Made by a program: the position numbers and the translations under genes. DNA of 64,000 nucleotides. It comes from Patescibacteria group bacterium (GTDB taxonomy: Bacteria; Patescibacteriota; Patescibacteriia; UBA9934; GWF2-40-263). The notes under the pieces are model-generated. The model was not told the origin of the DNA. It ran no database searches and saw only the letters and a program-made list of their open reading frames with translations. The stretch is from the NCBI GenBank assembly GCA_041661745.1, contig JBAZTR010000001.1, positions 15,740 through 79,739 of the forward strand, written 5' to 3'. Shown one piece after another: positions 1 through 64,000 of the stretch; the first letter of the stretch is position 1, and every line of letters starts with the position of its first letter.

Positions 1-556
1 GTTTGAGCTCTTTTTGTAGAGCTTTTTTGGCGCGATGCAGTAAGGTGGCCACCGAACCAGTTGGCATGCGTAGAATATCAGAAATTTCTTGATAACTTTT
101 TTCTTCAAAATAACGGAGAATAACGGCATCGCGATATTTTTTGGAAATTTTTGGCAGAGCTGCGGCCAATTCATCGGCTTCAATTTTTACATCTAACTCT
201 TTTTCAATATTGGTTTCGGAATCAAGGGTTAAAAAAGTTTTTTCCGGATCTTCAACATAGTGTCCGTATGGCCGTAAACTTTTTTTCCGAAAAAAGCTCA
301 TGGTTTCGTTGTGAGTAATGCGATAAATCCATGAGGAGAACGAAAGAGAGTCGTCGAATTCTTGTAAATTCTTATAAACTTTAATAAAGACATCCTGCAA
401 GATATCCTCGACTTCTTCTTTTTGAAACACGCCCAAACGCCTGATGTATCGGCTTAAGCGTTCTTGGTAGCGCGCCACGATGACGGAGAAAAGAAAGCGC
501 TCGTTAATGGACCCTTTAGCCGCTTCTTCATCCGTTAATTCTGCCAATTTTCGCAT
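1..556 (-). CDS. RNA polymerase ECF-type sigma-70 factor (5' part in window; gene continues beyond position 1)
   Basis: Reverse-strand translation from ATG (complement of cat at 554-556) reads MRKLAELTDEEAAKGSINERF...QEFDDSLSFSSWIYRITHNETMSFFRKK...KYRDAVILRYFEEKSYQEISDILRMPTGSVATLLHRAKK. This matches sigma-70 region 2 and the region-4 HTH typical of ECF sigma factors. A TATAAT on the minus strand lies at plus coordinates 566-571, just upstream. Confidence 0.8.
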   Translation of the reverse strand, partial: MRKLAELTDEEAAKGSINERFLFSVIVARYQERLSRYIRRLGVFQKEEVEDILQDVFIKVYKNLQEFDDSLSFSSWIYRITHNETMSFFRKKSLRPYGHYVEDPEKTFLTLDSETNIEKELDVKIEADELAAALPKISKKYRDAVILRYFEEKSYQEISDILRMPTGSVATLLHRAKKALQKELK

Positions 557-687
557 AGACCTATGTATTATACGCCTATTTTTGTTTTTTGTTTCAAAAT
601 TGCCTTTTGAAAGAATTTTGGCCGGCGTGGGTATTAATAACAGAAGCGCGCTTTAACAAATAAAAAAATAATTTTTCCTTTAAAATT

Positions 688-1365
688 ATGCGAAAAAACA
701 AAATCACCACTGGTTTGGCCCTGCTTGGCGTACTCGGCATGTCCGCGGCAGCGCCAAGTGTTTATGCCTCAGACTCCGCTTCTGATTCTGTTTCGGACGA
801 GCCTTCAACGGTTTTTTTAGGTGAGTTTGGCCCTGGTTCTGGCCATGACTCTAAATGGGAAGGGAAAAAGCATCGCGGCCCTGGTCCGGGTGGCCCCATG
901 ACAGCCGAGGAAATTGAGGAAATGTCGACAATTTTAGCTAATAATGATTTTGCTGCGTTTTTAGAAAAAATGAGTGAAAACGCTCCGGCCGATGCTCCGA
1001 TTATGACCGATGAACATATAGCCGAAATGCAGACCAGATTCGCTCACATGATCGAGCTTTACAATAATGGTGAGCTGCCCGGTGATCCGCTGACTGGCGT
1101 TCCCTCGGCTGACGGACGTGGAGCGCACGGCCGCGGCCCGGGCGGCCCGCCGATAAAAAACCAGGCTGACCTAGCCACAGTTTTGGCCAATGATGATTTT
1201 GACGCTTATCTTGACCTGTTACAGGAAAATCGTCCGGCCGAGGCACCGGTTTTGACTGACGAGATGCTCCAAAAGATGCAAAACCATTTTGATCGAATGG
1301 TTGAACGTTATAAAAACGGGGAAATGCCATGGCAACAACCGTCCGCTCCGGTCGAGGCGGAATAA
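688..1365 (+). CDS. secreted hypothetical protein with signal peptide and an internal tandem duplication of about 70 aa
   Basis: N-terminus MRKNKITTGLALLGVLGMSAAAPSVYA is a signal peptide. Two homologous units: GPGGPMTAEEIEEMSTILANNDFAAFLEKMSENAPADAPIMTDEHIAEMQTRFAHMIELYNNGELP and GPGGPPIKNQADLATVLANDDFDAYLDLLQENRPAEAPVLTDEMLQKMQNHFDRMVERYKNGEMP. Confidence 0.6.
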   Translation: MRKNKITTGLALLGVLGMSAAAPSVYASDSASDSVSDEPSTVFLGEFGPGSGHDSKWEGKKHRGPGPGGPMTAEEIEEMSTILANNDFAAFLEKMSENAPADAPIMTDEHIAEMQTRFAHMIELYNNGELPGDPLTGVPSADGRGAHGRGPGGPPIKNQADLATVLANDDFDAYLDLLQENRPAEAPVLTDEMLQKMQNHFDRMVERYKNGEMPWQQPSAPVEAE

Positions 1366-1487
1366 TAACCAAGCGGGGAGATTTTCTTCCCCCGCCTTCC
1401 TAACCCTCTTACATTCGTTTGCGCCACCCCTTATCCAAGGGAAACGAAAAAGAGGGTTAAGAAGGCGGAATTTTTAGAAAAATATAT

Positions 1488-3425
1488 ATGATAAGAAAAA
1501 TTTTGGCGCAAATTAAGAAACGAAAAAAAACTTTCGTTGTTTTGGTTGTGTTTCTGTCAATCGGCGTTGTTTGGACCGTGAGAGCCATGGGAGGCGACAC
1601 AACTGAAACACGTTACTATTTATCAACTGTGGAAAAGGGAACTGTTTCTACGGTTGTCTCTGGCAGCGGCCAAGTTTACGGTAATGACCAAATTGAATTA
1701 AATGCGGAAGTTTCAGGAAAAGTGACGCAGGTTTTAGTCGCTAATAATCAGACTGTCGCCGAAGGGGCGACGCTTGCCACGATTAGTAGTACCTCGGCGT
1801 ATCAGTCGGTTCGTAGTGCTTCAGCCGCTTTGGAAAGTGCTAAGTTGGATTTGGAAGAACTGAAATCACCGACCGACAGTTTGTCTTTGTTGCAAGCCAA
1901 AAACGCTTTGGCACAAGCCAAACGAACCCTCGCCGGTCTTCAGCCGACTGACGAGGAAATTGAGGATGCCGAACAAGCTGTGGAAAAAGCCGAGCGTGAT
2001 TTGCAAGAAATAACTCTAACCTCCGAACAAGATGTTTCTTCGGCGATCGAAGAGGGTTATAACGCCGTGGTTTCGGCTTTCTTGGAATTGCCGGGAATCA
2101 AAAACGATTTAGCCGATCTTCTCGGTACAGCCAATAGTGTCGAAGAATATGTCGGGTTCTACGAATTATTAGTTGGTTCAGATTATACCGAAAAATTATT
2201 GATTGATTATTATTTAGCTGAAGAAAAATTAAATGCCGCCTTAGCAGATTATAATGATGCTAATTTATCCAGTGACAGCGAAGTTAAAACAGAATTATCC
2301 GAGAAAACCCTTGAGGCAGCCAAGGCGCTTTCTAACGCGTTTACTGATGCTCAAAACATGTTGGATGCCATTGAATCCGAAGATTACGATCGTTCCGCGG
2401 CCGCCAGCGTTATTGATGAAATGTCCCCGATTATTTCTTCCGATATCCTTTCTATCAACTCTATTGTTTCTTCGATTCAAACCTCGGTCGATACTATTGA
2501 ACGAGTCAACCTGACTTCGCCATACGATTTATCCGATGCCGAGGACACCTTGTCCGACGCTAAGGAAACTTTGGCTGAATTGAAAGACGGTCCCGAGGCT
2601 GATGATTTAGCCAAAGCCGAAGAAGATGTGGCGGAAAAGACACAACAGTTAGCTGATTTGGAAGCCGGAGCAACGGTCGCAGAAATCGAGGCACAGGAAA
2701 TTGTTGTGGCCCAAAAACAAAATGATTTAACCGAAGCCTACGAAGAACTGGCAAAATACACCATTAAAGCACCAGTCGCCGGCGCTGTCGCCGGACTTTC
2801 AATTAAAAGAGGCGACACTCTTTCCTCGGGAACTACGGTGGCCACGATTGTGTCCGATCAAAAAGTGGCGGTGATTTCTTTGAACGAAGTTGATGTGGCT
2901 AAAGTTAAAGTTGGTAACAAAGTTACTTTATCTTTTGACGCGATTGAAGACTTGGAAATTTCCGGCACAGTCGTTGATGTCGACATGATCGGCAGTACCA
3001 CGCAAAGCGTGGTGACTTATGATGTTCACATTGCTTTTGATACACAAGATGAGCGAATTCTTCCAGGAATGAGCGTGACGGCCGATATTATCACTGATGC
3101 CAAGGTTGATGTCTTAGTTATTGATAATGGAGCAATTGAAAGTCAGGGCGATATTTATTATGTGAATAAATTTGACAAAACATACACAGAAACAGAGATG
3201 ACTGAGGGAATTGTTTCGTCTACTGCGCCCACAGCGACGCAAGTGGAAATTGGTTTGGCCGGTGACACCCAAACAGAAATTATTTCCGGTTTAAGTGAAG
3301 GCGATCAGGTGGTTGTTCGCACCTCAACCAATTCAAGCAGTAGTGCCAGTTCTTCCAGTACTTCCTCGGCGGCCAGTCTATTCGGTACCGGTGGCGGCCC
3401 GGGCGGCGGTATGCCACCGGATTAA
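1488..3425 (+). CDS. HlyD-family periplasmic adaptor (MacA-like) with long coiled-coil insert and a Ser/Gly-rich C-terminal tail
   Basis: N-terminal membrane anchor (FVVLVVFLSIGVVW). It has lipoyl/beta-barrel type segments (GTVSTVVSGSGQV, IKAPVAGAVAGLSIKRGD), a long helical middle and a tail ...SSSSASSSSTSSAASLFGTGGGPGGGMPPD. It lies immediately upstream of an ABC ATPase and an FtsX-type permease. Confidence 0.75.
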   Translation: MIRKILAQIKKRKKTFVVLVVFLSIGVVWTVRAMGGDTTETRYYLSTVEKGTVSTVVSGSGQVYGNDQIELNAEVSGKVTQVLVANNQTVAEGATLATISSTSAYQSVRSASAALESAKLDLEELKSPTDSLSLLQAKNALAQAKRTLAGLQPTDEEIEDAEQAVEKAERDLQEITLTSEQDVSSAIEEGYNAVVSAFLELPGIKNDLADLLGTANSVEEYVGFYELLVGSDYTEKLLIDYYLAEEKLNAALADYNDANLSSDSEVKTELSEKTLEAAKALSNAFTDAQNMLDAIESEDYDRSAAASVIDEMSPIISSDILSINSIVSSIQTSVDTIERVNLTSPYDLSDAEDTLSDAKETLAELKDGPEADDLAKAEEDVAEKTQQLADLEAGATVAEIEAQEIVVAQKQNDLTEAYEELAKYTIKAPVAGAVAGLSIKRGDTLSSGTTVATIVSDQKVAVISLNEVDVAKVKVGNKVTLSFDAIEDLEISGTVVDVDMIGSTTQSVVTYDVHIAFDTQDERILPGMSVTADIITDAKVDVLVIDNGAIESQGDIYYVNKFDKTYTETEMTEGIVSSTAPTATQVEIGLAGDTQTEIISGLSEGDQVVVRTSTNSSSSASSSSTSSAASLFGTGGGPGGGMPPD

Positions 3426-3426
3426 T

Positions 3427-4134
3427 ATGATTGAAATTAAAAACATCTCCAAAAAATACGAAACTGGCGGAACAGATTATTTAGCGTTAGACGACGTCAG
3501 TTTTAAGATTGAAGACGGTGAGTTCGTGGCTATTATGGGGCCGTCCGGTTCTGGTAAGTCGACACTTATGCATATCTTGGGGGCGTTAGACACACCAACC
3601 TCTGGTTCGTATTTTCTCAACGGTCAGGATGTTTCTTCGTTAAGCGAAGACGAACTGGCCGATATTCGTAAAGATAAAATCGGTTTTGTTTTTCAGTCTT
3701 TCAACTTACTGCCGCGCACCAGCGTATTGCGCAACGCCATGCTGCCTCTGGTTTATGCGGAAATGGACAAAGACGAACGAGTGAAAACTGCCAAAAGTTC
3801 CTTGCGGGCTACTGGCTTGGACGAGGATCACTTTGGTCATATGTCCAACCAACTTTCCGGCGGACAGATTCAACGTGTAGCCATTGCTCGAGCTTTAGTT
3901 AATAACCCGACCCTTATTTTGGCCGATGAACCGACCGGCAACCTTGATTCCAAAACCGGCGAAATTGTCTTGGCCACCTTTCAACAGTTGAACGAAGAAA
4001 AGAAACGCACAATTATTTTAATTACTCACGAACCTGATGTAGCCGAACACGCCAAAAGAATTATTTTAATTAAAGACGGTAAACTGGTCAGCGACAAAAA
4101 AAATCACGATCGTCGCATTGCCCCTCACCCCTAA
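3427..4134 (+). CDS. ABC transporter ATP-binding protein (MacB/LolD/FtsE-like)
   Basis: Walker [10 protein letters not shown], signature [15 protein letters not shown], Walker [12 protein letters not shown] and H-loop ITHEP. ATG at 3427 sits 1 nt after the HlyD stop. The ORF-track extension back to 3295 is a finder artefact. Confidence 0.9.
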
Positions 4135-4166
4135 CCCCTCTCCCAGAGTGAGAGGGGGAAAAAACT

Positions 4167-5393
4167 ATGATTTTTTCTGATGTCTTAGAGGAAACCTTCT
4201 TTGCTTTATCAGCCAACAAAGTTCGTTCAGGCCTGACGGTTTTAGGTATTGTTATTGGTATTAGTTCGGTTATTGCCATGACAGCTATTGGCCAAGGAGC
4301 GCAGAATTCCGTGGCTTCGAGCATTGAATCTGCTGGCTCAAATTTGATTATGGTTAGGCCCGGGGCTTCACGCAGTATGGGGGCAGGGGTTAGTTCGGGC
4401 ATGGGCTCGGCCAGTACTTTGACCTTGGATGATGCTGAGGCTATTGCCGCCGAGGTTTCGGATATCGAGGCCGTGGCCCCTGAAAATTCCAGCCGTTATC
4501 AAGTTACAGCCAAGGGTACCAACACTAATACTTCGGTTGATGGCGTAACCGCCACCTATTTAGAAGTAAAAAGTTTGGAAATTGCCGATGGTTCTTTTAT
4601 TACCGAACAAAATATAAAAAGCAGTTCCAAGGTGGCGGTGTTAGGTCCAACCGTTCGTGATGATCTTTTTGGTGAAGATGCCACTGACGTGATCGGCCAA
4701 AGTGTTCGTATCAACAGTATTGAATTCAAAGTTATCGGCATAACCGAGGCCGAGGGCGGCACCGGTTTTGGTAGCCAAGACGACATAATTTATATTCCTA
4801 TTAGTACGGCCCAAAAATATTTATCTGGCAGCGAAACTGTCAGTACTATCAATATTAAAGCCTCGAGCTCGGAGGTTATGACTTCGGTTCAGGAAGAGGT
4901 TACTAGTCTTTTGTTGACTAGACATGATATTAGCGACTCGGCCTCGGCTGATTTTTCTGTAATGAACCAAGCCGACATTATTGAAACGGCTTCCAGTGTT
5001 ACTTCAACTTTTACCACGCTTCTTGCTGCCGTGGCTGCCATTTCACTTTTGGTCGGCGGTATCGGTATTATGAACATGATGTTGACCAGTGTTACTGAAC
5101 GCACCAAAGAAATCGGTTTGCGTAAAGCCATTGGCGCCAAGCGTCGCGAAATCAGTTTACAGTTTTTGACCGAGTCGGTCGTTTTGACCATGCTCGGAGG
5201 GACATTGGGAGTAATCTTAGGTTGGTTAATTTCTTTTATTCTATCGACTTTTAATATCGTGGCTGCCGAAGTTTCGTGGTATTCGGTAATTTTATCTTTT
5301 GTCGTTTCCGCGGCTATTGGTATTGTCTTCGGTTATTATCCGGCTCGCCGGGCGGCCGGTTTGAATCCAATTGTCGCTTTAAGATATGAATAA
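4167..5393 (+). CDS. ABC transporter permease, FtsX/MacB-type (N-terminal TM, large extracytoplasmic domain, C-terminal 3 TM)
   Basis: 408 aa. N-terminal TM LTVLGIVIGISSVIAM is followed by a periplasmic domain of about 200 aa. The C-terminal FtsX-like block is LLAAVAAISLLVGGIGIMNMMLTSVTERTKEIGLRKAIGAKRREI. Confidence 0.85.
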   Translation: MIFSDVLEETFFALSANKVRSGLTVLGIVIGISSVIAMTAIGQGAQNSVASSIESAGSNLIMVRPGASRSMGAGVSSGMGSASTLTLDDAEAIAAEVSDIEAVAPENSSRYQVTAKGTNTNTSVDGVTATYLEVKSLEIADGSFITEQNIKSSSKVAVLGPTVRDDLFGEDATDVIGQSVRINSIEFKVIGITEAEGGTGFGSQDDIIYIPISTAQKYLSGSETVSTINIKASSSEVMTSVQEEVTSLLLTRHDISDSASADFSVMNQADIIETASSVTSTFTTLLAAVAAISLLVGGIGIMNMMLTSVTERTKEIGLRKAIGAKRREISLQFLTESVVLTMLGGTLGVILGWLISFILSTFNIVAAEVSWYSVILSFVVSAAIGIVFGYYPARRAAGLNPIVALRYE

Positions 5394-5414
5394 TAATTAA
5401 TTTATAAAAAAATT

Positions 5415-5825
5415 ATGCAAAATAAAATTATTGCGATTGTTCTCGGGGTGATCGTTGTGGCCGGTCTGTCATTTTTTGGTGGTATGAAGTACGGACAAAT
5501 GAGTGGTGGCGGTTTTGGTGGGGGAATGCCACCAGATGGGATGGCCTTTAGTGGCGGCGTGCCGGATTTAAATAGTGAGGTTTCAATACGAAAGATCGGC
5601 CAAGGCGGCGGTTTGATTGCCGGGGAGATCATTTCTATTGGTGAAAATAATCTGACAATTGAAATGTTCGACGGTGGTTCAAAAACCGTATATTGGTCCG
5701 ATTCGACGGAAGTCACCAAAGCCACGGCCGGAGCAACAACTGATTTGATTGTCGGGGCTCAAGTGACGGTCACTGGTAGTGAAAGTAACGGAACAACAAC
5801 AGCTAAGACGATTCAAATAAAATAG
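5415..5825 (+). CDS. small secreted Gly-rich hypothetical protein
   Basis: Signal/TM MQNKIIAIVLGVIVVAGLSFFGG is followed by GGGFGGGMPPDGMAF, which shares the GGGMPPD motif with the C-terminus of the upstream HlyD-like protein. Confidence 0.55.
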   Translation: MQNKIIAIVLGVIVVAGLSFFGGMKYGQMSGGGFGGGMPPDGMAFSGGVPDLNSEVSIRKIGQGGGLIAGEIISIGENNLTIEMFDGGSKTVYWSDSTEVTKATAGATTDLIVGAQVTVTGSESNGTTTAKTIQIK

Positions 5826-5848
5826 TTTAGAAGCAAGTAAGACAAAAA

Positions 5849-5877
5849 ACACTCCAAACCAATGGAGTGTTTTTTTA
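5849..5877 (+). terminator. rho-independent terminator
   Basis: Hairpin acactcca-aaccaa-tggagtgt is followed by TTTTTTT. Confidence 0.6.
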
Positions 5878-6220
5878 TAGTCCGTTCGCGGCCTGATTTG
5901 GCTCATATAAACAGTCGGTACCTTTCTTGAAGTTATTTCAATGAGGCCGATGCAGCGTCTTTGTGCGGATAGTCTTGCGACCAAAGGCGTTCGACGCAGA
6001 TGATTTTCCCGAATAAACGGGATAACGCGGGGTTCTGATACCGCCGCCAAAGCAACGATAATTCCAAACCCATGAACCAAATTAGCCCAAAACAGTACCG
6101 CGAACTGGACAATTTTATGGTATCATATTAAGGGTTTGGAAGGGAGAGGAAGGGTCGGAAAGCGAACCCCTCGACTCCGAGACGTCGCTCGGGGCCTTCG
6201 GGGGGGGGACGAAGGGTTTT

Positions 6221-6859
6221 ATGAAAATAAAAAAAATAGTTTTTTACAGCTTTACTTTTGTTGTTTTCGCAATAATTGTTTTGTTTTTCGTTTCGCAATT
6301 TTTAGTTTGGCGAGCGGCTGAAGGAAAAATGTTTTCAGTGGCGGCAGCACCAAGTGAAACCGTGGTAATTGTCCCCGGGGCCAGTGTTCTTCGTTCTGGT
6401 CAGCCCTCGGATATGTTGGCCGATCGTTTGTTGACAGCAATCGATTTGTATCAGGCTGGTAAAGTTAGAAAGTTTTTGTTATCGGGCGATCATGGGCGAA
6501 CCGACTACGATGAAGTCGAGGCGATGCGCGAATATTTGTTAGCGCGTGATATTCCCGACGAAGATATTGTTCTCGACCACGCCGGTTTCGATACTTATGA
6601 CACCATGGTCAGGGCCCATGAAATTTTTCAACTTGAGGCAGTTCTGGTTGTCTCACAGACTTATCATTTGTCGCGAATAATTTATATTGGTGAAAATAAC
6701 GATATGGAGGTTTATGGTGTGTCAGCCGATCGTCAGACTTACGTTAAAATTGAATATTTTAAACTTAGAGAATCTTTAGCCAGAGTTAAAGCCGTTCTGA
6801 ACGTTTGGTTCAACAGTTCACCAAAGTATTTGGGTGAACCTATTCCCATTGTTTTTTAA
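6221..6859 (+). CDS. DUF218 family protein (SanA/YdcF/ElyC-like)
   Basis: N-terminal TM, then VVIVPGASV...LLSGDHGRTDYDEVEAMREYLLARDIP...VLDHAGFDTYDTM, the typical DUF218 motif pattern. Confidence 0.8.
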   Translation: MKIKKIVFYSFTFVVFAIIVLFFVSQFLVWRAAEGKMFSVAAAPSETVVIVPGASVLRSGQPSDMLADRLLTAIDLYQAGKVRKFLLSGDHGRTDYDEVEAMREYLLARDIPDEDIVLDHAGFDTYDTMVRAHEIFQLEAVLVVSQTYHLSRIIYIGENNDMEVYGVSADRQTYVKIEYFKLRESLARVKAVLNVWFNSSPKYLGEPIPIVF

Positions 6860-6865
6860 AAATTT

Positions 6866-9310
6866 ATGAAGTATCGCGGTTTAACTTCCAACGAAGCCAA
6901 AAAAAATAAAGGGCGTTTTGGTGCTAATGTTTTACCGGAAGAAAAATTTGCTTCTGGTTTATCGATGTTTTTATCACAGTTTGCCAACCCATTAGTTTAT
7001 GTTTTGCTGGCGATTGGGGTTGTTTCGCTTATTGCCCAAAAACCCAGTGACGCAATTTTTATTTTTTTGGTGGTTTTTTTAAATTCAATTTTTGGTTTTA
7101 CTCAAGAATATAAAACTCAAAGAACTTTAATTGCCTTAAAGCGTATTGTTAAACCAAAAGCTCGAGTTATCCGTGATGGTCTGCGTCAAGAAATCGAGGC
7201 AATTGATTTGGTTCCAGGAGATGTTGTTCTTTTGGGGATTGGCGATCGCGTGCCGGCCGACGGGGCGATTCTGGAAGCCTCGTCTTTTTTTGCCGATGAA
7301 GCCATTTTAACCGGTGAAAGTGAGTCAATGGAAAAAAAGAAAGATGATTTGGTTTTTATGGGGACGATTGTAGCCTGGGGTACGGCGGTCATACAGATTA
7401 AAAAAACCGGCGCGGGCACCAAGATCGGCGAAATTGCCAAAATTATAAAAGAAACCATCCCCCTGCCGACAATTTTACAAGTCCGCCTTAAAAAATTGGT
7501 GCGAGGCATTATTTTTATTGGATTTTTTCTGTGTACTTTGGCACTTATCGTCGGTCTTTATGTTGGTTATGATTTTTGGGAAATCTTTGAAATCATTGCT
7601 GTTTTACTCGCAGCTATTTTGCCCGAAGCTTTGACCATTGCCGTGACGCTTATTTTGGTTTTGGCCATGCAAAAAATGCTTAAACGTAAAGCTTTAGTTA
7701 GAAAACTTTTAGCCGTGGAAACTTTAGGTTCGGTTTCGACCATCTGCATCGATAAAACCGGAACTTTAACCGAAGGAAAGATGCGGGTGACTAAAACCGA
7801 TTTCACCGATCATACTCGAGCCCTGACAACCCTGTGTCTTTGTAATAACCTTTCCAACCCAACCGAGCTGGCTTTGTGGGATTTTCTTTCAGAGCAAAAA
7901 AACTTTTTATCCCAAGAAATTTTCGATAGCCATACTAGATTTTTTGAAGTGCCTTTTAGTGGTCAACATAAATTTATGGCTACGGCCAATTGTCCGCCGC
8001 TCGGCGACGATTGTGCTTTGTATGTTAAGGGCGCCCCGGAAATCGTGGCGGCCATGTGTGGACTGTCGGCCGGTGAAACTAAAAAGATTTTGCAAAAAGT
8101 CGAGCGTTGGGGCAAAGACGGTCTGCGAATTTTGGCTTTGGCCGCCTGTCCCATTTCCAAAGATTCTGTCAAAAAGTTGGGAATAAAATCAATTCCTAAA
8201 CTTGAATGGCTAGGCTTAGTCGCATTATGGGATCCACCGCGAAAAGAGGTAAGGGAAACCCTGGCTATAGCCAGCCAGGCCGGCATTAAAATTAAAGTCA
8301 TTACCGGCGACTATCGTTATACGGCGGAAAAAATAATGAGCTTTTTGGGTTTTGAAATTAAAGCCGGCGGCCTGATAGAAGGTCATGAATTGGAAAGACT
8401 GTCTGATAAAGATTTAAAAGTCCGAGTAACTGATGCAGTTTTATTTACTCGGGTTACGCCGGAGCAAAAATTAAGAATAGTCTCGGCTTTACAGGAACTT
8501 GGTGAGGTGGTGGCCATGACTGGCGACGGCGTTAATGACGCTCCAGCTCTTAAAAAAGCCGATATTGGCATTGTTGTTGGCGAGGCTTCGGAAGTTGCCA
8601 AAGAAACCGCCGACATAACTTTGCTCGACAGTAATTTTAAAACCATTGTCGCCGCGGTCGAAGAGGGAAGAGTGGTTTTTGAAAATATTCGCAAGACGGT
8701 TTTTTACATGATGGCCGATTCTTTTTCGGAAATTTCTCTAATTTTAGGTTCGCTCCTACTTGGTTGGCCGTTGCCGCTTTCGGTTCTACAGATTCTTTGG
8801 ATCAATTTAATTTGTGATGGCCCACAAGATATTTTACTTGGTCTAGAACCCAAGGAACGCGAAATTATGGCCGAAGGCCCCAAACGGATAAATGATAAAA
8901 TTCTTAATCGTTTCCATTTTTTTCTAATTATCGTTATCTCTCTACTGGTGGCCGGCTCGGCTCTTTTGTTGTTCTGGTACTTTGGTTTATACCTAGGTGA
9001 TTTGCGTCTGGGTCGCACAATGTCATTCATGATGGTGGTATTGTCTTCAATTCTTTTGGTTATTCCGGTCAGAAGCTTCCGAAAACCTTTTTGGCGTTAC
9101 GAAAACTTTTGGGCCAATCCTTGGCTTTTGATAATCATGTGTTTCAACGCGATTCTTCAGGTCACTATTATTTATCTTCCCATCACACAAAGAATTTTTG
9201 AGCTTCAAGCCCTGCAACTTACCCATTGGATAATTTTATTTTCCTTCGTGGCCATGACAATATTGATTGTTGAAGCAATAAAATGGATGCGCCCGCGGAA
9301 GGTTTGGTAA
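6866..9310 (+). CDS. cation-transporting P-type ATPase (P2-type, Ca2+/Mg2+-like)
   Basis: Phosphorylation motif ICIDKTGTLTEG, hinge motif MTGDGVNDAPALKKADIGI and 814 aa with multiple TM helices at both ends. Confidence 0.9.
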   Translation: MKYRGLTSNEAKKNKGRFGANVLPEEKFASGLSMFLSQFANPLVYVLLAIGVVSLIAQKPSDAIFIFLVVFLNSIFGFTQEYKTQRTLIALKRIVKPKARVIRDGLRQEIEAIDLVPGDVVLLGIGDRVPADGAILEASSFFADEAILTGESESMEKKKDDLVFMGTIVAWGTAVIQIKKTGAGTKIGEIAKIIKETIPLPTILQVRLKKLVRGIIFIGFFLCTLALIVGLYVGYDFWEIFEIIAVLLAAILPEALTIAVTLILVLAMQKMLKRKALVRKLLAVETLGSVSTICIDKTGTLTEGKMRVTKTDFTDHTRALTTLCLCNNLSNPTELALWDFLSEQKNFLSQEIFDSHTRFFEVPFSGQHKFMATANCPPLGDDCALYVKGAPEIVAAMCGLSAGETKKILQKVERWGKDGLRILALAACPISKDSVKKLGIKSIPKLEWLGLVALWDPPRKEVRETLAIASQAGIKIKVITGDYRYTAEKIMSFLGFEIKAGGLIEGHELERLSDKDLKVRVTDAVLFTRVTPEQKLRIVSALQELGEVVAMTGDGVNDAPALKKADIGIVVGEASEVAKETADITLLDSNFKTIVAAVEEGRVVFENIRKTVFYMMADSFSEISLILGSLLLGWPLPLSVLQILWINLICDGPQDILLGLEPKEREIMAEGPKRINDKILNRFHFFLIIVISLLVAGSALLLFWYFGLYLGDLRLGRTMSFMMVVLSSILLVIPVRSFRKPFWRYENFWANPWLLIIMCFNAILQVTIIYLPITQRIFELQALQLTHWIILFSFVAMTILIVEAIKWMRPRKVW

Positions 9311-9327
9311 AATAAAATAAAAACAAA

Positions 9328-9357
9328 ATCCGGCCGGGTTTAGCGGTCGGATTTTTA
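9328..9357. terminator. bidirectional terminator between convergent genes
   Basis: aatccggccgggtttagcggtcggattttt forms a GC hairpin flanked by an A-run and a T-run. Confidence 0.5.
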
Positions 9358-9360
9358 AAT

Positions 9361-9978
9361 TTACTTTTTCTTTTTTGCGGCAACTTTTTTGGTTGCGACT
9401 TTGGCCTTGGCTTTGGTTTTCTTTTCCTCGACGACTTCCGGCTTTTCAATCTTTTCAATTTTCTCAACCGCTTCTTCCACTGCGGACGGGGCCAGAATTT
9501 TTAGAAGCTTATCAATTTTTGCATTTAAAATTTTAAATTGATCCATCAGCTCACCGGAATTCCTCTGCGGTTTTTCAACATTACTGGCACTGCGATCAAA
9601 GCAAGCTTCGCAGAAGATTGGTTTGCCAGCCATTGGTCGGAAGGGAACTTGGCAATCCTTGCCGCACTTGTCGCAAACAGCATCGTGCATTTGGCGCTCT
9701 TCGAAGCGCGGGCGTTCCGGTCGGTCACGACGTTCGCTTTCGAAGCGGTTAGGTCGGCCGCCATCATCACCCTGTTGCTTGGCAAAACAGTTGCTGCAAA
9801 ACACCGGGCGCTCGCCGGTTGGTTTAAAAGGTAATTGACAATCATCACCACATTCGCTGCAAGTAGCTCTAAACATAGCTGGTCGACCACCGTCTCGACC
9901 GCCAAATTTTCTGGGTCCACCAAACCCACCACGATTAAACCCGCCGCCCGGACGCTGAAAAGTTCCCATAATTAACAT
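9361..9978 (-). CDS. double zinc-ribbon protein with RGG-like Gly/Arg N-terminus and lysine-rich C-terminal tail (putative nucleic-acid binding)
   Basis: N-terminus GGGFNRGGFGGPRKFGGRDGGRP. Two CxxC-x17-CxxC units: CSECGDDCQLPFKPTGERPVFCSNCF and CDKCGKDCQVPFRPMAGKPIFCEACF. A coiled-coil segment follows, and the tail is KKTKAKAKVATKKVAAKKKK. Confidence 0.6.
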   Translation of the reverse strand: MLIMGTFQRPGGGFNRGGFGGPRKFGGRDGGRPAMFRATCSECGDDCQLPFKPTGERPVFCSNCFAKQQGDDGGRPNRFESERRDRPERPRFEERQMHDAVCDKCGKDCQVPFRPMAGKPIFCEACFDRSASNVEKPQRNSGELMDQFKILNAKIDKLLKILAPSAVEEAVEKIEKIEKPEVVEEKKTKAKAKVATKKVAAKKKK

Positions 9979-10090
9979 TTAGATTATTTAAGACGGTAAT
10001 AACCTTAGCATTTTTTCCAATTTAAATCAATGGTAAGCGTCCATAACCGGGATGTTATTAGACAGTCTTGCCTTTTTTCGACTGATTCCT

Positions 10091-10096
10091 TATAAT
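10091..10096 (+). promoter_or_regulatory. candidate -10 element (TATAAT) upstream of tRNA-Asn
   Basis: Exact TATAAT about 30 nt upstream of the tRNA 5' end. Confidence 0.35.
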
Positions 10097-10127
10097 ATCC
10101 ACGCGTTCTTTCGAAGATAGTAAACAT

Positions 10128-10202
10128 TCCGGGGTAGCTCAGCGGCAGAGCAGTGGACTGTTAATCCATTGGTCGTGGGTTCGATCCCCACCCCCGGAGC
10201 CA
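10128..10202 (+). tRNA. tRNA-Asn (anticodon GTT)
   Basis: Acceptor stem tccgggg/ccccgga, D-arm tagctcagcggcagagca and anticodon stem gtgga/tccat with loop cuGUUaa. The T-arm is gtgggttcgatccccac, with discriminator G and an encoded CCA. Confidence 0.9.
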
Positions 10203-10317
10203 TGCACCGTACGGTGCATGGCGGAGCCATCAATAAGGTTTTGCTATGTACCAACAGGTGCATGGCGGAGCTATACACCGAATGGTGTCTAGCGGAGCCC
10301 TCACACCATTCGGTGTG
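10203..10317 (+). repeat. array of degenerate tRNA-3'-end-like repeats interleaved with perfect palindromes
   Basis: GGTGCATGGCGGAGC occurs twice (10213-10227 and 10257-10271), followed by AGCGGAGCCC. The GGAGCCA core mimics the tRNA 3' end CCGGAGCCA. Palindromes are catgcaccgt|acggtgcatg, acaccgaatggtgt and cacaccattcggtgtg. Confidence 0.5.
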
Positions 10318-10421
10318 GGGCAAGCCTTTATTGGTTTGTATGGTTTCGCCATGTATCAAAATAACGGTGAACCGCAAAGACCACCAGTGAAAATTGGCGG
10401 TTTTTGTTATACTAAAAATAT

Positions 10422-10679
10422 ATGTTTTATGTTTATATTCTTATTTGTGTCGATAAAAAGTTTTATATTGGTTTTACTTCTGATCTGAAGAAGAGAATTT
10501 TTCAACACAAAAACGGCGAAGTGCTATCTACTAAACCAAGATTGTCGGTTAGATTAGTTTTTTACGAAGCTTATCTTGATAAATATGATGCTCTGCGACG
10601 AGAAAAATATTTGAAGACGGATAAAGGAAAAACAACATTAAAATCAATGCTAAGAGAGTTTTTAAGTAAACAAAAATAG
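10422..10679 (+). CDS. GIY-YIG nuclease superfamily protein (UPF0213/YhbQ-like)
   Basis: MFYVYILICVDKKFYIGFTSDLKKRIFQHKNG... The GIY-YIG motif (YVYIL...FYIGFT...R...H/E) is followed by an 85-aa body. Confidence 0.8.
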   Translation: MFYVYILICVDKKFYIGFTSDLKKRIFQHKNGEVLSTKPRLSVRLVFYEAYLDKYDALRREKYLKTDKGKTTLKSMLREFLSKQK

Positions 10680-10705
10680 CTTCACTTTTTGTTTACACTT
10701 TGTAT

Positions 10706-11119
10706 ATGACCAAAAAAGAAAAGGAGCAGTGTTCCATTGTGAAATTTTTCGACGAACAAGACATCGTCGGGAAAAATTGTTTTGCTTATGCACTTGGTTT
10801 AGATGTTTATCCGAACAAAAATTCCCAGGAGGCGTGGATCGTCCCCAGTTCTGTTGATATCGCAGGCTGGCTTAACGATCTATTAGTGGAGGACTCCTCG
10901 GGTGATATCATTGTTTATTTTGACGCTGATAAGTTGCCTTGTCATATGGGATTGGTGAAGGGTGAATATGTTGAATCAAAATGGAGAGAATCTCACGTTT
11001 ATCGTCATGATATATTCGCTACCCCTTACGGACGAGCTGTAAAGAGATATCGTGTTACTGATTTTGAGCGGCTAAAACTCGCTTGGAAAGATGAGGTGGA
11101 TTGGATGAAAAATCCTTAA
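10706..11119 (+). CDS. hypothetical protein with Cys...His motif pattern (possible papain-like/NlpC-P60-superfamily hydrolase)
   Basis: The ATG at 10706 is preferred over the TTG at 10700. NCFAYALG (Cys) ... LPCHMGLV ... ESHVYRHD (His residues) are ordered like a permuted papain-fold catalytic set. Weak assignment. Confidence 0.45.
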   Translation: MTKKEKEQCSIVKFFDEQDIVGKNCFAYALGLDVYPNKNSQEAWIVPSSVDIAGWLNDLLVEDSSGDIIVYFDADKLPCHMGLVKGEYVESKWRESHVYRHDIFATPYGRAVKRYRVTDFERLKLAWKDEVDWMKNP

Positions 11120-11217
11120 TAATCGATGAGACCCACGTGCTATCCTGACCCCCTGAAACAGCCCCCGAATCATTGATCAAAGGCGAGTTCTGTACCCGTG
11201 TGCGGAGCCAAGAAAAA

Positions 11218-11247
11218 ACATCTATTTATTTAGATGTTTTTTCTTTT
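11218..11247 (+). terminator. rho-independent terminator
   Basis: acatcta-tttatt-tagatgt is followed by TTTTTTCTTTT. Confidence 0.6.
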
Positions 11248-11370
11248 GTGGGGAGCGAACCGGAAGGGGTTTGGGGAAACACGCTGTTTCCCCACCAATA
11301 GCAGAGGAGGGGTGACAGGCCAGCTCATGCTGGCCGCCATAGGGGAACGACGTTCCCCTATGGAATGTGA

Positions 11371-11390
11371 GATCCCCACCCCCGGAGCCA
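11371..11390 (+). repeat. exact 20-bp direct repeat of tRNA-Asn 3' end (att-like)
   Basis: gatccccacccccggagcca is identical to 10183-10202. Confidence 0.7.
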
Positions 11391-11824
11391 AGACTGACAA
11401 ACCGGGCTTAAAGACTCGGATTCTCCTTTATCTTTATCTGCTTATCGATTTTCAGGTTCGAGCGTTGGTTTTTTGCTGTAAGAATACTGTTAATTAAAAT
11501 TGAATATAATTTCTCAGTTATACTAAAAATTGCCACTTTTGACGATGTAATTTGAAAGAGGTAAAATCAACACGAAAATCAAGTAGTAATTTTTGCCATA
11601 CATATAAACATTGATAAATTTTTTACGATTGAATAAGTGACGAGGATTCTAAGAGTAAATATTCGTTCCGCAAATCGCCACATTGGGTCCGACCGCCTTT
11701 AGACGTCCAAACTAGGAGTTTGACCTATCAAACAGTCTAATCTAAACGCTTTTCTTAAAGGTACGGGAATTATCAAACAAAAAAAGAGGTAAATATATAT
11801 TACAGGAAGTTACCAAGAATAGTT

Positions 11825-14800
11825 ATGAAGAATTTAGATTGGGGGAAAATAAATAATGATAGGGATTTTCAACGTTTAGTGAACGATCTTTTTGCATTGG
11901 AAATTAACCACCCTGCTTTTCTTTCAAGCAATCCAGAGATAGGGGCAGATGGTGGTTGGGACGGACGTTATAGCGGATCATACATGGGCCTTAGCGGTGT
12001 TTGGGATTTCCAAGCGAAATGGACTAAACATAATCTTGATGCAGCTTATAAGCAATTACACACGGAGATTAAAAATGAGTTGGAAAAAGCGAAGAAGAAC
12101 AAAGTACAATTTTTATTAGTTGCAACAAACGCTGATTTAAGAATCGGCACTAACGATCATGTCGGTAAACTTGAGAAACTAAATGAGAACAAAAAATTTG
12201 TCGACCAGTTATTTATTTGGCCACGAGCCAACTTAGAAAGTAAAATAACCCAATATCCGCTGTTAAGGCATAACTACTTTGGCGATCCCCAAGAGCCGAC
12301 ATTCGTCCCAGCTCATGTATTTGCAGAATCAGAGCCGCTTCTTAAGGGAGTTTTTGTCGGACGAAAAGAACCAGTAAGTGTTTTAAAGGGATTTATACAA
12401 AAAGATACATCCAATCTCCTCATTATTCATTCTGGAGGTGGCTATGGAAAAACACATTTTATTGTAGAATCTGGAAAAAGTGGAGATTCTCTATGGCCAG
12501 GTGTTCAAACGTGGTTTTGTCGACCTGGAATTAGAGATATTAACGAAGCTATCAATGAGTTAGACCATGAAAAGGATTGCTTAATATTTCTAGATGATGC
12601 TGAAAGATATTTGGATGATGCAAAAAAACTAATTGCTCACATCAAGACATTTTCTCCTGGAAAATTAAAGGTTATATTGTCTTGCCGCAGCTCAGGCAAA
12701 GAAATTGTCAAAAATTTAGCGGATTCGCAAAGGGTGGATAATTATAATTTGCTTGAGTTACCTCATCTTTCCGAAAAGGAACTTGTAGAAATTTTAAATC
12801 TCGCGGCGGATTCAAAAAAGATTGATCATCCAGAAAGAATTGTAAAAGAACTAAACGGAAATCTGTTTTTGATAATCACGACAGGGAAGCTTATTAAAGG
12901 TGGCGACTTAAACCCAGGCCAGGTTAAAAAGCATATCAAAAATAATTTAGATCAAGAAACCGTCAATGCACTTAAGGATGTACTAGACGAACGTAATTCA
13001 AAGGCTTTTTTAAAAGAGCTATCTATTATTGTTCCATTTTCAAAAGAAAAGCGTGGGAATAACGTGCTTGATAAATTGGCAGCCGTTTTGGAATTAAAAG
13101 TAAATTTAATAAACGAAGCTCTGAATAAACTTATTGAGGCAAAAATTCTTCGTGTTGTTGGCGCCTCGGTAAGATTTAATCCTGATATGAAAGGCGATAT
13201 TTATCTTTCTGTAGAATTAGATAAAGAAAATGGGAAAGATTTAGCGAACAAAATGTTTGAGAATTGGTTACCTATTTTTCCTAAACAACTCACAGCAAAC
13301 CTGGCCGCTGCATCTAGACATAAAGATACGAATTCGGCGAACGAAGCCGTGAAGGAACTTTTCCAAAAATGGATTAATGAAACATCTGAGACTTCCGATT
13401 CATTTAAATCTAAAAGATTAGAACTCGCTGCTTCTATTGCTTTTTTAGCCCCTGAAGAGGCAATCGGTTTGGTTTATGCTTATGTAAATTCATCGAATAC
13501 GCAGAATTCATATGGACTAAATCGAGATACTTATGGGCCAGTCATTTACCATGTTTTGCACGTACCTGGATTTGAAAAAGCAATATTAAAATTGATTCTT
13601 TATCTTGCCCAGAAAGACCTTAAGGGCACTTACGATAATTACAAGCCCACCAGTCTTATAAAACAAGCGATATCACCCGTTGAAGTAAATATAGCTTCAG
13701 CTACTCAATCACTAAAGGAATTGTTGGATTGGGTTAGCAAAGAAAATTGTACCGAACTCGAAGCAAGGCTTGCTAGCGATGGTGTCTCGGAGTCCCTTTC
13801 TGGATCGCACGAACATAGGGAAAGTTACGGTAACCAAATAACCTTTGGCAGAAGAATTCTGCGTTATGAAGGTATATACAAAAAACCAGTGGATGAATTT
13901 AGAGATGTAGGAATGGATGTCCTGAAAGAGTTGGTTCTTCATTCCAATGACAAGATTAAAAAAATAGGCGTGGAAATTGTTGACGACATCGGTCACGAGG
14001 CAACCTCCACAAGTGATGATCTTTGGAAGAGGATTCTATCCGATAAAACAAAAGCTATTGAATGGTTAGAGAAATTAATTAGCGAAACAAGTTCTCATGA
14101 GGTGCTTAGTTCTATCGAAGACGTTCTTGTTAGATATTGGGCCAATAATAATATTTATTTAGGTTTGAGCGATAAAATTGCTGGCATACTTAGAAATTTT
14201 CCGAGATCAACGGAATACATTATTTTTCGATATTTTGTGGCTCGTGATTTGATTATTTCCGATTTTAAAAAAATAGAGTCTGGGGCTCCCGAGAGCGATA
14301 GATGGTCTTGGCTTGTTCAGAATCACTTTCGACTCCATGATTTTCCACAGGAAGAGTTGGACGAGGTAGTAAAAAGGTTATCTGATAAATATAAAAGCAA
14401 GGCCGAGATTATTAAATACTTATATGAACTCGAGAATGAAGTAAAAGGAATTACTCAATGGCAGACCATTCCTTTAGTTGAGACTTGGTCAAAATTCAAT
14501 AACCAATCATTTATTGAGATCGCAGATGATGAAAGTTTGTTGAATAGTGTTCCTAATAGATTCCATCTCGGAATTTATAGAGTTGCCTCCGATAGGGATA
14601 AACAATACATAGTGAAATATGCTAGCCGAATCCTAGGAGATTTAAATAATCTTCAACGCCAAGCTGTAGACAATCTTTTAGACCTTATAATACGACATAG
14701 TGTTTCTACGACAGAATTTATGCCGTGGATATCTCAGATTATTGAGAAAGCAGACGATTATCTTAAGAATCTTATTCTTCATCGTTCTTATTTTATTTTT

Positions 14801-15682
14801 AAGGACAGGGAGCAAACAGAAAAAAAAAAGGTTGTGAATATTCTTGAACAGTCTTTAAGTGGTGTAGTCAACAGCAACGTATTAGATATGTTCGATTTCC
14901 TAGTTCACAGTGCCATAAATTGGAATTTACCAAGCGATGATTTAGATAAAATTCGCAAAAAATTATTTGAAATAATAAAAGATATCCCTTCGGTAGATTA
15001 TCACACAGACGATCTATTAAAATTTGCACTTAATGGTGATTTGGATAAGTTTATTGAATTGGTTGAATATCGTCTCAAAAAACAGAGTGAATATTTTAAA
15101 AATAGAGGCGCTGAAAAATTTGATGCAATTCCCTTTGACGGTTTTCGTTCGGCCACGGAGTTAATTAAGAACTATGACGATTTCGCAAAATTGATGGATA
15201 AAATTAATTTTTGGCGAAATGAGGAGCTTTTATTCTCCTTCGATATTGATGGATTTTTGGGTAAAAGCATTGGTGGCCATGATAGTGAACACGGCGACTA
15301 TTTGTTGCACTATATTGGTGACAAAATAAAGACTGGAGATGCAGAAAGTTTGAAAATAGCTACTAATGCTTTTTTTGGCATCTCCTTTGGTGTAGATACA
15401 ATTGATTTGTTTTTGAATTTTTTGATGGCAGCTGAAAAAGCAGGAGTGTCAGATGAGGCAAAAGACGTTTTTACCCACCAGGTGATAAGTGGTAGTTATA
15501 GTTCCGCGGTAGGGCAAGCTCCACCCGCATTAGTAAATAAAAAAGAAGCATTAGAAAAAATGAGCGCCAAATGCCAGCCAGGAATTATAAAAAACTATGT
15601 AGATTCTTTAACTGGATCAATCGCTGACGATATAAAAAGACACCTAGATGAAGGTGAGGAACTTATATCGCCAAAATCGTAA
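11825..15682 (+). CDS. Avs-like defence protein: N-terminal Mrr-type PD-(D/E)xK nuclease domain + STAND P-loop NTPase + long alpha-helical C-terminal (putative sensor) region
   Basis: Residues about 30-75 read ...EINHPAFL...IGADGGWDGRY...VWDFQAKW, the Mrr_cat pattern E...GxDGGxDG...QxK. Walker A is IIHSGGGYGKTHF, Walker B CLIFLDDAERY and sensor-like VILSCRS. The remaining roughly 900 aa are helix-rich (L/K/E/D). 1285 aa, about 33% GC. Confidence 0.65.
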   Translation: MKNLDWGKINNDRDFQRLVNDLFALEINHPAFLSSNPEIGADGGWDGRYSGSYMGLSGVWDFQAKWTKHNLDAAYKQLHTEIKNELEKAKKNKVQFLLVATNADLRIGTNDHVGKLEKLNENKKFVDQLFIWPRANLESKITQYPLLRHNYFGDPQEPTFVPAHVFAESEPLLKGVFVGRKEPVSVLKGFIQKDTSNLLIIHSGGGYGKTHFIVESGKSGDSLWPGVQTWFCRPGIRDINEAINELDHEKDCLIFLDDAERYLDDAKKLIAHIKTFSPGKLKVILSCRSSGKEIVKNLADSQRVDNYNLLELPHLSEKELVEILNLAADSKKIDHPERIVKELNGNLFLIITTGKLIKGGDLNPGQVKKHIKNNLDQETVNALKDVLDERNSKAFLKELSIIVPFSKEKRGNNVLDKLAAVLELKVNLINEALNKLIEAKILRVVGASVRFNPDMKGDIYLSVELDKENGKDLANKMFENWLPIFPKQLTANLAAASRHKDTNSANEAVKELFQKWINETSETSDSFKSKRLELAASIAFLAPEEAIGLVYAYVNSSNTQNSYGLNRDTYGPVIYHVLHVPGFEKAILKLILYLAQKDLKGTYDNYKPTSLIKQAISPVEVNIASATQSLKELLDWVSKENCTELEARLASDGVSESLSGSHEHRESYGNQITFGRRILRYEGIYKKPVDEFRDVGMDVLKELVLHSNDKIKKIGVEIVDDIGHEATSTSDDLWKRILSDKTKAIEWLEKLISETSSHEVLSSIEDVLVRYWANNNIYLGLSDKIAGILRNFPRSTEYIIFRYFVARDLIISDFKKIESGAPESDRWSWLVQNHFRLHDFPQEELDEVVKRLSDKYKSKAEIIKYLYELENEVKGITQWQTIPLVETWSKFNNQSFIEIADDESLLNSVPNRFHLGIYRVASDRDKQYIVKYASRILGDLNNLQRQAVDNLLDLIIRHSVSTTEFMPWISQIIEKADDYLKNLILHRSYFIFKDREQTEKKKVVNILEQSLSGVVNSNVLDMFDFLVHSAINWNLPSDDLDKIRKKLFEIIKDIPSVDYHTDDLLKFALNGDLDKFIELVEYRLKKQSEYFKNRGAEKFDAIPFDGFRSATELIKNYDDFAKLMDKINFWRNEELLFSFDIDGFLGKSIGGHDSEHGDYLLHYIGDKIKTGDAESLKIATNAFFGISFGVDTIDLFLNFLMAAEKAGVSDEAKDVFTHQVISGSYSSAVGQAPPALVNKKEALEKMSAKCQPGIIKNYVDSLTGSIADDIKRHLDEGEELISPKS

Positions 15683-15685
15683 AAT

Positions 15686-16555
15686 ATGGCCTTAATAATT
15701 AATAACAGAATATGGGAATTATCTGAAAAGTTATACATACACTGTTATGAAACTGGTGGATTTGTTGATTTTTTAAAATCTAACGGGATTAATTTACCCG
15801 ATAATTTTTATGGTAACTTTGAGGCCTATGCATTCATGAGTACTGAGCAAAATAATTTTTCTCAGTTCATGCAAAGAGTTCCTTCATATAGATATTTAGC
15901 CATTTTAGAGAAAGTAATTTTTGATGAAAAAATAAAAAATACACAGAGAGATAGCTGGAATTATTACGGAACCTATATTAAAAAATGGTATCCAGAATTA
16001 TTAGACGAAGTAAAAAAATCCAATTTTAAACTAGACATTTCGCAAAACAAAATAGAATTATTAGAAGAAGGAATAAGTGGGGTTCAAAATAGTTTAGATT
16101 TTTTACAATATGATTTTAATGATCCATTTTTAGATTACATAAAAAAAGAAATAAATGAGAGCTATAGAGAAGGACTTTATTTAGCCGTGATGATTCTAAC
16201 CAGAAAATTAATAGAATGCATAATTCATAGAGTTTTTGAAATAGTTTTCAGGGAACGGGATGAAAATGGAAAATATATACAGCAAAATCACCAATTATGG
16301 TATGACACAACTAACGGAAGAATTTTAAATCTTGATAAATTGATTGATAATTTAAAAGCAAATTCATTCGCCTTTTATGATTTCAAAGATTTGATTGAGG
16401 ATTTATGTAGTTTAATCAAGGTATTTAAAGACGAAGTAAATAAAATGGTGCATCGTGATTATAAAATACCCAAATTAGAAGACGTCGAGAAAAAAGATAT
16501 TCCTGGATTATGTAATAAATTACGAAGAGTTTATAAAAGATTTTGTAATCCTTAA
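15686..16555 (+). CDS. hypothetical protein, operonic with upstream STAND NTPase (4-nt spacer)
   Basis: 289 aa, AT-rich, K/N/E/D-rich helical protein with no recognisable catalytic motif. Confidence 0.65.
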   Translation: MALIINNRIWELSEKLYIHCYETGGFVDFLKSNGINLPDNFYGNFEAYAFMSTEQNNFSQFMQRVPSYRYLAILEKVIFDEKIKNTQRDSWNYYGTYIKKWYPELLDEVKKSNFKLDISQNKIELLEEGISGVQNSLDFLQYDFNDPFLDYIKKEINESYREGLYLAVMILTRKLIECIIHRVFEIVFRERDENGKYIQQNHQLWYDTTNGRILNLDKLIDNLKANSFAFYDFKDLIEDLCSLIKVFKDEVNKMVHRDYKIPKLEDVEKKDIPGLCNKLRRVYKRFCNP

Positions 16556-16567
16556 TTATTAACAAGA

Positions 16568-17131
16568 ATGGAAAATCGAGCACACAACATAGAACCATTA
16601 GAAAAAAGAATTAATCGTTTTCAAAATGGTCATCCGATAGAAATAATTGAGACGCTTTTAAATTCTATCACTATTTTTTTTAATAACGAAATACGTTTAA
16701 CGATTGAGCGTGACAATTATCAAACCTCTTTGTTATTTCTCGGGATTCATGCTGCAGCACTGACGATAGCCGAGGGATTTTTCGGTAAAAAGGGTCCGGA
16801 TGGATATAAATTATTTTTAGAAAAATTTGTCGACGGGAAAACCCCGGATACCAAATTTTCTTCAATAGCTGAACCGATTCATAATTGGCGAAATATAGTC
16901 GCCCATCAATGGTTAGGTATTGTCGGATACGATATTGAATATGATTATAATTCGGTAAAAGGCTGGGAAAAACGGGACAACACTATTTTTATTAATCCAA
17001 AAATTTATTGTGAACATTATCTTAATGCTTTTTCCTCTAAGGGTAAACTATGGAAATATCAGGATATATTTACCGAAGAAGAACTATATCAGATCAAGGA
17101 TCGGCTTCTTAACAAATTTTTACGACGTTAA
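16568..17131 (+). CDS. hypothetical protein with HEPN-like Rx4H motif
   Basis: 187 aa. ...EPIHNWRNIVAHQWLG contains R-x4-H (R108...H113), the HEPN ribonuclease signature. It starts 13 nt after the upstream gene. Confidence 0.55.
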   Translation: MENRAHNIEPLEKRINRFQNGHPIEIIETLLNSITIFFNNEIRLTIERDNYQTSLLFLGIHAAALTIAEGFFGKKGPDGYKLFLEKFVDGKTPDTKFSSIAEPIHNWRNIVAHQWLGIVGYDIEYDYNSVKGWEKRDNTIFINPKIYCEHYLNAFSSKGKLWKYQDIFTEEELYQIKDRLLNKFLRR

Positions 17132-17237
17132 ACCGGGAACTTTCCTTCCAACATATCCACGGCCGCGTCCAGTTTGTAGGACTTCCAACCGCTTAAACTG
17201 ATAGTTCGAAGTTTTCGCGCCGCCTGGAGCCAACATA

Positions 17238-17268
17238 ATCTCAGTTTTAATAACTGAGATTTTGTTTT
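17238..17268 (+). terminator. rho-independent terminator closing the AT-rich cassette
   Basis: atctcagtt-ttaat-aactgagat is followed by TTTGTTTT. Confidence 0.55.
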
Positions 17269-17314
17269 ACTTAATCAATCGCTTTTTATTTCAAAATAAT
17301 GTAAAGTTTAAAAA

Positions 17315-18514
17315 GTGAAGAATATGAAACGCCGCAATATCTTATTAGTAATCGGCTCGCTTATTTTGCTTGGCGTCGGTGGTTGGTTTGTTGTTCGTCT
17401 CATTATTTCAAATCACCAATCGGCCGAAGAAAAACAGGCTAAGGACGAACTGCAAGCGCAAATCCAGTCAGTCGTTGATGCGCGGCTTGCGGTGCAACTG
17501 AGTGGGGAAGAGACTGATCCTTTTGGTGAGGATGGAATTCTTAGTGTACTTCTGCTTGGTTTGGATTCTCGTTCTGGCAGCACTGTTGGACACTGTGACG
17601 CTATTCAGTTTGTGGAAATAAACAAAACCAATCAGACAGTAAATATTACTGCTGTCCCGCGCGGCACCTACTCGCCTTTGCCGGGCAGCGGTCATTTGCC
17701 TAGTGATTATTATATTTCGAACGCTTGTGAGATTGGTAGTCTTGATTATGGTATAACGCAAATTGAAAAGATTTTGGGACAAAAAGCTGAATATGTGGCC
17801 ATGGTCGGTTTTTCCGAAGCCCTCGGAGCTTTTCGTTTACTTGGTTTGCCGACGACGGAAACTTTGCAATGGCTTCGTCTACGCCAAGGTTACGCCATCG
17901 GTGAACCGCAGCGGGCCCATAATCATTCAACTTTTTTAAAACAACTTTTGGTAAAATTTACTCCGACCGATCCTTCGCAGTTGGATTCAGTTTGGGAATT
18001 TCTTTTGTATCAGCTGGTGGATACCGATCTTTCGTTTAAACAAACCCAAGATATTGTCGCAGTCCTTTCGGCCATGGATTTTGCCAATTATCCGGATCGC
18101 GTTAGTCTTTCCATGAAGCCAGCTTATGCCGTGGCCGAGATCCCTTATGATTCTGAAAATCTTGAGGCGTATTTATCGGCTATGTTGGATCCTATTTCCG
18201 CTGTTATACCTGAGGGCGCTTACACCGGTCTTTCCGAGCTCGAAGAGCAACAGCAGCTTATGGCTTTAATTAACGCCGGTTTGGAAGACACTGATTTTGT
18301 AAAACGTGCCTTTGAACAAAAATTATGGTTGCAGATTGACGACGCCTCAACGCGCGAGTCTGTTCATCTTGCCTTGCTGTCAAAATATCTTGCGGGGCTG
18401 TCGGACGGCGAGGAAATTAAAAAACTTTTGGCTGATTATATAATCGAGATGGAAGCCGGCGGACAAATTGATTGGGCCGCGGCCGGGCGTGAGTTGTTAG
18501 CGCAAGAAATTTAG
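17315..18514 (+). CDS. LytR-CpsA-Psr (LCP) family protein
   Basis: N-terminal TM, then ILSVLLLGLDSRSGSTVGHCDAIQFVEINKTNQTVNITAVPRGTY, matching the LCP core LLG.DSR...D.I....I......SIPRDTY. Confidence 0.8.
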   Translation: MKNMKRRNILLVIGSLILLGVGGWFVVRLIISNHQSAEEKQAKDELQAQIQSVVDARLAVQLSGEETDPFGEDGILSVLLLGLDSRSGSTVGHCDAIQFVEINKTNQTVNITAVPRGTYSPLPGSGHLPSDYYISNACEIGSLDYGITQIEKILGQKAEYVAMVGFSEALGAFRLLGLPTTETLQWLRLRQGYAIGEPQRAHNHSTFLKQLLVKFTPTDPSQLDSVWEFLLYQLVDTDLSFKQTQDIVAVLSAMDFANYPDRVSLSMKPAYAVAEIPYDSENLEAYLSAMLDPISAVIPEGAYTGLSELEEQQQLMALINAGLEDTDFVKRAFEQKLWLQIDDASTRESVHLALLSKYLAGLSDGEEIKKLLADYIIEMEAGGQIDWAAAGRELLAQEI

Positions 18515-18621
18515 TAATTAAATAAAGAAGAAGACGGCCGGGGGAAGGGCAAGACGACAGGGTCGCTTGTAAAGACAAAACTTGGTGTTTTGCCTTCATT
18601 TAGCGTAATTCAATCGCGGCT

Positions 18622-19008
18622 ATGGACAAAGCGCGCTTTACCGTGTATACTTTAATTATTAAACAATCATTTAAATATTTAACTATGTTGAGTAAAAATG
18701 AGATCCAAAAAAAACGCAAGCTTTTTAGTCAAACCGACAAAAATGTAGTGGTGGCCTTTAAGGCGCTTAGTGATGTTAACCGTTATAGAATCTTTCGTAT
18801 TTTGACCGAACAACCTAAGCTGTCGGTTAGTGATATTGCTCAAATCTTAGAGCTTTCTTTACCTTTGATTTCTCAACATATTAAAATTTTAGAACATGCT
18901 AACCTGTTGCAAAAAGAACGTTATGGGAAAAAGGTTTTTCCAAAACTTGAATACGCCAATCCCTTCGTAAAAATTATCATTAAGACAACCAGAGTAATGG
19001 CAAAATAA
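18622..19008 (+). CDS. ArsR/SmtB family transcriptional regulator (alternative start ATG 18685)
   Basis: FKALSDVNRYRIFRILTEQPKLSVSDIAQILELSLPLISQHIKILEHANLL is a winged-HTH of the ArsR type. A TATACT inside the 5' extension suggests the shorter start. Confidence 0.75.
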   Translation: MDKARFTVYTLIIKQSFKYLTMLSKNEIQKKRKLFSQTDKNVVVAFKALSDVNRYRIFRILTEQPKLSVSDIAQILELSLPLISQHIKILEHANLLQKERYGKKVFPKLEYANPFVKIIIKTTRVMAK

Positions 19009-19019
19009 TTAATAACCAT

Positions 19020-19907
19020 ATGAACAAGGTAATTAATCCGCAAAATTTTTTTCGCCACAGCCTTATTTTAGGCGGAATATTTGTGGCAATGTTTTTTACT
19101 TCGTTTGTTGGTATTAATAATGCTAGGGCAGAAATAACCGGCCAATTAGATTTAGGCGCAAGCGGATTAAATGTTGTGGCCCTCCAGACATATCTTTCTA
19201 CCGATGTTGATATTTATCCCTCCGGCCTTGTCACGGGATATTTTGATTCCCTTACCCAAACAGCAATACAGAAATTCCAAACAGCCCAGGGGATCGTTGA
19301 CCACGGCACGCCCAAGACCACCGGTTATGGCCGAGTTGGACCCAAGACCTTAAAAAGGATCAATACTTTTATTGACGCAACCCCCGTAGACCAGGTCCAG
19401 AATGAGCTGACGCTTCCGATAAAAATCGCCACCGTTTCCATAAATCAAAAACCAACAATTTCCGGTTTGCCGATGCGGCTGGAAATTACAAAAATTGGTG
19501 TTAATACTACTGTTGATTCCGTGGGCCTTTTGCCAGATGGGGCAATGGACATGATAAAAAGTGTAGATAACGTAGCCTGGTTCGCCCCCGGCCCGCGACC
19601 CGGAGAAGAAGGTAACGCCGTCATTGGCGGACATTATAATGGTGGAAAAGATAATACCATATCAGTTTTCGATAATTTAAATAAATTACAAATAGGCGAT
19701 AAATTATACATTAAAGACGATAATAATGTGACCGTTTCCTTCGTGGTACGCGAGATTCGAATCTACGACCAGAACGCGGACGCCACCGATGTCTTTGTTT
19801 CAGAGGATGGGAAAGCCCACCTTAACCTTATTACTTGTGATGGAGTTTGGGACAGTGTTTCAAAAACTTATTCCGGACGACTAGTGGTGTTTACTGATAA
19901 AGAATAA
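19020..19907 (+). CDS. sortase-family transpeptidase fused to an N-terminal peptidoglycan-binding (PG_binding_1-like) domain
   Basis: The N-terminal TM is followed by LNVVALQTYLSTDVDIYPSGLVTGYFDSLTQTAIQKFQTAQGIVDHG, a PGBD-like segment. The sortase core is AVIGGHYNGG ... LNLITCDG, carrying the TLxTC active-site Cys. Confidence 0.8.
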   Translation: MNKVINPQNFFRHSLILGGIFVAMFFTSFVGINNARAEITGQLDLGASGLNVVALQTYLSTDVDIYPSGLVTGYFDSLTQTAIQKFQTAQGIVDHGTPKTTGYGRVGPKTLKRINTFIDATPVDQVQNELTLPIKIATVSINQKPTISGLPMRLEITKIGVNTTVDSVGLLPDGAMDMIKSVDNVAWFAPGPRPGEEGNAVIGGHYNGGKDNTISVFDNLNKLQIGDKLYIKDDNNVTVSFVVREIRIYDQNADATDVFVSEDGKAHLNLITCDGVWDSVSKTYSGRLVVFTDKE

Positions 19908-19952
19908 AACCATCAAATTAATCAAAAAATTAAAATCTAACCCCTTTACTAT

Positions 19953-20105
19953 ATGTTGTGGACCATTGTCGTTATCTTAATCATTTTGTGGCTGCTCGGA
20001 CTCGTGACTTCTTATACCTTGGGTGGTTTCATTCACGTCTTATTTGTTGTAGCCATTATCGTTGTGCTTATTAGATTAATTAAAGGTGAAAAAATAATTC
20101 ATTAA
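19953..20105 (+). CDS. small membrane protein (lmo0937-like family), below ORF-track cutoff
   Basis: MLWTIVVILIILWLLGLVTSYTLGGFIHVLFVVAIIVVLIRLIKGEKIIH, 50 aa with two TM helices. Confidence 0.5.
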   Translation: MLWTIVVILIILWLLGLVTSYTLGGFIHVLFVVAIIVVLIRLIKGEKIIH

Positions 20106-20112
20106 TTAAATT

Positions 20113-20655
20113 ATGAAAAAACTTATCGCTTTAGGCCTTCTGTCGTTGGGAATTGTCTTTTTGGCAGGTTGCGGCCAACAACAAAATAGTCAAACAGCCA
20201 ATCAATCAGCAACGTCGGCGGTTGTCGATACCAACGGTCAAACATATACCGATGCAAAAACCGGTATTTCATTTTTCCAACCAGATGGTTGGATAGTGAG
20301 CACAAACGAAGGCGGTAATTTATATACCTACACTCAAGGACCTTATCAAACTGTTGTTTTCGAAGTCTTCACAGATAAAAATGTCTGGGAACAAAGGCAG
20401 TATAACCCAGTGAATTCGAGCGACAACTCTCTCGTCCCCGATATCCTTGTTGATAGTGGACAAGAGTCAATCGGTGGTTACCAAGCGTTATTTGAAACTT
20501 ATGAGCGAAGGGATACTTTGCACAACACTGTGACCCTAAGTTATACACGTTATTTTGTGGATACTGGTTCCAGCTGGTACGAGATTGAAACCTCGGAATC
20601 AACAGAAGCTGTTCAAGAGATTGTAAAAAGTACGCAGTTTGCTTCTGTTAAATAA
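20113..20655 (+). CDS. hypothetical lipoprotein
   Basis: Lipobox LAGC (MKKLIALGLLSLGIVFLAGCGQQ). Confidence 0.65.
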   Translation: MKKLIALGLLSLGIVFLAGCGQQQNSQTANQSATSAVVDTNGQTYTDAKTGISFFQPDGWIVSTNEGGNLYTYTQGPYQTVVFEVFTDKNVWEQRQYNPVNSSDNSLVPDILVDSGQESIGGYQALFETYERRDTLHNTVTLSYTRYFVDTGSSWYEIETSESTEAVQEIVKSTQFASVK

Positions 20656-20671
20656 ATCTGCTTTTTTAAAA

Positions 20672-20698
20672 CCATCGCTAATTTCAGCGAAGGTTTTT
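20672..20698 (+). terminator. candidate rho-independent terminator
   Basis: ccatcgct-aatttc-agcgaagg is followed by TTTTTAT. Confidence 0.45.
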
Positions 20699-20830
20699 AT
20701 TATCCAAAATATAGTTAGAATCAGGATCACCGTTCTGATACTCTCCGCACACGGATGAAATCTAAAGACTATTACTCACTATTGCATAATAATAATTTTT
20801 GACTTATAAGTGACACAGGAGGTTTGTTTG

Positions 20831-21490
20831 ATGGAGACAATCGAGGTAACATCTCAGGCCGGTTTGCAGGAGTTTTTGAATCAAAATAGAGCTTATGTAA
20901 ACGGAAAAAATGGCCGTGTGACTCATCTTCACGCAACGGTTGCCGAATCCCGTTTCGAGATCGAAAACATCCAAGGTATCTACCTGGCGCGTCCGGAGTT
21001 TGCTTGGATGGCGGTCTGGATGGCTGTGACGGATAGGACAAAACTTCGCAAGCGCCATCTTTGCTATCAAATGCCTAACGGTGCTGACCGCGTTGGAAGG
21101 TTGATGATCGGCGGTCTGAAAGAGCAAACCGAACCGCGTGATCTGTTGTGCAGCCAAGCCTTTTTGTACCTATTCGAACCCGCACTTTTGCCCACGCGCG
21201 TCTTAGACATCGCCCGAGAGTCGGAGCAGGACCGACTTACGAGTCTCGTGGCGCGCGGCTACTCCTGGCAAGAAATCGAACGACATGGTCGGATGCGTCG
21301 AGCCCTCGTGCCGCCAGTCAACGAACCACCAACGATCCTTGAACTCGATGTCTGGCAAGTCGCGGTCGTTCAGATGCCGCAACTCGTACCGTCTATCGAG
21401 GTTGTGCTCTCTGGTGATGTGGTGAAGGACTTGGCCAGTCTTATCACTTTTCAAGACAAGATACCGGGGAACAATTATCTTGAAAAGTAG
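20831..21490 (+). CDS. hypothetical protein in GC-rich patch
   Basis: Strong RBS (acAGGAGGtttgtttgATG) and about 56% GC, in contrast to the flanks. No recognisable motif. Confidence 0.5.
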   Translation: METIEVTSQAGLQEFLNQNRAYVNGKNGRVTHLHATVAESRFEIENIQGIYLARPEFAWMAVWMAVTDRTKLRKRHLCYQMPNGADRVGRLMIGGLKEQTEPRDLLCSQAFLYLFEPALLPTRVLDIARESEQDRLTSLVARGYSWQEIERHGRMRRALVPPVNEPPTILELDVWQVAVVQMPQLVPSIEVVLSGDVVKDLASLITFQDKIPGNNYLEK

Positions 21491-21667
21491 CTCGCTCGTC
21501 TTTCAGTTCTTTCTCAGCCGCCACAGTTATTGGTGGTTTTTTATTTACGCGGTTTTTTGGACCGAGGTGGTTAGTTCAAATGTGTCCGTCCATGCGAGCC
21601 AATAAAATTTCTTTGTCCATTGTCTGCTTTTGCGGTACGGGTTATGATTTAATAGTAAAATTTAGGA

Positions 21668-22156
21668 ATGATTAAAATTAAAGGATTAATAATAGTTATT
21701 ATGTTAAAAATTTCAGAATTCATGGATAAAGACCATGTGTATTTGAATATACTTTTGACGCATTTTTTAGAAGAATGTAAAAAGACTGAAAGTTTATTAA
21801 AAGTACGGAAATTGTTTGAAAAGTTTAAGAGAAATCTTTTGACACACATGGAACTAGAAGACGAGGTTTTGTTTCCACGTTTAAGCGCCTGTCTGGGGTT
21901 TGAGGTCGATTGTCCTTTAACAAGGCGAGCCAGGAATGATCACGCAAAAATTTTGAAGTTAACTGATTTGATTGAAAAGGCACTGGAAAAACAAGATGCG
22001 AAAAAAGTTTTTTCAGTTGGTGATAATTTGAAACATGCAATAGAAGCACACCATGACCGTGAAAAAGAAATCCATTACCCTGTTTCTGATAAATTTATCA
22101 AGAAAGTTGAGTGGTTGATTTTTTTAAGAAATTTTGAGATGAAAAGAAAATATTAA
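21668..22156 (+). CDS. hemerythrin-like (HHE cation-binding) domain protein (start uncertain: 21668/21699/21724)
   Basis: H...E...H pairs appear as THMELEDEVLFP and HAIEAHHDREKEIHYP. Confidence 0.65.
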   Translation: MIKIKGLIIVIMLKISEFMDKDHVYLNILLTHFLEECKKTESLLKVRKLFEKFKRNLLTHMELEDEVLFPRLSACLGFEVDCPLTRRARNDHAKILKLTDLIEKALEKQDAKKVFSVGDNLKHAIEAHHDREKEIHYPVSDKFIKKVEWLIFLRNFEMKRKY

Positions 22157-22255
22157 ATCAGGTTATTTAGAGTGCAGTCCCCGCATAAGATTTATTGATT
22201 ATAAATTAGAGAATTAACTACAATATAAGAACATAACGTTTTAATAATCAATTAT

Positions 22256-22723
22256 ATGATAAAAATAAACACTAAGGCTCCGGAATTTACACTTTTTGAT
22301 CAAGCTGGGGAACAGCATAGTTTAAATGATTACCTTGGAAAATGGGTACTCCTATACTTTTATCCAAAGGACGATACACCTGGGTGCACAAAAGAAGCTT
22401 GTTCTTTTCGTGATAATTTACCCGTTTTTAACGGGTTAAATTTACAAGTTTTAGGTATAAGTACCGATTCCGTGGACAGTCACCGTAGATTCGCCGAAAA
22501 GAATTCTCTGAATTTTACGATTTTATCGGACACATTAAAACAAACGTTAAAAAACTATGATGCCGGAGGCGTTTTTACCAAACGCATATCGTACTTAATC
22601 AATCCCGAAGGTGTAATTAGTAAGATTTATACCAAAGTTAATCCAAGTTTTCATGCAGAGGAAGTAAAAAATGATTTGAGTGTCTTGCAAAATAAAAGTA
22701 GATCCAACAAAATTTCAGTTTAA
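22256..22723 (+). CDS. bcp: thiol peroxidase / peroxiredoxin Bcp (AhpC/TSA family)
   Basis: WVLLYFYPKDDTPGCTKEACSFRD, with the conserved peroxidatic Cys context PxDxTxGCT. Confidence 0.88.
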   Translation: MIKINTKAPEFTLFDQAGEQHSLNDYLGKWVLLYFYPKDDTPGCTKEACSFRDNLPVFNGLNLQVLGISTDSVDSHRRFAEKNSLNFTILSDTLKQTLKNYDAGGVFTKRISYLINPEGVISKIYTKVNPSFHAEEVKNDLSVLQNKSRSNKISV

Positions 22724-22760
22724 ACGACCGGGATTTTGTTGTATCTAAGAAGGTTTATAT

Positions 22761-23261
22761 ATGGTAGGGTTAATTTGTATGAAATATACTTTTACTGCGA
22801 TTCTTCTTTGTCTCTGCGTTCTTGGGGTGGGTTGTGTTTCTGGTTTAAGCCTTACCCCTCAAACAGGAACAACTAATGTTTCTGGGACAAAACTCGATCT
22901 AAGTAATCAGGGGTTTACCGAGGTATCGCAAGATGTTTTTAAACAGACCAGTCTTGTTGAACTCGATCTTTCCGGCAATAATTTAACCGGAGCTATTCCC
23001 GGGGAAATTCGCTTTTTGGCTAATTTGGAAAAACTTGATTTAAGCGATAACGCCATGACCGGTCTGCCGGCCGAAGTCGGTCAGCTTCAAAAACTTAAAA
23101 CGCTTGATTTGTCCAATAATCAATTAACGGGTTTGCCGCTCGAACTTGGTCAATTGTCAGCTTTGGAAACTCTGGATCTGCGCGGCAATTCTTATTCGGC
23201 ACACGATCTTGGTATCATTCGAACAACTCTTTCGCCACAAGTAAATATTTTGGTTGACTAA
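22761..23261 (+). CDS. leucine-rich-repeat lipoprotein/secreted protein
   Basis: Signal/lipobox plus 5 LRR units LxLSxNxLTGLPxExGQLxxLxxLDL. Confidence 0.8.
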   Translation: MVGLICMKYTFTAILLCLCVLGVGCVSGLSLTPQTGTTNVSGTKLDLSNQGFTEVSQDVFKQTSLVELDLSGNNLTGAIPGEIRFLANLEKLDLSDNAMTGLPAEVGQLQKLKTLDLSNNQLTGLPLELGQLSALETLDLRGNSYSAHDLGIIRTTLSPQVNILVD

Positions 23262-23267
23262 AAAAAT

Positions 23268-23456
23268 ATGAAAATTTTAAGAACACGATCCTTCAAGTAT
23301 TGGGAGATCGGTCTCATCAAAATTTGTTTGCTCTCCCTCGGTATTCTCCTCGGCCTGTACTTTTTTGATTATCTGATCGGTTTGTTGTGGTTGTGGTGGT
23401 TGTTGCTAGCTGTGACGACAATTTATTTTATTATCAAACTTATAAGAGAAGGTTAA
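23268..23456 (+). CDS. small membrane protein
   Basis: 62 aa with two hydrophobic helices (LIKICLLSLGILLGLYFF, LLWLWWLLLAVTTIYFII), followed by a terminator. Confidence 0.45.
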   Translation: MKILRTRSFKYWEIGLIKICLLSLGILLGLYFFDYLIGLLWLWWLLLAVTTIYFIIKLIREG

Positions 23457-23468
23457 AAAATAAAAAAA

Positions 23469-23495
23469 CACCCACTGGTTTCTGGGTGATTTTTG
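23469..23495 (+). terminator. rho-independent terminator
   Basis: caccca-ctggtttc-tgggtg is followed by ATTTTT. Confidence 0.55.
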
Positions 23496-23572
23496 GTTTA
23501 AAAAAACCGCGCGTATTTCAGCACGGAAAGGGACCCTTCGACTTAGCTCAGGGTCTTCGAAAGGCGGACGAC

Positions 23573-24091
23573 CTAGATCGTCCGGGGGCGGGGGAGCCAG
23601 CCGGCTTCAACCCCCTCGTTGATCCAACTGATGTGGTGCTCGACTAAAATTATCGAGCTCCTGGTGGCAACGGTAAGCTTGGCCTTGGGGTGGCCGAAAG
23701 GAAGCCAGAACTCAACGTCGGCTACGGCAAAATCCGTTAGAACGTCACGCCGAAGAAGAACACGACGGCGTTCTTCTATGTCCTTAAGCGAGTCGGTGTG
23801 GAGAATCCAGCGGTGAGCCTGTTCAAATGAAATCGTGCCGTAAATTCGGCGAAGTTCACCAACCAGTTCTAGGTAAGGCACACGAGGATCGGTGACAGCC
23901 TGGTTGGCTTGTCTAGCCTTGTTTAGACCCAGGAAGGCCCGACCTAAGTAGGGGTAGGTTCGACCAATAGTTGTGCTATGTGTTAGGAATATGTCCACAA
24001 GGACAAAAGGGGCCAGCTCCACGATCCCTCCAAGAATCGCCGGACTTGATCGAATACGCCAGCAAGGAGAATAGTCTAAAAAAGCTTTCAT
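23573..24091 (-). CDS. hypothetical protein (GC-rich patch)
   Basis: 172-aa ORF, about 58% GC, divergent from the HD-domain gene. No recognisable motif. Confidence 0.45.
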   Translation of the reverse strand: MKAFLDYSPCWRIRSSPAILGGIVELAPFVLVDIFLTHSTTIGRTYPYLGRAFLGLNKARQANQAVTDPRVPYLELVGELRRIYGTISFEQAHRWILHTDSLKDIEERRRVLLRRDVLTDFAVADVEFWLPFGHPKAKLTVATRSSIILVEHHISWINEGVEAGWLPRPRTI

Positions 24092-24173
24092 GTCAACCTA
24101 GACGATTGACATGAGGGTTAATTTGTACTAAAGTGGTGCACTGTCCTTAAACAATTCAAAGAAAGGTAGACCA

Positions 24174-24824
24174 GTGCCCAGCACCACATATTTTGATCCG
24201 TCTGTTTCACTCGAGGCACGCCTGGTCGCTGCCTTCGACGAGTTGGAGGTGGCCGGGGAAGTAAGGGGAGCGGCGGCCGCGCTTCTTGCTCCGCTTCGCA
24301 ACAACGGCCCGATCACGCGCGAGCACTATGAACACAGCATCAGAGTGGCTTTGGTTGCTCGGGCCATCGCACCCCATGCCGGCCTGATCGAAAGGGCCAT
24401 GTTCTACGCCGGTCTGCTGCATGATGTTGGCAAGGCCCGCACGCGGCTTGAGCTTCTCGGCAGGCACGGAAGCTGGTCCGAGGATGACGCCAAGGAAATG
24501 GAAGAGCATGTCGTCGAGAGCTGGCGGATGCTTCAAGGTTCGTTCAACTTTACGTCGAAGGTGGCTCTGCGCCACCACCGTTCGCAAAAGCGGCGTTATC
24601 CGGAGAATCTCCCTCAGGACGATGAAGCCGACCTCTACGCTCGGCATCTCGCCCTGGCCGACAGCTACGACGCCATGCATCGGGTGGACACGAGCACTGG
24701 TGGCCGAGCCCTGACCGGCGAACAGATCAAGGAACGCATGCTCGAGGCTAACCCCGACCTGCGCGATCTGGTCGAAAGGCTCTACCAGGTCGGCGTCTTC
24801 ACAACCACGATCTACGATCCTTAG
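24174..24824 (+). CDS. HD-domain metal-dependent phosphohydrolase
   Basis: HSIRVALVA...LLHDVGK...ALRHH...LADSYDAMH, giving His...HD...H...D spacing of the HD superfamily. Confidence 0.75.
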   Translation: MPSTTYFDPSVSLEARLVAAFDELEVAGEVRGAAAALLAPLRNNGPITREHYEHSIRVALVARAIAPHAGLIERAMFYAGLLHDVGKARTRLELLGRHGSWSEDDAKEMEEHVVESWRMLQGSFNFTSKVALRHHRSQKRRYPENLPQDDEADLYARHLALADSYDAMHRVDTSTGGRALTGEQIKERMLEANPDLRDLVERLYQVGVFTTTIYDP

Positions 24825-24911
24825 TGCTTCACCACCCCTTACGAAAAGGCGGTGGTTTTTTAAAAAAAATAGGGCTCCACATTGTTGGTGTGAAACCCTT
24901 TGAAGTTACGA

Positions 24912-26240
24912 CTAGCAGCAGCCTTTGGACCGTTGTCGTCCCCGAGCCACCCCGGTCTCTAGACGGCGTTGTTCGGCTGCTTTGGGGAGTTCGTTGGCCA
25001 GAACTGCCTCCAGCACGGCCACGGCCTTGTCCACATCATCTTTGTCGTTGTAGATGTGGAAGGACATGCGCATGGCGCCGTCTTCCAGGTTGAGACGGTC
25101 CATGAGCGGGTCGGCACAGAACCGGCCGGCCCGGATGGCGATTCCGGCCTCGCTGAGAGCCGCGACGAAGGATTCGTGATGGATCCCTTTCTTCGGCATG
25201 AACGTGAAGGCTACGAGGGATCCGGAACCTCCATTGTGTACGTTCTGTCCGAGTATGGTTACACCTTTCAATTCTCCGATATGGTGCTGGGCGTACTGGC
25301 CAAGACTTTTGATGTGAGCCTCGACCCGGGCCATTCCGAGTTCTTCCAAGTACCGAACTGCCGCTGCCAAGCCGACGGCCCCGGCCACATTTTGGGTGCC
25401 GGGCTCGAGCAGGTGGGGCATCGGCTTTGTCTCGAAGCTGCGAGTCGTCACCCGGGTGATCATCTCGCCGCCGCCCTTCCATGGTCCCATACGGTCGAAC
25501 ATGTGTGGGGCCACGTAGAGGCCGCCGATGCCGGTTGGTCCGAGCATCTTGTGACCCGAGAAAGCGTAGAAGTCGACATCCAGTTCTTGGACGTTGACCG
25601 GCATGTGCCCCACGACCTGAGCCCCGTCGACGAGCACGGGCACGCCGTGGCGGTGGGCTGCTTCTACGATTTTTGCGATATCGTTTACCATCCCAAGGAC
25701 GTTGGAAATGTGAGGAATAACCAGTAGAACGACATCCTGAAGCCCATCGAGGAAGTCGTCAACTTCCAGGGGGTGATGTAAGAAACAATTTTCACAGAAT
25801 CCCATTACCCTAGTTTCCACGCCCGGATCGTTTTCGAATACTCCTTCTTTGAGGATGTGCCACGGGACGATTCCGGCATGATGATTGTCGTCCGAGAAGA
25901 CGATGGTACCGCACCGATCCTGTTGGTTGATCTCGGGAACAACGAAGGCCCCGGCCACCATGTTGATGGCCTCGGTTGTGCCGGTTGTCCAAACCAAGCA
26001 CTCCGGCTCTTCGGCACCGATGAAGCGGGCAACGGTTGCCCTGGCGCCCTCGATCATCTCAGTAGCGCGACGGGACTCCCGGTAGGAGTTGCCGCGGCCG
26101 GTGTTTGAATTGAACTCCGCCATGAATCTGGTGACAGTATCAATAACAACTTGCGGTTTCTGAGTCGTGGCTGCCGAGTCCAACCAAGTGGTTCCGGGAT
26201 TCGCGGCAAAGAAGGGAAAGCTATCCTTTACGTGGGTCAT
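24912..26240 (-). CDS. cysteine desulfurase, SufS/CsdA-like (class V aminotransferase)
   Basis: WLDSAATTQKP, HHAGIVPW, FSGHKMLGPTGIGGLYV (PLP-Lys) and RAGRFCADP (catalytic Cys loop). About 62% GC. Confidence 0.85.
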   Translation of the reverse strand: MTHVKDSFPFFAANPGTTWLDSAATTQKPQVVIDTVTRFMAEFNSNTGRGNSYRESRRATEMIEGARATVARFIGAEEPECLVWTTGTTEAINMVAGAFVVPEINQQDRCGTIVFSDDNHHAGIVPWHILKEGVFENDPGVETRVMGFCENCFLHHPLEVDDFLDGLQDVVLLVIPHISNVLGMVNDIAKIVEAAHRHGVPVLVDGAQVVGHMPVNVQELDVDFYAFSGHKMLGPTGIGGLYVAPHMFDRMGPWKGGGEMITRVTTRSFETKPMPHLLEPGTQNVAGAVGLAAAVRYLEELGMARVEAHIKSLGQYAQHHIGELKGVTILGQNVHNGGSGSLVAFTFMPKKGIHHESFVAALSEAGIAIRAGRFCADPLMDRLNLEDGAMRMSFHIYNDKDDVDKAVAVLEAVLANELPKAAEQRRLETGVARGRQRSKGCC

Positions 26241-26364
26241 TGTGCCTGTCTCCGCTATTACTGGTTACGTCATTAGCGAAATTTGTGTTAAAGAACAAGG
26301 CACAATAATGTACGCTTTTTTCGATTCCTGTCAATAACCTCTTATAAAAGAAAAACACCCAGTT

Positions 26365-28134
26365 TTAGTTGGATGTTTTTTCTTTTTCCAATTTTAGCCA
26401 CTCTTTTTCCGTTTGAGAAATTTCGTCATCAATGTCTGTCAAACGTTTGGCTTTGTCTGGTGCGTAATCAGTGGGGTTTTCAAAATAGAATTTAAGAATT
26501 TCACCTTTTTCTTTTTCTAGGTTTTTTAGTTTTTCATCAAGCCGTTGTTGAGTCCGAGAAAGTTGGCGAAGCAGTTGAGCATTTTCTTGTTTGTTTTCTT
26601 TTGTCTTTGAAGCCTTTAAAGCCTCTCCGGCCCCACCGGCCTCTTCGGCCTCAACTGTTAGGTCGGCCACGTATTCTTCGTAAGTGCCGGTGTAATGTCG
26701 CACGGTTCCGTTTCGAACTTCGAAAATCGTATCAACAAAAGCATTCATGAAAGTACGAGCGTGGCAAACAATAATGACCGTGCCCTCATAATCTTTTATG
26801 GCTCGGGCTAATACCTCAACCGTTTCCGTGTCCAAATGGTTAGTTGGTTCGTCGAGAATCAAAACGTTATGTTCTTGCAGAATTAGTCGGGCCAAACGTA
26901 CCCGCGCCTTTTCGCCACCCGAAAGAACCCGACAAGTTTTTTCCAAATCATCATGACGGAAAAGGAAGGCACCGGCGGCCGCAAGAATTCGTTCGGCCGG
27001 GGCACTGGCCGGGGCGGCTTTGGTGAGCGCTTGCAAAACCGTCATTTCCGGATTCAAGGTGTCTTCAGACATCTGCGAGAAATAACCAATATTGGCATGC
27101 GGCCACCATTTTAGTTTTCCACCTAAAGAGGGAATCAGATCAGCTAAAGTTTTTAGAAGGGTTGTTTTACCATGACCGTTTTCACCAACAATCGCCACTT
27201 TGGCGCCACGGATAATTTCCAAGGTTATGTTTTGGGCCACGGTTTTTTCCGGATAACCAATAACTAAATCCTCGGCCCGCACTGCCGGACCCGAAGTAAC
27301 CGAAGGGCAGGGAATGCGAAAAGCGGCGGTTGGTAAAGCTGTACCAAGCTCCTTCATTTGCGCCCGAAGTTTGGTAATGTGTTTTAGTTTGCTTTGCGCC
27401 TGTGAAGCCATGCTGGCCTTGTAACGAAAACGATCGACAAATTCCTGGGTGTGACTTATTTCGCGGCGTAATTTTTTATTAGTGCGGCGAGCGAATCCAG
27501 CTTGTTCAGCTTTGTAGTCAAGATAAGTTTCAACATCACCGGGGAATTCCGTTAACTCACCCTTTTCAATCTCCCAGGTTGAAGTGCAAATATTTTGCAT
27601 GGCTTCACGGTCGTGGGAGATTAGAATGAAAGTTCCGGCGTAGTTGCGTAAAAAAGTTTCCAAAAGAAGCAGAGTTGGTAAGTCCAAATAGTTCATTGGT
27701 TCATCCAGCAGTAAAAGATTTGGATTATCAAGTAACATGCGCACAATTTTTACGCGCATTTGATAACCGCCGGAAAGAGCTGTAGGCGGCAAAGCCAAAT
27801 CACCAGCTTTTATACCAAACTTGGCGGCTAGTTTGGCGGCTTCCCATTCAGGTCGGCCACTGGCTTCGGTTAAAAATTGAAGAGTTGAAAGATCGTCGGG
27901 CAAAGTTTCATTTTGCTTGATTACTCCCAACTTGGTCCATGGCATGAATTTGATTTCGCCATTGTCTTTTTCTTCTTCACCGGTGATTAAACGAAAGAGG
28001 GTGGTTTTGCCAGCCCCATTACGTCCGATAAGACCAATATGCGCCCCTTCGGATATTACAAAAGATAGGTCGTCCAGAATTACTTGACGACCATAAGTTT
28101 TTGCTAAATTTTTAGCTTCGAGCATCGGTCTCAT
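26365..28134 (-). CDS. ABC-F family ATPase (tandem ABC domains, no TMD; EttA/ARE-like)
   Basis: Two Walker A motifs (GRNGAGKTT and GENGHGKTT), two signature motifs (LSGGYQMR and LSGGEKAR) and a C-terminal coiled-coil arm. Confidence 0.9.
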   Translation of the reverse strand: MRPMLEAKNLAKTYGRQVILDDLSFVISEGAHIGLIGRNGAGKTTLFRLITGEEEKDNGEIKFMPWTKLGVIKQNETLPDDLSTLQFLTEASGRPEWEAAKLAAKFGIKAGDLALPPTALSGGYQMRVKIVRMLLDNPNLLLLDEPMNYLDLPTLLLLETFLRNYAGTFILISHDREAMQNICTSTWEIEKGELTEFPGDVETYLDYKAEQAGFARRTNKKLRREISHTQEFVDRFRYKASMASQAQSKLKHITKLRAQMKELGTALPTAAFRIPCPSVTSGPAVRAEDLVIGYPEKTVAQNITLEIIRGAKVAIVGENGHGKTTLLKTLADLIPSLGGKLKWWPHANIGYFSQMSEDTLNPEMTVLQALTKAAPASAPAERILAAAGAFLFRHDDLEKTCRVLSGGEKARVRLARLILQEHNVLILDEPTNHLDTETVEVLARAIKDYEGTVIIVCHARTFMNAFVDTIFEVRNGTVRHYTGTYEEYVADLTVEAEEAGGAGEALKASKTKENKQENAQLLRQLSRTQQRLDEKLKNLEKEKGEILKFYFENPTDYAPDKAKRLTDIDDEISQTEKEWLKLEKEKTSN

Positions 28135-28137
28135 ACA

Positions 28138-28629
28138 TTATTCAACCTTTACTACTTCCACTGTTTGATTATTAAACAAAAATTTTTCGCCAACCACTTT
28201 TCCTAAAAGCGCTTTTCCGAGTGGTGAAAGATGCGAAATTTTTCCATGAGCCGGATTAGCTTCTTGCACACCGAGAATTTCGTAAGTCGTTTCTTTTCCA
28301 TTCATAACAAAAGTTACCGTTGAACCCAGGGCGACCCGACCATCAGTGTTGGCTTTGATAACCACGGCGCTTTTAAGTTTTTCCTCAAGAATGGTGATGC
28401 GAGAATTAATTTGTCGCAAACGTCCCTTGGCCATTTGGTATGCGGCGTTTTCGGAAAAGTCGCCCATTTCGGCGGTGCGTTGAACTTCTTTAATAGCTGG
28501 TTGACGTTGATTTTTTAATAAGTCCTGCAATTCATTTTTGTAACGCTGAATAGCGGCTGGCGACAAAAAAGCGTCAGACACCTTTTTGGTGCCCTCGAGA
28601 ATTTCCGACTTTCTTGTGGGGAGTCGCAT
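28138..28629 (-). CDS. greA: transcription elongation factor GreA
   Basis: 163 aa. N-terminal coiled-coil with GDFSENAAY, then a C-terminal FKBP-like domain. Confidence 0.9.
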   Translation of the reverse strand: MRLPTRKSEILEGTKKVSDAFLSPAAIQRYKNELQDLLKNQRQPAIKEVQRTAEMGDFSENAAYQMAKGRLRQINSRITILEEKLKSAVVIKANTDGRVALGSTVTFVMNGKETTYEILGVQEANPAHGKISHLSPLGKALLGKVVGEKFLFNNQTVEVVKVE

Positions 28630-28686
28630 AGCGCCCTTTATAATAAGTTATTTTCGCGAAAAAGAAAAACCGCGAGCCTTGAGGAG

Positions 28687-29304
28687 TCAGACTCGCGGCA
28701 GACCGGAAGGTTTGGGTGGTCCGAAGATGACGTTGATGTCACACTCGACCCCGTACCTATTGGCGCGCTCAATGGCCCGCACGATGGCCGGAACCAGGAA
28801 GCTGATTCGCGAACAGCCGACCAGATGGATGTGGGGATCGTCGGCACGCCAGCCAGGATGCTGACGAGACAGTACTTTGCCGACTGTGATCGTGTTGAAG
28901 CCGATCCATCGCGCTTTTTCGACCGCTTCGGTCGGTAAGAGCAAGGCTTCAGTTTCTTCAATGAACTCGGTTCCGTCTGGCATACGAACCACCACAATGC
29001 CGACGTCGTAGAACTGGCCGTCCTTTTCGATGACGCCGTTTTCGATGCCGAGTCCGGTGAGCTTGGGAAAGTGCTGGCAGGCAGCCAAGGCGCGGTTGCG
29101 TGCACCGTGAGTGGTTTCTTCTGGGCCAAACGGCTGCTCGTTGACTCCAGAGGCCGCCTTAACAACCCCAATCAACCACTCCGGATACTTCACACCTAAT
29201 TCTTCCAAGGCCATACAAAGGGCAAAGTACTTGATCGGGCTGACCGAGCCGATGGCAAAGCGGGGCTTGAAGGGAATTTTCTGGTAGCTTTTTAGGGTCG
29301 CCAT
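28687..29304 (-). CDS. DUF84/YjjX-family non-canonical purine NTP phosphatase (ITPase/XTPase-like)
   Basis: SGVNEQPFGPEETTHGARNRA matches the YjjX consensus SGVSEQP.G.EET..GA.NRA. GC-rich. Confidence 0.65.
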   Translation of the reverse strand: MATLKSYQKIPFKPRFAIGSVSPIKYFALCMALEELGVKYPEWLIGVVKAASGVNEQPFGPEETTHGARNRALAACQHFPKLTGLGIENGVIEKDGQFYDVGIVVVRMPDGTEFIEETEALLLPTEAVEKARWIGFNTITVGKVLSRQHPGWRADDPHIHLVGCSRISFLVPAIVRAIERANRYGVECDINVIFGPPKPSGLPRV

Positions 29305-29380
29305 GTTTACCTCGATGGGGTTGGGAAAAATCTTGGTTGAATACTTTATGTGTTTTCTCTTGATTTGTCAATGATTAAAA

Positions 29381-29405
29381 AAAGCTGCCGGAGGCGGCAG
29401 CGAGT
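29381..29405 (-). terminator. candidate minus-strand terminator after prs
   Basis: On the minus strand, gctgccgcctccggcagc is followed by TTTTTTT. Confidence 0.4.
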
Positions 29406-29428
29406 CGAGCGAGGCTCGACGAAGGTGG

Positions 29429-30505
29429 TCAGGTGACGCGGCGGATGTCGCGGTCCCAGTGATGGAGGCGAACGATTACCCCAAGGGCCTTGAGCCACGA
29501 GACGACCACGATCTTGCCCGAGGCGGTGAGCGGGGCGAGCTCGGGCCGGTTGTCGAGAGGAATGGTGTCGGTCACGAAGATCCGGTCCACCGGGCAGTCG
29601 GCAGCCGACATGAGGTTGATGGCCGGGCCGCAGAAGACGCCGTGTGAAGCCACTGCCCAGACTTGGGCTGCACCGTAGGAGGTTCCCTTGAGGGCTCGTG
29701 CGTACTTTCCGGTGGTTCCGAAGGTGGCGATTTCATCGTCCACAGACAGGACGATGGAGCCGCGAACCCCTTCGATGTTTCCGAAGATCTTGTGGAGGTC
29801 TGATTTCTCGCTGGAGACGCGTCGTTTGGCCCCGAAGACCTTGGGAAGATCCGAGAGACCCAGACGATTGATGATTTCCTCGATTGCTCCGGCGTCGCGT
29901 TTGGCTGCGCCGTCATCGGGGTAGGCCAAGCAGACCCGATCCGTCAGCTGCCGCGCCTCAGCCACGGCTTGCTCGAGGAGTAGCCGACCGAGGTGGATTT
30001 CGGTGATCAGACCGAGCGGGCCGCCGACGACGCTCTGCGGAGCGTGCATGTCGGCAGTGATGACGCGATCGAGTTTGCCGTAGGCTGCGGCTTGCAGAAG
30101 ATGGGTGACGAAGCCTGGCAGAGCCAGTTCGTTGTTGGCGTCTTCGTCCTTGTCGGAACGACCAAGGAAGAAGTAGTCCATGACCACGGCGATGCGGCCG
30201 GCGCGACGGCCGGCGAGATAGCCGAGGACAAAGAGAAGTTGACCCAGTCGTTCGTAGGTGCAGGGTCCGCTGGTCAGGACGACGCAGTCGTGGCCGCCGA
30301 TGTGTTCCTTGGCGAGCCGACAGAACGGTTCGCCGCTGGCCCGCGTGCCGAAGAACGGTGTGGCGATGTCGACTGGTGTTTTCCTGAACTTGTGTTCGGC
30401 TTCGTGTTGAGCGATGGCCGCCTTGATCGTTTTGGCCGCGGTTTCGAAACCGGGCATGGGAACAAGGGTCAAGCCACCGTGGCAGTTGTATGGACCCTGT
30501 GGCAT
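29429..30505 (-). CDS. prs: ribose-phosphate pyrophosphokinase-like (PRPP synthetase family) with N-terminal extension
   Basis: DRVITADMHAPQ (compare Prs DRV.T.DLHA.Q) and VLSVDDEIATFGT (PRPP-binding loop VLVDDMIDT.GT). About 60% GC. Confidence 0.7.
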   Translation of the reverse strand: MPQGPYNCHGGLTLVPMPGFETAAKTIKAAIAQHEAEHKFRKTPVDIATPFFGTRASGEPFCRLAKEHIGGHDCVVLTSGPCTYERLGQLLFVLGYLAGRRAGRIAVVMDYFFLGRSDKDEDANNELALPGFVTHLLQAAAYGKLDRVITADMHAPQSVVGGPLGLITEIHLGRLLLEQAVAEARQLTDRVCLAYPDDGAAKRDAGAIEEIINRLGLSDLPKVFGAKRRVSSEKSDLHKIFGNIEGVRGSIVLSVDDEIATFGTTGKYARALKGTSYGAAQVWAVASHGVFCGPAINLMSAADCPVDRIFVTDTIPLDNRPELAPLTASGKIVVVSWLKALGVIVRLHHWDRDIRRVT

Positions 30506-30593
30506 GGTCGTTCTCCTGTGAAGAGCCGCCTCATCTTAGGCGCATTTTTCGCTTCCTGTCAAAGAAAGGCAATCTGTGCTAGGATAAGGCCAT

Positions 30594-31412
30594 ATGCAGC
30601 GAATTTTCATTCCATTTTTTTTAGCGGTAATTTTAGTAGGGGCTGGTTGTACCCCAGTTGTTGAGGTTGAAAAACCGGCTCCGGTTTCATCTGACAATAT
30701 TACGGTGTCTTTGCCACTTACCGGGGATGTCGTGGGTAACCCAATTCATGTCGTTGGTGAGGCACGAGTTTTTGAAAATGTCGTTTCTTGGCGTTTGCGT
30801 GATGCCGGTGGAAGTATTTTGACCAGCGGTACCACCGAGGCGGCCGCGCTTGATATGGGGCTGTTTGGCCCGTTTGATTTTTATGTCGTTGTTCCGGCTC
30901 CATATTATCCTGGCGATCCGGTAATGACCGACAGAAATATGACGCTGGAAGTTTTTCAAGCTTCGGCCAAAGATGGTTCTGACACTGATTTGGTTTCCAT
31001 TCCTTTACAAATTGATCGGCTTGATATAGCTGGTGTTGAAATTTATCTTCACAACGACACAATGGATCCGGAAATGACTTGCACTAAAGTTTTTCAAGTT
31101 ACGCGAAAAATTATTGCCACAGACACTCCGGCACGTGCGGCCATGGTTATGCTTTTGCAGGGGCCGACACCTTTGGAATTAGCCAATCAATATTCGACAA
31201 TAATTCCGTTTCGAACTGAACTTAAAGACATAAGTATTTCTGAGGATGGTGTGGCCACAGTTGACCTAAAAGGGGCCATTGCCGGTTCAATGGGTGGGTC
31301 ATGCTATGTCAGTGCTATTGCTCGTGAAATTGAAGACACTTTGAAACAATTTAACTCGGTTAAAGAAGTTAAGATTCTTATCAACGGCGAGGCCGATAGA
31401 CTTCAGCCGTAA
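30594..31412 (+). CDS. lipoprotein with Ig-like (Gmad2-type) and GerMN-like domains
   Basis: Lipobox LVGAGC. C-terminal block ACTKVFQVTRKI...ARAAMVMLLQGPT...GVATVDLKG resembles GerMN. Confidence 0.6.
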   Translation: MQRIFIPFFLAVILVGAGCTPVVEVEKPAPVSSDNITVSLPLTGDVVGNPIHVVGEARVFENVVSWRLRDAGGSILTSGTTEAAALDMGLFGPFDFYVVVPAPYYPGDPVMTDRNMTLEVFQASAKDGSDTDLVSIPLQIDRLDIAGVEIYLHNDTMDPEMTCTKVFQVTRKIIATDTPARAAMVMLLQGPTPLELANQYSTIIPFRTELKDISISEDGVATVDLKGAIAGSMGGSCYVSAIAREIEDTLKQFNSVKEVKILINGEADRLQP

Positions 31413-31416
31413 TAGT

Positions 31417-31452
31417 TGACATTTCTCTTCGGTTATATTAGTATATAGCCAC
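31417..31452 (+). promoter_or_regulatory. sigma70-like promoter for rplU
   Basis: TTGACA, a 17-nt spacer and TAGTAT, about 65 nt before the rplU ATG. Confidence 0.4.
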
Positions 31453-31517
31453 ATTATTAATAAATGATCACTGGCAAGCCCGATTAAGTTCGCGGAAGCC
31501 GTGAGCGCAAAATAGTT

Positions 31518-31826
31518 ATGTTCGCAGTCATTAAGACCGGCGGCAAGCAATATCTTGTCCGCGAGGGCGAGCAACTCAATGTTGAGAAGCTCGAAAAAGA
31601 CGCGGGCGCCAAACTTGAATTCGAAGCTCTTCTCGTCGCTGATGAGGATGACAAGGAAGTCAAAGTCGGCAAGCCCAACGTCGGCCAGGTCCAAGCCACA
31701 GTCGTGGAACAAGGCCGGGCCAAAAAAGTTGCGGTGATTAAGTACAAACCGAAAGTCCGTTATCGCCGTAATGTCGGTCACCGTCAACCGTTTACCAAAA
31801 TCAAAATTGAAAAAATCGTCGCTTAA
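31518..31826 (+). CDS. rplU: 50S ribosomal protein L21
   Basis: MFAVIKTGGKQYLVREGEQLNVEKL...KVAVIKYKPKVRYRRNVGHRQPFTKIKIEKI. Confidence 0.92.
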   Translation: MFAVIKTGGKQYLVREGEQLNVEKLEKDAGAKLEFEALLVADEDDKEVKVGKPNVGQVQATVVEQGRAKKVAVIKYKPKVRYRRNVGHRQPFTKIKIEKIVA

Positions 31827-31872
31827 GCGGCGATTTTTTTATAAAGCTATCCTTGACAAGGATAGCTTTTTG
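31815..31872 (+). terminator. tandem rho-independent terminators after rplU
   Basis: atcgtcgc-ttaa-gcggcgat plus T7 overlaps the stop codon. A second hairpin aaagctatcc-ttgacaa-ggatagcttt is followed by TTGG. Confidence 0.6.
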
Positions 31873-31927
31873 GTTATAAATTATTGCGTCGTGTTGAGGA
31901 TTGGCCCTACTACAGGGGGAGACACAA

Positions 31928-32203
31928 GTGGCCCGCTACCTCCGTTCACGTAAAGACATCGAAAGAAGGATCAGAACGATCGACAGGGAACTCGCCAGGC
32001 GAGAGAACCAACAGCCGTTCAACTGCCGGGCTGATGAGTTCCTCCAGGTCCTGGCGCAGGGTCAGAAGATCAGAGATGAGGCTGTAGCCGCCGGTCTTCA
32101 AGCGTTCCTGGAACACCCCGTTGTTCGGGATCGTCTTGACCTCTTTCGCGAGCGTCACGTTCTCGAGGAACGCCTCGAGGCCTTCAACCGTCTTCGGCAC
32201 TAG
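31928..32203 (+). CDS. orphan GC-rich small ORF (strand ambiguous; antisense ORF 31946..32200 equally long)
   Basis: GGGGGAG lies 6 nt before the GTG at 31928, and a plus-strand terminator follows at 32227-32250. About 58% GC. No recognisable motifs. Confidence 0.3.
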   Translation: MARYLRSRKDIERRIRTIDRELARRENQQPFNCRADEFLQVLAQGQKIRDEAVAAGLQAFLEHPVVRDRLDLFRERHVLEERLEAFNRLRH

Positions 32204-32226
32204 TCCCGGTCCTTCCGCGCTTCTTT

Positions 32227-32250
32227 GACAACCTTCGCCGGTTGTCTTTT
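32227..32250 (+). terminator. rho-independent terminator
   Basis: gacaacc-ttcgccg-gttgtc is followed by TTTT. Confidence 0.5.
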
Positions 32251-32878
32251 ATATTTCCTTTCGCCCTTTAAGAGCGTCACCCAAAGTAATTTCATCAGCA
32301 AATTCCAGGCTGGCGCCGGCCGGGAGACCACGAGCTAAGCGGGTGATATGTTTATTGAAACTTAGTAGTTGTTTGGTTAAATACATCATGGTGGTTTCGC
32401 CGTGAACATCGGGGGAGAAGGCCAAGATAATTTCTTCGACAGCGGTATCCTCACGAAGTTTCTTAAAGAGCGGTTGAACCCGCAAAACATCCGGGGTCAT
32501 GCCCTCAATCGGATTTAAAACACCACCTAAGACAAAATATTTTCCATGATAAGCACTGGTTGCTTCGATGGTGGCAATGTCGCGCGAAGTTTCCACAACG
32601 CAGAGGAGGGAAGGGTCACGACGCGGATCCTGACAAATGTCGCACAAGTTACTTTGAGTGTAACTAAAACAGCTCGGGCAAAGGCGGACTTTTTCACCAA
32701 GCTCTTTTATTAGATTTGAAGTTTGAAGTAATTCCTCTTTGGATAACTGAAGCAGGGCAAAAACATAACGCAGGGCCGTTTTGGGCCCCACGCCGGGCAG
32801 TCGCGTTAATGCGGATGCCAAATTTTGGATTGGTTCGGGAAATTTTCGCACATTAGAGCCCAAGATTTTTGAAAGCAT
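32249..32878 (-). CDS. recR: recombination protein RecR
   Basis: LTRLPGVGPKTALRY is a helix-hairpin-helix, CPSCFSYTQSNLCDIC a C4 zinc finger, followed by a Toprim domain. Confidence 0.9.
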   Translation of the reverse strand: MLSKILGSNVRKFPEPIQNLASALTRLPGVGPKTALRYVFALLQLSKEELLQTSNLIKELGEKVRLCPSCFSYTQSNLCDICQDPRRDPSLLCVVETSRDIATIEATSAYHGKYFVLGGVLNPIEGMTPDVLRVQPLFKKLREDTAVEEIILAFSPDVHGETTMMYLTKQLLSFNKHITRLARGLPAGASLEFADEITLGDALKGRKEI

Positions 32879-33152
32879 CTAGGCCGCCCATTTCTTTCAT
32901 CTTTCCGGCCATTTGGCGTTGGATTTTTTTAATGGAATCGTTGGTGGCATCTTTAACCGCTTCTTCGAGTTTATTTTTATCCTTCAACATTTCTTCATCG
33001 ATTTTTACTTCGAGAATTTGTTGATTGCCATCAATCTTTATTTTTACTTTGCCCCAAGCCGCTTCGCCTTCGGCGGAAATTTCTGATAAACCGTTTTGAA
33101 TTTTTTTGGCTTGGGTGCGGAGGTCTTTGATGGCTTTTATTTTGTTGAACAT
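32853..33152 (-). CDS. ybaB: nucleoid-associated protein YbaB/EbfC
   Basis: 99 aa, MFNKIKAIKDLRTQAKKIQ...KVKIKIDGNQQILEVKIDEE... Confidence 0.88.
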   Translation of the reverse strand: MFNKIKAIKDLRTQAKKIQNGLSEISAEGEAAWGKVKIKIDGNQQILEVKIDEEMLKDKNKLEEAVKDATNDSIKKIQRQMAGKMKEMGGLDAFKNLGL

Positions 33153-33168
33153 ATTTTATTGTTTTAAT

Positions 33169-34641
33169 TTAGAAGGGATTTTGCATTGAATCGATTGGCG
33201 GTGGTGGCGGCAGGGGACTTCCTGTTCCGCCAACTTCTTGATAATTGGGAGCCGAGATGCCGTTGTCCATTGACGGTGGCGGGGCCGAACGACGCATTTC
33301 CAAATTGCGGAAGCTTGTGCGTTGAGCGTCCCAGAACAATCTTATCATGCCGGTCGGACCATTGCGATGTTTACCAATGTAAATTTCGGCAAGAGTTTTT
33401 TCTTCCGGTGACAAATCTTCTTGACGATAGTTCATGTCGGCGGCTTTGCGGTAAATGAATAGAACGACGTCGGCATCCTGTTCAATAGAACCGGAGTCGC
33501 GCAGGTGTGAAAGTTTTGGAATAGCCGGTTTGCTTTGTTCGACAGCGCGGGAAAGCTGCGATAAGGCCAGAACCGGAACATTTAATTCGCGAGCGACTTG
33601 TTTAAGGGAACGACTGATTTCGGAAATTTCTTGCACGCGATTATCAGAACTGCTTTTAACACGGCTTTCGATAAGTTGAAGATAGTCGACAATAATTAAA
33701 CCTAAACCGTGTTCGGCTTGCATGCGTCGAGCTTTGGCGCGAATTTGCATGACGTTGACCGTTGAAGTGTCGTCAATAAAAATTGGTGCTTCGGAAAGTT
33801 TACCTAAAGCATTACCAATTCGTGGAAAATCTTCGTTGTTTTCGGAGAGACGCCCGGTGCGTAATTTCCACAAGTCCACCCCGGCCTCAGACGAAATTAG
33901 TTTATCCACCAACTGTTCTTTGGACATTTCTAGAGAAAAGATTCCCACGGGTATTTTACTTTTAACCCCGACATGGCGAGCAATGTTTAAAGCCAAGCTG
34001 GTTTTGCCGACTGACGGCCGAGCCGCCAAAATGATTAAGTCGGATTTTTGCATGCCGGCCATTAAATTGTCTAGTTCGGTAAAGCCGGTGGCCACGCCGC
34101 GCAACTGGCCATGATTTTGATGTAATTCGTCGATGCGTTCAAAAGCCTCAGACAGAATGTTTTTAATGCCAACAAAAGCCGTCCGCAAAAATTTTTGGGA
34201 AACTGCAAATAAACTTCGTTCGGCCGTATCAAGAACCACGTCAAGATCCTCGGCTTCGTTATAACCTTGTTCCATAATGTCGCCAGCCGCGGAAAGCAGA
34301 CGACGCAGGGTGGATTTCTTTTTTACGATTTCACCATAATGGGCGACATTGCCGGCCGTGGAGATTGAGTTGGCCAGTTCAACCAAGTAAGCCCGACCGC
34401 CACACATTTGCAGTTTATCCAATTCTTCCAGGCGGTTACCCAGCGTTAAAATATCAATCGGTTCATGCCTGGCGTTTAAATCAATCATGGCTTCAAAAAT
34501 GGCCCGGTGAGTTTCACGATAAAAATCATCGCCATCAACAACATCGGCAATTTTATAAAAAGCCTCGGGATCAACCAAAAGACAGCCCAGTAAGCACTGC
34601 TCGGCTTCGTTACTTTGAGGCGGAATGCGTTGTTCAGGCAT
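33169..34641 (-). CDS. dnaB: replicative DNA helicase DnaB
   Basis: Walker A ARPSVGKTSLALNIA, Walker B LIIVDYLQL and an N-terminal primase-interaction domain (QSNEAEQCLLGCLL). Confidence 0.92.
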   Translation of the reverse strand: MPEQRIPPQSNEAEQCLLGCLLVDPEAFYKIADVVDGDDFYRETHRAIFEAMIDLNARHEPIDILTLGNRLEELDKLQMCGGRAYLVELANSISTAGNVAHYGEIVKKKSTLRRLLSAAGDIMEQGYNEAEDLDVVLDTAERSLFAVSQKFLRTAFVGIKNILSEAFERIDELHQNHGQLRGVATGFTELDNLMAGMQKSDLIILAARPSVGKTSLALNIARHVGVKSKIPVGIFSLEMSKEQLVDKLISSEAGVDLWKLRTGRLSENNEDFPRIGNALGKLSEAPIFIDDTSTVNVMQIRAKARRMQAEHGLGLIIVDYLQLIESRVKSSSDNRVQEISEISRSLKQVARELNVPVLALSQLSRAVEQSKPAIPKLSHLRDSGSIEQDADVVLFIYRKAADMNYRQEDLSPEEKTLAEIYIGKHRNGPTGMIRLFWDAQRTSFRNLEMRRSAPPPSMDNGISAPNYQEVGGTGSPLPPPPPIDSMQNPF

Positions 34642-34708
34642 AGCGAGAACATCTTACCGTTGCCGTTGCCATGCTTCAAGTCCTTGGTGTGCATGGTTTG
34701 TGGTATAA

Positions 34709-35875
34709 TTGTGTATACTTATGAAAATAATTCACGGACATCCCGATTTTGCTTGGTGGCGCACGGTTGGCACCATGATTGGCGGAGTGGTCGGGGTAGG
34801 GGTTTTTGGTCTACCTTACGCTTTTGCTCAAAGCGGTTGGTGGCTCGGATTAACCATGTTATTGGTTTTGGGTTTTTTGATAATGCTTCTTAATTTTATG
34901 TATGCCGAAGTGGTTGAACAAACCGCCGGTCGGCATCGTTTGGTTGGTTATGTTAAAAATTATTTAGGCGTCTGGCCGGCTAATTTGATGGGCGTGGTTT
35001 TTATTGTTTATGCCTGGGGAGCCATGCTGGCTTATATTTTGATTGGCGGAGATTTTTTGTACACTTTACTGTCGCCACTTTTAGGCGGTCCGCTTCTTGC
35101 ATATCAATTAGTCATGGCCGCGCTTTCGGCTATTTTGACTTTTGGCGGCATAAAAAAATTAGCCAAGCTGGAAACTTTTATTGTTGGTGGTTTGATTTTT
35201 CTTTTTGTCTTTATAATTCTTTTGTCGTTGCCGTCCATAGAACCGCGCAATATCATGTCGATCCATTGGTCCGGTTGGTTTGCCCCTTATGGTGTTTTGT
35301 TTTTTGCCCTTTCCGGCCTGGGAGTAATTCCCGAAATGAAAGATGTTTTAGACGCTCGTCGTCGACACGAATTACCACACACAATTTTGTTTGGCCAAGT
35401 TTTTATTATTGCCCTATACGCCCTTTTTACCTTAGCTGTGGTTGGTGTAACCGGCCCAGCTACCACTCCCTCGGCCTTTGATGGTCTAGCCTCCATGTTT
35501 GGTCGAACCTTTGCCGTGGCTGGTTCGTTATTAGGTTCGGTTGCCGTTCTATCGATTTTTTCCATAGTCAGTATCGAGTTGCAAGGTATTTTGCGTTTTG
35601 ATTATAAAATCAATCAAAAAACCGCGTGGCTTCTGACAGTTATTGTGCCAGTCGTGTTTTTGCTTCTGGGAGTAAGTCAGTTTATTGAATTGATTAGTTT
35701 CTTGGGCGCGGTTTTTGGCGGTTTGATAGGTATCATTGTGGTGATTATGTATGAAAAAATGCGTAACGCCGGTTTGTGCCCAATCCACAAATGTTTAAAC
35801 GTTCCTCATTTTATTGCCTGGCTATTAGTGGCCGTTTTTATCGGCGGCATTATTCAAACTATTTTTAATTTTTAA
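34709..35875 (+). CDS. amino-acid permease (aromatic amino acid/Trp-Tyr permease-like family)
   Basis: About 11 TM helices. The N-terminal block is TMIGGVVGVGVFGLPYAFAQSGW. Confidence 0.7.
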   Translation: MCILMKIIHGHPDFAWWRTVGTMIGGVVGVGVFGLPYAFAQSGWWLGLTMLLVLGFLIMLLNFMYAEVVEQTAGRHRLVGYVKNYLGVWPANLMGVVFIVYAWGAMLAYILIGGDFLYTLLSPLLGGPLLAYQLVMAALSAILTFGGIKKLAKLETFIVGGLIFLFVFIILLSLPSIEPRNIMSIHWSGWFAPYGVLFFALSGLGVIPEMKDVLDARRRHELPHTILFGQVFIIALYALFTLAVVGVTGPATTPSAFDGLASMFGRTFAVAGSLLGSVAVLSIFSIVSIELQGILRFDYKINQKTAWLLTVIVPVVFLLLGVSQFIELISFLGAVFGGLIGIIVVIMYEKMRNAGLCPIHKCLNVPHFIAWLLVAVFIGGIIQTIFNF

Positions 35876-35879
35876 AAAT

Positions 35880-36314
35880 ATGCGCCCGCTTCGCCTTCTT
35901 TCATTTTGGTTTTTTTCCTTTCTTTCAATTTACGCTCTTAGTTTTTTATCGGTTCTGGCCTGGGGACTGCTTAATTATAATAACGTTTTTTTAGTCGTTG
36001 GTATGGTTTGTCCGCCGCTCGTTACGCTTCTTTTTGGTTGGTTGTATTTTCGAGCCATTTCGGTTCTCCCGTTTTCCGTTAAAATAAAAAACGCGATTGT
36101 TTGGATCGCGTTGGATTTTGTGGCCGGAGCGATTATGTTGGCAATTCTGAAGGGGAGTGGGCCAGCGGATATTTTCTCTACAGTTTCGTTGATAACCGAA
36201 GCCGCAAATTTCTTTGCTCTTTTGGTAGCCGCTTACATTAGCGTGAAGCAACTAGAACATTCTGTAAAAGCATTGCCACCGTCATTGGACCTACGCCCCC
36301 CGGCACAGGGGTAA
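35880..36314 (+). CDS. hypothetical membrane protein
   Basis: 144 aa, 4 hydrophobic helices. The 3' end overlaps the convergent folD. Confidence 0.45.
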   Translation: MRPLRLLSFWFFSFLSIYALSFLSVLAWGLLNYNNVFLVVGMVCPPLVTLLFGWLYFRAISVLPFSVKIKNAIVWIALDFVAGAIMLAILKGSGPADIFSTVSLITEAANFFALLVAAYISVKQLEHSVKALPPSLDLRPPAQG

Positions 36315-37053
36315 GCCAACTGGCCTTTGCCTCGACTGAAGCTCTTTCGATATCGCCAACGACTTTTTTTTCAACCTTTGAGGTGCCAATATCAATAACG
36401 ACTACGCCGTCTTTGACCATTTTTCCGGTAATTAAATTAGGTTGTCCGACCGCAGTAATAAGAAAATCTGCGGTCTTTGTTTTTTCTTCCAGATTTTTTG
36501 TATTTGGTGAAACAACTTCAACCTGGGCCCCCGAGCCGTTTAAGACGGTATAAAAAGGTCGGGCCAGAACCTTACCCATAACCAAAACAACTTTTTTTTG
36601 CGTTAACGGTTCGCGCGTTTCATTAATTAGTCTCATTACCCCAAGAACAACTGGCGAAATAAGACATTTTTTGCCGGCTTCTAAACTGCACAAATTTTCT
36701 GAATGAAAACCATCGACATCCTTGGCTGGACTAATTGCCGCGATAATTCGGTCAGCGTCTTGTTTGGGAAGTGGTAGTTGAACCAAAATTCCATCAACGT
36801 CTTTTTCGTTATTCAGTTCCTTTATTTTTTTTAAAAGTTCGGCTTCGGAAACATCCTCCGGAAAAACGTATTTTTCAAATTTTATTCCGGCATCCAAACA
36901 GGCTTTTTCTTTTAAAGAAACATAAAGGTGTGAAGCTGGATCGCGCCCAACCAAAATAACCGCCAGGCCGGGAATTTTTGGTAAATGAGCCACGTTGGTT
37001 TTGATCACCGAAATAATTTGTTGGGAAATGATTTTTCCGTTTAGGAGGTGCAT
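36238..37053 (-). CDS. folD: bifunctional methylene-THF dehydrogenase/methenyl-THF cyclohydrolase FolD
   Basis: ILVGRDPASHLYVSLKEKACLDAGI, DGILVQLPLP and VVGRSNIVGKPM-like motifs. Confidence 0.88.
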   Translation of the reverse strand: MHLLNGKIISQQIISVIKTNVAHLPKIPGLAVILVGRDPASHLYVSLKEKACLDAGIKFEKYVFPEDVSEAELLKKIKELNNEKDVDGILVQLPLPKQDADRIIAAISPAKDVDGFHSENLCSLEAGKKCLISPVVLGVMRLINETREPLTQKKVVLVMGKVLARPFYTVLNGSGAQVEVVSPNTKNLEEKTKTADFLITAVGQPNLITGKMVKDGVVVIDIGTSKVEKKVVGDIERASVEAKASWLTPVPGGVGPMTVAMLLQNVLVASR

Positions 37054-37937
37054 ATATAATCAATTATACCACCAGCCACATCAATTCCGGTAGCCTCTTC
37101 CAATCCTTCAAACCCTGGGCGAGCGTTAACTTCCAAAACCAACGGGCCGCGGGATGAACGAATAATATCAACCCCGGCGATGTCTAAACCCACCGCTTTA
37201 GCCGCCGCGACCGCGATTTTTTTCTCTTCGTCTGAAAGTTCGACTGGATGTCCGGCGCCACCGGCATGAATGTTGGCCCGAACTTCACCCGGTTTGGCCG
37301 AGCGTTCCATGGCCGCCAAAATTTTATCGCCGGCCACAAAAATTCGCAGATCTTTTCCTTCGGCTTCTTTTATAAATTCCTCAAGAAGCAGCGGCATTTT
37401 ATGATTAACCGTTAAGTAATCAACGATCGGTAAAAGGGTGGCTAAATTTTCGGCCAAAAAGACGCCACGACCGCCCGAACCGCTGGGGGTTTTTGCAACC
37501 AACGGAAAACCAATTGCTTCGGCTTCGGTAGCAATGGTGCTGACATCGCGAACAATCGTGCTTTTTGGCGTTGGCAGACCGGCTTTGTTTATTAAAAGTT
37601 TTCTGGCAAATTTATTTTTAGCGGCCGAAAGAATCAAATTCTGGCTGTTAGTGACTTTAAAACCAGCCGAGATCAAAGCGTCAATTGTAATGGAATGAAA
37701 ACTTTGGTCTTCGATAAAATTAGTTCGGGCAATAAAAATATCAATCGGTGGTAGGGGTTGATTATCGTAAAAAATTTCCAGTCGGCCATTGTTTTGACGA
37801 AACGAAAAAAACGGTTCGCAAAAAATCTTGGCTTCATGGCCGCGAGCCATTGCTGTTTCAAACAAACGATTAGTTTCAAACGGCGGTTCAACCTCAAGGG
37901 TTTTTGGCCGGCCGAAAGTAAGAATACCGATTTTCAT
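37041..37937 (-). CDS. RimK-family ATP-grasp ligase
   Basis: MKIGILTF..., an ATP-grasp fold with GSGGRGVFL and a C-terminal EVNARPGFEGLE. Confidence 0.8.
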   Translation of the reverse strand: MKIGILTFGRPKTLEVEPPFETNRLFETAMARGHEAKIFCEPFFSFRQNNGRLEIFYDNQPLPPIDIFIARTNFIEDQSFHSITIDALISAGFKVTNSQNLILSAAKNKFARKLLINKAGLPTPKSTIVRDVSTIATEAEAIGFPLVAKTPSGSGGRGVFLAENLATLLPIVDYLTVNHKMPLLLEEFIKEAEGKDLRIFVAGDKILAAMERSAKPGEVRANIHAGGAGHPVELSDEEKKIAVAAAKAVGLDIAGVDIIRSSRGPLVLEVNARPGFEGLEEATGIDVAGGIIDYICTS

Positions 37938-37985
37938 AACGAAGAGACTTTAGCGGATTTTATGAAAAAAATCAAGCATTGTGCT

Positions 37986-37991
37986 ATAATT
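37986..37991 (+). promoter_or_regulatory. extended -10 (TGcTATAAT) preceding beta-CASP RNase gene
   Basis: tgctataat lies 10 nt before the ATG at 38001. Confidence 0.35.
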
Positions 37992-38000
37992 TGTTCAATA

Positions 38001-39364
38001 TGAAAATAAGTTTCTTCGGGGCGGCGCGCGAAGTGACCGGCTCGTGTCATTTATTCGAGGCCAAAGACGCCGATGGTGTGGACCGAAAAATTTTGATTGA
38101 CTGTGGCATGTTTCAGGGAGCAAAGTTTACGGAAGAAAAAAACCATCTACCTTTCCCGTTTAAACCATCGGAACTCGACGCTGTGTTGGTTACCCATGCT
38201 CACCTTGACCACATTGGTCGTCTGCCTAAATTGGCTCGTGAGGGTTACGACGGTTGGATTACCATGACTGTTCCGACTTGTGCTTTGACTTATTTGGTTT
38301 TGGAGGATGCTTTGCACGTCATGACTGAGAACACCAAGTATACTGACGAAAAGCCACTTTATACTTTAGGAGATGTCAAAAAAGTTCATGAATTTTGCCA
38401 AGGTGTCGGTTATCACGAGGAAGTAACGCTTGCTCCGGGGATCACGGCCATGTTTCATGAAGCCGGCCATGTTTTGGGTTCGGCTTATATTTCCATTGAG
38501 GCGGAAGGGAAGAGGGTTATTTTTTCCGGCGACATTGGTAACGACAGCGTGCCGATTTTGGCTGATACCGAACCAATTTCCAAAGCTGACATTGTTGTTT
38601 GTGAATCCACTTATGGTCACCGTATCCATGAAAGTCCCAAAGAGCGGGGAAATATTTTAAAAACTTATTTGGAACAAACTGTTCGTAATCACGGTATTTT
38701 GCTTATCCCAGCTTTTTCCATTGAGCGCACCCAGGAACTTTTGTATGAGTTGAACGATATTCTTTTACATAAATTAAAAAGCAAAATTCCGATTTTTCTC
38801 GACAGTCCCATGGCCATTCGGGCCACGGAAATGTATCGCCATTTTAAAACCTATTTGCAATTCGACGCGCCGATTTTTTCCGATCCTGATCGTGATTTTT
38901 TCAGTTTTCCGAATTTGCGTGAAAGTGTCTCGACTTTATCCTCGCGCTCAATTAATTTGGTGCCAGCTCCCAAGGTCATTATCGCCGGTTCGGGTATGAT
39001 GACCGGTGGCCGCATTTTACACCACCTAATTCGTGCTTTGCCCGACAAAAACAGCACCCTTTTGATTATCGGCTACCAAGCCCAGGGCTCGCTCGGTCGG
39101 CGTCTTTATGAAGGAGCCCGCAAGGTTAATATTATGCGCCAAGAAATTAAGGTTAAAGCTACAGTCGAGGCCTTGGGCTCGTTTTCTGCGCACGGCGATC
39201 AAAATAAATTAACCAGGTGGTTGAAGCCGGAAGAAGGTAAAATTGAAAAAATCTTTGTGGTGCACGGTGATGAAGAGGCTTCTCTAGTTTTTGCCACACA
39301 TATTCGGCACGAATTACGTCTTGAGGTTGAGGTGCCGAAAGAAGGGCAAAGTTTTGAAATTTAA
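38001..39364 (+). CDS. MBL-fold beta-CASP family ribonuclease (CPSF/RNase J-like)
   Basis: MKISFFGAAREVTGSCHLFE...LIDCGMFQG...VLVTHAHLDHIGRLP gives the HxHxDH motif. The C-terminal beta-CASP is GGRILHHL...FSAHGD. Confidence 0.85.
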
Positions 39365-39386
39365 ACACTATTATTAAAAAATAAAT

Positions 39387-40418
39387 ATGATTAAAATTTT
39401 AATAGGACTTTTCCTGGCTGTCATTCTCTCTCCGTCGTTAATTTGGTTTGGCCAATCGCAACATTCGGAAGAAAAGTTTTTGCGCAGTAAAGAAGTTTCG
39501 TCCGAAGCTGTTCAGAATGGTTATGTTTCCGTTGTCGGTGCCTCAATACCAGACACGACTTTGAATTGCCCATTAATTAAAGTCGATGAGGTCGAAAAAC
39601 CATGTCTCTTTGTTGATCAAGAAACTTTTGAATATAAAACCTCTTCCTCGGTTCTTTGCGGCGATACTCTCTCCTCGTCGTATCGCGTAATCAAACAAGT
39701 GGAAAACCGTTGTAGCGAAACCGGCGGTAATTGTGAAGCTTGTTATCAAGTGGAAAAGGATGATTGGGTTAGTGTTGAAAGAAAAGTCACCCACGTTCCT
39801 TTTAAAGTCGGTCAATACACGATTTCCCCCACGGAAAAAACCAATTTTATCGATGAATTACAAGGTGAATATTTTGTCAGTTCAACCGGCGAACGTCGTC
39901 TTGGTACCGAGATCCCGGCCCTTGGCGACAAAAATTATAAATTTATTTATTTTCCTAAACCGGAAAGTATCTTAGTAGCTGGTTTGTCGCTTGATGGAAA
40001 AATTGAAAGCGGTGGCGATAACGGAATCTTTGTGGTTTCCAATAAATTAAGGGAAGCCACGGCCTTGGCCCTAAAAAGCGAGGATAAAATTGCGGGAAAA
40101 ATTCTTTCCATCTTTTCATTGTTTTTGATGATGCTGGGTTTTGCCTTTATGGTTTCCCCATTAACCACATGGATCCGCCATGTTTTTGGCGTGGCTTTGC
40201 CGGGCTTGGACAGACTTCTTAGTCGCGGGGCCAGTTGGTTAATTTATTTGGCTGCCGGGGTTGTGGGTGGAGTATTTTGGTTAATTTTGTTTTTGTTGGT
40301 TTTTTTGGTAAAAAATATTTTGATCGCCGGAATTCTCGCGGCAGTAATTGGTTTAATTTTTGCCGTGGTTGTTAGGTCCGGTGGTTTAGAAGCAATGAAG
40401 AAAAAGATAAAAAAATAA
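39387..40418 (+). CDS. hypothetical membrane protein with Cys-rich extracytoplasmic domain
   Basis: N-terminal TM, 8 Cys in residues 60-125, and 3 C-terminal TM helices. Confidence 0.6.
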   Translation: MIKILIGLFLAVILSPSLIWFGQSQHSEEKFLRSKEVSSEAVQNGYVSVVGASIPDTTLNCPLIKVDEVEKPCLFVDQETFEYKTSSSVLCGDTLSSSYRVIKQVENRCSETGGNCEACYQVEKDDWVSVERKVTHVPFKVGQYTISPTEKTNFIDELQGEYFVSSTGERRLGTEIPALGDKNYKFIYFPKPESILVAGLSLDGKIESGGDNGIFVVSNKLREATALALKSEDKIAGKILSIFSLFLMMLGFAFMVSPLTTWIRHVFGVALPGLDRLLSRGASWLIYLAAGVVGGVFWLILFLLVFLVKNILIAGILAAVIGLIFAVVVRSGGLEAMKKKIKK

Positions 40419-40471
40419 TAATTCCGTTGTTTTCTCGACATTTTCGGGAATTTCCGCTAAACTCTCCCCAC

Positions 40472-42262
40472 ATGATGGATCAAAGCAAAATCCGCAACTT
40501 CTGTATCATTGCTCATATTGATCACGGCAAGTCCACTTTGGCTGACCGTTTGCTTGAAGTTACCGGCGCAGTTGATAAACGGAAAATGAAAGATCAGATT
40601 TTGGATTCCATGGATTTGGAACGCGAGCGCGGGATTACCATTAAACTTGCTCCGGCCCGCATGGAGTACAAAGGCTTCACTTTAAACCTCATCGACACGC
40701 CCGGACACGTGGATTTTACTTACGAAGTTTCTCGCTCGCTTGCCGCGGTTGAGGGAACGATTCTTTTGGTTGATGCCACACAGGGGGTGCAGGCACAAAC
40801 CGTAGGAAATTTATTTTTGGCTTTGGGAGAAAATCTGACAATTATTCCGGTTTTAAACAAAATCGATTTACCGGCGGCCAATGTGGAAAAATGCGTGGCG
40901 GAATTAGTACAACTTATTGGTTGCGATCCAGCGGAGATTCTTAAGGTCAGTGGTAAGACCGGCGAAGGCGTGCCAGAACTTTTGGACGAAGTTATTAAGC
41001 GTATTCCACCGCCAACCGGAGGAACCGGCGAAGCCACTCGAGCTTTGGTTTTTGATTCTAAGTTTGATGATTATCGCGGCGTGGTCGCTTACGTTCGAGT
41101 TGTTGATGGAGCCATTAAGAAAGGTGAAATTTTAAAATTGGCAGCCACCAGTGCTGAGAGCGAAGTTTTGGAAGTCGGATCACTGGGGCCGAGCGGTTAT
41201 TTGTCTTTGCCCGAGCTTGAGACCGGTCAAATTGGTTATGTTGTCACTGGATTGAAAGATTTGGCCTCGTGCCGCGTTGGTGACACCATGACCATGGCTA
41301 AAAATCCGACCGACAAGCCACTGCCGGGTTACAAGGAAGTTCGACCAATGGTTTTTGCCGGCATTTTTCCAAAAGAAGGCAGTAACTTTCAAAAACTTCG
41401 CGGGGCCGTGGAAAAATTAAAATTAAACGATGCTTCTTTAACTTCTGATCCCGAACATTCACCGGCCATTGGTTATGGTTTTCGTTGCGGATTGCTCGGC
41501 ATGCTCCATTTGGAAATTGTTAAAGAGCGCTTAGAACGCGAGTACGGGGTTGAAGTTATTGTGACCACACCATCGGTGGCTTATCGCGTTACCAAAAGTG
41601 ATCTTTCGCAAATTGTTATTAAAAGTCCACTGGAACTTCCCGATGCCTCGGCTATTAGAATGATTGAAGAACCGTGGGTTAAAGCCGATGTAGTTACGCC
41701 AAAAGATTCAATCGGCGCGGTTATGGCTTTAGCTCAAGAAAAGCGTGGGGTTTATCGCACCACGGAGTTTCTTTCCGAATCGCGAGCCATTCTTCATTAT
41801 GATTTGCCGCTCTCGACGATTTTGGTTGATTTTTACGATCGTTTGAAAAGTGCCACGGCCGGTTATGCTTCGTTAAACTACGAGCTTTCCGATTATCGCG
41901 AGGCCGATGTAGTTAAGCTGGATATTTTGGTGGCCGAGGAAAGAGAAGATGCTTTTGCTTCGCTGGTTTATCGCGACGAAGCCGAGCGTGTTGGTCGAGC
42001 GATTGTGGAATCGCTTAAGGAAGCAATTCCGAAACAATGGTTTGTTATCAAACTCCAAGCGGCCGTGGGTGGAAAAATTGTCGCCTCTGATCGTATCTCC
42101 GCTTTCCACAAGGAAGTGACGGCTAAACTTTCCGGCGGCGACATTACCCGTAAACGTAAACTTCTTGAAAAACAGAAAAAAGGTAAAGCCAAAATGGCGG
42201 CCATGGGGCGGGGGAGTGTGGAGATTCCTTCGGATGCGTATCTTAAGGTGTTTAAGCGATAA
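40472..42262 (+). CDS. lepA: translation elongation factor 4 (LepA)
   Basis: IRNFCIIAHIDHGKSTLADRLL is the G1 motif and DTPGHVDF the G3 motif. The LepA-specific C-terminus is ...GGDITRKRKLLEKQKKGK. Confidence 0.92.
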   Translation: MMDQSKIRNFCIIAHIDHGKSTLADRLLEVTGAVDKRKMKDQILDSMDLERERGITIKLAPARMEYKGFTLNLIDTPGHVDFTYEVSRSLAAVEGTILLVDATQGVQAQTVGNLFLALGENLTIIPVLNKIDLPAANVEKCVAELVQLIGCDPAEILKVSGKTGEGVPELLDEVIKRIPPPTGGTGEATRALVFDSKFDDYRGVVAYVRVVDGAIKKGEILKLAATSAESEVLEVGSLGPSGYLSLPELETGQIGYVVTGLKDLASCRVGDTMTMAKNPTDKPLPGYKEVRPMVFAGIFPKEGSNFQKLRGAVEKLKLNDASLTSDPEHSPAIGYGFRCGLLGMLHLEIVKERLEREYGVEVIVTTPSVAYRVTKSDLSQIVIKSPLELPDASAIRMIEEPWVKADVVTPKDSIGAVMALAQEKRGVYRTTEFLSESRAILHYDLPLSTILVDFYDRLKSATAGYASLNYELSDYREADVVKLDILVAEEREDAFASLVYRDEAERVGRAIVESLKEAIPKQWFVIKLQAAVGGKIVASDRISAFHKEVTAKLSGGDITRKRKLLEKQKKGKAKMAAMGRGSVEIPSDAYLKVFKR

Positions 42263-42265
42263 TTT

Positions 42266-43222
42266 ATGTCAGAGGGTAATTTCATCCGAGAATCCGGAGT
42301 TACCAGAGTTGTGGATGTTTCTGATGAAGACGAAAGGAATTTTTTAGAGATTTTTCGAGATAAATTTCAAGGAGAAGTAAAAGAAAGTCTTGAGATTGAA
42401 AAAACTCCGGAAATTTTGGAATTGATTAACGATTTTAATAAAAATTTAAAACAATTTTTTCAGAGATATGGAGTGGAGTGGATGGAGGTGCCGGCCGGAA
42501 ATATCCATCTCCTGGACCTTTCCTCGCTTTCCGAAGAACAAAAAACCAGAATAAAATTTGATGGATCTTTTAAATCTATAGTCCAACACCTTGTATTGAT
42601 AGATTATTCGGATAAAGATTTTTCGGCCCTGGCCGTTACGTTGGTACATGAAATGATCCACTTTAATTCTTTTCAGTCGTGGCAAAAAGGCCAAAGGGGC
42701 GCGGAAAGTCTCCCGATGACAAATAAAGAAACTAACGAGAAACTTTTTTTGAATCAGCGCCGTCAGGGGATTAATGTTTTTGATGTTAACGGAAGATCTT
42801 TTTTTCGGGAAATTGATGAGGCAGTAGTTACTGAGTTGGCTATCGAATTTGATCAAGAATTTTTTTCTAAAACCAAAGGTCTAAAAGACGAGGTGGCTCT
42901 AAGAGACCAGATTTTTTCCGAGGCCGCACCAGACCCTTCCAAAAGAAGGCTTGTGAGAAAAATTATTGAACATCCCGAAAACGAAGAAGACAGAAGGTTC
43001 CAGATTTTTTCTTATAAATACGGAGAGGAAAGAAAAAAATTTTGGGAGATTGTTAAAGAAATTTTTGAAAAAAATCGCGACGAATTTACCACAGAGGAAG
43101 ACGTTTTTAATCTTTTTGTTCAGGCCTGTATGACCGGCCGACTTTTGCCTTTGGCCAGAATTTACGAAAAAACTTTCGGCCCAGGGAGTTTTAGAAAGTT
43201 GGGAGAGGAAACGAAAAAATAA
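42266..43222 (+). CDS. hypothetical protein with HExxH motif (putative zinc metallopeptidase)
   Basis: LAVTLVHEMIHFNSF. It starts 4 nt after the lepA stop. Confidence 0.55.
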   Translation: MSEGNFIRESGVTRVVDVSDEDERNFLEIFRDKFQGEVKESLEIEKTPEILELINDFNKNLKQFFQRYGVEWMEVPAGNIHLLDLSSLSEEQKTRIKFDGSFKSIVQHLVLIDYSDKDFSALAVTLVHEMIHFNSFQSWQKGQRGAESLPMTNKETNEKLFLNQRRQGINVFDVNGRSFFREIDEAVVTELAIEFDQEFFSKTKGLKDEVALRDQIFSEAAPDPSKRRLVRKIIEHPENEEDRRFQIFSYKYGEERKKFWEIVKEIFEKNRDEFTTEEDVFNLFVQACMTGRLLPLARIYEKTFGPGSFRKLGEETKK

Positions 43223-43258
43223 AAAACAACCGTCCTTGTTGGGTGGTTGTTTTATTTT

Positions 43259-43696
43259 TTAGTAAAACTTTTTTGCCAAGTAATTATCCAACACTTGTTG
43301 TGAGGCCAGATAAATAGGCGAAGGAAGTTCTTCAAGAGAAAACCAGCGCCATTCGGTAATTTCGTCGGGCTCCATCACCTGCGGCTCGCCGAGGGTATCT
43401 TCACTTAATAGACCGATGGTAATAAACTGAGCGTCAGGAACAATGTTATTGGTTAAGCTGATAACCTTAGTCGTGCCGATTTCCATGCCAGTTTCTTCCA
43501 TGAGTTCTCGTGCGGCCCCGGCTTCAAAAGTCTCGCCAAAATGAAGTTTGCCGCCAGGCATGGTCCAAGTTCCTTCGCCGTGCAGAACACTGGAGGCTTT
43601 GGCCGGATCAACATGGCGCTTGCCTAAAAGAATTTTGTTGTCGCGCAAAATCATGACCCCAAAACCCACGCCGGGTTTTTTGTTTTCTTCGGGCAT
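43259..43696 (-). CDS. NUDIX hydrolase
   Basis: Nudix box GGKLHFGETFEAGAARELMEETG. Confidence 0.8.
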   Translation of the reverse strand: MPEENKKPGVGFGVMILRDNKILLGKRHVDPAKASSVLHGEGTWTMPGGKLHFGETFEAGAARELMEETGMEIGTTKVISLTNNIVPDAQFITIGLLSEDTLGEPQVMEPDEITEWRWFSLEELPSPIYLASQQVLDNYLAKKFY

Positions 43697-43697
43697 A

Positions 43698-44111
43698 TTA
43701 TTCGAAGGGATTATGTCCGGCTTTTAATAAATTTTCAGTGGTTAGAAAAAGCGGTCTTGGTAGGTCATTCCAATCGAACCAGTCCCAGCCCTCACATTTG
43801 TCCGGTTCCATAGTTTGCGGCTCGCCGGATTCATATTCGGCAATTACATAAACCGTGACGTAGTGCTTGTCTTCTTTTTCGAAAAAATCATTAGTATAAA
43901 CCCACGGCTTTAAATTTTTGATAACAATCCCGGCTTCTTCCGCCGTTTCCCTGATGGCACATTCCTCGGGTGACTCGCACCATTCCAAATGTCCGCCTGG
44001 TGGGGCCCAGGTTCCATCACCATGTGCATTTTTTCTTTTACCAAAAAGAATTTTGCCGTCTTTTTTGATAATTACCCCCACGCCGACTTTTGGCCTTTTT
44101 ATTTCTTCCAT
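43698..44111 (-). CDS. NUDIX hydrolase
   Basis: Nudix box GGHLEWCESPEECAIRETAEEAG, with a 1-nt spacer to the downstream NUDIX paralog. Confidence 0.8.
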   Translation of the reverse strand: MEEIKRPKVGVGVIIKKDGKILFGKRKNAHGDGTWAPPGGHLEWCESPEECAIRETAEEAGIVIKNLKPWVYTNDFFEKEDKHYVTVYVIAEYESGEPQTMEPDKCEGWDWFDWNDLPRPLFLTTENLLKAGHNPFE

Positions 44112-44137
44112 ACTGAATTATAATAATCCCAAGACAT

Positions 44138-44230
44138 ATGAAAAACAAGACAACTAGAATAATCTGGACCATTATTACCTTTATCGTCGTTATTTCCATG
44201 ATTATGAGTATGGTCATGTACGGGTTCTAG
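44138..44230 (+). CDS. possible 30-aa hydrophobic micro-ORF immediately upstream of recJ
   Basis: MKNKTTRIIWTIITFIVVISMIMSMVMYGF. A TATAAT lies 14 nt upstream, and the stop sits 1 nt before the recJ ATG. Confidence 0.3.
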   Translation: MKNKTTRIIWTIITFIVVISMIMSMVMYGF

Positions 44231-44231
44231 T

Positions 44232-46001
44232 ATGGAAAATAAAAAGTGGCGGGTGGCCGAGGCAATGCCGGAGGAGGCAAAAATGGCGTTTCCGGAATTA
44301 TCGCCGGTTTTAGCGCAGCTTTTGTGGAACCGTGGAGTTAAAACGCAGGCCGAAGTGGATATCTTCTTGGGGCCCGATTGGACGCGCGACACGCACGATC
44401 CTTTTTTGTTTAAGCAAATGAACGAAGCCGTGGCTAGAACCTTTGCCGCATTAGAAAAAAAAGAAGTTATTACCATTCATGGCGATTATGATGCTGATGG
44501 GGTGTGCGGTACGGCGGTTGTTTATTCAACCCTGCGTGAAATTTGTCGAGCCTTTAAATTTGATTTCGAAAATATCACCACCTACATTCCGCACCGTGAG
44601 CGCGAGGGATATGGATTGTTTGTTGCCACCTCGGAACATTTGCGCCAGCACGATAAAACTGATTTGTTGATTACCGTTGATTGCGGTATTAGCAACGCCG
44701 ATGCCATCGCCCGTGGAAAAGAGCTGGGTTTCGAAACCATTATTTGCGATCATCACGCGGTGCCCGAGGTTTTGCCAGAAGCAATAATTTTACATCCACA
44801 AGTACTGGGTGAACCTTATCCCAACAAGGTTTTATGCGGGGCTGGGGTGGCTTTTAAGTTTGCCTCAGCTTTGATTGTTGAAGCACAAAAGCGTGGCGCG
44901 GAATTCCCAGCTGGATATGAGAAATGGTTACTCGACCTGGTGGCTATTGCCACCGTGACTGATGTTATGCCGCTGACCGGAGAAAATCGTGTTTTGGAAA
45001 CCTATGGGCTTTTAGTTTTGAAAAAGACGCGGCGTTTGGGTTTGCAAAAATTATTTCAAGCAGCCGCCGTTAAAACTGAGCAAATTGATTCTTGGACAAT
45101 TGGTTTTCAAATTGGTCCGCGTTTGAACGCCGCCGGGCGAATGGATCACGCCGATCCGGCTTTTCGTTTATTGGTTTCCGAAGATGAGCAAGAAGCCGGG
45201 ACTTTGGCCGCCCAACTTCATGCGGCTAATGTTTTGCGACAAAAGCGGAGCGAAGAAATTTACCAGGAGGCTTTGGCACAGGTTGGCGAACCGGGTGAAC
45301 AAAAGTTTTTGTCAGCCGCGGCCGAAGGTTGGTCAGCTGGTCTGGTTGGTTTATCAGCCGGAAAACTTTGTGAAAAATACGCGCGACCAGTGGTTATTGT
45401 GGCGCGTGATGGCGAGAAATTTACCGGTTCGGGTCGCAGTATTCCGGCTTTTGATATTATGAAGGCTTTAAATGCCGCCGCGCCTTTTCTTGACCGTTTT
45501 GGCGGCCACCCGCAGGCCTGCGGTTTTTCCACGACTGGTGAGGAGCGTTACAAACAAGCAATTGCCGCCATGGTTGCCACTGCTGAAGCTGAATTGAAAG
45601 TCGAAGATTTGGTTTCGGAAATTTTTATCGACGCAATTACCCCACTTGGAGCAATCAATTGGGAGTTGGAAGCGGCCATTGGTCGTTTAGCCCCTTTTGG
45701 TGAAGGGAACCGACAACCACTTTTTGGCAGCCGCGGTCTTCAGCTGGTTAGTTACGAAACCATGGGGCAAGAAGGGAAACATTTACGAATGACCGTTCGT
45801 GATCCGGCTGACGGAATTATTAAAAAAATGGTGGCCTTTGGTTTTGGATCAATTGCGCCAAATTTATCAATTGGCGGTATCATCGACGTGGCTTACAATG
45901 TCAGTGTTAATGAATGGAATGGAAATCGTGAGTTGCAGTTGAAGGTAGTGGATTTAAGGCTTGAGGCTCGAGGCCCGAGCCGGGAGGCAGAATCTAAATA
46001 A
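44232..46001 (+). CDS. recJ: single-stranded-DNA-specific exonuclease RecJ
   Basis: DHH motifs ITIHGDYDADGVCG and ITVDCGIS...CDHH, a DHHA1 domain GGHPQACG and an OB-fold C-terminus. Confidence 0.9.
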   Translation: MENKKWRVAEAMPEEAKMAFPELSPVLAQLLWNRGVKTQAEVDIFLGPDWTRDTHDPFLFKQMNEAVARTFAALEKKEVITIHGDYDADGVCGTAVVYSTLREICRAFKFDFENITTYIPHREREGYGLFVATSEHLRQHDKTDLLITVDCGISNADAIARGKELGFETIICDHHAVPEVLPEAIILHPQVLGEPYPNKVLCGAGVAFKFASALIVEAQKRGAEFPAGYEKWLLDLVAIATVTDVMPLTGENRVLETYGLLVLKKTRRLGLQKLFQAAAVKTEQIDSWTIGFQIGPRLNAAGRMDHADPAFRLLVSEDEQEAGTLAAQLHAANVLRQKRSEEIYQEALAQVGEPGEQKFLSAAAEGWSAGLVGLSAGKLCEKYARPVVIVARDGEKFTGSGRSIPAFDIMKALNAAAPFLDRFGGHPQACGFSTTGEERYKQAIAAMVATAEAELKVEDLVSEIFIDAITPLGAINWELEAAIGRLAPFGEGNRQPLFGSRGLQLVSYETMGQEGKHLRMTVRDPADGIIKKMVAFGFGSIAPNLSIGGIIDVAYNVSVNEWNGNRELQLKVVDLRLEARGPSREAESK

Positions 46002-46050
46002 TATCCGCCTCCCAGCTCCCGGCTCTAGCCTATGATATAATAATCTAGTT

Positions 46051-46470
46051 ATGATCAAATCCATTCGAATCTATACTGATGGTGGCGCTCGCGGCAATCC
46101 CGGCCCGGCCGGGTCAGGAGCCGTTATCAAATCACTCGATGAAGGTGGTGAAAAAACTATAGCTAAATTAAAAAAGTTTTTTCCGCATGCCACTAATAAT
46201 CAAGCCGAATACGACGCAATTATTTTGGGTTTAACCGAAGCCAAACGTCTTAAGGTTGAAGAAGTTGAACTAGTTATGGATTCGGAATTGGCGGTGAAAC
46301 AGATTCGCGGTGAATATCGAGTGAAAAATCCGGAATTAGCCAAGAAATTTTTGGAGGTTTACAATCTTTCGCGAGCCTTTAAAAAATTTAGTGCTCGCCA
46401 CATTATGCGCGAGCGAAATTTTGAAGCCGACGCCCTAGTCAACGAAGTCATTGATGAAAATTTAAAATAG
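46051..46470 (+). CDS. rnhA: ribonuclease H (RNase HI-like)
   Basis: IYTDGGARGNPGPAGSGAVI ... NNQAEYDAIILGL ... MDSELAV carries the DEDD catalytic residues. Confidence 0.85.
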   Translation: MIKSIRIYTDGGARGNPGPAGSGAVIKSLDEGGEKTIAKLKKFFPHATNNQAEYDAIILGLTEAKRLKVEEVELVMDSELAVKQIRGEYRVKNPELAKKFLEVYNLSRAFKKFSARHIMRERNFEADALVNEVIDENLK

Positions 46471-46513
46471 TTTTTGCCTACCTACTACCCACTACCACCT
46501 ACTTACCTTAAAT

Positions 46514-47899
46514 ATGTTTCAGTTTTACAACACCCTTACTCGCCAAAAAGAGGAATTTAAATCCCTCCACGCCGGCCATGCTCGCATTTATACCTGCGGC
46601 CCGACAGTTTATTGGTTTGCGCATATTGGTAATTGGCGTTCGTATATTTTTTCCGATGTTCTGCGTCGAGCTTTGGAACAGAACGGTTTTAATGTTACGC
46701 AGGTCATTAATATTACTGACGTCGGTCATTTAGTCGGCGATGGTGATGAGGGTGAAGACAAAATGATCGTGGCCATGCAGCGTGAAGGAAAATCAGCTTA
46801 CGACATTGCTCGATTTTACGAAGCAGCGTTTATGGCCGATCGTGAAAAATTGAATATCTTGTCGGCCACGGTTTATCCGCGGGCCACTGAACATATTGCT
46901 GAGCAAATTGAGTTGGTTAAGAAACTCGAAGAAAACGGTTTTACTTATAAAACCACTGACGGGATTTATTTTGATACATCAAAGCTGCCAGAATATGGCC
47001 GTTTGTCCGGTCAAAAAGCCGAGGAAAAGCAAGGTGGAGCCCGGGTGGAGTTGGGCAAAAAGAAGAACGCCACAGATTTTGCTTTGTGGAAATTTTCACC
47101 AGCTGATTCGAAGCGTGAAATGGAATGGGAATCACCCTGGGGTGTTGGCTTCCCGGGTTGGCACTTGGAATGTTCAGCCATGTCTAAAAAATATCTAGGT
47201 GTGCCGTTTGATATTCATACCGGTGGGGAAGACCATGTTCCGGTGCATCATGAAAACGAAATCGCGCAAACCATGGGGGCTGACGGTGTGCTCGAAGCGA
47301 ATGTTTGGATGCATAATGCCTTTTTAATGTTTGATGGTGGCAAAATGAGTAAATCGCTAGGAAATATTTATACTTTGGTACAATTGGAAGAAAAGGAAAT
47401 AGAACCTTTGGCTTTCCGTCTCTTTTGTTTGGGCGCGCAATATCGCGCCAAACTTAATTTTACTTTTGAAGCCGCGCAAGCCGCACAAAATGCTCTCAAT
47501 AAACTTCGTGAAACCGTGCGTGATTGGGACGAACCCACTTCTGATATTTGCGAGGAATACAGAAAAAGATTTTCTGAAGCCATTGAAGACGACTTGAACA
47601 CCCCGCAAGCTTTGGCTGTTATGTGGGAGATGATTGGTGATTCTTCTTGTTGTTCCACGGCCGTTAAAGCCGCGACCTTGCTCGAATTCGACAAAATATT
47701 TGGCCTTGATTTGGGTAAATACATTGGAAAGAAAGTTGAAACACCCGACGCGGTTTTGGTTTTATTAAAACAACGAGAAGTAGCTAGAGAAAATAAGGAT
47801 TGGGGTGAAGCCGATCGCTTGCGCGATGAAATTGCCACACTTGGCTTTGTTGTCGAAGATTCTCCACAGGGGCAAAAAATTAAAAGTGTGCTAAAATAA
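46514..47899 (+). CDS. cysS: cysteine--tRNA ligase
   Basis: HIGH-like YTCGPTVYWFAHIGN, KMSKS (KMSKSLGN) and the zinc-binding Cys context typical of CysRS. Confidence 0.92.
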   Translation: MFQFYNTLTRQKEEFKSLHAGHARIYTCGPTVYWFAHIGNWRSYIFSDVLRRALEQNGFNVTQVINITDVGHLVGDGDEGEDKMIVAMQREGKSAYDIARFYEAAFMADREKLNILSATVYPRATEHIAEQIELVKKLEENGFTYKTTDGIYFDTSKLPEYGRLSGQKAEEKQGGARVELGKKKNATDFALWKFSPADSKREMEWESPWGVGFPGWHLECSAMSKKYLGVPFDIHTGGEDHVPVHHENEIAQTMGADGVLEANVWMHNAFLMFDGGKMSKSLGNIYTLVQLEEKEIEPLAFRLFCLGAQYRAKLNFTFEAAQAAQNALNKLRETVRDWDEPTSDICEEYRKRFSEAIEDDLNTPQALAVMWEMIGDSSCCSTAVKAATLLEFDKIFGLDLGKYIGKKVETPDAVLVLLKQREVARENKDWGEADRLRDEIATLGFVVEDSPQGQKIKSVLK

Positions 47900-47905
47900 T
47901 CAAGT

Positions 47906-48430
47906 ATGGATTCTCCGTTGGGTAAGGAAGTCAAGAAAGAAAACCCACAAGAATTAATTGGTCCACCGGAGCCGCCAAAAGAGGCGCCGGAAATTGTTGT
48001 ATCCGAAACAAAAGAAGTATCGCCAGTTTTAGAACAACCGAAAGAAACTCCTGTTGCTACTCCCGAGGCTCCATTGCCGCCGCCCCCAGCAGCCGCAACT
48101 TTGGCTGCAGCCTCGGTTCCGCCGGTGGCTAAAGACGAATTTACTCAAGAAATTGAAAGCATTTTGTCCGAAGATTTAACTGATTTGTTTTTGAAAATGA
48201 CCCCCGAGCAGCAGGAGGAATTTCAGGCCAAGGGTGAAGAAACGGCTTCTAAAATTCGTATTATCTTATCATCAGCCAAAGTGGGAATGAAAAAAATCCT
48301 CGTACTTATCAGTGAATGGCTAAAGTTGATTCCCGGGGTCAATAAATTCTTCCTTGAGCAGGAAGCAAAAATAAAAACAGATAAAATCCTTCTTAACGCC
48401 GAAGAATTTCGGAAAGAAGGAAAACTATAA
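47906..48430 (+). CDS. hypothetical Pro-rich protein with C-terminal hydrophobic segment
   Basis: PEPPKEAPEIVV...PEAPLPPPPAAATLAAASVPP, with a 6-nt spacer after cysS. Confidence 0.55.
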   Translation: MDSPLGKEVKKENPQELIGPPEPPKEAPEIVVSETKEVSPVLEQPKETPVATPEAPLPPPPAAATLAAASVPPVAKDEFTQEIESILSEDLTDLFLKMTPEQQEEFQAKGEETASKIRIILSSAKVGMKKILVLISEWLKLIPGVNKFFLEQEAKIKTDKILLNAEEFRKEGKL

Positions 48431-48433
48431 GCC

Positions 48434-51025
48434 ATGTTTCTATCATTGTGGGCGGCCTTTTTGGCCGAAGAAGAGTCAACAATCGCAATACCGGGCGTCG
48501 CGGCATCAAGCGACGGGTTTTTTGCATTGATTATTTTGTCGGTGTTAGTGATTGGCGGATTAGCCTTTGTTGGATTATTAATTGCCCGATTCTTTTTATT
48601 GCGGCGTGTGCATGGGCGGACGGGTGGGTTGGAGTTAGTGGTTTTACAAATTTCTATTCCAAAATTTCGGCGGGCCGAGGAAGCGACTAAGGAGATTAAT
48701 ATCGAACAAATTCGCCAGCAGGTAGCCATAGCCGAATCTTTATTTGCTGCCGTCGGCGGTCTTAAAGCCCAGAAAAAATTTAAGCATTGGTTATTCGGTC
48801 GAACCGATGAAATGGCTTTTGAAATCGTCGCTAAAGATAAAATGATTTATTTTTACGTGGCTATTCCAAAATTTTTACAATCACGACTGGAGGAACAGAT
48901 TTCCGCGGTTTATTCCGATGCTCACTTGGAACAAGTTGAAGATTACAATATTTTTTCGCCCACCGGCACGGTGGCTGGAATGTACCTAACTTTTAAACGA
49001 CCGGTCGGTTTTCCCATTAAGACTTACCAAAAAATGGAGACCGATCCGTTAAACGCCCTAACCAACGCTTTATCAAAAATTGAAGATGGTGAAGGTGTGG
49101 TTATTCAGTATGTGGTTCGCTCGGCACGAGCCAGTTGGCGCAAAAAAGGTTTGGCCGTGGCCAAAAGTTTACAACAAGGGGCTTCGTTTGACGAAGCCAT
49201 GGCCGGCCACACCCCGGGAAAATCTAAAGATGGCTTTTTTTCATTTCTAAAAAATGAACCGACAAAACCACAACAAGAACAATCGTTTAGAGTTTCTTCG
49301 ACAACCGAAGAGGCTATTAAAAGTATTGAACAAAAAGCTAGCAAAGCCGGCATGGACGCCAATATTCGTTTAATTGTCTCCACGCCAAGTCCGGAACGGG
49401 CCGAAGCGACTTTGGCCAACTTGTTTACGGCTTTTTCGCAGTACAGTACCTATCAATTCGGTAACGCTTTTGGTAAAGCTGTGCCACGCAGCAAGGAACG
49501 CATGGTTAGACGGTTTATTTATCGAACTTTTGAAGAGCGTTACAAAGTTGTTTTAAATACGGAGGAAATGGCCAGTTTGTGGCACCTGCCGTTACCGACC
49601 ACCGAAACGCCGAACATTCAGTGGATGGCGGCGCGTCGCGGGGCAGCTCCGTCGGAAATTCCAGGTCCGGCCGAGGAAAATATTTTTCTTGGTAGCAATT
49701 TTTATCGCGGCAAAAAAACGCCAATTTACATTAAAAAAGGTGATCGGCAGCGTCACATGTATTTAATCGGTAAATCTGGTACTGGTAAAACGGAATTCAT
49801 GACTTCCATGATTTTGCAGGATATTAAAAATGGCAGTGGAGTGTGCGTGATTGATCCGCACGGCGATTTGGTTGATCGTATCGCCGGTAGTATTCCCAAA
49901 GAGCGCGTTGATGACGTTATTATTTTCGATCCGGCTGATACCGATCGTCCGGTTGGTTTAAACATGTTGGAAGCCAAGACCGAAGATCAAAAAGATTTCG
50001 TTTGCCAAGAAATGGTTTCTATTTTCTACAAACTTGTTACTGATCCGTCCATGATTGGCCCGATGTTTGAGCATCAAATGCGCAACGTCATGTTGACCTT
50101 AATGGCTGATGAAGAAAATCCCGGCACCTTGGCCGAAATTCCGCGCATGTTTACCGATCAAGAATATGCTGATCAGTGGATCGCCAAATTAAAAGATCCG
50201 ATGGTTCGCAATTTTTGGGATAAAGAAATGGCCAAAACTTCTGATTTTCATAAATCAGAAATGTTGGGTTACTTAATTTCCAAAGTTGGCCGCTTTGTCG
50301 AAAACGAAATGGTCCGTAATATTATCGGCCAGTCGCACAGCAGTTTTGATTTCCGCGAAATCATGGATAACAATAAAATTCTTTTGGTTAAACTTTCCAA
50401 AGGTTTGGTTGGGGAAATTAACGCCAACTTGCTCGGTTTGATTATCGTTTCTAAACTGCAAATGACCGCCCTTGGCCGAGCTAACATGGACGAAAGTCTA
50501 CGCAAAGACTTCTATTTGTACATCGACGAGTTCCAAAACTTTGTCACCAATTCCATTGCCACTATTTTGTCTGAGGCTCGCAAATATCGTTTGTGTCTGG
50601 TCATGGCTCACCAGTATTTGAACCAGTTGGTTGATAACCAGGGCAAAGCCGAGGTGCGCGACGCTGTGCTTGGTAACGTTGGCACAACCTTTGTCGCTCG
50701 CGTTGGACCGGAAGACACGGAGATTTTACAAAAAATATACGAACCGTATTTTTCCGGTTATGATTTGATTAACTCGGAAAAGTTTACCTGGTACACCAAA
50801 ATGATTGTCGATAACACGGCTGTAAAACCTTTCACACTCTCGACTTTTAACAAGAACCTACCCAGAGGTAACCCTGAATTGAAAAAAGCTATATTTGAAC
50901 TTTCACGGCTCAAATATGGTCGCGACAAGGCTTTGGTTAATGCGGAAATCATGGAGCGTGCCAATTTGGGTGGCGCAAATTCGCCCGAAGCTGACTTGAA
51001 TCCGGTTGGCGAATCAGCCTTATAA
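48434..51025 (+). CDS. membrane-anchored P-loop ATPase of the TraG/VirD4/TraD (type IV coupling protein) - FtsK/HerA superfamily
   Basis: Two N-terminal TM helices, Walker A MYLIGKSGTGKTEFM and Walker B FYLYIDEFQNF (DEF-type, as in T4CPs). 863 aa. Confidence 0.65.
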   Translation: MFLSLWAAFLAEEESTIAIPGVAASSDGFFALIILSVLVIGGLAFVGLLIARFFLLRRVHGRTGGLELVVLQISIPKFRRAEEATKEINIEQIRQQVAIAESLFAAVGGLKAQKKFKHWLFGRTDEMAFEIVAKDKMIYFYVAIPKFLQSRLEEQISAVYSDAHLEQVEDYNIFSPTGTVAGMYLTFKRPVGFPIKTYQKMETDPLNALTNALSKIEDGEGVVIQYVVRSARASWRKKGLAVAKSLQQGASFDEAMAGHTPGKSKDGFFSFLKNEPTKPQQEQSFRVSSTTEEAIKSIEQKASKAGMDANIRLIVSTPSPERAEATLANLFTAFSQYSTYQFGNAFGKAVPRSKERMVRRFIYRTFEERYKVVLNTEEMASLWHLPLPTTETPNIQWMAARRGAAPSEIPGPAEENIFLGSNFYRGKKTPIYIKKGDRQRHMYLIGKSGTGKTEFMTSMILQDIKNGSGVCVIDPHGDLVDRIAGSIPKERVDDVIIFDPADTDRPVGLNMLEAKTEDQKDFVCQEMVSIFYKLVTDPSMIGPMFEHQMRNVMLTLMADEENPGTLAEIPRMFTDQEYADQWIAKLKDPMVRNFWDKEMAKTSDFHKSEMLGYLISKVGRFVENEMVRNIIGQSHSSFDFREIMDNNKILLVKLSKGLVGEINANLLGLIIVSKLQMTALGRANMDESLRKDFYLYIDEFQNFVTNSIATILSEARKYRLCLVMAHQYLNQLVDNQGKAEVRDAVLGNVGTTFVARVGPEDTEILQKIYEPYFSGYDLINSEKFTWYTKMIVDNTAVKPFTLSTFNKNLPRGNPELKKAIFELSRLKYGRDKALVNAEIMERANLGGANSPEADLNPVGESAL

Positions 51026-51040
51026 AACAAAAACAAAATT

Positions 51041-51658
51041 ATGAACGACGACGAATTGTTGGAAGATGATTTTAGTTTCGAGCCAGAACCGGAGGAAGCG
51101 CCGCGTAAAAGCGAACCTGACCCGCGTCTGGCTTTGGCAAAAAAGATTTTAAAGCAACTCCACGAAAATTTGGGGAATGTTATTGACTTACTCGATGGAG
51201 GAAATATCGAGGAAGCGAACACTGATTTTGCCAAACTGGTGGCTTCAAAAAAAGAAGCCGAGCATACACTTGATGATATTTCCGGATCCCGCGTAATTGA
51301 AGGCGTCTTTGATGGCCAAGCCATGATTGGTTCTGATGGCAAAAGTTATGCTGTACCGCCCAACTATGCCTCCAAATCTCGCCTGGTTGAGGGTGACATG
51401 TTAAAACTCACCATTAAACGCGATGGTACTTTCTTGTTTAAACAAATTGGCCCCATCGAACGCGCTCGTTTGGTAGGCAAGTTGGCTTTTGATGCCTCGG
51501 TTGGAACATTTGTCGCCATGATCGGCGAACAAAATTATAAACTTATAACAGCCAGTGTCACCTTTTTTCACGGTGAACCGGGCGACGAAATTGTCGTTTT
51601 GGTTCCGAAAAATACGCCCAGCGTTTGGGCAGCCGTGGAGAACGTGGTGAAGAAATAA
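51041..51658 (+). CDS. hypothetical protein (acidic N-terminus)
   Basis: 205-aa ORF in the same operon. No motif recognised. Confidence 0.55.
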   Translation: MNDDELLEDDFSFEPEPEEAPRKSEPDPRLALAKKILKQLHENLGNVIDLLDGGNIEEANTDFAKLVASKKEAEHTLDDISGSRVIEGVFDGQAMIGSDGKSYAVPPNYASKSRLVEGDMLKLTIKRDGTFLFKQIGPIERARLVGKLAFDASVGTFVAMIGEQNYKLITASVTFFHGEPGDEIVVLVPKNTPSVWAAVENVVKK

Positions 51659-51679
51659 TTTTTTTATTATACTAACGTC

Positions 51680-54600
51680 GTGTGTATGTATTGGACTAAT
51701 AATTTTAAGAAAATATCATTGTACACGGGTTTGTTTTTATTTTCATTCTCGCTGTTTTTTTTGGTTTGGAATGTCGCTTATGGAGCCAGTCCTGTTACGG
51801 ATTTTGTGCATTTTGACGGAGACGCCTCGGACAATTGGGCGGGCTTTAGTTCAGAGATGATGGATTTCAACAACGATGGAAACGATGACCTTGTTATTGG
51901 TGTAATTTCTGAAGGGACGGTAGGTGCGGAAGTTGGAGCAATTTATATCATCTATGGGGATGGTTCGACCTGGACATCGATGTCAATAGCGGATGCGGAT
52001 GTAAAAATTACCGGGGCGACAGATTCAAATGGGATTGCCTATATGGGGAAAGAAATTATTAATGCCGGCGACGTGGATGGAGATGGAATAGATGATTTAC
52101 TTTTTGGGGCTGAACGAGGAGAAGGAAATAGTATTTTAGATAACGGGCTTGCCTTTTTAGTCTATGGCGGGCAAGGTTTGAGTGGAACGTATAGTGCAAA
52201 CAATATTGGCACAACGATCGCCGGCGCGACATTCTATGGAACAGTCGCACAGGAACAGGCCGGCTCACGATTGTCTGCAGGTGATTTTAACAATGATGGG
52301 TACAATGATCTTTTGGTGAGCGGTATCCTTTATGCCACCGGATTGGCCCAACGAGGTGCAGGATATTTGATTTACGGGGATGATACACGTTTGAGTGGCA
52401 CGAACGCATTGTCAAATGTCGGGGGCTCCATTGCCGGGGTTACTTTTGTTGGAGCCGCGGCCGGAGATCGACTTGGGAAAGGGGTTCGCATGATTGATGT
52501 TGATGGGGATGGCTATGATGATGTGCTTGTGAGTGCAACACTTGCACATTATGGTGGAATCGCAGACGTTGGGGTGACTTATCTCATTTATGGCAACCAA
52601 ACGTTAGTGAGTCCGGTGGATGTTTCAAATGTTGGCGGAAGTGTGACTGGGGCATCATTTTATGGAGAAGTCTTAAATGATTCCTCGGGAAACGATATCA
52701 TGGGCGGATTTTTCAACGAGGATGCTTATGGCGATTTTAGTATTTTTGCAAATGCGGCTGACAACGGAGCTATTAGCAATGTAGGCGTGAACTATTTGAT
52801 CTTCGGGGCCGCGACGCGTTTTACAGGAGCAAATGCGCTAAGTGGCGTGGGTACCACCATTTCAGGATTGAAATTCGTGGGCGAAGGGGAAAGCGATCGG
52901 TTTGGAAATTATTTTACGTCCGCAGATATCAATAATGATGGACTGAAAGAGTATATTGTGACCGCAACATCCAATGATAATGGCGGGGCAATTACGGATA
53001 GTTATGGAGCAATGTACATTGTTTATCGCAATCAGGTGCTTACAAGCCCCATCCTTGCCTCAACCATCGGGACAACGGTAAGCGGAGTAAAATTTGTTGG
53101 AGAAGAGTTAGGCGGGCTTTTGGGGTTTGATGTGACAAATATTGGAGACGAAAACGGCGACCATTATGAGGATGTTTTGGTGGGCGCGTATAAGGTAGAT
53201 GTTGGTGCTTATACAGATGCCGGTAAGGTCTATTTGGCCTATTTTTATATTGACGCGGATCACGACGGTTATCCGGGCACCGCGGGAGTTTTTGATGGTA
53301 CGGATAAGGATGACGCCGATCCGCTTGTACTTGATAGTTGGCATCCGACGATTACAGGCGTCAGTGGGGTTGAGGCAACGGACGGAGGTGGGGAAGTGAC
53401 GGTCACATTTACATTGGATGACCCGGACAATGACGATAATTGCCAAGCAAAAATTGAATACAGTATTGATGGAGGTTCAACTTGGAGTGATCCGACAATA
53501 AGCACCACGAATAGTGATACCACGGCCACCTATGGTGATCCGGACATTGATAATTCGGCCACGTATCAAGTGGGAAAGGCTGGAGCGTATATCACTACCT
53601 CTTCTGGAGCCAACACCGTGGTTGTTAAATGGAATTCGTTGGTCGATGTTCCCACGGCTAATGTTTCAAATGCGCAAATCCGTGTGACTCCTTATGACAG
53701 TCATGCCCCGGGCACTGCGGTCGCGTCTTCGAATTTTATTTTAGATAACGTTGACCCGGCCAGTCTTGCTTCTCTAGCCTACGGCACGTCCACTTACAAT
53801 ACTCTCTCCGTTACCTGGACGGCTGCCACTGATACCAATTTTGACCACTACGAACTTTGGTATGGGACAAACCAAAGTGATGTTGATAGTCTCACCGGCA
53901 CGGCCGCGGAATGGGATAATAGTGATGATGCGGCACTGACCACAGCCACCACAGCTGTCACGACAATTACTAACCTTTCTTCGTTTACAACCTATTACTT
54001 TAAAATATTTGCCATCGATGATTACGGAAACGAATCAACTTTAAGCTCTGTTAGTGCGCGGACGACCAAGAAGGGTTCATCGAGCGGCAGCGGTTCAATC
54101 ACGCCAGCTCAATTGTCAAACTTCGCCGTGATTCAAAAGAACTTTCCTACAGCTACAACCATAAAGACTGGCGAAGCGACCAGCTTCTCTTGGTTGTCAA
54201 CTAAGATCGGCTATTTAATCAATCTTTGGTATTCCCTGGACAATGGGGAAACCTATATAAAAATTGTCGGGCCGGCCGCTGACACCGAAACCTACGAGTG
54301 GACCACACCTAGTAATCTTTCCGGCACTAAAATTATTTTTAAATTGGAGTTAACTGACTCAATAGTAATTCTCGATACCGAGATCACAGAGTTTTCTATT
54401 TTTACGGAAGCAATCGAAGAGGATGTTCAAGAAGAGATAAGTATCATTGGTGCGGTGCTAGAAAGTGTCTTCGGCGGCCGCTGGGAAATTAATCTCGAAG
54501 AATCAGGTATTACCGAAGTTTTCGGCGACTTTCCGGAAACAGTTTCCATTGGTTCACTCATCAAACTGCCTGATGATGGCGACCTCACCACTCAATTCGA

Positions 54601-54952
54601 TTCTGCCGTTTACTACGTCGGGGTCGATAAACGTCGCCACGCCTTTCCCAATGAATCTGTCTATAAAACCTGGTTTCCCGACTTCTACGACATCAGAACC
54701 GTTGATCAAACCACTATGGCCAGTATTCCTTTGGGACCAATGGTGACTTATCGTCCCGGTTCAACCTTGGTTAAATTTCCTTCAGTTCCTAAAGTTTATT
54801 CCATTGATTCCACCGGCTGCCTTCACTGGCTAACCTCAAGGGAACTAGCTATCGACATGTATGGCACAGACTGGGCCGAGATTGTCAAAGACGTTTCCGA
54901 AGCCTTCTGGTCCAGTTACTGTTTCGGTGATGATCTGGTTGCCTCGCGATAA
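51680..54952 (+). CDS. large secreted surface protein with FG-GAP/integrin-alpha-type beta-propeller repeats, Fn3/Ig-like middle, and conserved about 175-aa C-terminal domain
   Basis: Signal/TM at the N-terminus. FG-GAP Ca-binding loops: DFNNDGNDDLVIG, GDVDGDGIDDLLFG, GDFNNDGYNDLLVSG, IDVDGDGYDDVLVSA, ADINNDGLKEYIVTA and IGDENGDHYEDVLVGA. The C-terminal domain is shared with the downstream giant protein. Confidence 0.8.
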   Translation: MCMYWTNNFKKISLYTGLFLFSFSLFFLVWNVAYGASPVTDFVHFDGDASDNWAGFSSEMMDFNNDGNDDLVIGVISEGTVGAEVGAIYIIYGDGSTWTSMSIADADVKITGATDSNGIAYMGKEIINAGDVDGDGIDDLLFGAERGEGNSILDNGLAFLVYGGQGLSGTYSANNIGTTIAGATFYGTVAQEQAGSRLSAGDFNNDGYNDLLVSGILYATGLAQRGAGYLIYGDDTRLSGTNALSNVGGSIAGVTFVGAAAGDRLGKGVRMIDVDGDGYDDVLVSATLAHYGGIADVGVTYLIYGNQTLVSPVDVSNVGGSVTGASFYGEVLNDSSGNDIMGGFFNEDAYGDFSIFANAADNGAISNVGVNYLIFGAATRFTGANALSGVGTTISGLKFVGEGESDRFGNYFTSADINNDGLKEYIVTATSNDNGGAITDSYGAMYIVYRNQVLTSPILASTIGTTVSGVKFVGEELGGLLGFDVTNIGDENGDHYEDVLVGAYKVDVGAYTDAGKVYLAYFYIDADHDGYPGTAGVFDGTDKDDADPLVLDSWHPTITGVSGVEATDGGGEVTVTFTLDDPDNDDNCQAKIEYSIDGGSTWSDPTISTTNSDTTATYGDPDIDNSATYQVGKAGAYITTSSGANTVVVKWNSLVDVPTANVSNAQIRVTPYDSHAPGTAVASSNFILDNVDPASLASLAYGTSTYNTLSVTWTAATDTNFDHYELWYGTNQSDVDSLTGTAAEWDNSDDAALTTATTAVTTITNLSSFTTYYFKIFAIDDYGNESTLSSVSARTTKKGSSSGSGSITPAQLSNFAVIQKNFPTATTIKTGEATSFSWLSTKIGYLINLWYSLDNGETYIKIVGPAADTETYEWTTPSNLSGTKIIFKLELTDSIVILDTEITEFSIFTEAIEEDVQEEISIIGAVLESVFGGRWEINLEESGITEVFGDFPETVSIGSLIKLPDDGDLTTQFDSAVYYVGVDKRRHAFPNESVYKTWFPDFYDIRTVDQTTMASIPLGPMVTYRPGSTLVKFPSVPKVYSIDSTGCLHWLTSRELAIDMYGTDWAEIVKDVSEAFWSSYCFGDDLVASR
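54425..54949 (+). repeat. copy 1 of dispersed about 525-bp repeat encoding shared C-terminal domain (copy 2 at 63297..63821)
   Basis: Copy 1 reads ...KLPDDGDLTTQFDSAVYYVGVDKRRHAFPNESVYKTWF...GCLHWLTSRELAIDMYGTDWAEIVKDVSEAFWSSYCFGDDLVA. Copy 2 reads ...KLPDDGDPTTQFDSAVYYIGLDKRRHAFPNEQVYKSWF...GCLRWLTSEELAIDMYGPDWARIVKDVSEAFWSSYCFGDDLVA. Confidence 0.75.
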
Positions 54953-54970
54953 TAACAAACATACAAATAA

Positions 54971-54999
54971 ACACCCGGGAATTTCGGGTGTTTTTGTTT
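54971..54999 (+). terminator. rho-independent terminator
   Basis: acacccg-ggaattt-cgggtgt is followed by TTTTGTTTG. Confidence 0.6.
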
Positions 55000-55052
55000 G
55001 TGGATAAACTCAGAAGTTTTTTCTGTTTTGTGCTAAAATAGAATCAAATTTT

Positions 55053-58000
55053 ATGGCGCTAAAAAGGAATAATCCTAATTGGATAAACCGATTTTTTTCG
55101 GTTAGTTTTTTGTTTATTGTGGCTCTCTTGTTTTTCAGAGCCAGCCCGACTCTTGCTGCGGCTGTCTCTTGGGACAGTGGTGGGGCCAACAATGATTGGG
55201 AAACCGCAGCCAACTGGTCAGGCGACGCTGTGCCGACCGATGCTGATGACGTAACGATTGATTACGCTGAAACAATTAATATCAATGCAACGACGACGAT
55301 TAATTCTTTGACCGTTGGCGGCACAAACGCGACAGTTTTGAATTTTGATTACGATGCGCTGACTGCGGGAGCACTTATTATCGACGCCGGGGCTTTGACT
55401 GTGGCGGCGAACGGAACGATTACTCATACAGCTGGTTCAACAACCTCGGTGCTTGGCTCAGTTTATATTGATGTACAAACTGGAGGTGCCACAATCACAG
55501 GAACAATTAATGTGGACGCAAAAGGATACACAGAGGGATATGGGACAGGTGTCGGAGGAAATAACTTTTCCGGAGGAGGATTTGGTGGTGAGGGCGGCCG
55601 AGGGGAAAGCGGAACAAGCGGTACAACCTATGGCTCAATCACAGCACCGGTTAGTTTGGGTAGCGGTGGAAACTCATATTGTGGCGCTTCGTCAGGGCAT
55701 GGAGCTGGTGCCGTTCGATTGCATGTCGCTGGGGAACTTAGCGTGGCTGGCAGTATTTCAGCCGTCGGAGGCGATGGCACTGCCTGGTGTGCTGGCGCCG
55801 GTTCAGGTGGGTCGATTTATTTGGATGCAGGAACAATTTCAGGGGCCGGAACAATTTCTGTAAATGGAGGAGCAGACACAAACGGAGAATTACGAGGCGG
55901 TCATGGGGGTGGGGGTCGCGTTGCCATGTATTACGACACAAAAACCTATTCAGGAGGTTTAACCGCATATACGGGATCCTTCGGGAGTAACACTTATTAT
56001 GGTGGGGCTGGAACAATTTACGTTAAGGATAACGCACAGCCCAATGGTGATTTAACAATCGATAATAATTCAAAGGACAATACCACGAGCGATACGGCGA
56101 TTGGAAAGACAAATCTTTCCACCGCGACCTATAAAACGCTTACGATTTCCAATGATGGTCACATCGATATCCAGTCTGGACAGACACTTACCTATACGAC
56201 GCTCACCTGGACCGGTGGAAACATAACAGATAGCGGAGGAACGCTAAATACCGTAACGACCGGGGATGTTGTGATCCCAGCGAGTTCCTATTTCTATGCC
56301 AATGGGAATTATACTGGAGCCAGTGCTTGGACGACATTGCTCGTGAACGGGGTGCTCACACATTCAAACAATGTGAACCTAGCAACATATGATTTGGATG
56401 TAGAGACGACCAGCACGGCAGAAATTGCTGCAGGCGGTTCAATTGATGTTTCCGGTCGGGGTTTTACAAAAGGGAATGGAACCGGCACTGGTAGTGGACA
56501 AGGTGCTGCGGGTGGGCATGGTGGCCAGGGCGGACCAGGTGATGGAACAGGTGGAGGAGTTTATGGTTCCATTACAGCCCCAATTACGCTTGGGAGCGGT
56601 GGAAATAGCAGCTGCGGAAGCGGTGGGCAAGGGGGTGGGGCAGTGAAATTAACTATTGGCACGACATTGACCGTGACGGGAGACATTCTTGCTTCTGGGA
56701 GCAATGCAAGCAACGATTGGTGTTCCGCAGCTGGTGCTGGGGGGTCAATTTATTTGGATGTTACAACAATGGCGGGCGCAGGGGCGATGACTGCTGGTGG
56801 TGGAAATGCAGTAAATGGGGAGCTTCGAGCTGGGGGCGGAGGTGGAGGACGAATCGCATATTATTACGATTCTTCAACTTATTCGGGCACGGTAACTGCA
56901 TATGGTGGATATCAGGCATCGAATTACTATATCGGGGCGGCAGGAACGATTTATGAAAAAGATAACGATGACGCGAATGGTGATTTAAAAATTGATAATA
57001 ATAGCCACGATAATGCAACGTACGATGCATGGCTTGCGCGAACCCCACTTACCCCAACAAGCACTCCTCTTTCTCTGACAGTAGATTCACTCACCCTCTC
57101 CAACGATGGCCACCTATTACTCACCGCAGATACTACCATCGATTACACCACAATTTCCTGGACCGGAGGGAATATTACGGATCGTGGAGGTGTCATGAAT
57201 GATTTGCTGGGTAGCAGTGTTGACATGACCATTCCAACCGGATCAATGTTTTATGCAGATTACGCGCGCACGTTAAATAGTTTGACGGTCGATGGAACTC
57301 TTACACACTCGCAAAATTATTCCACGGCAACATATCGCATGAATTTGACCGTTACCACGGACATGACGATTTCTGCTTCGGGTTCCGTAACTGCTTACGG
57401 GAAGGGTTTTGTGGGTCAGCAAGGGAATGCGACGGGAAAAGGATACAGTACAAACTCTGGTGCGGGATATGGAGGGCAAGGGTATGGGGTGAACACTTCT
57501 TACGGAAACGTCTATGGATCAATTACTGCTCCAACAGATTTGGGAAGTGGTGGAGGAAGCTATATTGGTTGGGCAACGGATGCGAAAACGCTTTACGGTG
57601 GTGGTGCTATCCAACTTACTGTCGGGGGCGAACTAGATGTTTCAGGGTCGATAAATGTCAATGCGTTCACGGGGAGCACGATCTATTGTGATGGAGCCGG
57701 TCAGGGATCCGGCGGGTCAATTTATCTTGATGCCGGCACGCTTTCCGGAGCCGGTTCAATGACAGCGAATGGAGGAATCCCATGTCATGCCAATGGTGGG
57801 GGCGGTGGCGGTGGTCGTATTGCAATTCATTACACCACAAATTCTTCGACACTAGTACCGACAGCATATGGTGGGTGGATCACGGGCGGTGTTAGATTTG
57901 GTGGTGCTGGAACAGTTTATTGGAACGATAAAGATGGCACCGACAATTTAGTGATTGATAATAATAGCCACGATTATACCAGTTCAGTAATTGGATATAA

Positions 58001-61000
58001 CCGCGGTAGAACCGTTCTTACAAACAGTGGAACTCCCGCATCTTTTACTTTTGATACCGTTACCATTTCTAACAGCGGCGACCTTTTATTAAATTCGGAT
58101 ACAACAATTATTTCAACAACAAATACCTGGACTGGCGGAGATATTACCGACCAAGGAGGTACGTGGAATTCATTGTTGACGAATCTTGTTATTCCTACCG
58201 GGGCAAGATTTTATGCAGACACAACAAGAAGTGTTACTTCGGTTGTTGTAAACGGCACAATGACCCATTCATTAAATTCCACAGCGGAAACATACAAAAT
58301 AGATTTCACAACAACCGGAGATTTTACTATCGGAGCGACTGGTACAGTGAATGTTGATGGCTATGGATTTACAGGGCGATATGGGACTGGTGCCGGGGTC
58401 GACGCCGGAACCTATGGATCTGGTGGTGGATACGGAGGTCGCGGTGGTGCAACATCTGATGGCGGGGATACCGGCGGTGCTACCTATGGTTCGGCAACAG
58501 CGCCAACCAATATTGGATCAGGCGGAAGTGGAAATAATGGAACAACAACCGGTGGAAAATCCGGCGGCGGTGCCATTAAGTTAACAGTTGGTGGAAATTT
58601 AGCAGTTGGTGGAGAAATTACCGCTGATGGTGGAACGGAAATGACCTTTGGAAATTCTTGGGAAAACTGGGGCGGCGGTTCTGGCGGATCAGTGTGGTTA
58701 GACATAGTGGGAACACTGTCCGGTACAGCAAATATTACCGCTGATGGTTCCGGAGGGAAGACTGCGGGTGATGGCGCCGGTGGCGGTGGACGTATTTATA
58801 TTACTTGTTCAGCCGATTCACATTCGGGATCAATGAGTGTTATTACCGGTACGGTTGGTATAGCGGGTGGAGGTGGAACCGCGACACTAGTTTTAGAAAC
58901 TCCTCCAACATCTCCAACAATTTCCAACCCTCTTAGTAATTCTTATAACAATAGTTTAACTCCGACCATTACCGGTTCTACTTATGTTTCCGATGTTGCC
59001 CACGTTTCAACTGATTGGAAAGTTGTGGCGTCTTCGGATACTTGTTCAAGCACTGCTGTTTGGGAATCAGAACACGATGCTGTTAATTTAACTTCCATTA
59101 CCGTCGGAGTAGCTCTAACTGCCAGCACAACATATAAGGCATGTGTACGTTATACCAATAGTTTTGGTGATAGCAGCTGGTCTACCGCTATAACTTTTAC
59201 AACTCAATTCGGTGGAACTAGTAACAGTACTACTTGGGATTTTGATGAGGGCGTTGTCGCCGACAATTATGATTTTAATGATATTTATGTTGAGTTGGAT
59301 GCTTCGGGGAATAGTTTAGCCAGACTAAAAGATTTGGGAGCTGGGGTTTATAGAGGGGCTCAATATCCCGGTTATGCTAAGCGCAAAGAAATTACCATTA
59401 CCAATACCACAGCTACGGAGTTAACTAACTATCAGGTTAAGCTCAATGTTTTGTATGACTCCGACATGCAGGCAGATTTCGATGATATTAGGTTTGCTTC
59501 GTCTGACGGATCAACATCAATTGATTTTTGGTTAGAAAGTAAAACCGATTCATCAAAAGCAATCGTGTGGGTTGAGGTGCCAACCATAGGGGCTTCCACT
59601 ACTGCTACGATTTACATGTATTACGGAAACACAAGTGTAAGCAGTGCCAGTAATGGCGCGAATACATTTGATTTTTTTGATGATTTTGAAAGTTACGCCG
59701 TAGATTCAAACATCAATGGTCAGGGAAGTTGGGTTGCTTCTGTTATTGGTGGCAGCGGCGAGGCAAAGGTAAGGAGCGTAAATAGCAGAAACCATTTAAG
59801 AGTTTCTTCTACTAGTACTGGTAGTGCAATTTACAATACATTGATTGGATCAAAAACCGTTTCATCTACACTGGGGTATGCCATTGAATCCTATGTTTCG
59901 CCAGCCGCAGTTGGGGAATGTACAACATATTTCTTTGGAAACACTACAACGATTGGTCCTGATAACGTCGGTCCGAATGATGGGCATGGGGCGTTTTGGA
60001 TTGGTAATGGAGGAACGCCTTGGTCGTGGGTTCGTTCTCACGTTTCCGGAGTACGTGTCGATGGCACATACAATAAAGGCGATACCGCAAGCGTTGGGAC
60101 TTACTATCGTTATACATTCAAGTGGCTAGGTACAAGTTTAAATGCCCTTAAGGACGGGAAAGCAACGTTTTCAACCACTTCTTCAGCCTTTTCCGGGTTT
60201 ACCAATATTTGGGTTGGCACATATAATCCTGCTTCTTGGAACCATGACTGGATTCTTGTAAGAAAGATAACATCTTCTGATCCTGCGATTGCTTGGGGTA
60301 ATGAAGCTAGCACAGTGTTATTGGATTGGAACTATCGCCAGGCTTTTAGTGTTTTTAACGAGACTGCTTCGGAATTAACAAATTTTCAGGTCAAAATAAA
60401 TGTTCCATATAATTCCTCAATGCAAACTGATTTTGACGATGTTCGCTTTGCCTCATCCGACGGTACCACGTTGCTTGACTATTGGTTAGAAACAAAAACA
60501 GATTCTTCTGTTGCCACGTTCTGGGTGGAAATTCCAACAATCGGTGCCTCTTCTTCTACAAATATTTATCTTTATTATGGGAATAGTGGGGCAAGCAGCG
60601 TAAGCAATGGTACAAATACTTTCGATTTTTTTGATGATTTTAGTGGAGATTTGAGTAAATGGACTGCTATCGGTTCGTTTGACACAACGGGCGGCACATT
60701 GAACTTTGTGAGCGGAGCTAGTTGTAGTTCTTCGTTTTGTTTCTTGTTGGCAGATACAGCATCGATGTTTTCTGATTATGTGATGGATTACAGTATGTAT
60801 TACGCCCCAGCTCTTGATAACGGCGCTATTCACCGTTCTCAATCAAAAGTTAACGCCGACAATACGTACGCCACGATTAAAAGGCATGTTCCCAACAACC
60901 ACTATTTTCATCGTCGGGTAGCGACGGCTTGGGGCGCGGCCATAAATGAATTAGCTTATACATACACCGACAATGTTTGGATGTATATGCAGGAAACATT

Positions 61001-63824
61001 TGCTGGTTCGACTCTTAGTACAAGATTTTTTTCTGATCAAGCGAGGACAAATTTAGCAACCTATAATTCTTGGACAGAAGCCTCTTGGGGCACTGGATAC
61101 GTTGGAATTTATAATTATTCAACTTCAACCGGCGTTAAATGGGATGATTTTAGAATTCGCAAATATGCCGCTACCGAACCAACCGTTGTTCCAGGCGGTG
61201 TTGAAAGTGTTGCGTCTTTTGATGAGATTTCTGTTGCTCCTTCCACAGCCGGCACTCACCCCATATACAACGAACTCTATGGTCTCGGGGCCACCACCGG
61301 AACAGTGGAAGGATCAATTGGTTATACTGTTTCTAACAATGGTACCAACTGGTACTATCACAACGGTTCGGCCTGGGTCGCTGTGACAACCGAAACCTCT
61401 CAGTACAACACTCTTGCTCAAGTTGATGCATACCTATATGACTTCACCTCAGAAATCGGCGATGGTGAATTCTATTTCAAAGCTTTCCTTATTTCCGACA
61501 CCACCCAAGAAGTTGAACTCAACAGCCTCACCCTGACATACATTGGTATGCCCACGGTTAACTGGACCACCGCCAGCCAATCTGGTGCAGAAGACGCCGG
61601 CGGCCTGACGGTCACGGCTTCGCTTTCTTTTTCATACGCTCTTGATGTCACGATTCCGTACACAGTGACCGGTACGGCCACTGGTTCGGGAACAGACTAT
61701 TCCATCACGGCCAGTCCGCTGGTTGTCACAGCCGGCAGCACCACCGGCAATGTCACCATCACCGTGACCAATGATGTTATCGATGAACTGGACGAAACCG
61801 TGGTTGTCACCATGGGTTCACTGACTAATGGTATTAAAGGGGCCACTGATGTTCACACCGCTACCATCACCGATAACGATGCCGCCCCAACCATTGCCGT
61901 GGCTGATGTTTCTGTTGCTGAAAACGCCGGTCCGGGTACGGTCACGGTCACCATGACCGGTGGTTCATACCTCGGCACCTCGGTTAACTATGCCACCTCT
62001 GACGGCACAGCTCTTGATGGCACTGACTACACCGCCACCTCCGGCACCCTGACCTGGGCGGCTGACGCCACCGGTGACAAGACCTTCACTATCACTCTCT
62101 CTGATGACACCTTGGACGAAGATGATGAAACAGTCACCATCACTCTTTCCGTTCCGGTTAACGCCACGATTTCTGACACCACCGGAGCTTTAACCATCAC
62201 TGACAATGATGATCCCCCGACCATTACTTTCGATAGCAACACTGCCTCTGGTTCTGAAGCAACGTCTCCAGCCGCTTTTAACGTTTCATTATCTGCCGCT
62301 TCCGGTCGAACAATTACCGCCACCTGTGCCACGCACGCCATCACGGCCACGGCCGGTACTGACTACACGGCAATTTCCTCAACCTTAACCTTTAGTCCCG
62401 GTGATACTTCTAAAACCGTTAACATCACCATCAGCAATGACGCTTTGGACGAAAACAACGAAACCTTTAGTCTTCATCTTAACGACTACTCCAACGTCAC
62501 AGCCGGCACCTATACTGCCGATACCTATACCATCACCGACAACGACGATCCGCCAACCGTTTCCTGGACCACTTCCTCTCAATCCGTGACCGAAGACGCC
62601 ACCACGGCCACCATCACTGCCGAACTTAGTGCTGCCTCTGGTCTAACTGTCACTATTCCATACACCATGACCGGCACAGCCACCGGCAGCAGTACTGACT
62701 ACACCATCACCGCCAGCCCCGTGACCATCTCGGCTGGTTCAACCACCACCGATGTCACGGTCACTATTATCGAAGACGCTGTGGTGGAAACCGATGAAAC
62801 CGTCATCACCACCATTGGTTCACCGACCAATGCTTCGACCGGGGCCACCACAGTCCATACCTTAACCATTGCCAACGATGATCGTCGAAGCAAACCAACT
62901 CCATCCACCGGTGACACAACCCCCAGCACAATTAACCTAACCTCGCCAACCGATAACGAACAACTAATCGCCGGTTCCTTTAAAACCATCACCTGGTCTT
63001 CCACCGGCACCTTTGGTTTCGTTAACCTGGCCTATTCCACTGACGGCGGAGTCTCCTATCAAACAATTGAAGACAACTTAGTCAACTCCGGCTCTTATTA
63101 TTGGTCTATTCCCAACCAATCTGTCACCAACGGCTTCATCAGAATCGAAGGCACTGATCTCGCCTCTATCCTAACCTCTGACATAATTCCGTTCACCACG
63201 TTTGTCACGACCACACCAATCGATGAGGAAACTCCGGCCGAAGAAATCCCCACCGAAGAGGAAGCCGCCGAACAAATAAGTCTTATCGGTATGGCACTAG
63301 AGAGTGTTCTTGGTGACCGCTGGATCAACGAAGCGGAAAAGAACGGGGTCTGGGAAATCTTCCCGGATCTTCCGGAAGAAGTTTCCATTGGCACTCTGGT
63401 TAAACTGCCTGATGATGGCGACCCGACCACCCAATTCGATTCCGCTGTCTATTACATCGGCCTCGACAAGCGCCGTCACGCTTTCCCTAACGAACAGGTA
63501 TACAAATCTTGGTTCTCCACTTTCTATGGCATCAAGACCATCGACTCAGTCACTATGTCCAACATTCCACTCGGCCCCATGGTGACTTATCGTCCGGGTT
63601 CAACTCTAATTAAATTTCCTTCCATTACCAAAGTCTATTCCATTGATTCCGAAGGCTGTCTCCGCTGGTTAACCTCGGAAGAACTAGCCATCGACATGTA
63701 CGGTCCAGACTGGGCCAGAATCGTCAAAGACGTCTCCGAAGCCTTCTGGTCCAGCTATTGCTTTGGTGACGACCTCGTCGCTGCCAATGATCAAGATTGG
63801 GATACGGTGATTGCCTCGCAATAA
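55053..63824 (+). CDS. giant (2923 aa) secreted surface protein: repeated Gly-rich parallel beta-helix modules, 2x DUF2341/LamG-like jellyroll domains, about 5x Calx-beta domains, Ig-like domain and conserved C-terminal domain
   Basis: Signal peptide MALKRNNPNWINRFFSVSFLFIVALLFFRASPTLAAA. About 4 repeats of roughly 300 aa (GYTEGYGTG...GSITAPVSLGSGGNSYCG...GGSIYLDAGTISGAG...GGGGRVAMYYD...DLTIDNNS). DUF2341-like domains NYQVKLNVLYDSDMQADFDDIRFASSDGS...DFWLE appear twice. Calx-beta units TVTASLS...DVTIPYTVTGTATGSGTDYS...NDVIDELDETVVVT appear about 5 times. Confidence 0.85.
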   Translation: MALKRNNPNWINRFFSVSFLFIVALLFFRASPTLAAAVSWDSGGANNDWETAANWSGDAVPTDADDVTIDYAETININATTTINSLTVGGTNATVLNFDYDALTAGALIIDAGALTVAANGTITHTAGSTTSVLGSVYIDVQTGGATITGTINVDAKGYTEGYGTGVGGNNFSGGGFGGEGGRGESGTSGTTYGSITAPVSLGSGGNSYCGASSGHGAGAVRLHVAGELSVAGSISAVGGDGTAWCAGAGSGGSIYLDAGTISGAGTISVNGGADTNGELRGGHGGGGRVAMYYDTKTYSGGLTAYTGSFGSNTYYGGAGTIYVKDNAQPNGDLTIDNNSKDNTTSDTAIGKTNLSTATYKTLTISNDGHIDIQSGQTLTYTTLTWTGGNITDSGGTLNTVTTGDVVIPASSYFYANGNYTGASAWTTLLVNGVLTHSNNVNLATYDLDVETTSTAEIAAGGSIDVSGRGFTKGNGTGTGSGQGAAGGHGGQGGPGDGTGGGVYGSITAPITLGSGGNSSCGSGGQGGGAVKLTIGTTLTVTGDILASGSNASNDWCSAAGAGGSIYLDVTTMAGAGAMTAGGGNAVNGELRAGGGGGGRIAYYYDSSTYSGTVTAYGGYQASNYYIGAAGTIYEKDNDDANGDLKIDNNSHDNATYDAWLARTPLTPTSTPLSLTVDSLTLSNDGHLLLTADTTIDYTTISWTGGNITDRGGVMNDLLGSSVDMTIPTGSMFYADYARTLNSLTVDGTLTHSQNYSTATYRMNLTVTTDMTISASGSVTAYGKGFVGQQGNATGKGYSTNSGAGYGGQGYGVNTSYGNVYGSITAPTDLGSGGGSYIGWATDAKTLYGGGAIQLTVGGELDVSGSINVNAFTGSTIYCDGAGQGSGGSIYLDAGTLSGAGSMTANGGIPCHANGGGGGGGRIAIHYTTNSSTLVPTAYGGWITGGVRFGGAGTVYWNDKDGTDNLVIDNNSHDYTSSVIGYNRGRTVLTNSGTPASFTFDTVTISNSGDLLLNSDTTIISTTNTWTGGDITDQGGTWNSLLTNLVIPTGARFYADTTRSVTSVVVNGTMTHSLNSTAETYKIDFTTTGDFTIGATGTVNVDGYGFTGRYGTGAGVDAGTYGSGGGYGGRGGATSDGGDTGGATYGSATAPTNIGSGGSGNNGTTTGGKSGGGAIKLTVGGNLAVGGEITADGGTEMTFGNSWENWGGGSGGSVWLDIVGTLSGTANITADGSGGKTAGDGAGGGGRIYITCSADSHSGSMSVITGTVGIAGGGGTATLVLETPPTSPTISNPLSNSYNNSLTPTITGSTYVSDVAHVSTDWKVVASSDTCSSTAVWESEHDAVNLTSITVGVALTASTTYKACVRYTNSFGDSSWSTAITFTTQFGGTSNSTTWDFDEGVVADNYDFNDIYVELDASGNSLARLKDLGAGVYRGAQYPGYAKRKEITITNTTATELTNYQVKLNVLYDSDMQADFDDIRFASSDGSTSIDFWLESKTDSSKAIVWVEVPTIGASTTATIYMYYGNTSVSSASNGANTFDFFDDFESYAVDSNINGQGSWVASVIGGSGEAKVRSVNSRNHLRVSSTSTGSAIYNTLIGSKTVSSTLGYAIESYVSPAAVGECTTYFFGNTTTIGPDNVGPNDGHGAFWIGNGGTPWSWVRSHVSGVRVDGTYNKGDTASVGTYYRYTFKWLGTSLNALKDGKATFSTTSSAFSGFTNIWVGTYNPASWNHDWILVRKITSSDPAIAWGNEASTVLLDWNYRQAFSVFNETASELTNFQVKINVPYNSSMQTDFDDVRFASSDGTTLLDYWLETKTDSSVATFWVEIPTIGASSSTNIYLYYGNSGASSVSNGTNTFDFFDDFSGDLSKWTAIGSFDTTGGTLNFVSGASCSSSFCFLLADTASMFSDYVMDYSMYYAPALDNGAIHRSQSKVNADNTYATIKRHVPNNHYFHRRVATAWGAAINELAYTYTDNVWMYMQETFAGSTLSTRFFSDQARTNLATYNSWTEASWGTGYVGIYNYSTSTGVKWDDFRIRKYAATEPTVVPGGVESVASFDEISVAPSTAGTHPIYNELYGLGATTGTVEGSIGYTVSNNGTNWYYHNGSAWVAVTTETSQYNTLAQVDAYLYDFTSEIGDGEFYFKAFLISDTTQEVELNSLTLTYIGMPTVNWTTASQSGAEDAGGLTVTASLSFSYALDVTIPYTVTGTATGSGTDYSITASPLVVTAGSTTGNVTITVTNDVIDELDETVVVTMGSLTNGIKGATDVHTATITDNDAAPTIAVADVSVAENAGPGTVTVTMTGGSYLGTSVNYATSDGTALDGTDYTATSGTLTWAADATGDKTFTITLSDDTLDEDDETVTITLSVPVNATISDTTGALTITDNDDPPTITFDSNTASGSEATSPAAFNVSLSAASGRTITATCATHAITATAGTDYTAISSTLTFSPGDTSKTVNITISNDALDENNETFSLHLNDYSNVTAGTYTADTYTITDNDDPPTVSWTTSSQSVTEDATTATITAELSAASGLTVTIPYTMTGTATGSSTDYTITASPVTISAGSTTTDVTVTIIEDAVVETDETVITTIGSPTNASTGATTVHTLTIANDDRRSKPTPSTGDTTPSTINLTSPTDNEQLIAGSFKTITWSSTGTFGFVNLAYSTDGGVSYQTIEDNLVNSGSYYWSIPNQSVTNGFIRIEGTDLASILTSDIIPFTTFVTTTPIDEETPAEEIPTEEEAAEQISLIGMALESVLGDRWINEAEKNGVWEIFPDLPEEVSIGTLVKLPDDGDPTTQFDSAVYYIGLDKRRHAFPNEQVYKSWFSTFYGIKTIDSVTMSNIPLGPMVTYRPGSTLIKFPSITKVYSIDSEGCLRWLTSEELAIDMYGPDWARIVKDVSEAFWSSYCFGDDLVAANDQDWDTVIASQ
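63297..63821 (+). repeat. copy 2 of dispersed about 525-bp repeat (shared C-terminal domain)
   Basis: See copy 1. The identity is about 80% nt by eye, and a similar terminator follows. Confidence 0.75.
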
Positions 63825-63842
63825 AAACAAATAGACAAAAAA

Positions 63843-63870
63843 CACTCGGGTTCCCGAGTGTTTTTGTTTT
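63843..63870 (+). terminator. rho-independent terminator
   Basis: cactcggg-ttc-ccgagtg is followed by TTTTTGTTTT. Confidence 0.6.
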
Positions 63871-63933
63871 CCCTTTAATCCCCCTTCACCCCCTTTCACC
63901 CCTTCACCCCCTTTGATACAATAGGGCCACAAT

Positions 63934-64000
63934 ATGCCTACACTTTACCGTACTTATCGCCCCCAGACCTTTGCCGAGGTCACGGCACAGGAACATGTAA
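63934..64000 (+). CDS. dnaX: DNA polymerase III subunit gamma/tau (5' end only)
   Basis: MPTLYRTYRPQTFAEVTAQEHV matches the DnaX N-terminus (LYRKYRPQTF..V.GQEHV). Confidence 0.8.
   Translation, partial: MPTLYRTYRPQTFAEVTAQEHV

What the first reader, a model, noticed from the sequence alone, without database searches (positions are those of the whole stretch)
10128..17270. tRNA-Asn as an integration hotspot: exact 20-bp att-like repeat plus several decayed tRNA-3'-end copies, but no integrase
The tRNA 3' end gatccccacccccggagcca (10183-10202) is repeated exactly at 11371-11390. It recurs in degenerate form at about 11176-11205 (GGCGAGTTCTGTACCCGTGTGCGGAGCCA, a recognisably decayed T-arm plus acceptor). 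Further degenerate copies lie at 10220-10229, 10264-10273 and 10291-10300, and possibly at 17215-17235 (gttttcgcgccgcctggagccaac). This pattern fits serial, tandem accretion of islands at one tRNA, with older att sites decaying. The proximal module (GIY-YIG plus Cys/His protein) has host-like GC. The distal module (the defence cassette) is AT-rich. No integrase or recombinase is present, so the islands look immobilised, or the integrase lies outside the cassette or was lost.
Basis: seen in the sequence. Interest (0 to 1): 0.6.

Follow-up and report, generated by a model that had tools for sequence, protein, structure and literature searches.

The report
tRNA-end hairpin repeats with GIY-YIG gene
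The repeated pieces of tRNA-Asn are real, and they belong to a recurring, apparently undescribed module: a palindrome that captures the tRNA's CCA end, short copies of the tRNA tail and a tiny GIY-YIG nuclease gene, found behind Asn, Gln and Ser tRNA genes in many uncultured bacteria; the nuclease, not a lost integrase, probably put it there.

Summary
The exact 20-mer (10183-10202 and 11371-11390) is real and not chance. So is a same-strand cluster of CGGAGCCA copies.

The three "decayed att sites" at 10220-10300 are not decayed att sites. They are 27-nt units: a palindrome that pairs with the tRNA's CCA, then a re-copy of the tRNA's last 5-8 nt.

The same unit follows tRNA-Asn, tRNA-Gln and tRNA-Ser genes in many Patescibacteria and in unrelated contigs of 0.60-0.62 GC. 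It is absent from neighbouring tRNAs of other isotypes. Often an 80-90-aa UPF0213 GIY-YIG gene lies 34-232 nt downstream on the same strand. This held for 5 of 5 homologues chosen without regard to the motif.

In other genomes a GIY-YIG ORF alone sits between 17-nt direct repeats of a tRNA-Ser 3' end. The repeat boundary falls in the T-loop, as it does here.

A relative (L139) has tRNA-Asn with an ordinary trailer that resembles the sequence after the window's distal copy.

Best reading: a nuclease-driven, SegB-like selfish cassette that carries a replacement tRNA 3' end, lying next to older AT-rich cargo. Mobility and cleavage are inferred, not shown.

The parts
10068..10096 (+). Promoter-like site upstream of the tRNA (TTGCCT-17-TATAAT).
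   Evidence: Consensus scan, 10 of 12 matches. This is a consensus match only.
10128..10202 (+). tRNA-Asn(GTT) with encoded CCA. Its last 20 nt are the proximal copy of the repeat.
   Evidence: ARAGORN; Rfam RF00005 70.3 bits.
10200..10229 (+). Unit 1. A 22-nt perfect palindrome, CCATGCACCGTACGGTGCATGG, whose first three bases are the tRNA's CCA. It is followed by CGGAGCCA, an exact re-copy of the tRNA's last 8 nt.
   Evidence: Sequence; repeat family D1; ssDNA fold z = -3.3. The same design occurs at 29 unique tRNA ends elsewhere.
10247..10300 (+). Units 2 and 3, both diverged: TGTACCAACAGGTGCATGG + CGGAGCTA, and TACACCGAATGGTGTCTAG + CGGAGCCC.
   Evidence: RNA fold of 10195-10335 gives z = -9.3. 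Stem changes are compensatory across loci.
10344..10413 (+). Conserved leader of the GIY-YIG gene: TTTCGCCA + degenerate hairpin, GGTGAACCGCAAA, a terminator-like stem with a T-run, then TATACT.
   Evidence: 74.8% identity over 408 nt (10266-10669), upstream region included, to the L100 homologue. The motif recurs in L012, L085, L100, L120 and L131.
10422..10679 (+). 85-aa stand-alone GIY-YIG nuclease of the UPF0213 family. It is the proposed mobility nuclease.
   Evidence: Pfam PF01541 E = 2.9e-15; PDB 1zg2 E = 2.8e-7; 534 homologues. Homologues lie just 3' of tRNAs.
10739..11119 (+). 126/139-aa ORF, a divergent DUF7689-like protein of unknown role. It is not found in any other GIY-YIG locus examined.
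   Evidence: Pfam E = 0.0086, below cut-off. 87 remote relatives, some of which pass DUF7689. No tblastn hit in the loci.
11203..11245 (+). CGGAGCCAAGA (an 8-11-nt copy of the tRNA end plus native-type trailer), followed by a strong terminator hairpin.
   Evidence: ssDNA fold z = -8.3.
11246..11370 (+). G+C-rich, strongly structured spacer with three long hairpins. GTGGGGA at 11248 can pair with TCCCCAC of the distal copy. Function unknown.
   Evidence: RNA fold z = -5.15; DNA fold z = -5.9. No Rfam match at E <= 1. No similar sequence in any fetched locus.
11371..11390 (+). Distal exact 20-nt copy. It covers the last 4 nt of the T-loop, the T-stem 3' strand, the acceptor 3' strand and GCCA. 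It is read as the displaced earlier tRNA 3' end.
   Evidence: It is not part of a second tRNA.
11391..11430 (+). Native-type trailer after the distal copy: AGACTGAC..., then a terminator-like hairpin and a T-rich run.
   Evidence: Terminator-like site at 11402-11419. It resembles the L139 trailer AGAAGAACTGACG + terminator.
11825..17131 (+). AT-rich three-gene cargo of 1285, 289 and 187 aa. The large protein looks STAND-NTPase-like. Read as older inserted cargo; not shown to be a defence system.
   Evidence: GC 0.29-0.37. nSTAND5 E = 1.4e-4, below cut-off. PADLOC and NCBIfam negative.
17225..17272 (+). TGGAGCCAAC plus a terminator hairpin. Possibly the oldest displaced tRNA end. It belongs to a recurrent module seen in related Uhrbacteria-like genomes.
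   Evidence: blastn 85-94% to L140 587-634 and 3054-3099 and to L139 5530-5574. ssDNA fold z = -5.1.
17279..18514 (+). Conserved upstream region and LCP-family gene. This is the right-hand host flank.
   Evidence: 17279-17308 is 90% identical to the LCP upstream region of L139 and L140. LCP homologues at 76-79% identity.

Best explanation
The repeats mark the insertion of a small selfish cassette that lives at the 3' end of tRNA genes. Its only constant gene is an 80-90-aa stand-alone GIY-YIG (UPF0213) nuclease.

Anatomy. The anatomy is shown here and in other genomes. In order:
1. An intact tRNA.
2. One or more 27-nt units. Each is a palindrome whose outer bases pair the tRNA's CCA with TGG, followed by a re-copy of the tRNA's last 5-8 nt (always CNNNG + CCA).
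3. A short leader with its own terminator and promoter.
4. The GIY-YIG ORF.
5. In several loci, a partial second copy of the tRNA 3' end that begins in the T-loop.

Mechanism (inferred):
- The nuclease cuts naive tRNA genes in or near the T-arm or acceptor end, as phage T4 SegB does.
- Repair copies the cassette from an occupied allele.
- The cassette brings a replacement T-loop-to-CCA segment, so the tRNA stays functional. The old 3' end with its native trailer and terminator is pushed downstream; this is 11371-11430.
- Palindrome units then multiply or are lost by repeated cutting and repair or by slippage.

The AT-rich three-gene block (11391 to about 17200) is older cargo at the same tRNA. 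It ends at a decayed 'GGAGCCAAC + terminator' next to the LCP gene. How it arrived is unknown.
For: Shown:
1. The 20-mer and the CGGAGCCA cluster are non-random.
2. All five GIY-YIG homologues picked only for contig length have the CCA-palindrome and tail repeat just upstream: P0006, P0007, P0028, P0043 and P0056. Four have an intact tRNA (Gln or Ser) directly upstream on the same strand, and one has a tRNA remnant.
3. A hairpin-motif scan of metagenomes gave 29 unique tRNA-linked sites when pooled with the other loci. Of these, 24 repeat the 5 nt before CCA and 19 repeat all 8 nt; the chance of a 5-nt repeat is about 1/1024 per site. Six of the 16 scan sites with at least 400 nt of downstream sequence have a GIY-YIG gene within 400 nt on the same strand.
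4. Other tRNAs in the same loci (Arg, Val, Leu, Gly, Ala, Cys, Thr) have ordinary 'CCA + A-rich + terminator' trailers. The module is therefore not a generic host trailer.
5. In L063 (tRNA-Ser GGA) and L098 (tRNA-Ser CGA), a 78-aa GIY-YIG ORF alone lies between 17-nt direct repeats TCCCACCCTCTCCGCCA. Flanks and tRNA bodies differ. Identity starts at the T-arm, and the cassette ends are better conserved than the ORF.
6. L086 has a 19/20 distal copy. L100 has 12-nt repeats TATTCGGAGCCA about 1.2 kb apart, a spacing like the window's 1188 bp.
7. Repeat boundaries lie in the T-loop in the window, L063/L098 and L086.
8. Unit number varies between strains that carry the identical nuclease (L013-16 versus L017-18).
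9. L139, a relative, has tRNA-Asn with no palindrome and no GIY-YIG gene, and with a native trailer like the one after the window's distal copy.
10. The palindrome is near-identical in 0.40 GC Patescibacteria and in 0.60-0.62 GC contigs. Its stem shows compensatory changes at 6 of 9 pairs.

Precedent from the literature:
- SegB is a GIY-YIG homing endonuclease in a tRNA cluster. Its 27-bp site contains the conserved T-psi-C stem-loop motif (PMC2330249, abstract).
- SegB drives segmental amplification of tRNA regions and is associated with tRNAs across phages (PMC13096335).
- The I-TevI nuclease domain cleaves at CNNNG (PMC12663268, abstract).
Against: - No cleavage, homing or excision has been shown.
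- No orthologous filled and empty pair with exact boundaries was found. Near-identical strains all carry the same arrangement, and the closest relatives are rearranged.
- The protein is only a catalytic domain of about 85 aa, with no DNA-binding domain of the kind that gives SegB or I-TevI their specificity. It is not a close SegB relative: only 19 weak phage hits, and the one examined is not near a tRNA.
- Ten of 16 palindrome sites with enough downstream sequence have no GIY-YIG gene nearby. Several GIY-YIG loci lack a distal repeat.
- The two tail classes, CGGAG and CTCCG, are reverse complements of each other. 'Co-variation with tRNA identity' is therefore weaker than it looks.
- The window's inner copy (11203) is more decayed than the outer exact copy, which a simple serial-insertion clock does not predict.
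- The hairpin set used for the covariation count was hand-picked.
Confidence: 0.5

Rival explanations
1. Classical tRNA-targeting genomic islands. Tyrosine-integrase elements integrated serially into the T-loop or 3' end of tRNA-Asn, and each left an attR copy. The integrase genes were later deleted or act in trans. On this view the GIY-YIG gene is just cargo.
For: - The repeat runs from the T-loop to the CCA. From memory (Williams 2002), this is the usual extent of att identity for T-loop-targeting integrases.
- An unrelated high-GC viral contig carries the same 20-mer within a tRNA-Asn 3' half, beside what looks like the start of an integrase gene (by eye from the sequence).
- There are three 'GGAGCCA + A-rich + terminator' modules.
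- The cargo at 11391-17200 is AT-rich.
- L139 has RhuM-containing cargo after its tRNA-Asn.
Against: - No integrase lies in the region or within about 10 kb on either side.
- In L063 and L098 the repeat-bounded unit is about 330 bp and holds only a GIY-YIG ORF.
- The tandem 27-nt units cannot be att scars of excised islands, because excision restores a single site.
- The same nuclease family recurs at Asn, Gln and Ser tRNAs.
Confidence: 0.2
2. A functional RNA trailer, not a mobile element. The tRNA is transcribed with a roughly 100-200-nt structured trailer. Its first hairpin sequesters the CCA, and its tail copies act in 3' processing, protection or regulation. The GIY-YIG gene is a co-regulated neighbour. 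The 20-mer copy is part of a second structured RNA (11246-11390).
For: - The hairpin always lies on the tRNA strand and is directly fused to the CCA.
- Stem changes are compensatory.
- The trailer ends in a terminator before the nuclease gene's own promoter.
- 10195-10335 and 11225-11395 fold far better than shuffles, with z = -9.3 and -5.2.
Against: - It is restricted to tRNAs ending CGGAG-CCA or CTCCG-CCA and absent from neighbouring tRNAs.
- It is absent from the tRNA-Asn of a close relative.
- The palindrome is near-identical across very different genomes, which suggests horizontal spread.
- Unit number varies between strains.
- No Rfam family matches.
- Both C·A and U·G mismatches occur on the tRNA strand, so there is no RNA-strand bias.
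Confidence: 0.15
3. By-product of local recombination, with no element at all. Palindrome-stimulated slippage, unequal crossing-over or gene conversion between tRNA genes created the copies. UPF0213 is a host DNA-repair or structure-specific nuclease that happens to be encoded there.
For: - Identical 27-nt units occur in tandem (L021, 4-5 copies).
- L013-16 and L017-18 differ by a 116-nt unit.
- Partial tRNA-Ser 5' units are duplicated upstream in L150 and L152.
- L013 and L014 share DNA from the tRNA 3' end rightwards but differ to its left.
Against: This does not explain why the same palindrome and the same nuclease family recur at different tRNA isotypes in distant genomes. It also does not explain why the repeats bracket the nuclease ORF exactly.
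Confidence: 0.1

Closest known systems
Phage T4 SegB and related free-standing GIY-YIG homing endonuclease genes in tRNA clusters (PMC2330249; PMC13096335)
   Same: Both have a GIY-YIG catalytic domain and a gene embedded among or behind tRNA genes. SegB's recognition site includes the conserved T-arm motif, and here the repeat boundaries fall in the T-loop. SegB causes segmental amplification around tRNAs, and here there are tandem units and partial tRNA duplications.
   Different: - SegB is a larger, two-domain phage protein. The protein here is an 85-aa catalytic domain only, chromosomal, in Patescibacteria and other bacteria.
- It belongs to UPF0213 and is not a close SegB relative.
- The CCA-capturing palindrome with a 5-8-nt tail duplication, and the carried replacement tRNA 3' end, are to my knowledge not described for SegB.
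tRNA-targeting integrative islands and prophages with tyrosine integrases (for example P4-like islands at asn tRNA genes; from memory)
   Same: Direct repeats of the tRNA 3' portion flank inserted DNA. The tRNA is kept intact by an element-borne copy. Serial accretion at one tRNA occurs. The same 20-mer is used in a viral contig.
   Different: There is no integrase. The repeat-bounded units can be as small as about 330 bp. A palindrome-plus-tail array lies directly after the CCA.
Small palindromic repeat elements moved in trans (REP/BIME with RAYT; MITEs)
   Same: A short, highly conserved palindrome, often without a nearby protein gene. It is flanked by a short duplication, occurs in tandem clusters, and is found in distant genomes.
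   Different: The associated protein is a GIY-YIG nuclease, not an HUH or DDE transposase. Insertion is confined to the CNNNG-CCA ends of particular tRNAs. The 22-nt size is far smaller than that of MITEs.
I-TevI nuclease domain (CNNNG cleavage motif; PMC12663268, PMC4065259)
   Same: Both are small GIY-YIG catalytic domains. The duplicated pentamer here is always CNNNG (CGGAG, CTCCG, CCCCG, CGGGG).
   Different: I-TevI leaves 2-nt 3' overhangs, which would not by itself give a 5- or 8-nt duplication. CNNNG here may simply reflect C-N3 of the acceptor stem plus a G discriminator.
UPF0213 proteins BH0048 and EF2693 (PDB 1zg2, 1ywl)
   Same: Direct sequence relatives (E = 2.8e-7 and 3.5e-5), with the same size and fold family.
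   Different: These are structural-genomics entries with no assigned function. No link to tRNA genes is recorded in what I could search.

Membership tests
Tyrosine-integrase genomic island at a tRNA | Integrase or recombinase gene within or next to the island. | tested here: not met
   Pfam on all ORFs of 10422-17131. Precomputed Pfam for about 10 kb on both sides.
Tyrosine-integrase genomic island at a tRNA | Direct repeat of the tRNA 3' part bounding the inserted DNA. | tested here: met
   Exact 20-mer at 10183-10202 and 11371-11390.
Tyrosine-integrase genomic island at a tRNA | Empty site in related genomes with matching boundaries. | tested here: inconclusive
   L139 has tRNA-Asn with a native trailer and other cargo. 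L120 has tRNA-Asn about 290 nt from an LCP homologue (54% identity). The closest relatives are rearranged, so there is no exact empty site.
Free-standing GIY-YIG homing endonuclease gene (Seg-like) | GIY-YIG catalytic domain. | tested here: met
   PF01541, 56.8 bits against a cut-off of 22.6.
Free-standing GIY-YIG homing endonuclease gene (Seg-like) | Separate DNA-binding domain that gives site specificity. | tested here: not met
   The protein is 85 aa and Pfam residues 1-70 are the catalytic domain. NCBIfam grpIintron_endo scores only 23.9 bits against a cut-off of 56.
Free-standing GIY-YIG homing endonuclease gene (Seg-like) | Gene sits beside its conserved target gene, with presence/absence among relatives. 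| tested here: inconclusive
   Always just 3' of tRNA-Asn, -Gln or -Ser. L139, L120 and L131 lack the gene at comparable tRNAs. Orthology of these sites is not established.
Free-standing GIY-YIG homing endonuclease gene (Seg-like) | Site-specific cleavage of the allele that lacks the gene, and preferential inheritance. | not testable with these tools
   This needs a biochemical and genetic assay.
UPF0213 / COG2827-type small GIY-YIG proteins | Sequence similarity over the whole short protein to family members. | tested here: met
   PDB 1zg2 'UPF0213 protein BH0048', E = 2.8e-7, residues 2-65. 534 homologues, most 82-100 aa.
Palindromic repeat element with trans-acting transposase (REP/RAYT, MITE) | Conserved palindrome with a flanking short duplication, at many sites. 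| tested here: met
   24 of 29 unique tRNA-linked sites repeat the flanking pentamer. Non-tRNA sites L100, L132 and L056 do so as well.
Palindromic repeat element with trans-acting transposase (REP/RAYT, MITE) | Cognate HUH or DDE transposase. | tested here: not met
   None in the window region or in the loci examined. Only GIY-YIG genes recur.
Known structured RNA family (Rfam) | Match to a curated covariance model for the trailer or for the 11246-11390 segment. | tested here: not met
   Only the tRNA itself matched at E <= 1 in 9000-18500. Only tRNAs matched in eight related loci.

The most novel reading that the evidence does not exclude
A previously unrecognised minimal mobile system with two parts:
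- A 22-bp perfect palindrome (CCATGCACCGTACGGTGCATGG and co-varying relatives). It inserts between the CNNNG acceptor end and the CCA of tRNA genes, duplicates the pentamer, and supplies a new CCA so that the tRNA survives.
- An 85-aa stand-alone UPF0213 GIY-YIG nuclease that mobilises the palindrome in cis or in trans. The nuclease's own gene rides behind the palindrome together with a replacement T-loop-to-CCA segment.

The pair would spread across phyla. This would give a first function to the UPF0213 family.
Probability: 0.22. Interest if true: 0.85.

Novelty: new variant of a known kind. Interest (0 to 1): 0.66.

Why it matters
- UPF0213 is a very common small bacterial protein family. 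Structures have been solved, but I could find no assigned function. A consistent genomic link to tRNA 3' ends gives it a directly testable role.
- If the cassette is nuclease-driven, tRNA genes in bacterial chromosomes are colonised by homing-type elements as well as by integrase islands. These elements would preserve the tRNA by carrying a spare 3' end. This would extend the SegB paradigm from phages to the streamlined genomes of Patescibacteria.
- The conserved palindrome also breaks assemblies and can be misread as att scars, which matters for genomic-island prediction.
- A naturally minimal, possibly structure- or CNNNG-directed GIY-YIG nuclease could interest people who build Tev-type genome editors.

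Tried and rejected
1. Synteny through the P-type ATPase in species-representative genomes. Only 50-57% identical relatives turned up, with no tRNA-Asn nearby. This used the single genome-contig scan.
2. Exact-protein look-ups of the flanking genes. They returned the source contig and Logan contigs that break inside the tRNA (window 10177) or inside a hairpin (window 11343). The breaks are assembly-graph effects, not polymorphism.
3. Empty-site search through LCP homologues (76-79% identity). The neighbourhoods are rearranged and no tRNA lies next to LCP. Only the more distant L120 has tRNA-Asn next to an LCP gene.
4. A second tRNA, tmRNA or known RNA as the explanation of the distal copy. Rejected by ARAGORN and Rfam.
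5. A decayed T-arm at 11182-11210 and at 17203-17232. The alignment scores are not significant.
6. A possible far attR at 60019-60036 (17/18 match). It lies inside a continuous 2923-aa ORF, so it was set aside as probable chance.
7. PADLOC and NCBIfam on the 'defence' genes gave nothing significant.
8. The 139-aa ORF. The word-index search found only itself. The single-sequence AlphaFold model had pLDDT 39, so no fold search was made. Remote relatives point only to DUF7689.
9. Phage database search for the nuclease. Only weak hits, and the one examined is not tRNA-linked.
10. Literature searches for GIY-YIG with tRNA in CPR bacteria, and for YhbQ and UPF0213. No description of this module was found.

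Full report
**Check of the observation**

The window holds one tRNA gene, tRNA-Asn(GTT), at 10128-10202 on the + strand (Rfam 70.3 bits). Its last 20 nt, GATCCCCACCCCCGGAGCCA, recur exactly at 11371-11390. With up to three mismatches allowed there are only these two sites, and none in 100 shuffles.

The 8-mer CGGAGCCA occurs four times in the 64 kb. All four are on the + strand, at 10195, 10222, 11203 and 11383. One-mismatch copies lie at 10266 and 10293. Given the first copy, three more within 1.2 kb on one strand has a probability of roughly 1e-6 (my estimate from base frequencies).

- The 'decayed T-arm' string lies at 11182-11210, about 5 nt off the stated coordinates. Outside the CGGAGCCA core it resembles the tRNA no more than the 95th-99th percentile of random windows.
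- TGGAGCCA at 17225 is one of about 70 one-mismatch hits.

No integrase is present in the region or within about 10 kb on either side. The GC drop over 11500-17000 is real.

**The tandem copies behind the tRNA**

The sequence after the tRNA reads CGGAGCCA | TGCACCGTACGGTGCATGG | CGGAGCCA. Two diverged repeats of the same 27-nt design follow. CCA + TGCACCGTACGGTGCA + TGG is a perfect 22-nt palindrome, so the tRNA's CCA is the outer part of a hairpin stem.

This is not peculiar to the window. Close homologues (60-80% identity) of the 85-aa GIY-YIG protein encoded at 10422-10679 were looked up in other assemblies. In every case the gene lies just downstream, on the same strand, of the same design:
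- tRNA-Gln(TTG) and tRNA-Gln(CTG) in L013-L018.
- Two tRNA-Ser genes in L019.
- A tRNA remnant in L012.
- tRNA-Ser(CGA) in L142-149 and tRNA-Ser(TGA) in L150-157.

That makes five of five homologues, all chosen only for contig length.

After Asn and Gln tRNAs the re-copied tail is CGGAG(CCA). After Ser tRNAs it is CTCCG(CCA), that is, the tail of that particular tRNA.

**Scan with the hairpin motif**

About a third of them are CCA-fused hairpins at tRNA ends.

After removing duplicates, and pooling with the look-up loci:
- There are 29 unique tRNA-linked sites.
- 24 repeat the pentamer that precedes the CCA, and 19 repeat all eight bases.
- Among the 16 scan sites with at least 400 nt of downstream sequence, six have a GIY-YIG homologue within 400 nt on the same strand.

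Other tRNAs in the very same loci (Arg, Val, Leu, Gly, Ala, Cys, Thr) have ordinary trailers: CCA, an A-rich stretch and a terminator. The module is therefore specific to tRNAs that end in CGGAG-CCA or CTCCG-CCA. One tRNA-Met ending GCCCA-CCA has the hairpin without the repeat.

The palindrome also occurs, nearly unchanged, in contigs of 0.60-0.62 GC that have no GIY-YIG gene nearby. On 20 hairpin units, most of them not selected by the search pattern:
- 90% of the cells pair.
- Six of nine pairs show compensatory changes.
- No shuffle reaches the observed values.
- The set was hand-picked, which is a caveat.

The simplest formal description is this. A 22-bp palindrome is inserted between a CNNNG pentamer and CCA, and the pentamer is duplicated. 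The palindrome's own CCA completes the tRNA. The displaced distal CCA is free to decay, and it is often seen as CCG, CTG or CCC.

One caution applies. CGGAG and CTCCG are reverse complements of each other, so the two classes may be a single double-stranded target read in two orientations.

**What the exact 20-mer is**

Other genomes contain direct analogues:
- In L063 (tRNA-Ser GGA) and L098 (tRNA-Ser CGA) a 78-aa GIY-YIG ORF (41% identical to the window's) lies between the intact tRNA and a 17-nt exact copy of its 3' end, TCCCACCCTCTCCGCCA. The palindrome and the pentamer follow directly.
- The two loci have unrelated flanks and divergent tRNA bodies. Their identity begins at the T-arm. The two ends of the cassette (100% and about 96%) are better conserved than the ORF (about 65-70%).
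- L086 has two GIY-YIG genes followed by a 19/20 copy. L100, whose nuclease is 80% identical to the window's, has 12-nt repeats TATTCGGAGCCA about 1.2 kb apart.

In the window, in L063/L098 and in L086 the repeat begins inside the T-loop.

The distal copy in the window is followed by AGACTGAC, a terminator-like hairpin and a T-rich run. A relative whose LCP protein is 78% identical (L139) has tRNA-Asn with no palindrome and no GIY-YIG gene. Its tRNA is followed by AGAAGAACTGACG and a terminator.

The distal copy with its trailer therefore looks like an earlier, ordinary end of the tRNA gene that was pushed 1.19 kb downstream. The present tRNA end and everything up to 11370 would be the incoming DNA.

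The copy at 11203 (CGGAGCCAAGA plus a strong terminator, z = -8.3) has the same trailer type. It is either an inner boundary or something carried in with the cassette. The 125-nt structured stretch at 11246-11370 (z about -5 to -6) has no relative in Rfam or in any fetched locus and remains unexplained.

**The distal AT-rich block**

The block at 11825-17131 encodes proteins of 1285, 289 and 187 aa.
- Only a sub-threshold nSTAND5 hit was found.
- PADLOC and NCBIfam gave nothing.
- By eye, the N-terminus has a PD-(D/E)xK-like GADGGWDG...QAK motif followed by a Walker A motif. 'Defence' is therefore plausible but not shown.

The right edge of the block is TGGAGCCAAC plus a terminator at 17225-17272. 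This is 85-94% identical to intergenic modules in the related L139 and L140; one of them reads ATTCGGAGCCAAC. Directly after it comes the conserved upstream region of the LCP gene.

In the more distant L120, tRNA-Asn (with palindrome and tail) lies only about 290 nt from an LCP homologue of 54% identity. This fits an ancestral tRNA-Asn to LCP adjacency, with about 7 kb inserted in the window. However, the three closest relatives are rearranged and have no tRNA next to LCP, so the point is suggestive only.

**Most likely mechanism**

Shown:
- The anatomy and its recurrence.
- The specificity for certain tRNA ends.
- The nuclease as the constant, and sometimes the only, gene between the repeats.
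- Unit-number variation between strains carrying identical nucleases.

Inferred:
- The GIY-YIG protein cuts unoccupied tRNA gene ends.
- Repair from an occupied copy transfers the cassette.
- The cassette carries a replacement T-loop-to-CCA segment.
- The palindrome units arise or multiply through cutting and repair or through slippage.

The precedent is phage T4 SegB. It is a GIY-YIG homing endonuclease inside a tRNA cluster, and its 27-bp site contains the conserved T-psi-C stem-loop motif (PMC2330249). It drives segmental amplification of tRNA regions and is associated with tRNAs across phages (PMC13096335). [quoted passage not shown]

Against this reading:
- The protein has only a catalytic domain (PDB relatives 1zg2 and 1ywl, UPF0213, no known function).
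- It is not close to SegB.
- Many palindrome sites lack the gene.
- No filled and empty orthologous pair was found.

I put this explanation at 0.5.

**Rivals**
- A classical integrase island whose integrase was lost (0.2). The T-loop-to-CCA repeat and a viral contig that uses the same 20-mer beside an apparent integrase start speak for it. The 330-bp nuclease-only units and the tandem 27-nt units speak against it. It remains the better guess for how the AT-rich block arrived.
- A functional RNA trailer (0.15).
- Recombination by-products without any element (0.1).
- Chance is excluded.

**Comparison with what is known, and novelty**

The module works like a free-standing homing endonuclease gene at tRNA genes (SegB-like). 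It preserves its host gene the way integrative islands do, by carrying a spare tRNA 3' end.

It fails one defining feature of each family: it has no DNA-binding domain and no integrase. It also adds a feature I could not find described, the CCA-capturing palindrome with tail duplication.

I rate it a new variant of a known kind, with interest 0.66.

Noticed in passing
L139 1048-1672 (relative of the window's organism): The tRNA-Asn of this relative is split in the anticodon loop by a 545-nt group I intron (Rfam RF00028, 80.8 bits, E = 8e-21). The intron carries an HNH endonuclease ORF, and ARAGORN misses the gene. In this lineage the same tRNA therefore hosts two different nuclease-bearing selfish elements: the intron here and the GIY-YIG cassette in the window.
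   Followed up: partly
window 60019-60036, inside ORF 55053-63824: TTGGTCGTGGGTTCGtTC matches the variable-loop and T-arm part of tRNA-Asn at 17 of 18 bases, with CCGGAG 9 nt further on. It lies in frame inside a continuous 2923-aa surface-protein-like ORF. My rough chance estimate is about 0.002. It is probably coincidence, but it is odd.
   Followed up: partly
L150 2690-2840 and L152 2560-2840: Upstream of tRNA-Ser(TGA) there are one (L150) or two (L152) extra tandem units of about 113 nt. Each unit contains the tRNA promoter, the first 15 nt of the tRNA fused to GGTTCCGCCA, and an AAGAA trailer with a hairpin. So partial tRNA duplications also occur on the 5' side of a GIY-YIG-occupied tRNA, and they vary between samples.
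   Followed up: no
L013 versus L014 (3690-8258): The DNA is identical from the tRNA 3' end rightwards (GIY-YIG, hydrolase and further genes, at least 4 kb). The tRNA-Gln anticodons differ (TTG versus CTG) and the left flanks are unrelated. This is either recombination at the shared tRNA-end and palindrome sequence or an assembly chimera at that repeat.
   Followed up: no
window 17233-17272; L140 595-634 and 3062-3099; L139 5535-5574: A terminator hairpin of about 40 nt, AAAATCTCAGTTTTAATAACTGAGATTTTGTTT, recurs at several intergenic sites in related genomes. Each time it is preceded by a GGAGCCAAC-like motif. It behaves like a small dispersed repeat.
   Followed up: partly
window 11825-12500 (N-terminus of the 1285-aa protein): By eye, a PD-(D/E)xK/Mrr-like motif (GADGGWDG ... 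QAK) is followed by a Walker A motif (GGGYGKT) near residue 205. This is the layout of nuclease-STAND antiviral proteins, but no defence-system profile matched.
   Followed up: partly
window 11246-11370: A 125-nt G+C-rich stretch with three long perfect hairpins lies in an otherwise AT-rich intergenic region. It has no homologue in any fetched locus and no Rfam match. Its first bases (GTGGGGA) can pair with the T-stem strand of the distal tRNA copy.
   Followed up: partly
L063 297-330, L098 and L125 (just after the tRNA-Ser CCA): A second hairpin type, CCATCCTACGC...GCTTCGGATGG followed by CGGGCCA or CAGGCCA, accompanies a more distant GIY-YIG clade (41-45% identity). The 'CCA paired with TGG, then a CCA-ending tail' rule thus holds with a different stem sequence.
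   Followed up: no
L002 and L003 (ends at window 10177): Two independent Logan assemblies break at the same base inside tRNA-Asn. This implies another tRNA-Asn variant sharing the 5' 30-mer in those communities. The L160 contig starts inside the hairpin at 11343. These repeats fragment short-read assemblies.
   Followed up: partly

What the first reader, a model, noticed from the sequence alone, without database searches (positions are those of the whole stretch)
11825..17131. Candidate novel three-gene defence cassette: Mrr-nuclease-STAND NTPase (Avs-like) plus two tightly linked small genes, one with a HEPN Rx4H motif
The 1285-aa protein combines an N-terminal Mrr_cat-like PD-(D/E)xK signature (IGADGGWDG...DFQAKW) with a STAND-type P-loop NTPase (Walker A GGGYGKT, Walker B LIFLDDAE, sensor-like VILSCRS) and about 900 aa of helical repeats. 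This is the effector-NTPase-sensor layout of antiviral STAND (Avs) proteins. Described Avs systems are mostly single-gene. Here two additional ORFs of 289 aa and 187 aa follow with 4-nt and 13-nt spacers. The second carries WRNIVAH (R-x4-H), the HEPN RNase signature. The whole block is about 33% GC in a roughly 45% GC genome, begins just after an att-like tRNA repeat and ends at a terminator. A nuclease-STAND with obligate HEPN and unknown partners would be a previously undescribed variant, particularly in a CPR-like genome.
Basis: partly seen in the sequence, partly recalled or inferred. Interest (0 to 1): 0.85.

Follow-up and report, generated by a model that had tools for sequence, protein, structure and literature searches.

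The report
STAND-plus-two-HEPN cassette trailing restriction systems
This is a probable three-gene anti-phage cassette from a candidate-phyla-radiation (CPR) bacterium, made of a large Avs-like sensor ATPase with an Mrr-type nuclease head and two small HEPN-fold proteins; in related genomes it moves as one precise block and usually sits at the tail of different restriction-modification systems, so it is an undescribed variant of known defence themes, not a new principle.

Summary
The three ORFs, their motifs and the low GC are real. A (1285 aa) is a STAND NTPase of the Pfam nSTAND5 clade. Its N-terminal domain is a divergent Mrr-type PD-(D/E)xK domain, supported only by transitive homology. 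C (187 aa) is a canonical HEPN protein with an invariant R-N-x3-H motif.

The block from A's ATG to C's stop is shared at 88-92% DNA identity by five contigs whose flanks differ. In four of them it directly follows a type II (DpnII-like or MutH-like) or type III R-M system. In relatives whose A is 62% and 77% identical to the window's, it follows a type III and an MmeI-type system. The window copy has no R-M and keeps only a decayed HTH gene upstream.

The genes are not an obligate trio. A-B is the conserved core down to 43% identity. C is an exchangeable third slot. A, B and C each also occur alone in defence islands.

Verdict: a real defence cassette and a new variant of known kinds (Avs-like STAND; R-M-linked HEPN). 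Function is inferred, not shown. Interest is moderate.

The parts
11600..11793 (+). Decayed remnant of a small HTH_17/excisionase-type gene. In relatives this gene heads the 'HTH - R-M - A-B-C' island.
   Evidence: Window 11610-11793 matches L005 3750-3933 at 67%. The window frame reads ...FFTIE*VTRILRV...DRL*TSKLGV*PIKQSNLNAFL with three in-frame stops. The equivalent ORF in L101 is a PF12728 HTH_17 gene.
11825..12349 (+). A, aa 1-175: divergent Mrr-type PD-(D/E)xK domain, the predicted DNase effector. Conserved residues are E26, D42, D46 and Q63-x-K65.
   Evidence: The residues are invariant or nearly so in 35 homologues. The window sequence has no direct Pfam or PDB hit. In a 40-member profile of the domain, 8 members hit Pfam Mrr_cat (best E 6.6e-05), the only family matched by more than two members. 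hhalign against E. coli Mrr aligns 99 columns in register on DGGxDG and QAK, with P = 0.012. The domain is always followed by a STAND NTPase.
12350..13090 (+). A, about aa 176-422: STAND P-loop NTPase module of the nSTAND5 clade. Walker A GGGYGKT is at 204-210, Walker B LIFLDDAE at 253-260, and R288 is the candidate sensor arginine.
   Evidence: PF25199 matches aa 193-289 at 22.2 bits, below the cut-off of 34. PF25199 is precomputed for about 70 of 74 homologues. G208, K209, D257 and R288 are invariant and D258 and R261 nearly invariant. The domain boundary is approximate.
13091..15682 (+). A, about aa 423-1285: conserved C-terminal region, the presumed sensor. It includes the invariant RFNPDMKGD motif at aa 450-458.
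   Evidence: Length and many residues are conserved across the whole family, which is about 1265-1350 aa long. No Pfam repeat family matches. It was not modelled. Relatives swap parts of it, for example for SLFN_AlbA_2 in L082.
15686..16555 (+). B: a two-domain protein. The N-terminal domain (aa 1-125) has no known relative. The C-terminal domain (aa 147-289) is a HEPN fold with a non-canonical motif, N252-x3-H256-x-D258-Y259, plus R173, K174, E177 and R182.
16568..17131 (+). C: canonical HEPN protein with H105-x-W-R108-N109-x2-A-H113-Q-W. It is the predicted metal-independent RNase and occupies an exchangeable third slot.
17159..17261 (+). Downstream boundary: a 74-nt segment shared with L005, followed by a terminator-like hairpin at 17237-17261.
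   Evidence: Window 17159-17232 matches L005 14822-14895 at 78%. The hairpin has a 10-bp stem and a T-run.

Best explanation
The block is a horizontally mobile anti-phage cassette.

A is an Avs-like STAND ATPase. The inferred mechanism is that its roughly 860-aa C-terminal region binds a phage-derived ligand, that ATP-dependent oligomerisation through the P-loop module brings the N-terminal Mrr-type nuclease domains together, and that these then cut DNA.

B is A's dedicated, translationally coupled partner in this clade. It is a variant HEPN protein, inferred to act as a second RNA-directed effector or as a regulator.

C is a catalytically competent HEPN RNase occupying a swappable third position.

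The cassette is normally appended to the 3' end of a restriction-modification operon, often with A's start overlapping the last R-M gene's stop, and is presumably co-transcribed with it. This would give layered defence: DNA restriction first, then a suicidal or dormancy response if restriction fails. The window copy has lost the R-M genes and its HTH gene, but retains intact A, B and C.

Shown here: domain identities, block mobility, R-M adjacency and purifying selection. Inferred: every step of activation and every target.
For: - STAND identity: Walker A and B and the sensor arginine are conserved, and PF25199 is found across the family.
- Mrr-like N-terminus: supported. The domain occurs only in front of STAND NTPases. 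Methanoculleus relatives replace it, as expected for a swappable effector.
- HEPN fold of B and C. C carries an invariant RNx3H motif.
- Precise mobility: the block is shared at 88-92% nt from A's ATG to C's stop, with unrelated or swapped neighbours.
- R-M adjacency, five of the seven A-B loci with enough upstream sequence: type III mod-res in L005 and L099; Dam/DpnII/MTase in L101; MTase/MutH-like in L102; MmeI-type in L100. More distant A homologues sit inside type I operons.
- Defence-island company: SIR2, Cas1/Cas4-like, NucS-like, AbiJ_NTD4 and toxin-antitoxin genes.
- Wide patchy spread: CPR, Acidobacteriota, KSB1, Omnitrophota and several archaeal phyla.
- Purifying selection: dN/dS 0.04-0.24.
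- Foreign composition: low GC.
- Precedent: at least 16 HEPN clades are already known to be R-M-linked, with PrrC as the model (PMC3710099).
Against: - There is no experimental evidence at all, and no PADLOC model matches.
- The window protein itself is below threshold for PF25199 and gives no Mrr_cat hit.
- A's N-terminal domain and sensor were not modelled.
- A occurs without B or C in most of its family, so B and C may be unnecessary for A.
- B and C occur without A.
- C has a separate history from A-B.
- The window and L104 lack any adjacent R-M, so R-M coupling is not required for the cassette to persist.
- B lacks the catalytic arginine of Rx4-6H.
Confidence: 0.62

Rival explanations
1. 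Co-located but independent modules. A is a self-sufficient single-gene Avs-like defence protein. B and C are separate R-M-linked HEPN abortive-infection or toxin genes that sit beside it only because defence genes cluster and are exchanged as neighbours. There is no physical or regulatory interaction among the three.
For: - Most A homologues are solitary or have unrelated neighbours.
- A B homologue sits alone between hsdM and hsdS, and another sits in a non-defence context.
- C homologues sit next to a Bsp6I R-M and at the end of a helicase operon, without A or B.
- C's history is decoupled from A-B.
- A, B and C share no adaptor domain.
Against: - A-B adjacency with 0-16 nt spacers is kept from 94% down to 43% A identity, in at least 10 loci seen directly and about 8 more inferred from matching contig lengths.
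- The homology block begins at A's ATG and ends exactly at C's stop in five different contexts. That is hard to obtain from three independent genes.
Confidence: 0.22
2. PrrC-style guard of restriction. The cassette monitors the upstream R-M system, or senses phage anti-restriction proteins. It unleashes the HEPN RNase(s) only when restriction is neutralised. A acts as the NTP-dependent switch, taking the role of PrrC's ABC ATPase domain.
For: - A's start overlaps the stop of the last R-M gene in L005, L099 and L100.
- The same cassette, at 88% identity or more, follows three different R-M types. In L101 and L005, which share outer flanks, the R-M module has been swapped while A-B-C stayed.
- The PrrC precedent and the predicted R-M-linked HEPN clades support the idea (PMC3710099).
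- Systems triggered by anti-restriction proteins are known (bioRxiv 10.1101/2023.04.06.535777, title, abstract start and term counts only).
Against: - A guard that binds one R-M complex should not tolerate R-M types with unrelated subunits.
- The cassette persists intact without any R-M in the window and in L104.
- A has its own nuclease-like head and a large sensor, as in Avs proteins that bind phage structural proteins directly.
- The architecture differs from PrrC: a STAND rather than an ABC ATPase, and separate polypeptides.
Confidence: 0.1
3. Addiction (toxin-antitoxin-like) module. B is a HEPN-type toxin and the third gene is its neutraliser: C in the window, and a Panacea-domain protein in L100. 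The pair stabilises the R-M and STAND island rather than sensing phage.
For: - In L100 the third slot holds a SocA_Panacea antitoxin-domain protein, E 2e-09.
- HEPN proteins are classic toxins and work as dimers, so a B-C heterodimer is conceivable (general knowledge; PMC3710099).
- The third slot is exchangeable.
Against: - C carries the full catalytic motif and B does not, the reverse of what this model expects.
- B occurs with no plausible antitoxin (L097, L104, L026, L008).
- C occurs without B.
- No MNT-type partner is present.
- The Panacea case is a single locus.
Confidence: 0.06

Closest known systems
Avs (antiviral STAND) proteins, especially Avs3/Avs4 with N-terminal Cap4- or Mrr-like nucleases (Gao et al. 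2020/2022, recalled from my own knowledge; wider survey in PMC13581612)
   Same: Both have the tripartite layout of an N-terminal nuclease-type effector, a STAND P-loop NTPase and a large C-terminal region. Both are located in defence islands, have a patchy cross-phylum distribution, and swap their effector and sensor ends.
   Different: No PADLOC model, Avs included, matches A, and profiles of A's N-terminal domain find no solved structure, Avs3/Avs4 included. The NTPase belongs to Pfam's nSTAND5 clade. This clade has a conserved, translationally coupled HEPN-fold partner (B) plus a third HEPN slot (C), and is attached to R-M operons. The ligand is unknown.
PrrC / EcoprrI and the predicted R-M-linked HEPN clades (Anantharaman et al. 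2013, PMC3710099)
   Same: HEPN RNase-type proteins are encoded inside or next to R-M operons together with a regulatory NTPase. The idea of a second line of defence behind restriction is shared.
   Different: In PrrC the NTPase (ABC type) and the HEPN domain are one polypeptide tied to one type Ic system. Here the NTPase is a STAND protein with its own nuclease head, the HEPN proteins are separate genes, and the same cassette follows type II, type III and MmeI-type systems, or none.
HEPN-STAND fusion proteins noted in PMC3710099 (for example Npun_F6454 and a Bacillus cereus protein)
   Same: Both combine HEPN and STAND NTPase modules in a presumed conflict system.
   Different: Those are single polypeptides with HEPN as the N-terminal effector. 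Here the N-terminal effector is Mrr-like, and HEPN is supplied in trans by one or two downstream genes.
MNT-HEPN (HepT/MntA) toxin-antitoxin systems and AbiV
   Different: No MNT nucleotidyltransferase partner is present. C has about 55 extra C-terminal residues including a small beta-sheet. B has an extra N-terminal domain and lacks the motif arginine. Neither B nor C reaches any Pfam family's cut-off; B's only weak hit is sub-threshold DUF5677.

Membership tests
STAND NTPase, Pfam nSTAND_NTPase5 (PF25199) | Walker A GxxxxGK[ST] and Walker B hhhhD[DE] | tested here: met
   GGGYGKT is at aa 204-210 and LIFLDDAE at 253-260. G208, K209 and D257 are invariant and D258 nearly invariant in 35 homologues.
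STAND NTPase, Pfam nSTAND_NTPase5 (PF25199) | Profile match at or above Pfam's gathering score | tested here: inconclusive
   The window protein scores 22.2 bits against a cut-off of 34. About 70 of 74 homologues carry a precomputed PF25199 hit. Relatives reach E 9.5e-14, and L082 scores 34.3 bits. Membership holds at family level, but the window protein itself is below threshold.
STAND NTPase, Pfam nSTAND_NTPase5 (PF25199) | Helical and winged-helix domains after the P-loop, followed by a large repeat or sensor region | not tested
Conserved motifs such as RFNPDMKGD (aa 450-458) exist, but their fold is unknown.
Avs1-5 (AVAST) as defined in PADLOC | Match to the family HMMs | tested here: not met
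   PADLOC gives only two insignificant hits for A: PDC-M58A at E 0.0038 and WGR_XIII at E 0.011.
Avs1-5 (AVAST) as defined in PADLOC | Direct recognition of a phage protein, such as terminase or portal, leading to oligomerisation | not testable with these tools
   This needs co-expression, binding or structural experiments.
Mrr_cat (PF04471) PD-(D/E)xK nuclease | Profile match to Mrr_cat | tested here: inconclusive
   No hit for the window domain or for 25 close relatives. In a broader set of 40 homologous domains, 8 hit Mrr_cat (best E 6.6e-05), the only recurrent family.
Mrr_cat (PF04471) PD-(D/E)xK nuclease | Catalytic D ... (E/Q)-x-K triad, in register with Mrr | tested here: met
   D42 and D46 are invariant; Q63 and K65 are at least 90% conserved. 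hhalign puts aDGGwDG on Mrr's gDGGIDG and fQAK on vQAKR over 99 columns, with P = 0.012 and probability only 3.6%.
Mrr_cat (PF04471) PD-(D/E)xK nuclease | Alpha-beta-beta-beta-alpha-beta restriction-endonuclease fold | not tested
   No structure model of aa 1-175 was made. No PDB sequence hit was found with either profile.
HEPN superfamily - protein C | Helical-bundle HEPN fold | tested here: met
HEPN superfamily - protein C | Rx4-6H motif with a polar residue after R | tested here: met
   R108-N109-I-V-A-H113 is invariant in 120 homologues. The criteria come from PMC3710099.
HEPN superfamily - protein B (aa 147-289) | Helical-bundle HEPN fold | tested here: met
HEPN superfamily - protein B (aa 147-289) | Rx4-6H motif | tested here: not met
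   H256 and N252 are invariant, but the position five residues before H256 is not R. Other invariant basic and acidic residues are R173, K174, E177 and R182. PMC3710099 describes active families of this kind, so catalysis is neither excluded nor shown.
PrrC-like R-M-linked anticodon nuclease | Encoded within or adjacent to an R-M operon | tested here: inconclusive
   Met in L005, L099, L100, L101 and L102/103. Not met in the window itself or in L104.
PrrC-like R-M-linked anticodon nuclease | ABC-type NTPase fused to the HEPN nuclease in one polypeptide | tested here: not met
   The NTPase is STAND-type, and the HEPN proteins are separate genes.
MNT-HEPN toxin-antitoxin | Adjacent minimal nucleotidyltransferase (MNT) antitoxin gene | tested here: not met
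   No nucleotidyltransferase family was found in the cassette or in the neighbours that were scanned.

The most novel reading that the evidence does not exclude
A-B-C is a type-agnostic 'restriction back-up' module. It is a STAND switch that plugs into the 3' end of any R-M operon. It detects a generic signature of failed restriction or of phage anti-restriction activity, then fires an Mrr-type DNase and one or two HEPN RNases. The third (C) slot is exchanged among lineages to escape phage inhibitors. That would be a portable generalisation of the PrrC principle, and a major defence strategy in CRISPR-poor CPR bacteria.
Probability: 0.1. Interest if true: 0.8.

Novelty: new variant of a known kind. 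Interest (0 to 1): 0.5.

Why it matters
By my recollection, not checked here, CPR/Patescibacteria have tiny genomes, mostly lack CRISPR and are thought to rely heavily on restriction-modification. This compact cassette rides behind R-M systems of several unrelated types. It pairs an Avs-like sensor with HEPN proteins supplied in trans. If it works as proposed, it would show how layered immunity is assembled from interchangeable parts in these organisms.

It would also add a multi-gene STAND architecture to a class usually described as single-gene, and it would name two uncharacterised HEPN families: B, with about 90 clusters, and C, with more than 170 clusters, mostly in CPR.

The pattern of exchange is a clean natural experiment in defence-island modularity: the R-M module is swapped upstream, C is swapped downstream, and A-B is held constant. 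None of this is a new principle. STAND defence, HEPN effectors and R-M-linked back-up nucleases are all established ideas.

Tried and rejected
- **Direct profile searches** of A, B and C against Pfam, PADLOC, NCBIfam and PHROGs gave only sub-threshold hits.
- **PDB sequence searches** with A, and with two profiles of its N-terminal domain, found nothing. The narrow profile against E. coli Mrr also gave nothing, probability 0.8%. Only the broadened profile gave an in-register alignment.
- **A PDB search with Mrr's catalytic domain**, meant to enrich the target side, found only LlaBIII, so the Mrr comparison could not be strengthened.
- **A shared homotypic adaptor domain** between A and B, or B-C homology, was tested by hhalign and rejected.
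- **Remote B or C relatives beside distant A homologues** were tested with family HMMs and not found.
- **Phage or plasmid carriage:** there were no hits in the plasmid collection for A, in the annotated phage collection for B or C, or in IMG/VR for B or C.
- **The att idea**, that the tRNA repeat delimits the cassette, was rejected. The repeat pair encloses a different islet, and there is no copy after C.
- **Remnants of mod or res genes** upstream of A in the window were not found. Only the HTH remnant survives.
- **Literature:** a search for 'nSTAND5' found nothing relevant. No supplements of the 2026 STAND survey are held, so I could not check whether this clade is among its 589 clades.
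- **Structure libraries:** AFDB Foldseek was unavailable. Foldseek against the PDB gave no significant hit for B and nothing for its N-terminal domain.

Full report
**1. What is there**

Window 11825-17131 holds three same-strand ORFs: A (1285 aa), B (289 aa) and C (187 aa). They are separated by 3 and 12 nt. The block is 34.4% GC against 45.5% for the rest of the window, and it is the lowest-GC 5.3-kb stretch in the window.

The proteins are GenBank MFA6131467.1 (A), MFA6131468.1 (B) and locus tag WC702_00160 (C). All are annotated 'hypothetical' in a Patescibacteria (CPR) metagenome-assembled genome.

The tRNA-Asn gene lies at 10128-10202, and its last 20 nt recur exactly at 11371-11390. That pair encloses a separate 1.17-kb islet with a GIY-YIG gene and a DUF7689-like ORF. 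The cassette starts 435 nt beyond the second copy, and no further copy follows C, so the att-like repeat does not delimit it. A terminator-like hairpin lies 106 nt after C.

**2. Protein A**

Direct profile searches give only a sub-threshold nSTAND_NTPase5 hit: PF25199, 22 bits against a cut-off of 34. PADLOC and NCBIfam give nothing significant.

A nevertheless belongs to a sharply defined family of proteins about 1265-1350 aa long. Nearly all of its 74 clusters carry PF25199. They come from Paceibacterota, Moranbacteria, Uhrbacteria, Acidobacteriota, KSB1, Omnitrophota, Armatimonadota, Methanobacterium, Bathyarchaeia, Theionarchaea and Halobacteria. That is the patchy spread expected of a horizontally transferred defence gene. 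Walker A (G208, K209), Walker B (D257, D258), R261 and R288 are invariant or nearly so.

The N-terminal 175 aa conserve E26, D42, D46 and Q63-x-K65. At first this domain matched nothing:
- No Pfam family in 25 members, apart from one Cap4_nuclease hit at E 0.036.
- No PDB sequence.
- hhalign probability of 0.8% against E. coli Mrr.

An exhaustive phmmer search of 1.84 billion representatives found 174 proteins with this domain. Almost all have the same length of about 1270-1300 aa. The shorter ones carry AAA_16, nSTAND5, nSTAND3, NB-ARC or NACHT.

A broader 40-sequence profile built from those hits changed the picture. Eight members hit Pfam Mrr_cat (best E 6.6e-05), and it was the only family hit by more than two members. 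hhalign against E. coli Mrr aligned 99 columns in register: DGGwDG on Mrr's DGGIDG, fQAK on vQAKR and LvvaTN on vfiTTsG, with P = 0.012.

I accept 'divergent Mrr-type PD-(D/E)xK domain' as the best reading. It rests on transitive homology and motif register, not on a structure. Methanoculleus-type relatives match only from residue ~187 onward and have another N-terminus. L082 replaces part of the C-terminus with SLFN_AlbA_2 and HATPase_c_4. Such end-swapping is typical of STAND defence proteins. The roughly 860-aa C-terminal region was not modelled, and Pfam sees no TPR.

**3. Proteins B and C**

So the cassette carries two HEPN-fold proteins, not one. B and C show no profile-level similarity to each other or to A.

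**4. Is it a unit?**

Yes, but a layered one. At the DNA level the window shares 88-92% identity with L005, L101 and L102/L103. Every pairwise block starts within 1-4 nt of A's ATG and runs to within about 30 nt of C's stop, reaching the stop itself in most comparisons. Outside the block the loci are unrelated or differently organised. L099, where A is 62% identical, has the same A-B-C order.

A-B adjacency with 0-16 nt spacers holds down to 43% A identity, as in L104 with a 0-nt spacer. It was seen directly in at least 10 loci and is inferred from matching contig lengths in about 8 more.

The trio is not obligate:
- A homologues at 55-58% identity in Acidobacteriota and Moranbacteria lack B.
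- Neighbours of more distant A homologues include no B or C relatives, even by HMM.
- A B homologue sits between hsdM and hsdS of a type I system, and another sits alone.
- C homologues sit 4 nt upstream of a Bsp6I restriction gene and at the end of a DEAD/ResIII helicase operon.

C also has its own history. Among the four close cassettes, A is 89-94% and B 93-96% identical at the nucleotide level, but C is only 73-78%. Between the window and L005, dS is 0.26 for A and 0.10 for B, but saturated at about 2.5 for C. dN/dS is low for all three, at 0.10, 0.24 and 0.06. That pattern fits replacement of C by other alleles of its family, not relaxed or positive selection. In L100, where A is 77% identical, the third slot holds an unrelated SocA_Panacea-domain protein.

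**5. Context: the tail of restriction-modification operons**

| Locus | Genes directly upstream of A |
|---|---|
| L005 | HTH_17, type III mod, res |
| L099 | mod, res |
| L101 | HTH_17, Dam-like MTase, DpnII endonuclease, N6_N4 MTase |
| L102/L103 | N6_N4 MTase, MutH/Sau3AI-like endonuclease |
| L100 | SNF2-PLD helicase, Schlafen-like ATPase, MmeI-type methyltransferase |

In L005, L099 and L100, A's ATG overlaps the preceding stop codon by 4 nt. L101 and L005 share their outer flanks at 87% identity but carry different R-M modules between the HTH gene and A. Thus the R-M was swapped while A-B-C stayed in place.

More distant A homologues lie inside type I operons (L032, L034, L082). Others lie next to SIR2, Cas1/Cas4-like, NucS-like or AbiJ_NTD4 genes.

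Of the seven A-B loci with enough upstream sequence, five have an R-M directly upstream. The window and L104 do not. In the window, the 184 nt before A are homologous to the HTH gene of L005 but carry three in-frame stops. No mod or res remnant survives. The window copy is therefore a trimmed derivative of a larger 'HTH - R-M - A-B-C' island, with A, B and C still intact.

**6. Mechanism**

Best-supported reading: A is an Avs-like STAND switch. Ligand binding by the C-terminal region, ATP-dependent oligomerisation and activation of the N-terminal Mrr-type DNase are all inferred by analogy with Avs proteins (my own knowledge, and PMC13581612 for the breadth of STAND defence). B is a clade-specific partner, translationally coupled to A, and would be an extra RNA-directed effector or regulator. 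C is an exchangeable HEPN RNase. The cassette is presumably co-transcribed with an upstream R-M, which would give layered defence.

The 2013 HEPN survey already reports at least 16 R-M-linked HEPN clades and proposes a PrrC-like back-up role for them. It also notes HEPN-STAND fusions.

The rivals are independent co-located modules, a strict PrrC-style guard, and a B/third-gene toxin-neutraliser pair. They are weighed in the Rival explanations section. None is excluded, and no step of activation has been shown.

**7. Novelty and verdict**

The kinds involved are all known: STAND/Avs-like defence, Mrr-type effectors, HEPN effectors and R-M-linked back-up nucleases.

The following was not found described, neither in the libraries searched nor in the papers read:
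- this specific cassette;
- the two HEPN families B and C;
- the trans arrangement of HEPN partners with an Mrr-STAND protein;
- the cassette's precise shuttling behind R-M systems of unrelated types.

I could not check whether A's clade is listed among the 589 clades of the 2026 survey, because its supplements are not held. I rate this a new variant of a known kind, of moderate interest. All of its functional content remains inference.

Noticed in passing
window 10128-11390: The last 20 nt of tRNA-Asn (10183-10202) are repeated exactly at 11371-11390. The two copies enclose a 1.17-kb islet with a GIY-YIG gene (10422-10679) and a DUF7689-like ORF (10700-11119), and no integrase. It looks like a small integrated or decayed element, separate from the cassette.
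   Followed up: partly
window 10199-10301: Three copies of a 32-nt hairpin-forming repeat (75-100% identical) lie directly after the tRNA-Asn gene (D1/I3).
   Followed up: no
window 22000-31000 and 35000-36000: There are strong composition swings: GC 0.34 at 22-23 kb, GC 0.55-0.59 at 24-26 kb and 29-31 kb, and AT skew -0.36 at 35-36 kb. Rfam finds only the tRNA in the whole window, so the GC-rich blocks are not rRNA.
   Followed up: no
L034 7162-8004 and L096 7839-8759: AbiJ_NTD4-type proteins, from a HEPN abortive-infection family, sit beside an A homologue (L034, E 6e-17, overlapping A's start) and beside a B homologue (L096, weak hit). Both are inside type I R-M operons. This is a second, independent HEPN-STAND-R-M association.
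   Followed up: partly
L100 11891-12454: A SocA_Panacea antitoxin-domain protein (E 2e-09), also 187 aa long, occupies the position of C after A-B but is unrelated to C. It hints that the third slot might hold a neutraliser.
   Followed up: partly
L002 6587-7969: In a Methanobacterium genome, a SIR2_2 gene lies 31 nt upstream of a 30%-identical A homologue, near an integrase. It may be a different effector partner for the same STAND family in archaea.
   Followed up: no
L042, L047, L049, L050, L054, L062, L070, L078, L083 (upstream of A homologues): A conserved 278-300 aa same-strand gene lies 35-102 nt (mostly about 87 nt) upstream of A homologues of about 30% identity in nine loci. Its only hit is a weak, sub-threshold PIN match. 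It may be another clade-specific partner.
   Followed up: no
L101 1-486, L104 993-1733, L095 10167-11441: Serine recombinase genes (Resolvase/Recombinase) lie within a few kb of A-B(-C) or C loci in three contigs. They are possible vehicles for the islands' mobility. None was seen near the cassette in the window.
   Followed up: no

Follow-up and report, generated by a model that had tools for sequence, protein, structure and literature searches.

A gene for a membrane-anchored ATPase that resembles type IV coupling proteins (T4CPs) stands beside genes for two giant surface proteins in a genome of the Patescibacteria. This raises the question of whether the ATPase exports or assembles the giants, belongs to a conjugative element, or has some other role in these bacteria. 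The gene was studied in a stretch of 64,000 nucleotides (the window) of contig JBAZTR010000001.1 and in ~30 kb of further contig, and its locus was compared with 79 other species-level loci. An earlier note on the window had described the ATPase as co-transcribed with the giants and had proposed a non-conjugative role in their export or assembly. Coordinates are those of the window, and all features up to position 63865 lie on the + strand.

The ATPase and its family

The ATPase has 863 aa (48434–51025) and has been assigned, by means of Pfam, NCBIfam, AlphaFold, Foldseek and hhalign, as a membrane-anchored protein with a DUF8128 domain and a T4CP-like ATPase domain. The two N-terminal transmembrane (TM) helices of the earlier note reduce to a single one, as hydropathy gives one hydrophobic segment (aa ~29–56) and the AlphaFold model one long helix (aa 27–63; 48512–48622), after which comes the basic stretch RRVHGR. 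Next is an alpha/beta domain, DUF8128 (PF26449; aa ~64–412; 48623–49669), which is probably cytoplasmic and is confidently folded in the model (pLDDT 85.6). Precomputed Pfam data assign PF26449 both to this very ATPase and to each of its 120 top homologues. When the domain was used alone as a query it retrieved 1751 clusters at 50% identity, with the match always N-terminal. On sequence profiles and the predicted structure, aa ~415–843 are of the T4CP type and the N-terminal ~350 aa are DUF8128. The nucleotide-binding domain (49676–50962) was recognized by profile, model, Foldseek and hhalign. It contains Walker A (GKSGTGKT, aa 446–453; nt 49769–49792), a DEF-type Walker B (YIDEFQNF within FYLYIDEFQNF, aa 693–703, with YIDEF at 696–700; nt 50516–50533) and, in the model, an all-helical insert (aa 517–645). 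K452, D698, E699, R716 and Q727 are invariant in an alignment of 58 diverse sequences, and hhalign aligns R716 and Q727 with R375 and Q386 of TrwB.

Three T4CP profiles matched the ATPase above their gathering cut-offs, namely PF10412 (9e-15, 54.8 bits against 20.5), PF02534 (5e-12, 45.8 bits against 20.1) and PF12696 (6.5e-7, 29.8 bits against 22). TrwB and DotL were the best PDB sequence matches in a PDB profile search. The hhalign comparison with TrwB gave 95.6% probability (E 1e-8) and spanned both Walker motifs, and Foldseek gave a target-normalised TM of 0.62–0.66 (E ~1e-12) for TrwB, with further matches to Cagbeta, DotL, HerA and VirB4. The T4CP-like character of the ATPase and its Walker motifs were thus as the earlier note had described them.

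Other ATPase families have also been considered. VirB4 proteins such as TrwK are of similar length (~800 aa), with a large N-terminal domain and a C-terminal RecA-like ATPase, and full-length TrwK chains lead the Foldseek list by E-value (7e-16, ~930 alignment columns). The global TM with TrwK is, however, only ~0.31 at an rmsd of 15 A, so that similarity of the N-terminal domains stays unproven. The hhalign match to TrwK has 10% probability and is confined to the P-loop region, no VirB4 family of Pfam matched, and the NCBIfam model VirB4_plasma covers aa 433–476 only. As for an FtsK/SpoIIIE (PF01580) or HerA translocase, which the earlier note had listed for checking, Pfam returned only a partial DUF87 match (aa 424–521), and HerA and FtsK-like structures rank below T4CPs by target-normalised TM.

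The ATPase shares with TrwB of R388, VirD4, Cagbeta and DotL the all-alpha insert in a TrwB-like fold, Walker A, the DEF Walker B with the RK and HQ motifs (the Arg and Gln) after it, a membrane anchor at the N-terminus and, directly upstream, a small accessory gene. In R388 a small ORF, that of TrwA, lies 1 nt from trwB, and CagZ has an accessory role for Cagbeta (8dol). Unlike these proteins, the ATPase has one TM helix instead of two directly ahead of the ATPase domain by hydropathy and model, and ~350 aa of DUF8128 lie between anchor and ATPase. It also differs in its vertical inheritance and housekeeping context; T4SS or relaxase genes were found neither in the window nor in ~30 kb of further contig, and no T4SS gene is a conserved neighbour at the 79 loci. 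Because of the single helix and the large domain between membrane and ATPase, its mechanism may differ from that of canonical T4CPs.

Gene order around the ATPase

The ATPase gene is part of a conserved array in the order cysS, small ORF, ATPase, 205-aa protein and dnaX. The housekeeping gene cysS (46514–47899) is the conserved neighbour 5' of the small ORF. The spacers from cysS through to the FG-GAP gene, the first of the giants, are 6, 3, 15 and 21 nt, as short as the earlier note had claimed. Among the 79 loci, the 205-aa family was found downstream of the ATPase in 38–40, dnaX was present in 38–41 and cysS in 33, and at one locus (L090) the context included gyrB-gyrA.

The small ORF (47906–48430) encodes 174 aa, or 170 aa in the source gene call, which starts at 47918. 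The N-terminal half of the protein is rich in Pro and Glu and looks disordered, and the C-terminal ~85 aa are conserved with the motif WLKxIPGVNxFFLEQEAKIKTDKI. Searches of Pfam, PDB and PADLOC gave no match. In 35 further species, homologues occupy the position directly 5' of the ATPase gene. At nearly every other locus this position is taken by a + strand ORF of 110–200 aa from different sequence families, and no homology was detected between the upstream ORFs of different classes.

The gene on the 3' side of the ATPase (51041–51658) encodes the 205-aa protein, for which alignment and a structure model (pLDDT 81.7) predict a helical hairpin and a tandem OB fold. A conserved FEPEP motif lies in an acidic tail, the hairpin spans aa 28–80 and the OB-like beta domain aa 84–203. 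The protein has 5758 homologues and matched no Pfam or other sequence family. Weak Foldseek matches (best E 4e-4) include the cold-shock domains of RNase R/II, Unr, the double-OB domain of Mpa/ARC, IF1 and Rho. The predicted hairpin and two OB-like barrels are like the coiled-coil and double-OB ring of Mpa/ARC/PAN and the tandem cold-shock/S1 domains of RNase R/II, but the scores for these matches range from E 4e-4 to 0.1 and the 205-aa protein stands alone as a polypeptide rather than forming part of an ATPase. Of 38 loci, 22 have the family at +1 of the ATPase and 18 have dnaX at +1 of the family. Since its linkage to dnaX and to the ATPase is about equal, the gene perhaps belongs to replication and not to the ATPase.

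Distribution in the Patescibacteria and relation to Southlakia genes

The ATPase family has at least 600 species-level matches in Patescibacteria and comprises more than 7800 proteins. It occurs in Uhr-, Magasanik-, Kerfeld-, Doudna-, Pacei-, Gottesman-, Levy-, Morani-, Kazan- and Peregrinibacteria. The family tree follows taxonomy and consists of two paralogue clades, A and B, with the ATPase of the window in clade A. Inheritance is vertical and Patescibacteria-wide, and the 863-aa ATPase belongs to a VirD4/TrwB-like "orphan" coupling-protein family that is conserved in this phylum.

Orphan T4CP homologues in Patescibacteria have already been published. Quinonero-Coronel et al. (2025, PMC12102498) have counted 5,713 T4CP homologues, spread over 2,918 of 3,035 Patescibacteria genomes. 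Just 148 of these homologues were near virB4 and 5,565 were far from it, and relaxases were rare. The window ATPase is of the same family (PF26449 and PF10412), likewise chromosomal and with no relaxase. These authors handled the homologues as a single set and cited the Southlakia homologue as non-essential (PMC12102498). In the present analysis the set divides into two clades. By synteny and elimination, the probable Southlakia counterpart of clade A is the essential pair SEML1_0141/0142, in which SEML1_0142 would correspond to the ATPase, and the non-essential SEML1_0293 would belong to clade B. The two-clade split, the probable match of clade A to SEML1_0141/0142 and the predicted hairpin and tandem OB fold of the 205-aa protein are what is added here.

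Possible functions of the ATPase

The explanation that we consider likely is that of a vertically inherited DUF8128-T4CP ATPase in a conserved array, into which the giant genes were inserted and which, by analogy, would act in translocation. From its likeness to TrwB and VirD4, the ATPase may be a membrane-anchored, hexameric, NTP-driven translocase or a substrate receptor. The small upstream protein may be an accessory or regulator, as TrwA is for TrwB and CagZ for Cagbeta, and the hairpin and double-OB protein may be a nucleic-acid-binding adaptor or a ring-forming cap. DNA or nucleoprotein, or a substrate of a chromosomal patescibacterial T4SS encoded elsewhere, would be a likelier cargo than the neighbouring giants. 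Our best guess is that the ATPase works as a hexameric translocase anchored in the membrane, with small proteins as its partners.

It is possible, though we hold it only tentatively, that the ATPase, encoded at a distance from virB4, is the bona fide coupling protein of a chromosomal patescibacterial T4SS and recruits protein or DNA substrates to its channel. Its ATPase domain is that of a T4CP in sequence and predicted structure, the T4CP gene often lies far from virB4 in other systems (PMC12102498), and the Southlakia T4SS cluster has no recognisable coupling protein. In the same survey, however, at least 500 genomes have T4CP homologues and no VirB4 (PMC12102498). The membrane anchor and the DUF8128 domain are also non-canonical for a coupling protein, and no T4SS gene was a conserved neighbour within about 10 kb across the 79 loci.

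Another explanation, which we regard as rather unlikely, is that the clade-A ATPase and its small, disordered and tightly coupled partner, joined in many lineages by the coiled-coil and double-OB protein, form a phylum-wide, essential, T4SS-independent machine of the envelope that translocates DNA or nucleoprotein or handles the chromosome. SEML1_0141/0142 would then have been overlooked because SEML1_0293 was taken for "the" T4CP. T4CP homologues were found in 96% of Patescibacteria genomes compared with 80% for VirB4, and their rarity near virB4 points the same way (PMC12102498). The context of cysS and dnaX, or of gyrB-gyrA, is one of housekeeping and replication, the neighbouring protein is OB-fold-like, and at one locus (L091) an OB homologue follows a clade-A ATPase with no dnaX. 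The apparent division of the essential and non-essential Southlakia genes between clades A and B also argues for such a machine, but this orthology is drawn from gene order and elimination rather than from the Southlakia sequences. Southlakia also encodes a separate, bona fide essential FtsK and tolerates deletion of comEC, so that other proteins already take the obvious roles in DNA handling. In addition, the OB assignment comes from weak Foldseek scores, and tiny genomes can keep gene neighbourhoods that have no functional link.

The giant surface-protein genes and conjugative elements

As the earlier note had reported, the genes for an FG-GAP protein and a giant surface protein lie directly downstream of the ATPase and its small neighbours. 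The first (51680–54952; source call start 51686) encodes 1090 aa with FG-GAP and fn3 domains in Pfam, and the second (55053–63824) encodes 2923 aa with DUF2341 and Calx-beta domains. The two proteins have a ~340-aa C-terminal domain in common (50% identity), and each has a classical N-terminal Sec-type signal peptide, which implies Sec export. The 100-nt spacer ahead of the 2923-aa gene contains a strong hairpin and T-run like an intrinsic terminator (54969–54993), followed by a -10-like box (TGcTAAAAT). A near-identical hairpin (63838–63865) lies 3' of that gene, and C-rich repeats and a TACAAT box stand ahead of dnaX, which begins at ~63934 and extends past the end of the window. The 2923-aa gene is therefore predicted from these signals to have its own terminator and promoter. 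The 21 nt that separate the 205-aa and FG-GAP genes contain no terminator, and read-through into the latter gene is possible in this one genome. Co-transcription with the giants, as first proposed, could apply to the FG-GAP gene at most.

It is very improbable that the ATPase is dedicated, as a non-conjugative motor, to the export or assembly of these two proteins. The giants do adjoin the ATPase genes on the same strand, with only the short, terminator-free spacer before the first of them, and giant surface proteins abound in the episymbiotic Patescibacteria. However, homologues of either giant were found at this locus in none of the 79 other species, and an ORF of at least 1000 aa occurs within three genes 3' of the ATPase at only one of the 79 loci, such ORFs being scattered. 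In the closest relatives, with 87% (L084) and 80% (L093) identity, dnaX comes right after the 205-aa gene or is separated from it by one small gene, with no giant genes in between, and in a relative with 75% identity (L086) two unrelated genes occupy this slot. In the source contig dnaX adjoins the 3' side of the 2923-aa gene, and the 12-kb block of giants is therefore an insertion into a variable slot. The inserted giant genes (51680–63824), with the 205-aa gene on one side and dnaX on the other, are a recent and lineage-specific addition. This insertion, the Sec-type signals and the predicted terminator and promoter of the 2923-aa gene leave the export role proposed in the earlier note without support.

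That the locus is the remnant of a conjugative or mobilisable element once integrated here, of which T4CP-type ATPases are typical, has almost no probability, given that no relaxase, integrase or VirB gene lies nearby, that its GC content equals that of the flanks, and that its cysS-dnaX position is conserved across classes with a tree that follows taxonomy. Among the larger ORFs of the window, as noted earlier, and of the flanks just outside it, none matched a relaxase, VirB4, VirB6 or VirB8 family, and the neighbours of the ATPase are housekeeping genes. Neither mating-pair genes, atypical composition nor a variable location were found. The lack of a relaxase or VirB gene nearby and the vertically conserved housekeeping context support the conclusion that the ATPase does not belong to a conjugative element of the ordinary kind. 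A tRNA-adjacent low-GC island is present elsewhere in the window; it has been listed as a point in favour of the remnant.

Implications

Overall, the evidence removes the implication that episymbiotic bacteria secrete giant adhesins by a new route. What is left is the vertically inherited DUF8128-T4CP ATPase, nearly universal in Patescibacteria, among which T4CP homologues occur in more genomes than VirB4. Its small conserved partner and its OB-fold neighbour are just as unexplored. If clade A is indeed the essential clade in the only genetically tractable patescibacterium, the ATPase would be a concrete and testable target.

Domain Architecture and Predicted Structure of the ATPase

All five ORFs named in the earlier note are where it placed them, on the + strand directly 3' of cysS. 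Among these, the 863-aa protein (48434–51025) is a genuine enzyme of the type IV coupling protein (T4CP) kind and belongs to a Patescibacteria family that is already known but uncharacterised. It carries the Walker A motif GKSGTGKT at aa 446–453 and a DEF-type Walker B, FYLYIDEFQNF, at aa 693–703; the earlier note had named both motifs. Residues ~420–767 fall in the T4CP families of Pfam, with PF10412 (E-value 9e-15), PF02534 (5e-12) and PF12696 (6.5e-7) all above the gathering threshold. The match to the HerA/DUF87 profile in Pfam was partial, and the TraD, VirD4 and TrbC matches in NCBIfam were all sub-threshold. PADLOC returned only generic P-loop matches (HerA, mad8, and DndH), and a defence-system context was absent. 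The N-terminal part corresponds to PF26449 (DUF8128) in the precomputed annotation of an identical database protein. In an alignment of 58 sequences with 35–87% identity to the query, K452, D698, E699, R716, and Q727 were invariant.

The AlphaFold model of the ATPase is confident (pLDDT 85.6, pTM 0.75) and shows four parts, a transmembrane helix, an alpha/beta N-domain (aa 68–385), a RecA-like ATPase (aa 415–843), and an all-helical insert (aa 517–645). The two N-terminal transmembrane helices proposed earlier reduce to a single hydrophobic segment (aa ~29–56), which is modeled as one long helix (27–63) followed by RRVHGR. Foldseek searches against the PDB matched the C-terminal half of the model to TrwB (target-normalised TM 0.62–0.66) and also to Cagbeta, DotL, and HerA. 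Full-length chains of VirB4/TrwK gave the lowest Foldseek E-values (7e-16 over ~930 alignment columns), but the global TM was just 0.31 with an rmsd of 15 A. Alignment of the ATPase family profile to TrwK/VirB4 with hhalign covered the P-loop only.

Gene Neighborhood and Small Flanking Proteins

Synteny was scored in 79 loci from a scan with one genome per species, in which ORFs were called and clustered. A homologue of the 174-aa protein (47906–48430, +) occupied position -1 of the ATPase in 35 loci, and nearly all the remaining loci had a + strand ORF of 110–200 aa with a low-complexity N-terminus at this position, belonging to different sequence families. The classes of upstream ORF stayed separate on HMM iteration. 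The family of the 205-aa protein (51041–51658, +) was found downstream in 38–40 loci, DnaX downstream in 38–41, and cysS upstream in 33. The rest of the window and the flanking contig are housekeeping in character, with genes for DnaG, RpoD, a MacB-type ABC system, a P-type ATPase, sortase, DnaB, RecR, GreA, RNase J, LepA, RecJ, RNase H, CysS, and DnaX. In agreement with the earlier note, which saw no relaxase or VirB4, B6 or B8 in the window, neither a relaxase nor a VirB-type family was found among the larger ORFs there or in the flanking contig. A mobile-element remnant is rejected because the synteny is conserved.

The N-terminal half of the 174-aa protein is disordered and Pro/Glu-rich, and its C-terminus carries the conserved motif WLKxIPGVNxFFLEQEAKIKTDKI. 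It had no family or structure match, with none significant in Pfam, NCBIfam, or PDB sequences. The 205-aa protein belongs to an unannotated family of 5,758 proteins, also with no significant match in Pfam, NCBIfam, or PDB sequences. This family has the strongly conserved motif EGVFDG..MIGSDGK.Y.VPPNYASKSRLVEGD.LKL, and an FEPEP motif is conserved within the acidic tail. Its model (pLDDT 81.7) consists of a helical hairpin and two OB-like barrels, and weak but consistent Foldseek matches were to the cold-shock domains of RNase R/II and Unr, the double-OB domain of Mpa/ARC, IF1, and Rho. Of 38 loci, 22 had this OB gene at position +1 of the ATPase and 18 had dnaX at +1 of the OB gene. It splits both ways, being separated from the ATPase in some loci and from dnaX in others. 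At L091, a distant locus, a homologue of the OB gene lies 3' of a clade-A ATPase and dnaX is absent nearby. The OB gene may plausibly be tied to the ATPase.

Giant Surface-Protein Genes

The two giant genes downstream, both on the + strand, encode an FG-GAP/fn3 protein of 1090 aa (51680–54952) and a DUF2341/Calx-beta protein of 2923 aa (55053–63824). The spacers from cysS through the five ORFs are 6, 3, 15, 21, and 100 nt. The 2923-aa gene has a TGcTAAAAT box on its 5' side, and terminator-like hairpins that are near-identical to each other follow each giant gene. Both proteins begin with classical signal peptides and lack an LPXTG motif. They have in common a C-terminal domain of ~340 aa at 50% identity (FG-GAP protein aa 749–1090, window 53924–54949; 2923-aa protein aa 2574–2912, window 62772–63788), for which there was no Pfam match.

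The earlier note proposed that the ATPase may export or assemble these giants. In the 79 loci, homologues of either giant were found at the locus in no other species. ORFs of at least 1000 aa occurred within about 10 kb of the ATPase in 14 of the 79, at scattered positions, and only one locus had such an ORF on the same strand at most three genes downstream. Close relatives differ in the slot that separates the 205-aa gene from dnaX. The relative at 87% identity has the order recJ, rnhA, NYN, cysS, 175 aa, ATPase, 205 aa, dnaX; the one at 80% identity has a single additional gene (185 aa) in the slot, and the one at 75% identity has two unrelated genes (508 and 587 aa). On the source contig dnaX lies directly 3' of the 2923-aa gene, and the C-rich repeats and -10 box 5' of dnaX are common to the window and the 87% relative. 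The repeats (CCCCCTT[C/A]AC-like) lie at window 63866–63915, just 5' of the promoter-like box, and at L084 13400–13450 in that relative. Judged from the sequence, the 12-kb block of giant genes is an insertion specific to this lineage, in a slot of variable content, since this slot differs among the relatives, dnaX follows the 2923-aa gene, and the repeats upstream of dnaX are shared. The proposed export role is thus not upheld, and the adjacency of the ATPase to the giant surface proteins is incidental.

Other Features of the Window

A tRNA gene (10128–10199), the single Rfam match in the whole window, is followed by a low-GC block (0.34–0.37 vs. ~0.44 elsewhere). This block contains a GIY-YIG gene, a 1285-aa protein (11825–15682) with a weak nSTAND NTPase match, a DUF5677-like 289-aa protein, and a 187-aa protein. 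The region 10128–17131 resembles an acquired or defence island next to a tRNA gene. An envelope and redox cluster (19020–23261) encodes a sortase, a PsbP-like protein, hemerythrin, an AhpC/TSA peroxiredoxin, and a small LRR protein (22761–23261). Ribosomal RNA as the source of the high-GC block at 24–30 kb was rejected, as Rfam found none and protein-coding genes lie there. A local GC peak (0.57) falls on a class-V aminotransferase or cysteine-desulfurase gene (24912–26240, - strand), which may have been horizontally acquired. The protein at 26365–28134 (- strand) had no database record with that start codon.

Family Breadth and Paralogue Clades

Searches with the N-domain alone gave 1751 clusters at 50% identity, with the domain N-terminal in every case. 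The proteins were mostly ~800–860 aa, and a few were 1,045–2,006 aa. The one-genome-per-species scan gave at least 600 matches to the ATPase, the best 80 of which were spread over many Patescibacteria classes, with 39–77% identity. The gene is Patescibacteria-specific and was present in many MAG records that bear the titles "uncultured Gammaproteobacteria," "Saccharibacteria," or "Bdellovibrionales" (loci L008–L081); the best protein matches of the "Saccharibacteria" records were Paceibacteria, and the record titles appear unreliable.

A neighbor-joining tree of 125 members separated clade B (L069_par949, L067_par, P0262, P0239, and P0245) from all the others. Clade A contains the window protein, every "main" gene from the species-level loci that was included in the tree, L091_852, and the group of long P0229 proteins. 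Long clade-A variants of 1,116–2,006 aa with large C-terminal extensions include P0204, P0209, P0246, P0253, P0259, P0270, and L090 10001–13351; the extension in P0229 is low-complexity and Pro/Ser/Glu-rich. Many genomes have a second DUF8128-T4CP paralogue, of clade B, at most 10 kb from the clade-A gene (e.g., L069 1232–6528, L091 5558–13237, L067, L050, and L064).

Quinonero-Coronel et al. (PMC12102498) have reported that 2,918 of 3,035 Patescibacteria genomes together encode 5,713 VirD4-type T4CP homologues, of which only 148 lie near virB4. VirB4 was present in 2,417 genomes and relaxases in just 103, and the Southlakia T4CP homologue was described as non-essential and possibly exapted. 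Tables S1 and S2 of Wang et al. (2023, PMC10633639) list two such proteins in Southlakia. SEML1_0293 (921 aa; PF10412, PF12696, and PF01935) lies directly 3' of a Sigma70_r4 and HARE-HTH gene and is non-essential, with normalised reads over time points of 5817, 2940, and 1372. SEML1_0142 (1019 aa, no Pfam match, P-loop domain 381–800) is essential, as is the 139-aa SEML1_0141 located 12 nt 5' of it, and gyrB-gyrA lie 3' (PMC10633639). Clade-B P0262 is directly 3' of a Sigma70_r4/HARE-HTH gene like SEML1_0293, and clade-A P0229 has a 136-aa ORF 5' and gyrB-gyrA 3' like SEML1_0141/0142. The L091 clade-B gene likewise shows the SEML1_0294/0293 arrangement, directly 3' of a Sigma70_r4 and HARE-HTH gene. 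Judged by gene order, the clade of the window protein, clade A, is probably the counterpart of the essential Southlakia gene.

Possible Role of the ATPase

Replacement of FtsK by the ATPase is rejected, as Southlakia has a bona fide FtsK that is essential. Together with a comEC that is dispensable in Southlakia, this makes a simple FtsK-like or competence role less likely. The ATPase may feed the chromosomal T4SS or, alternatively, may act independently of a T4SS. The most likely mechanism is that of a hexamer anchored in the membrane, an NTP-driven translocase or receptor that would work with small partner proteins.
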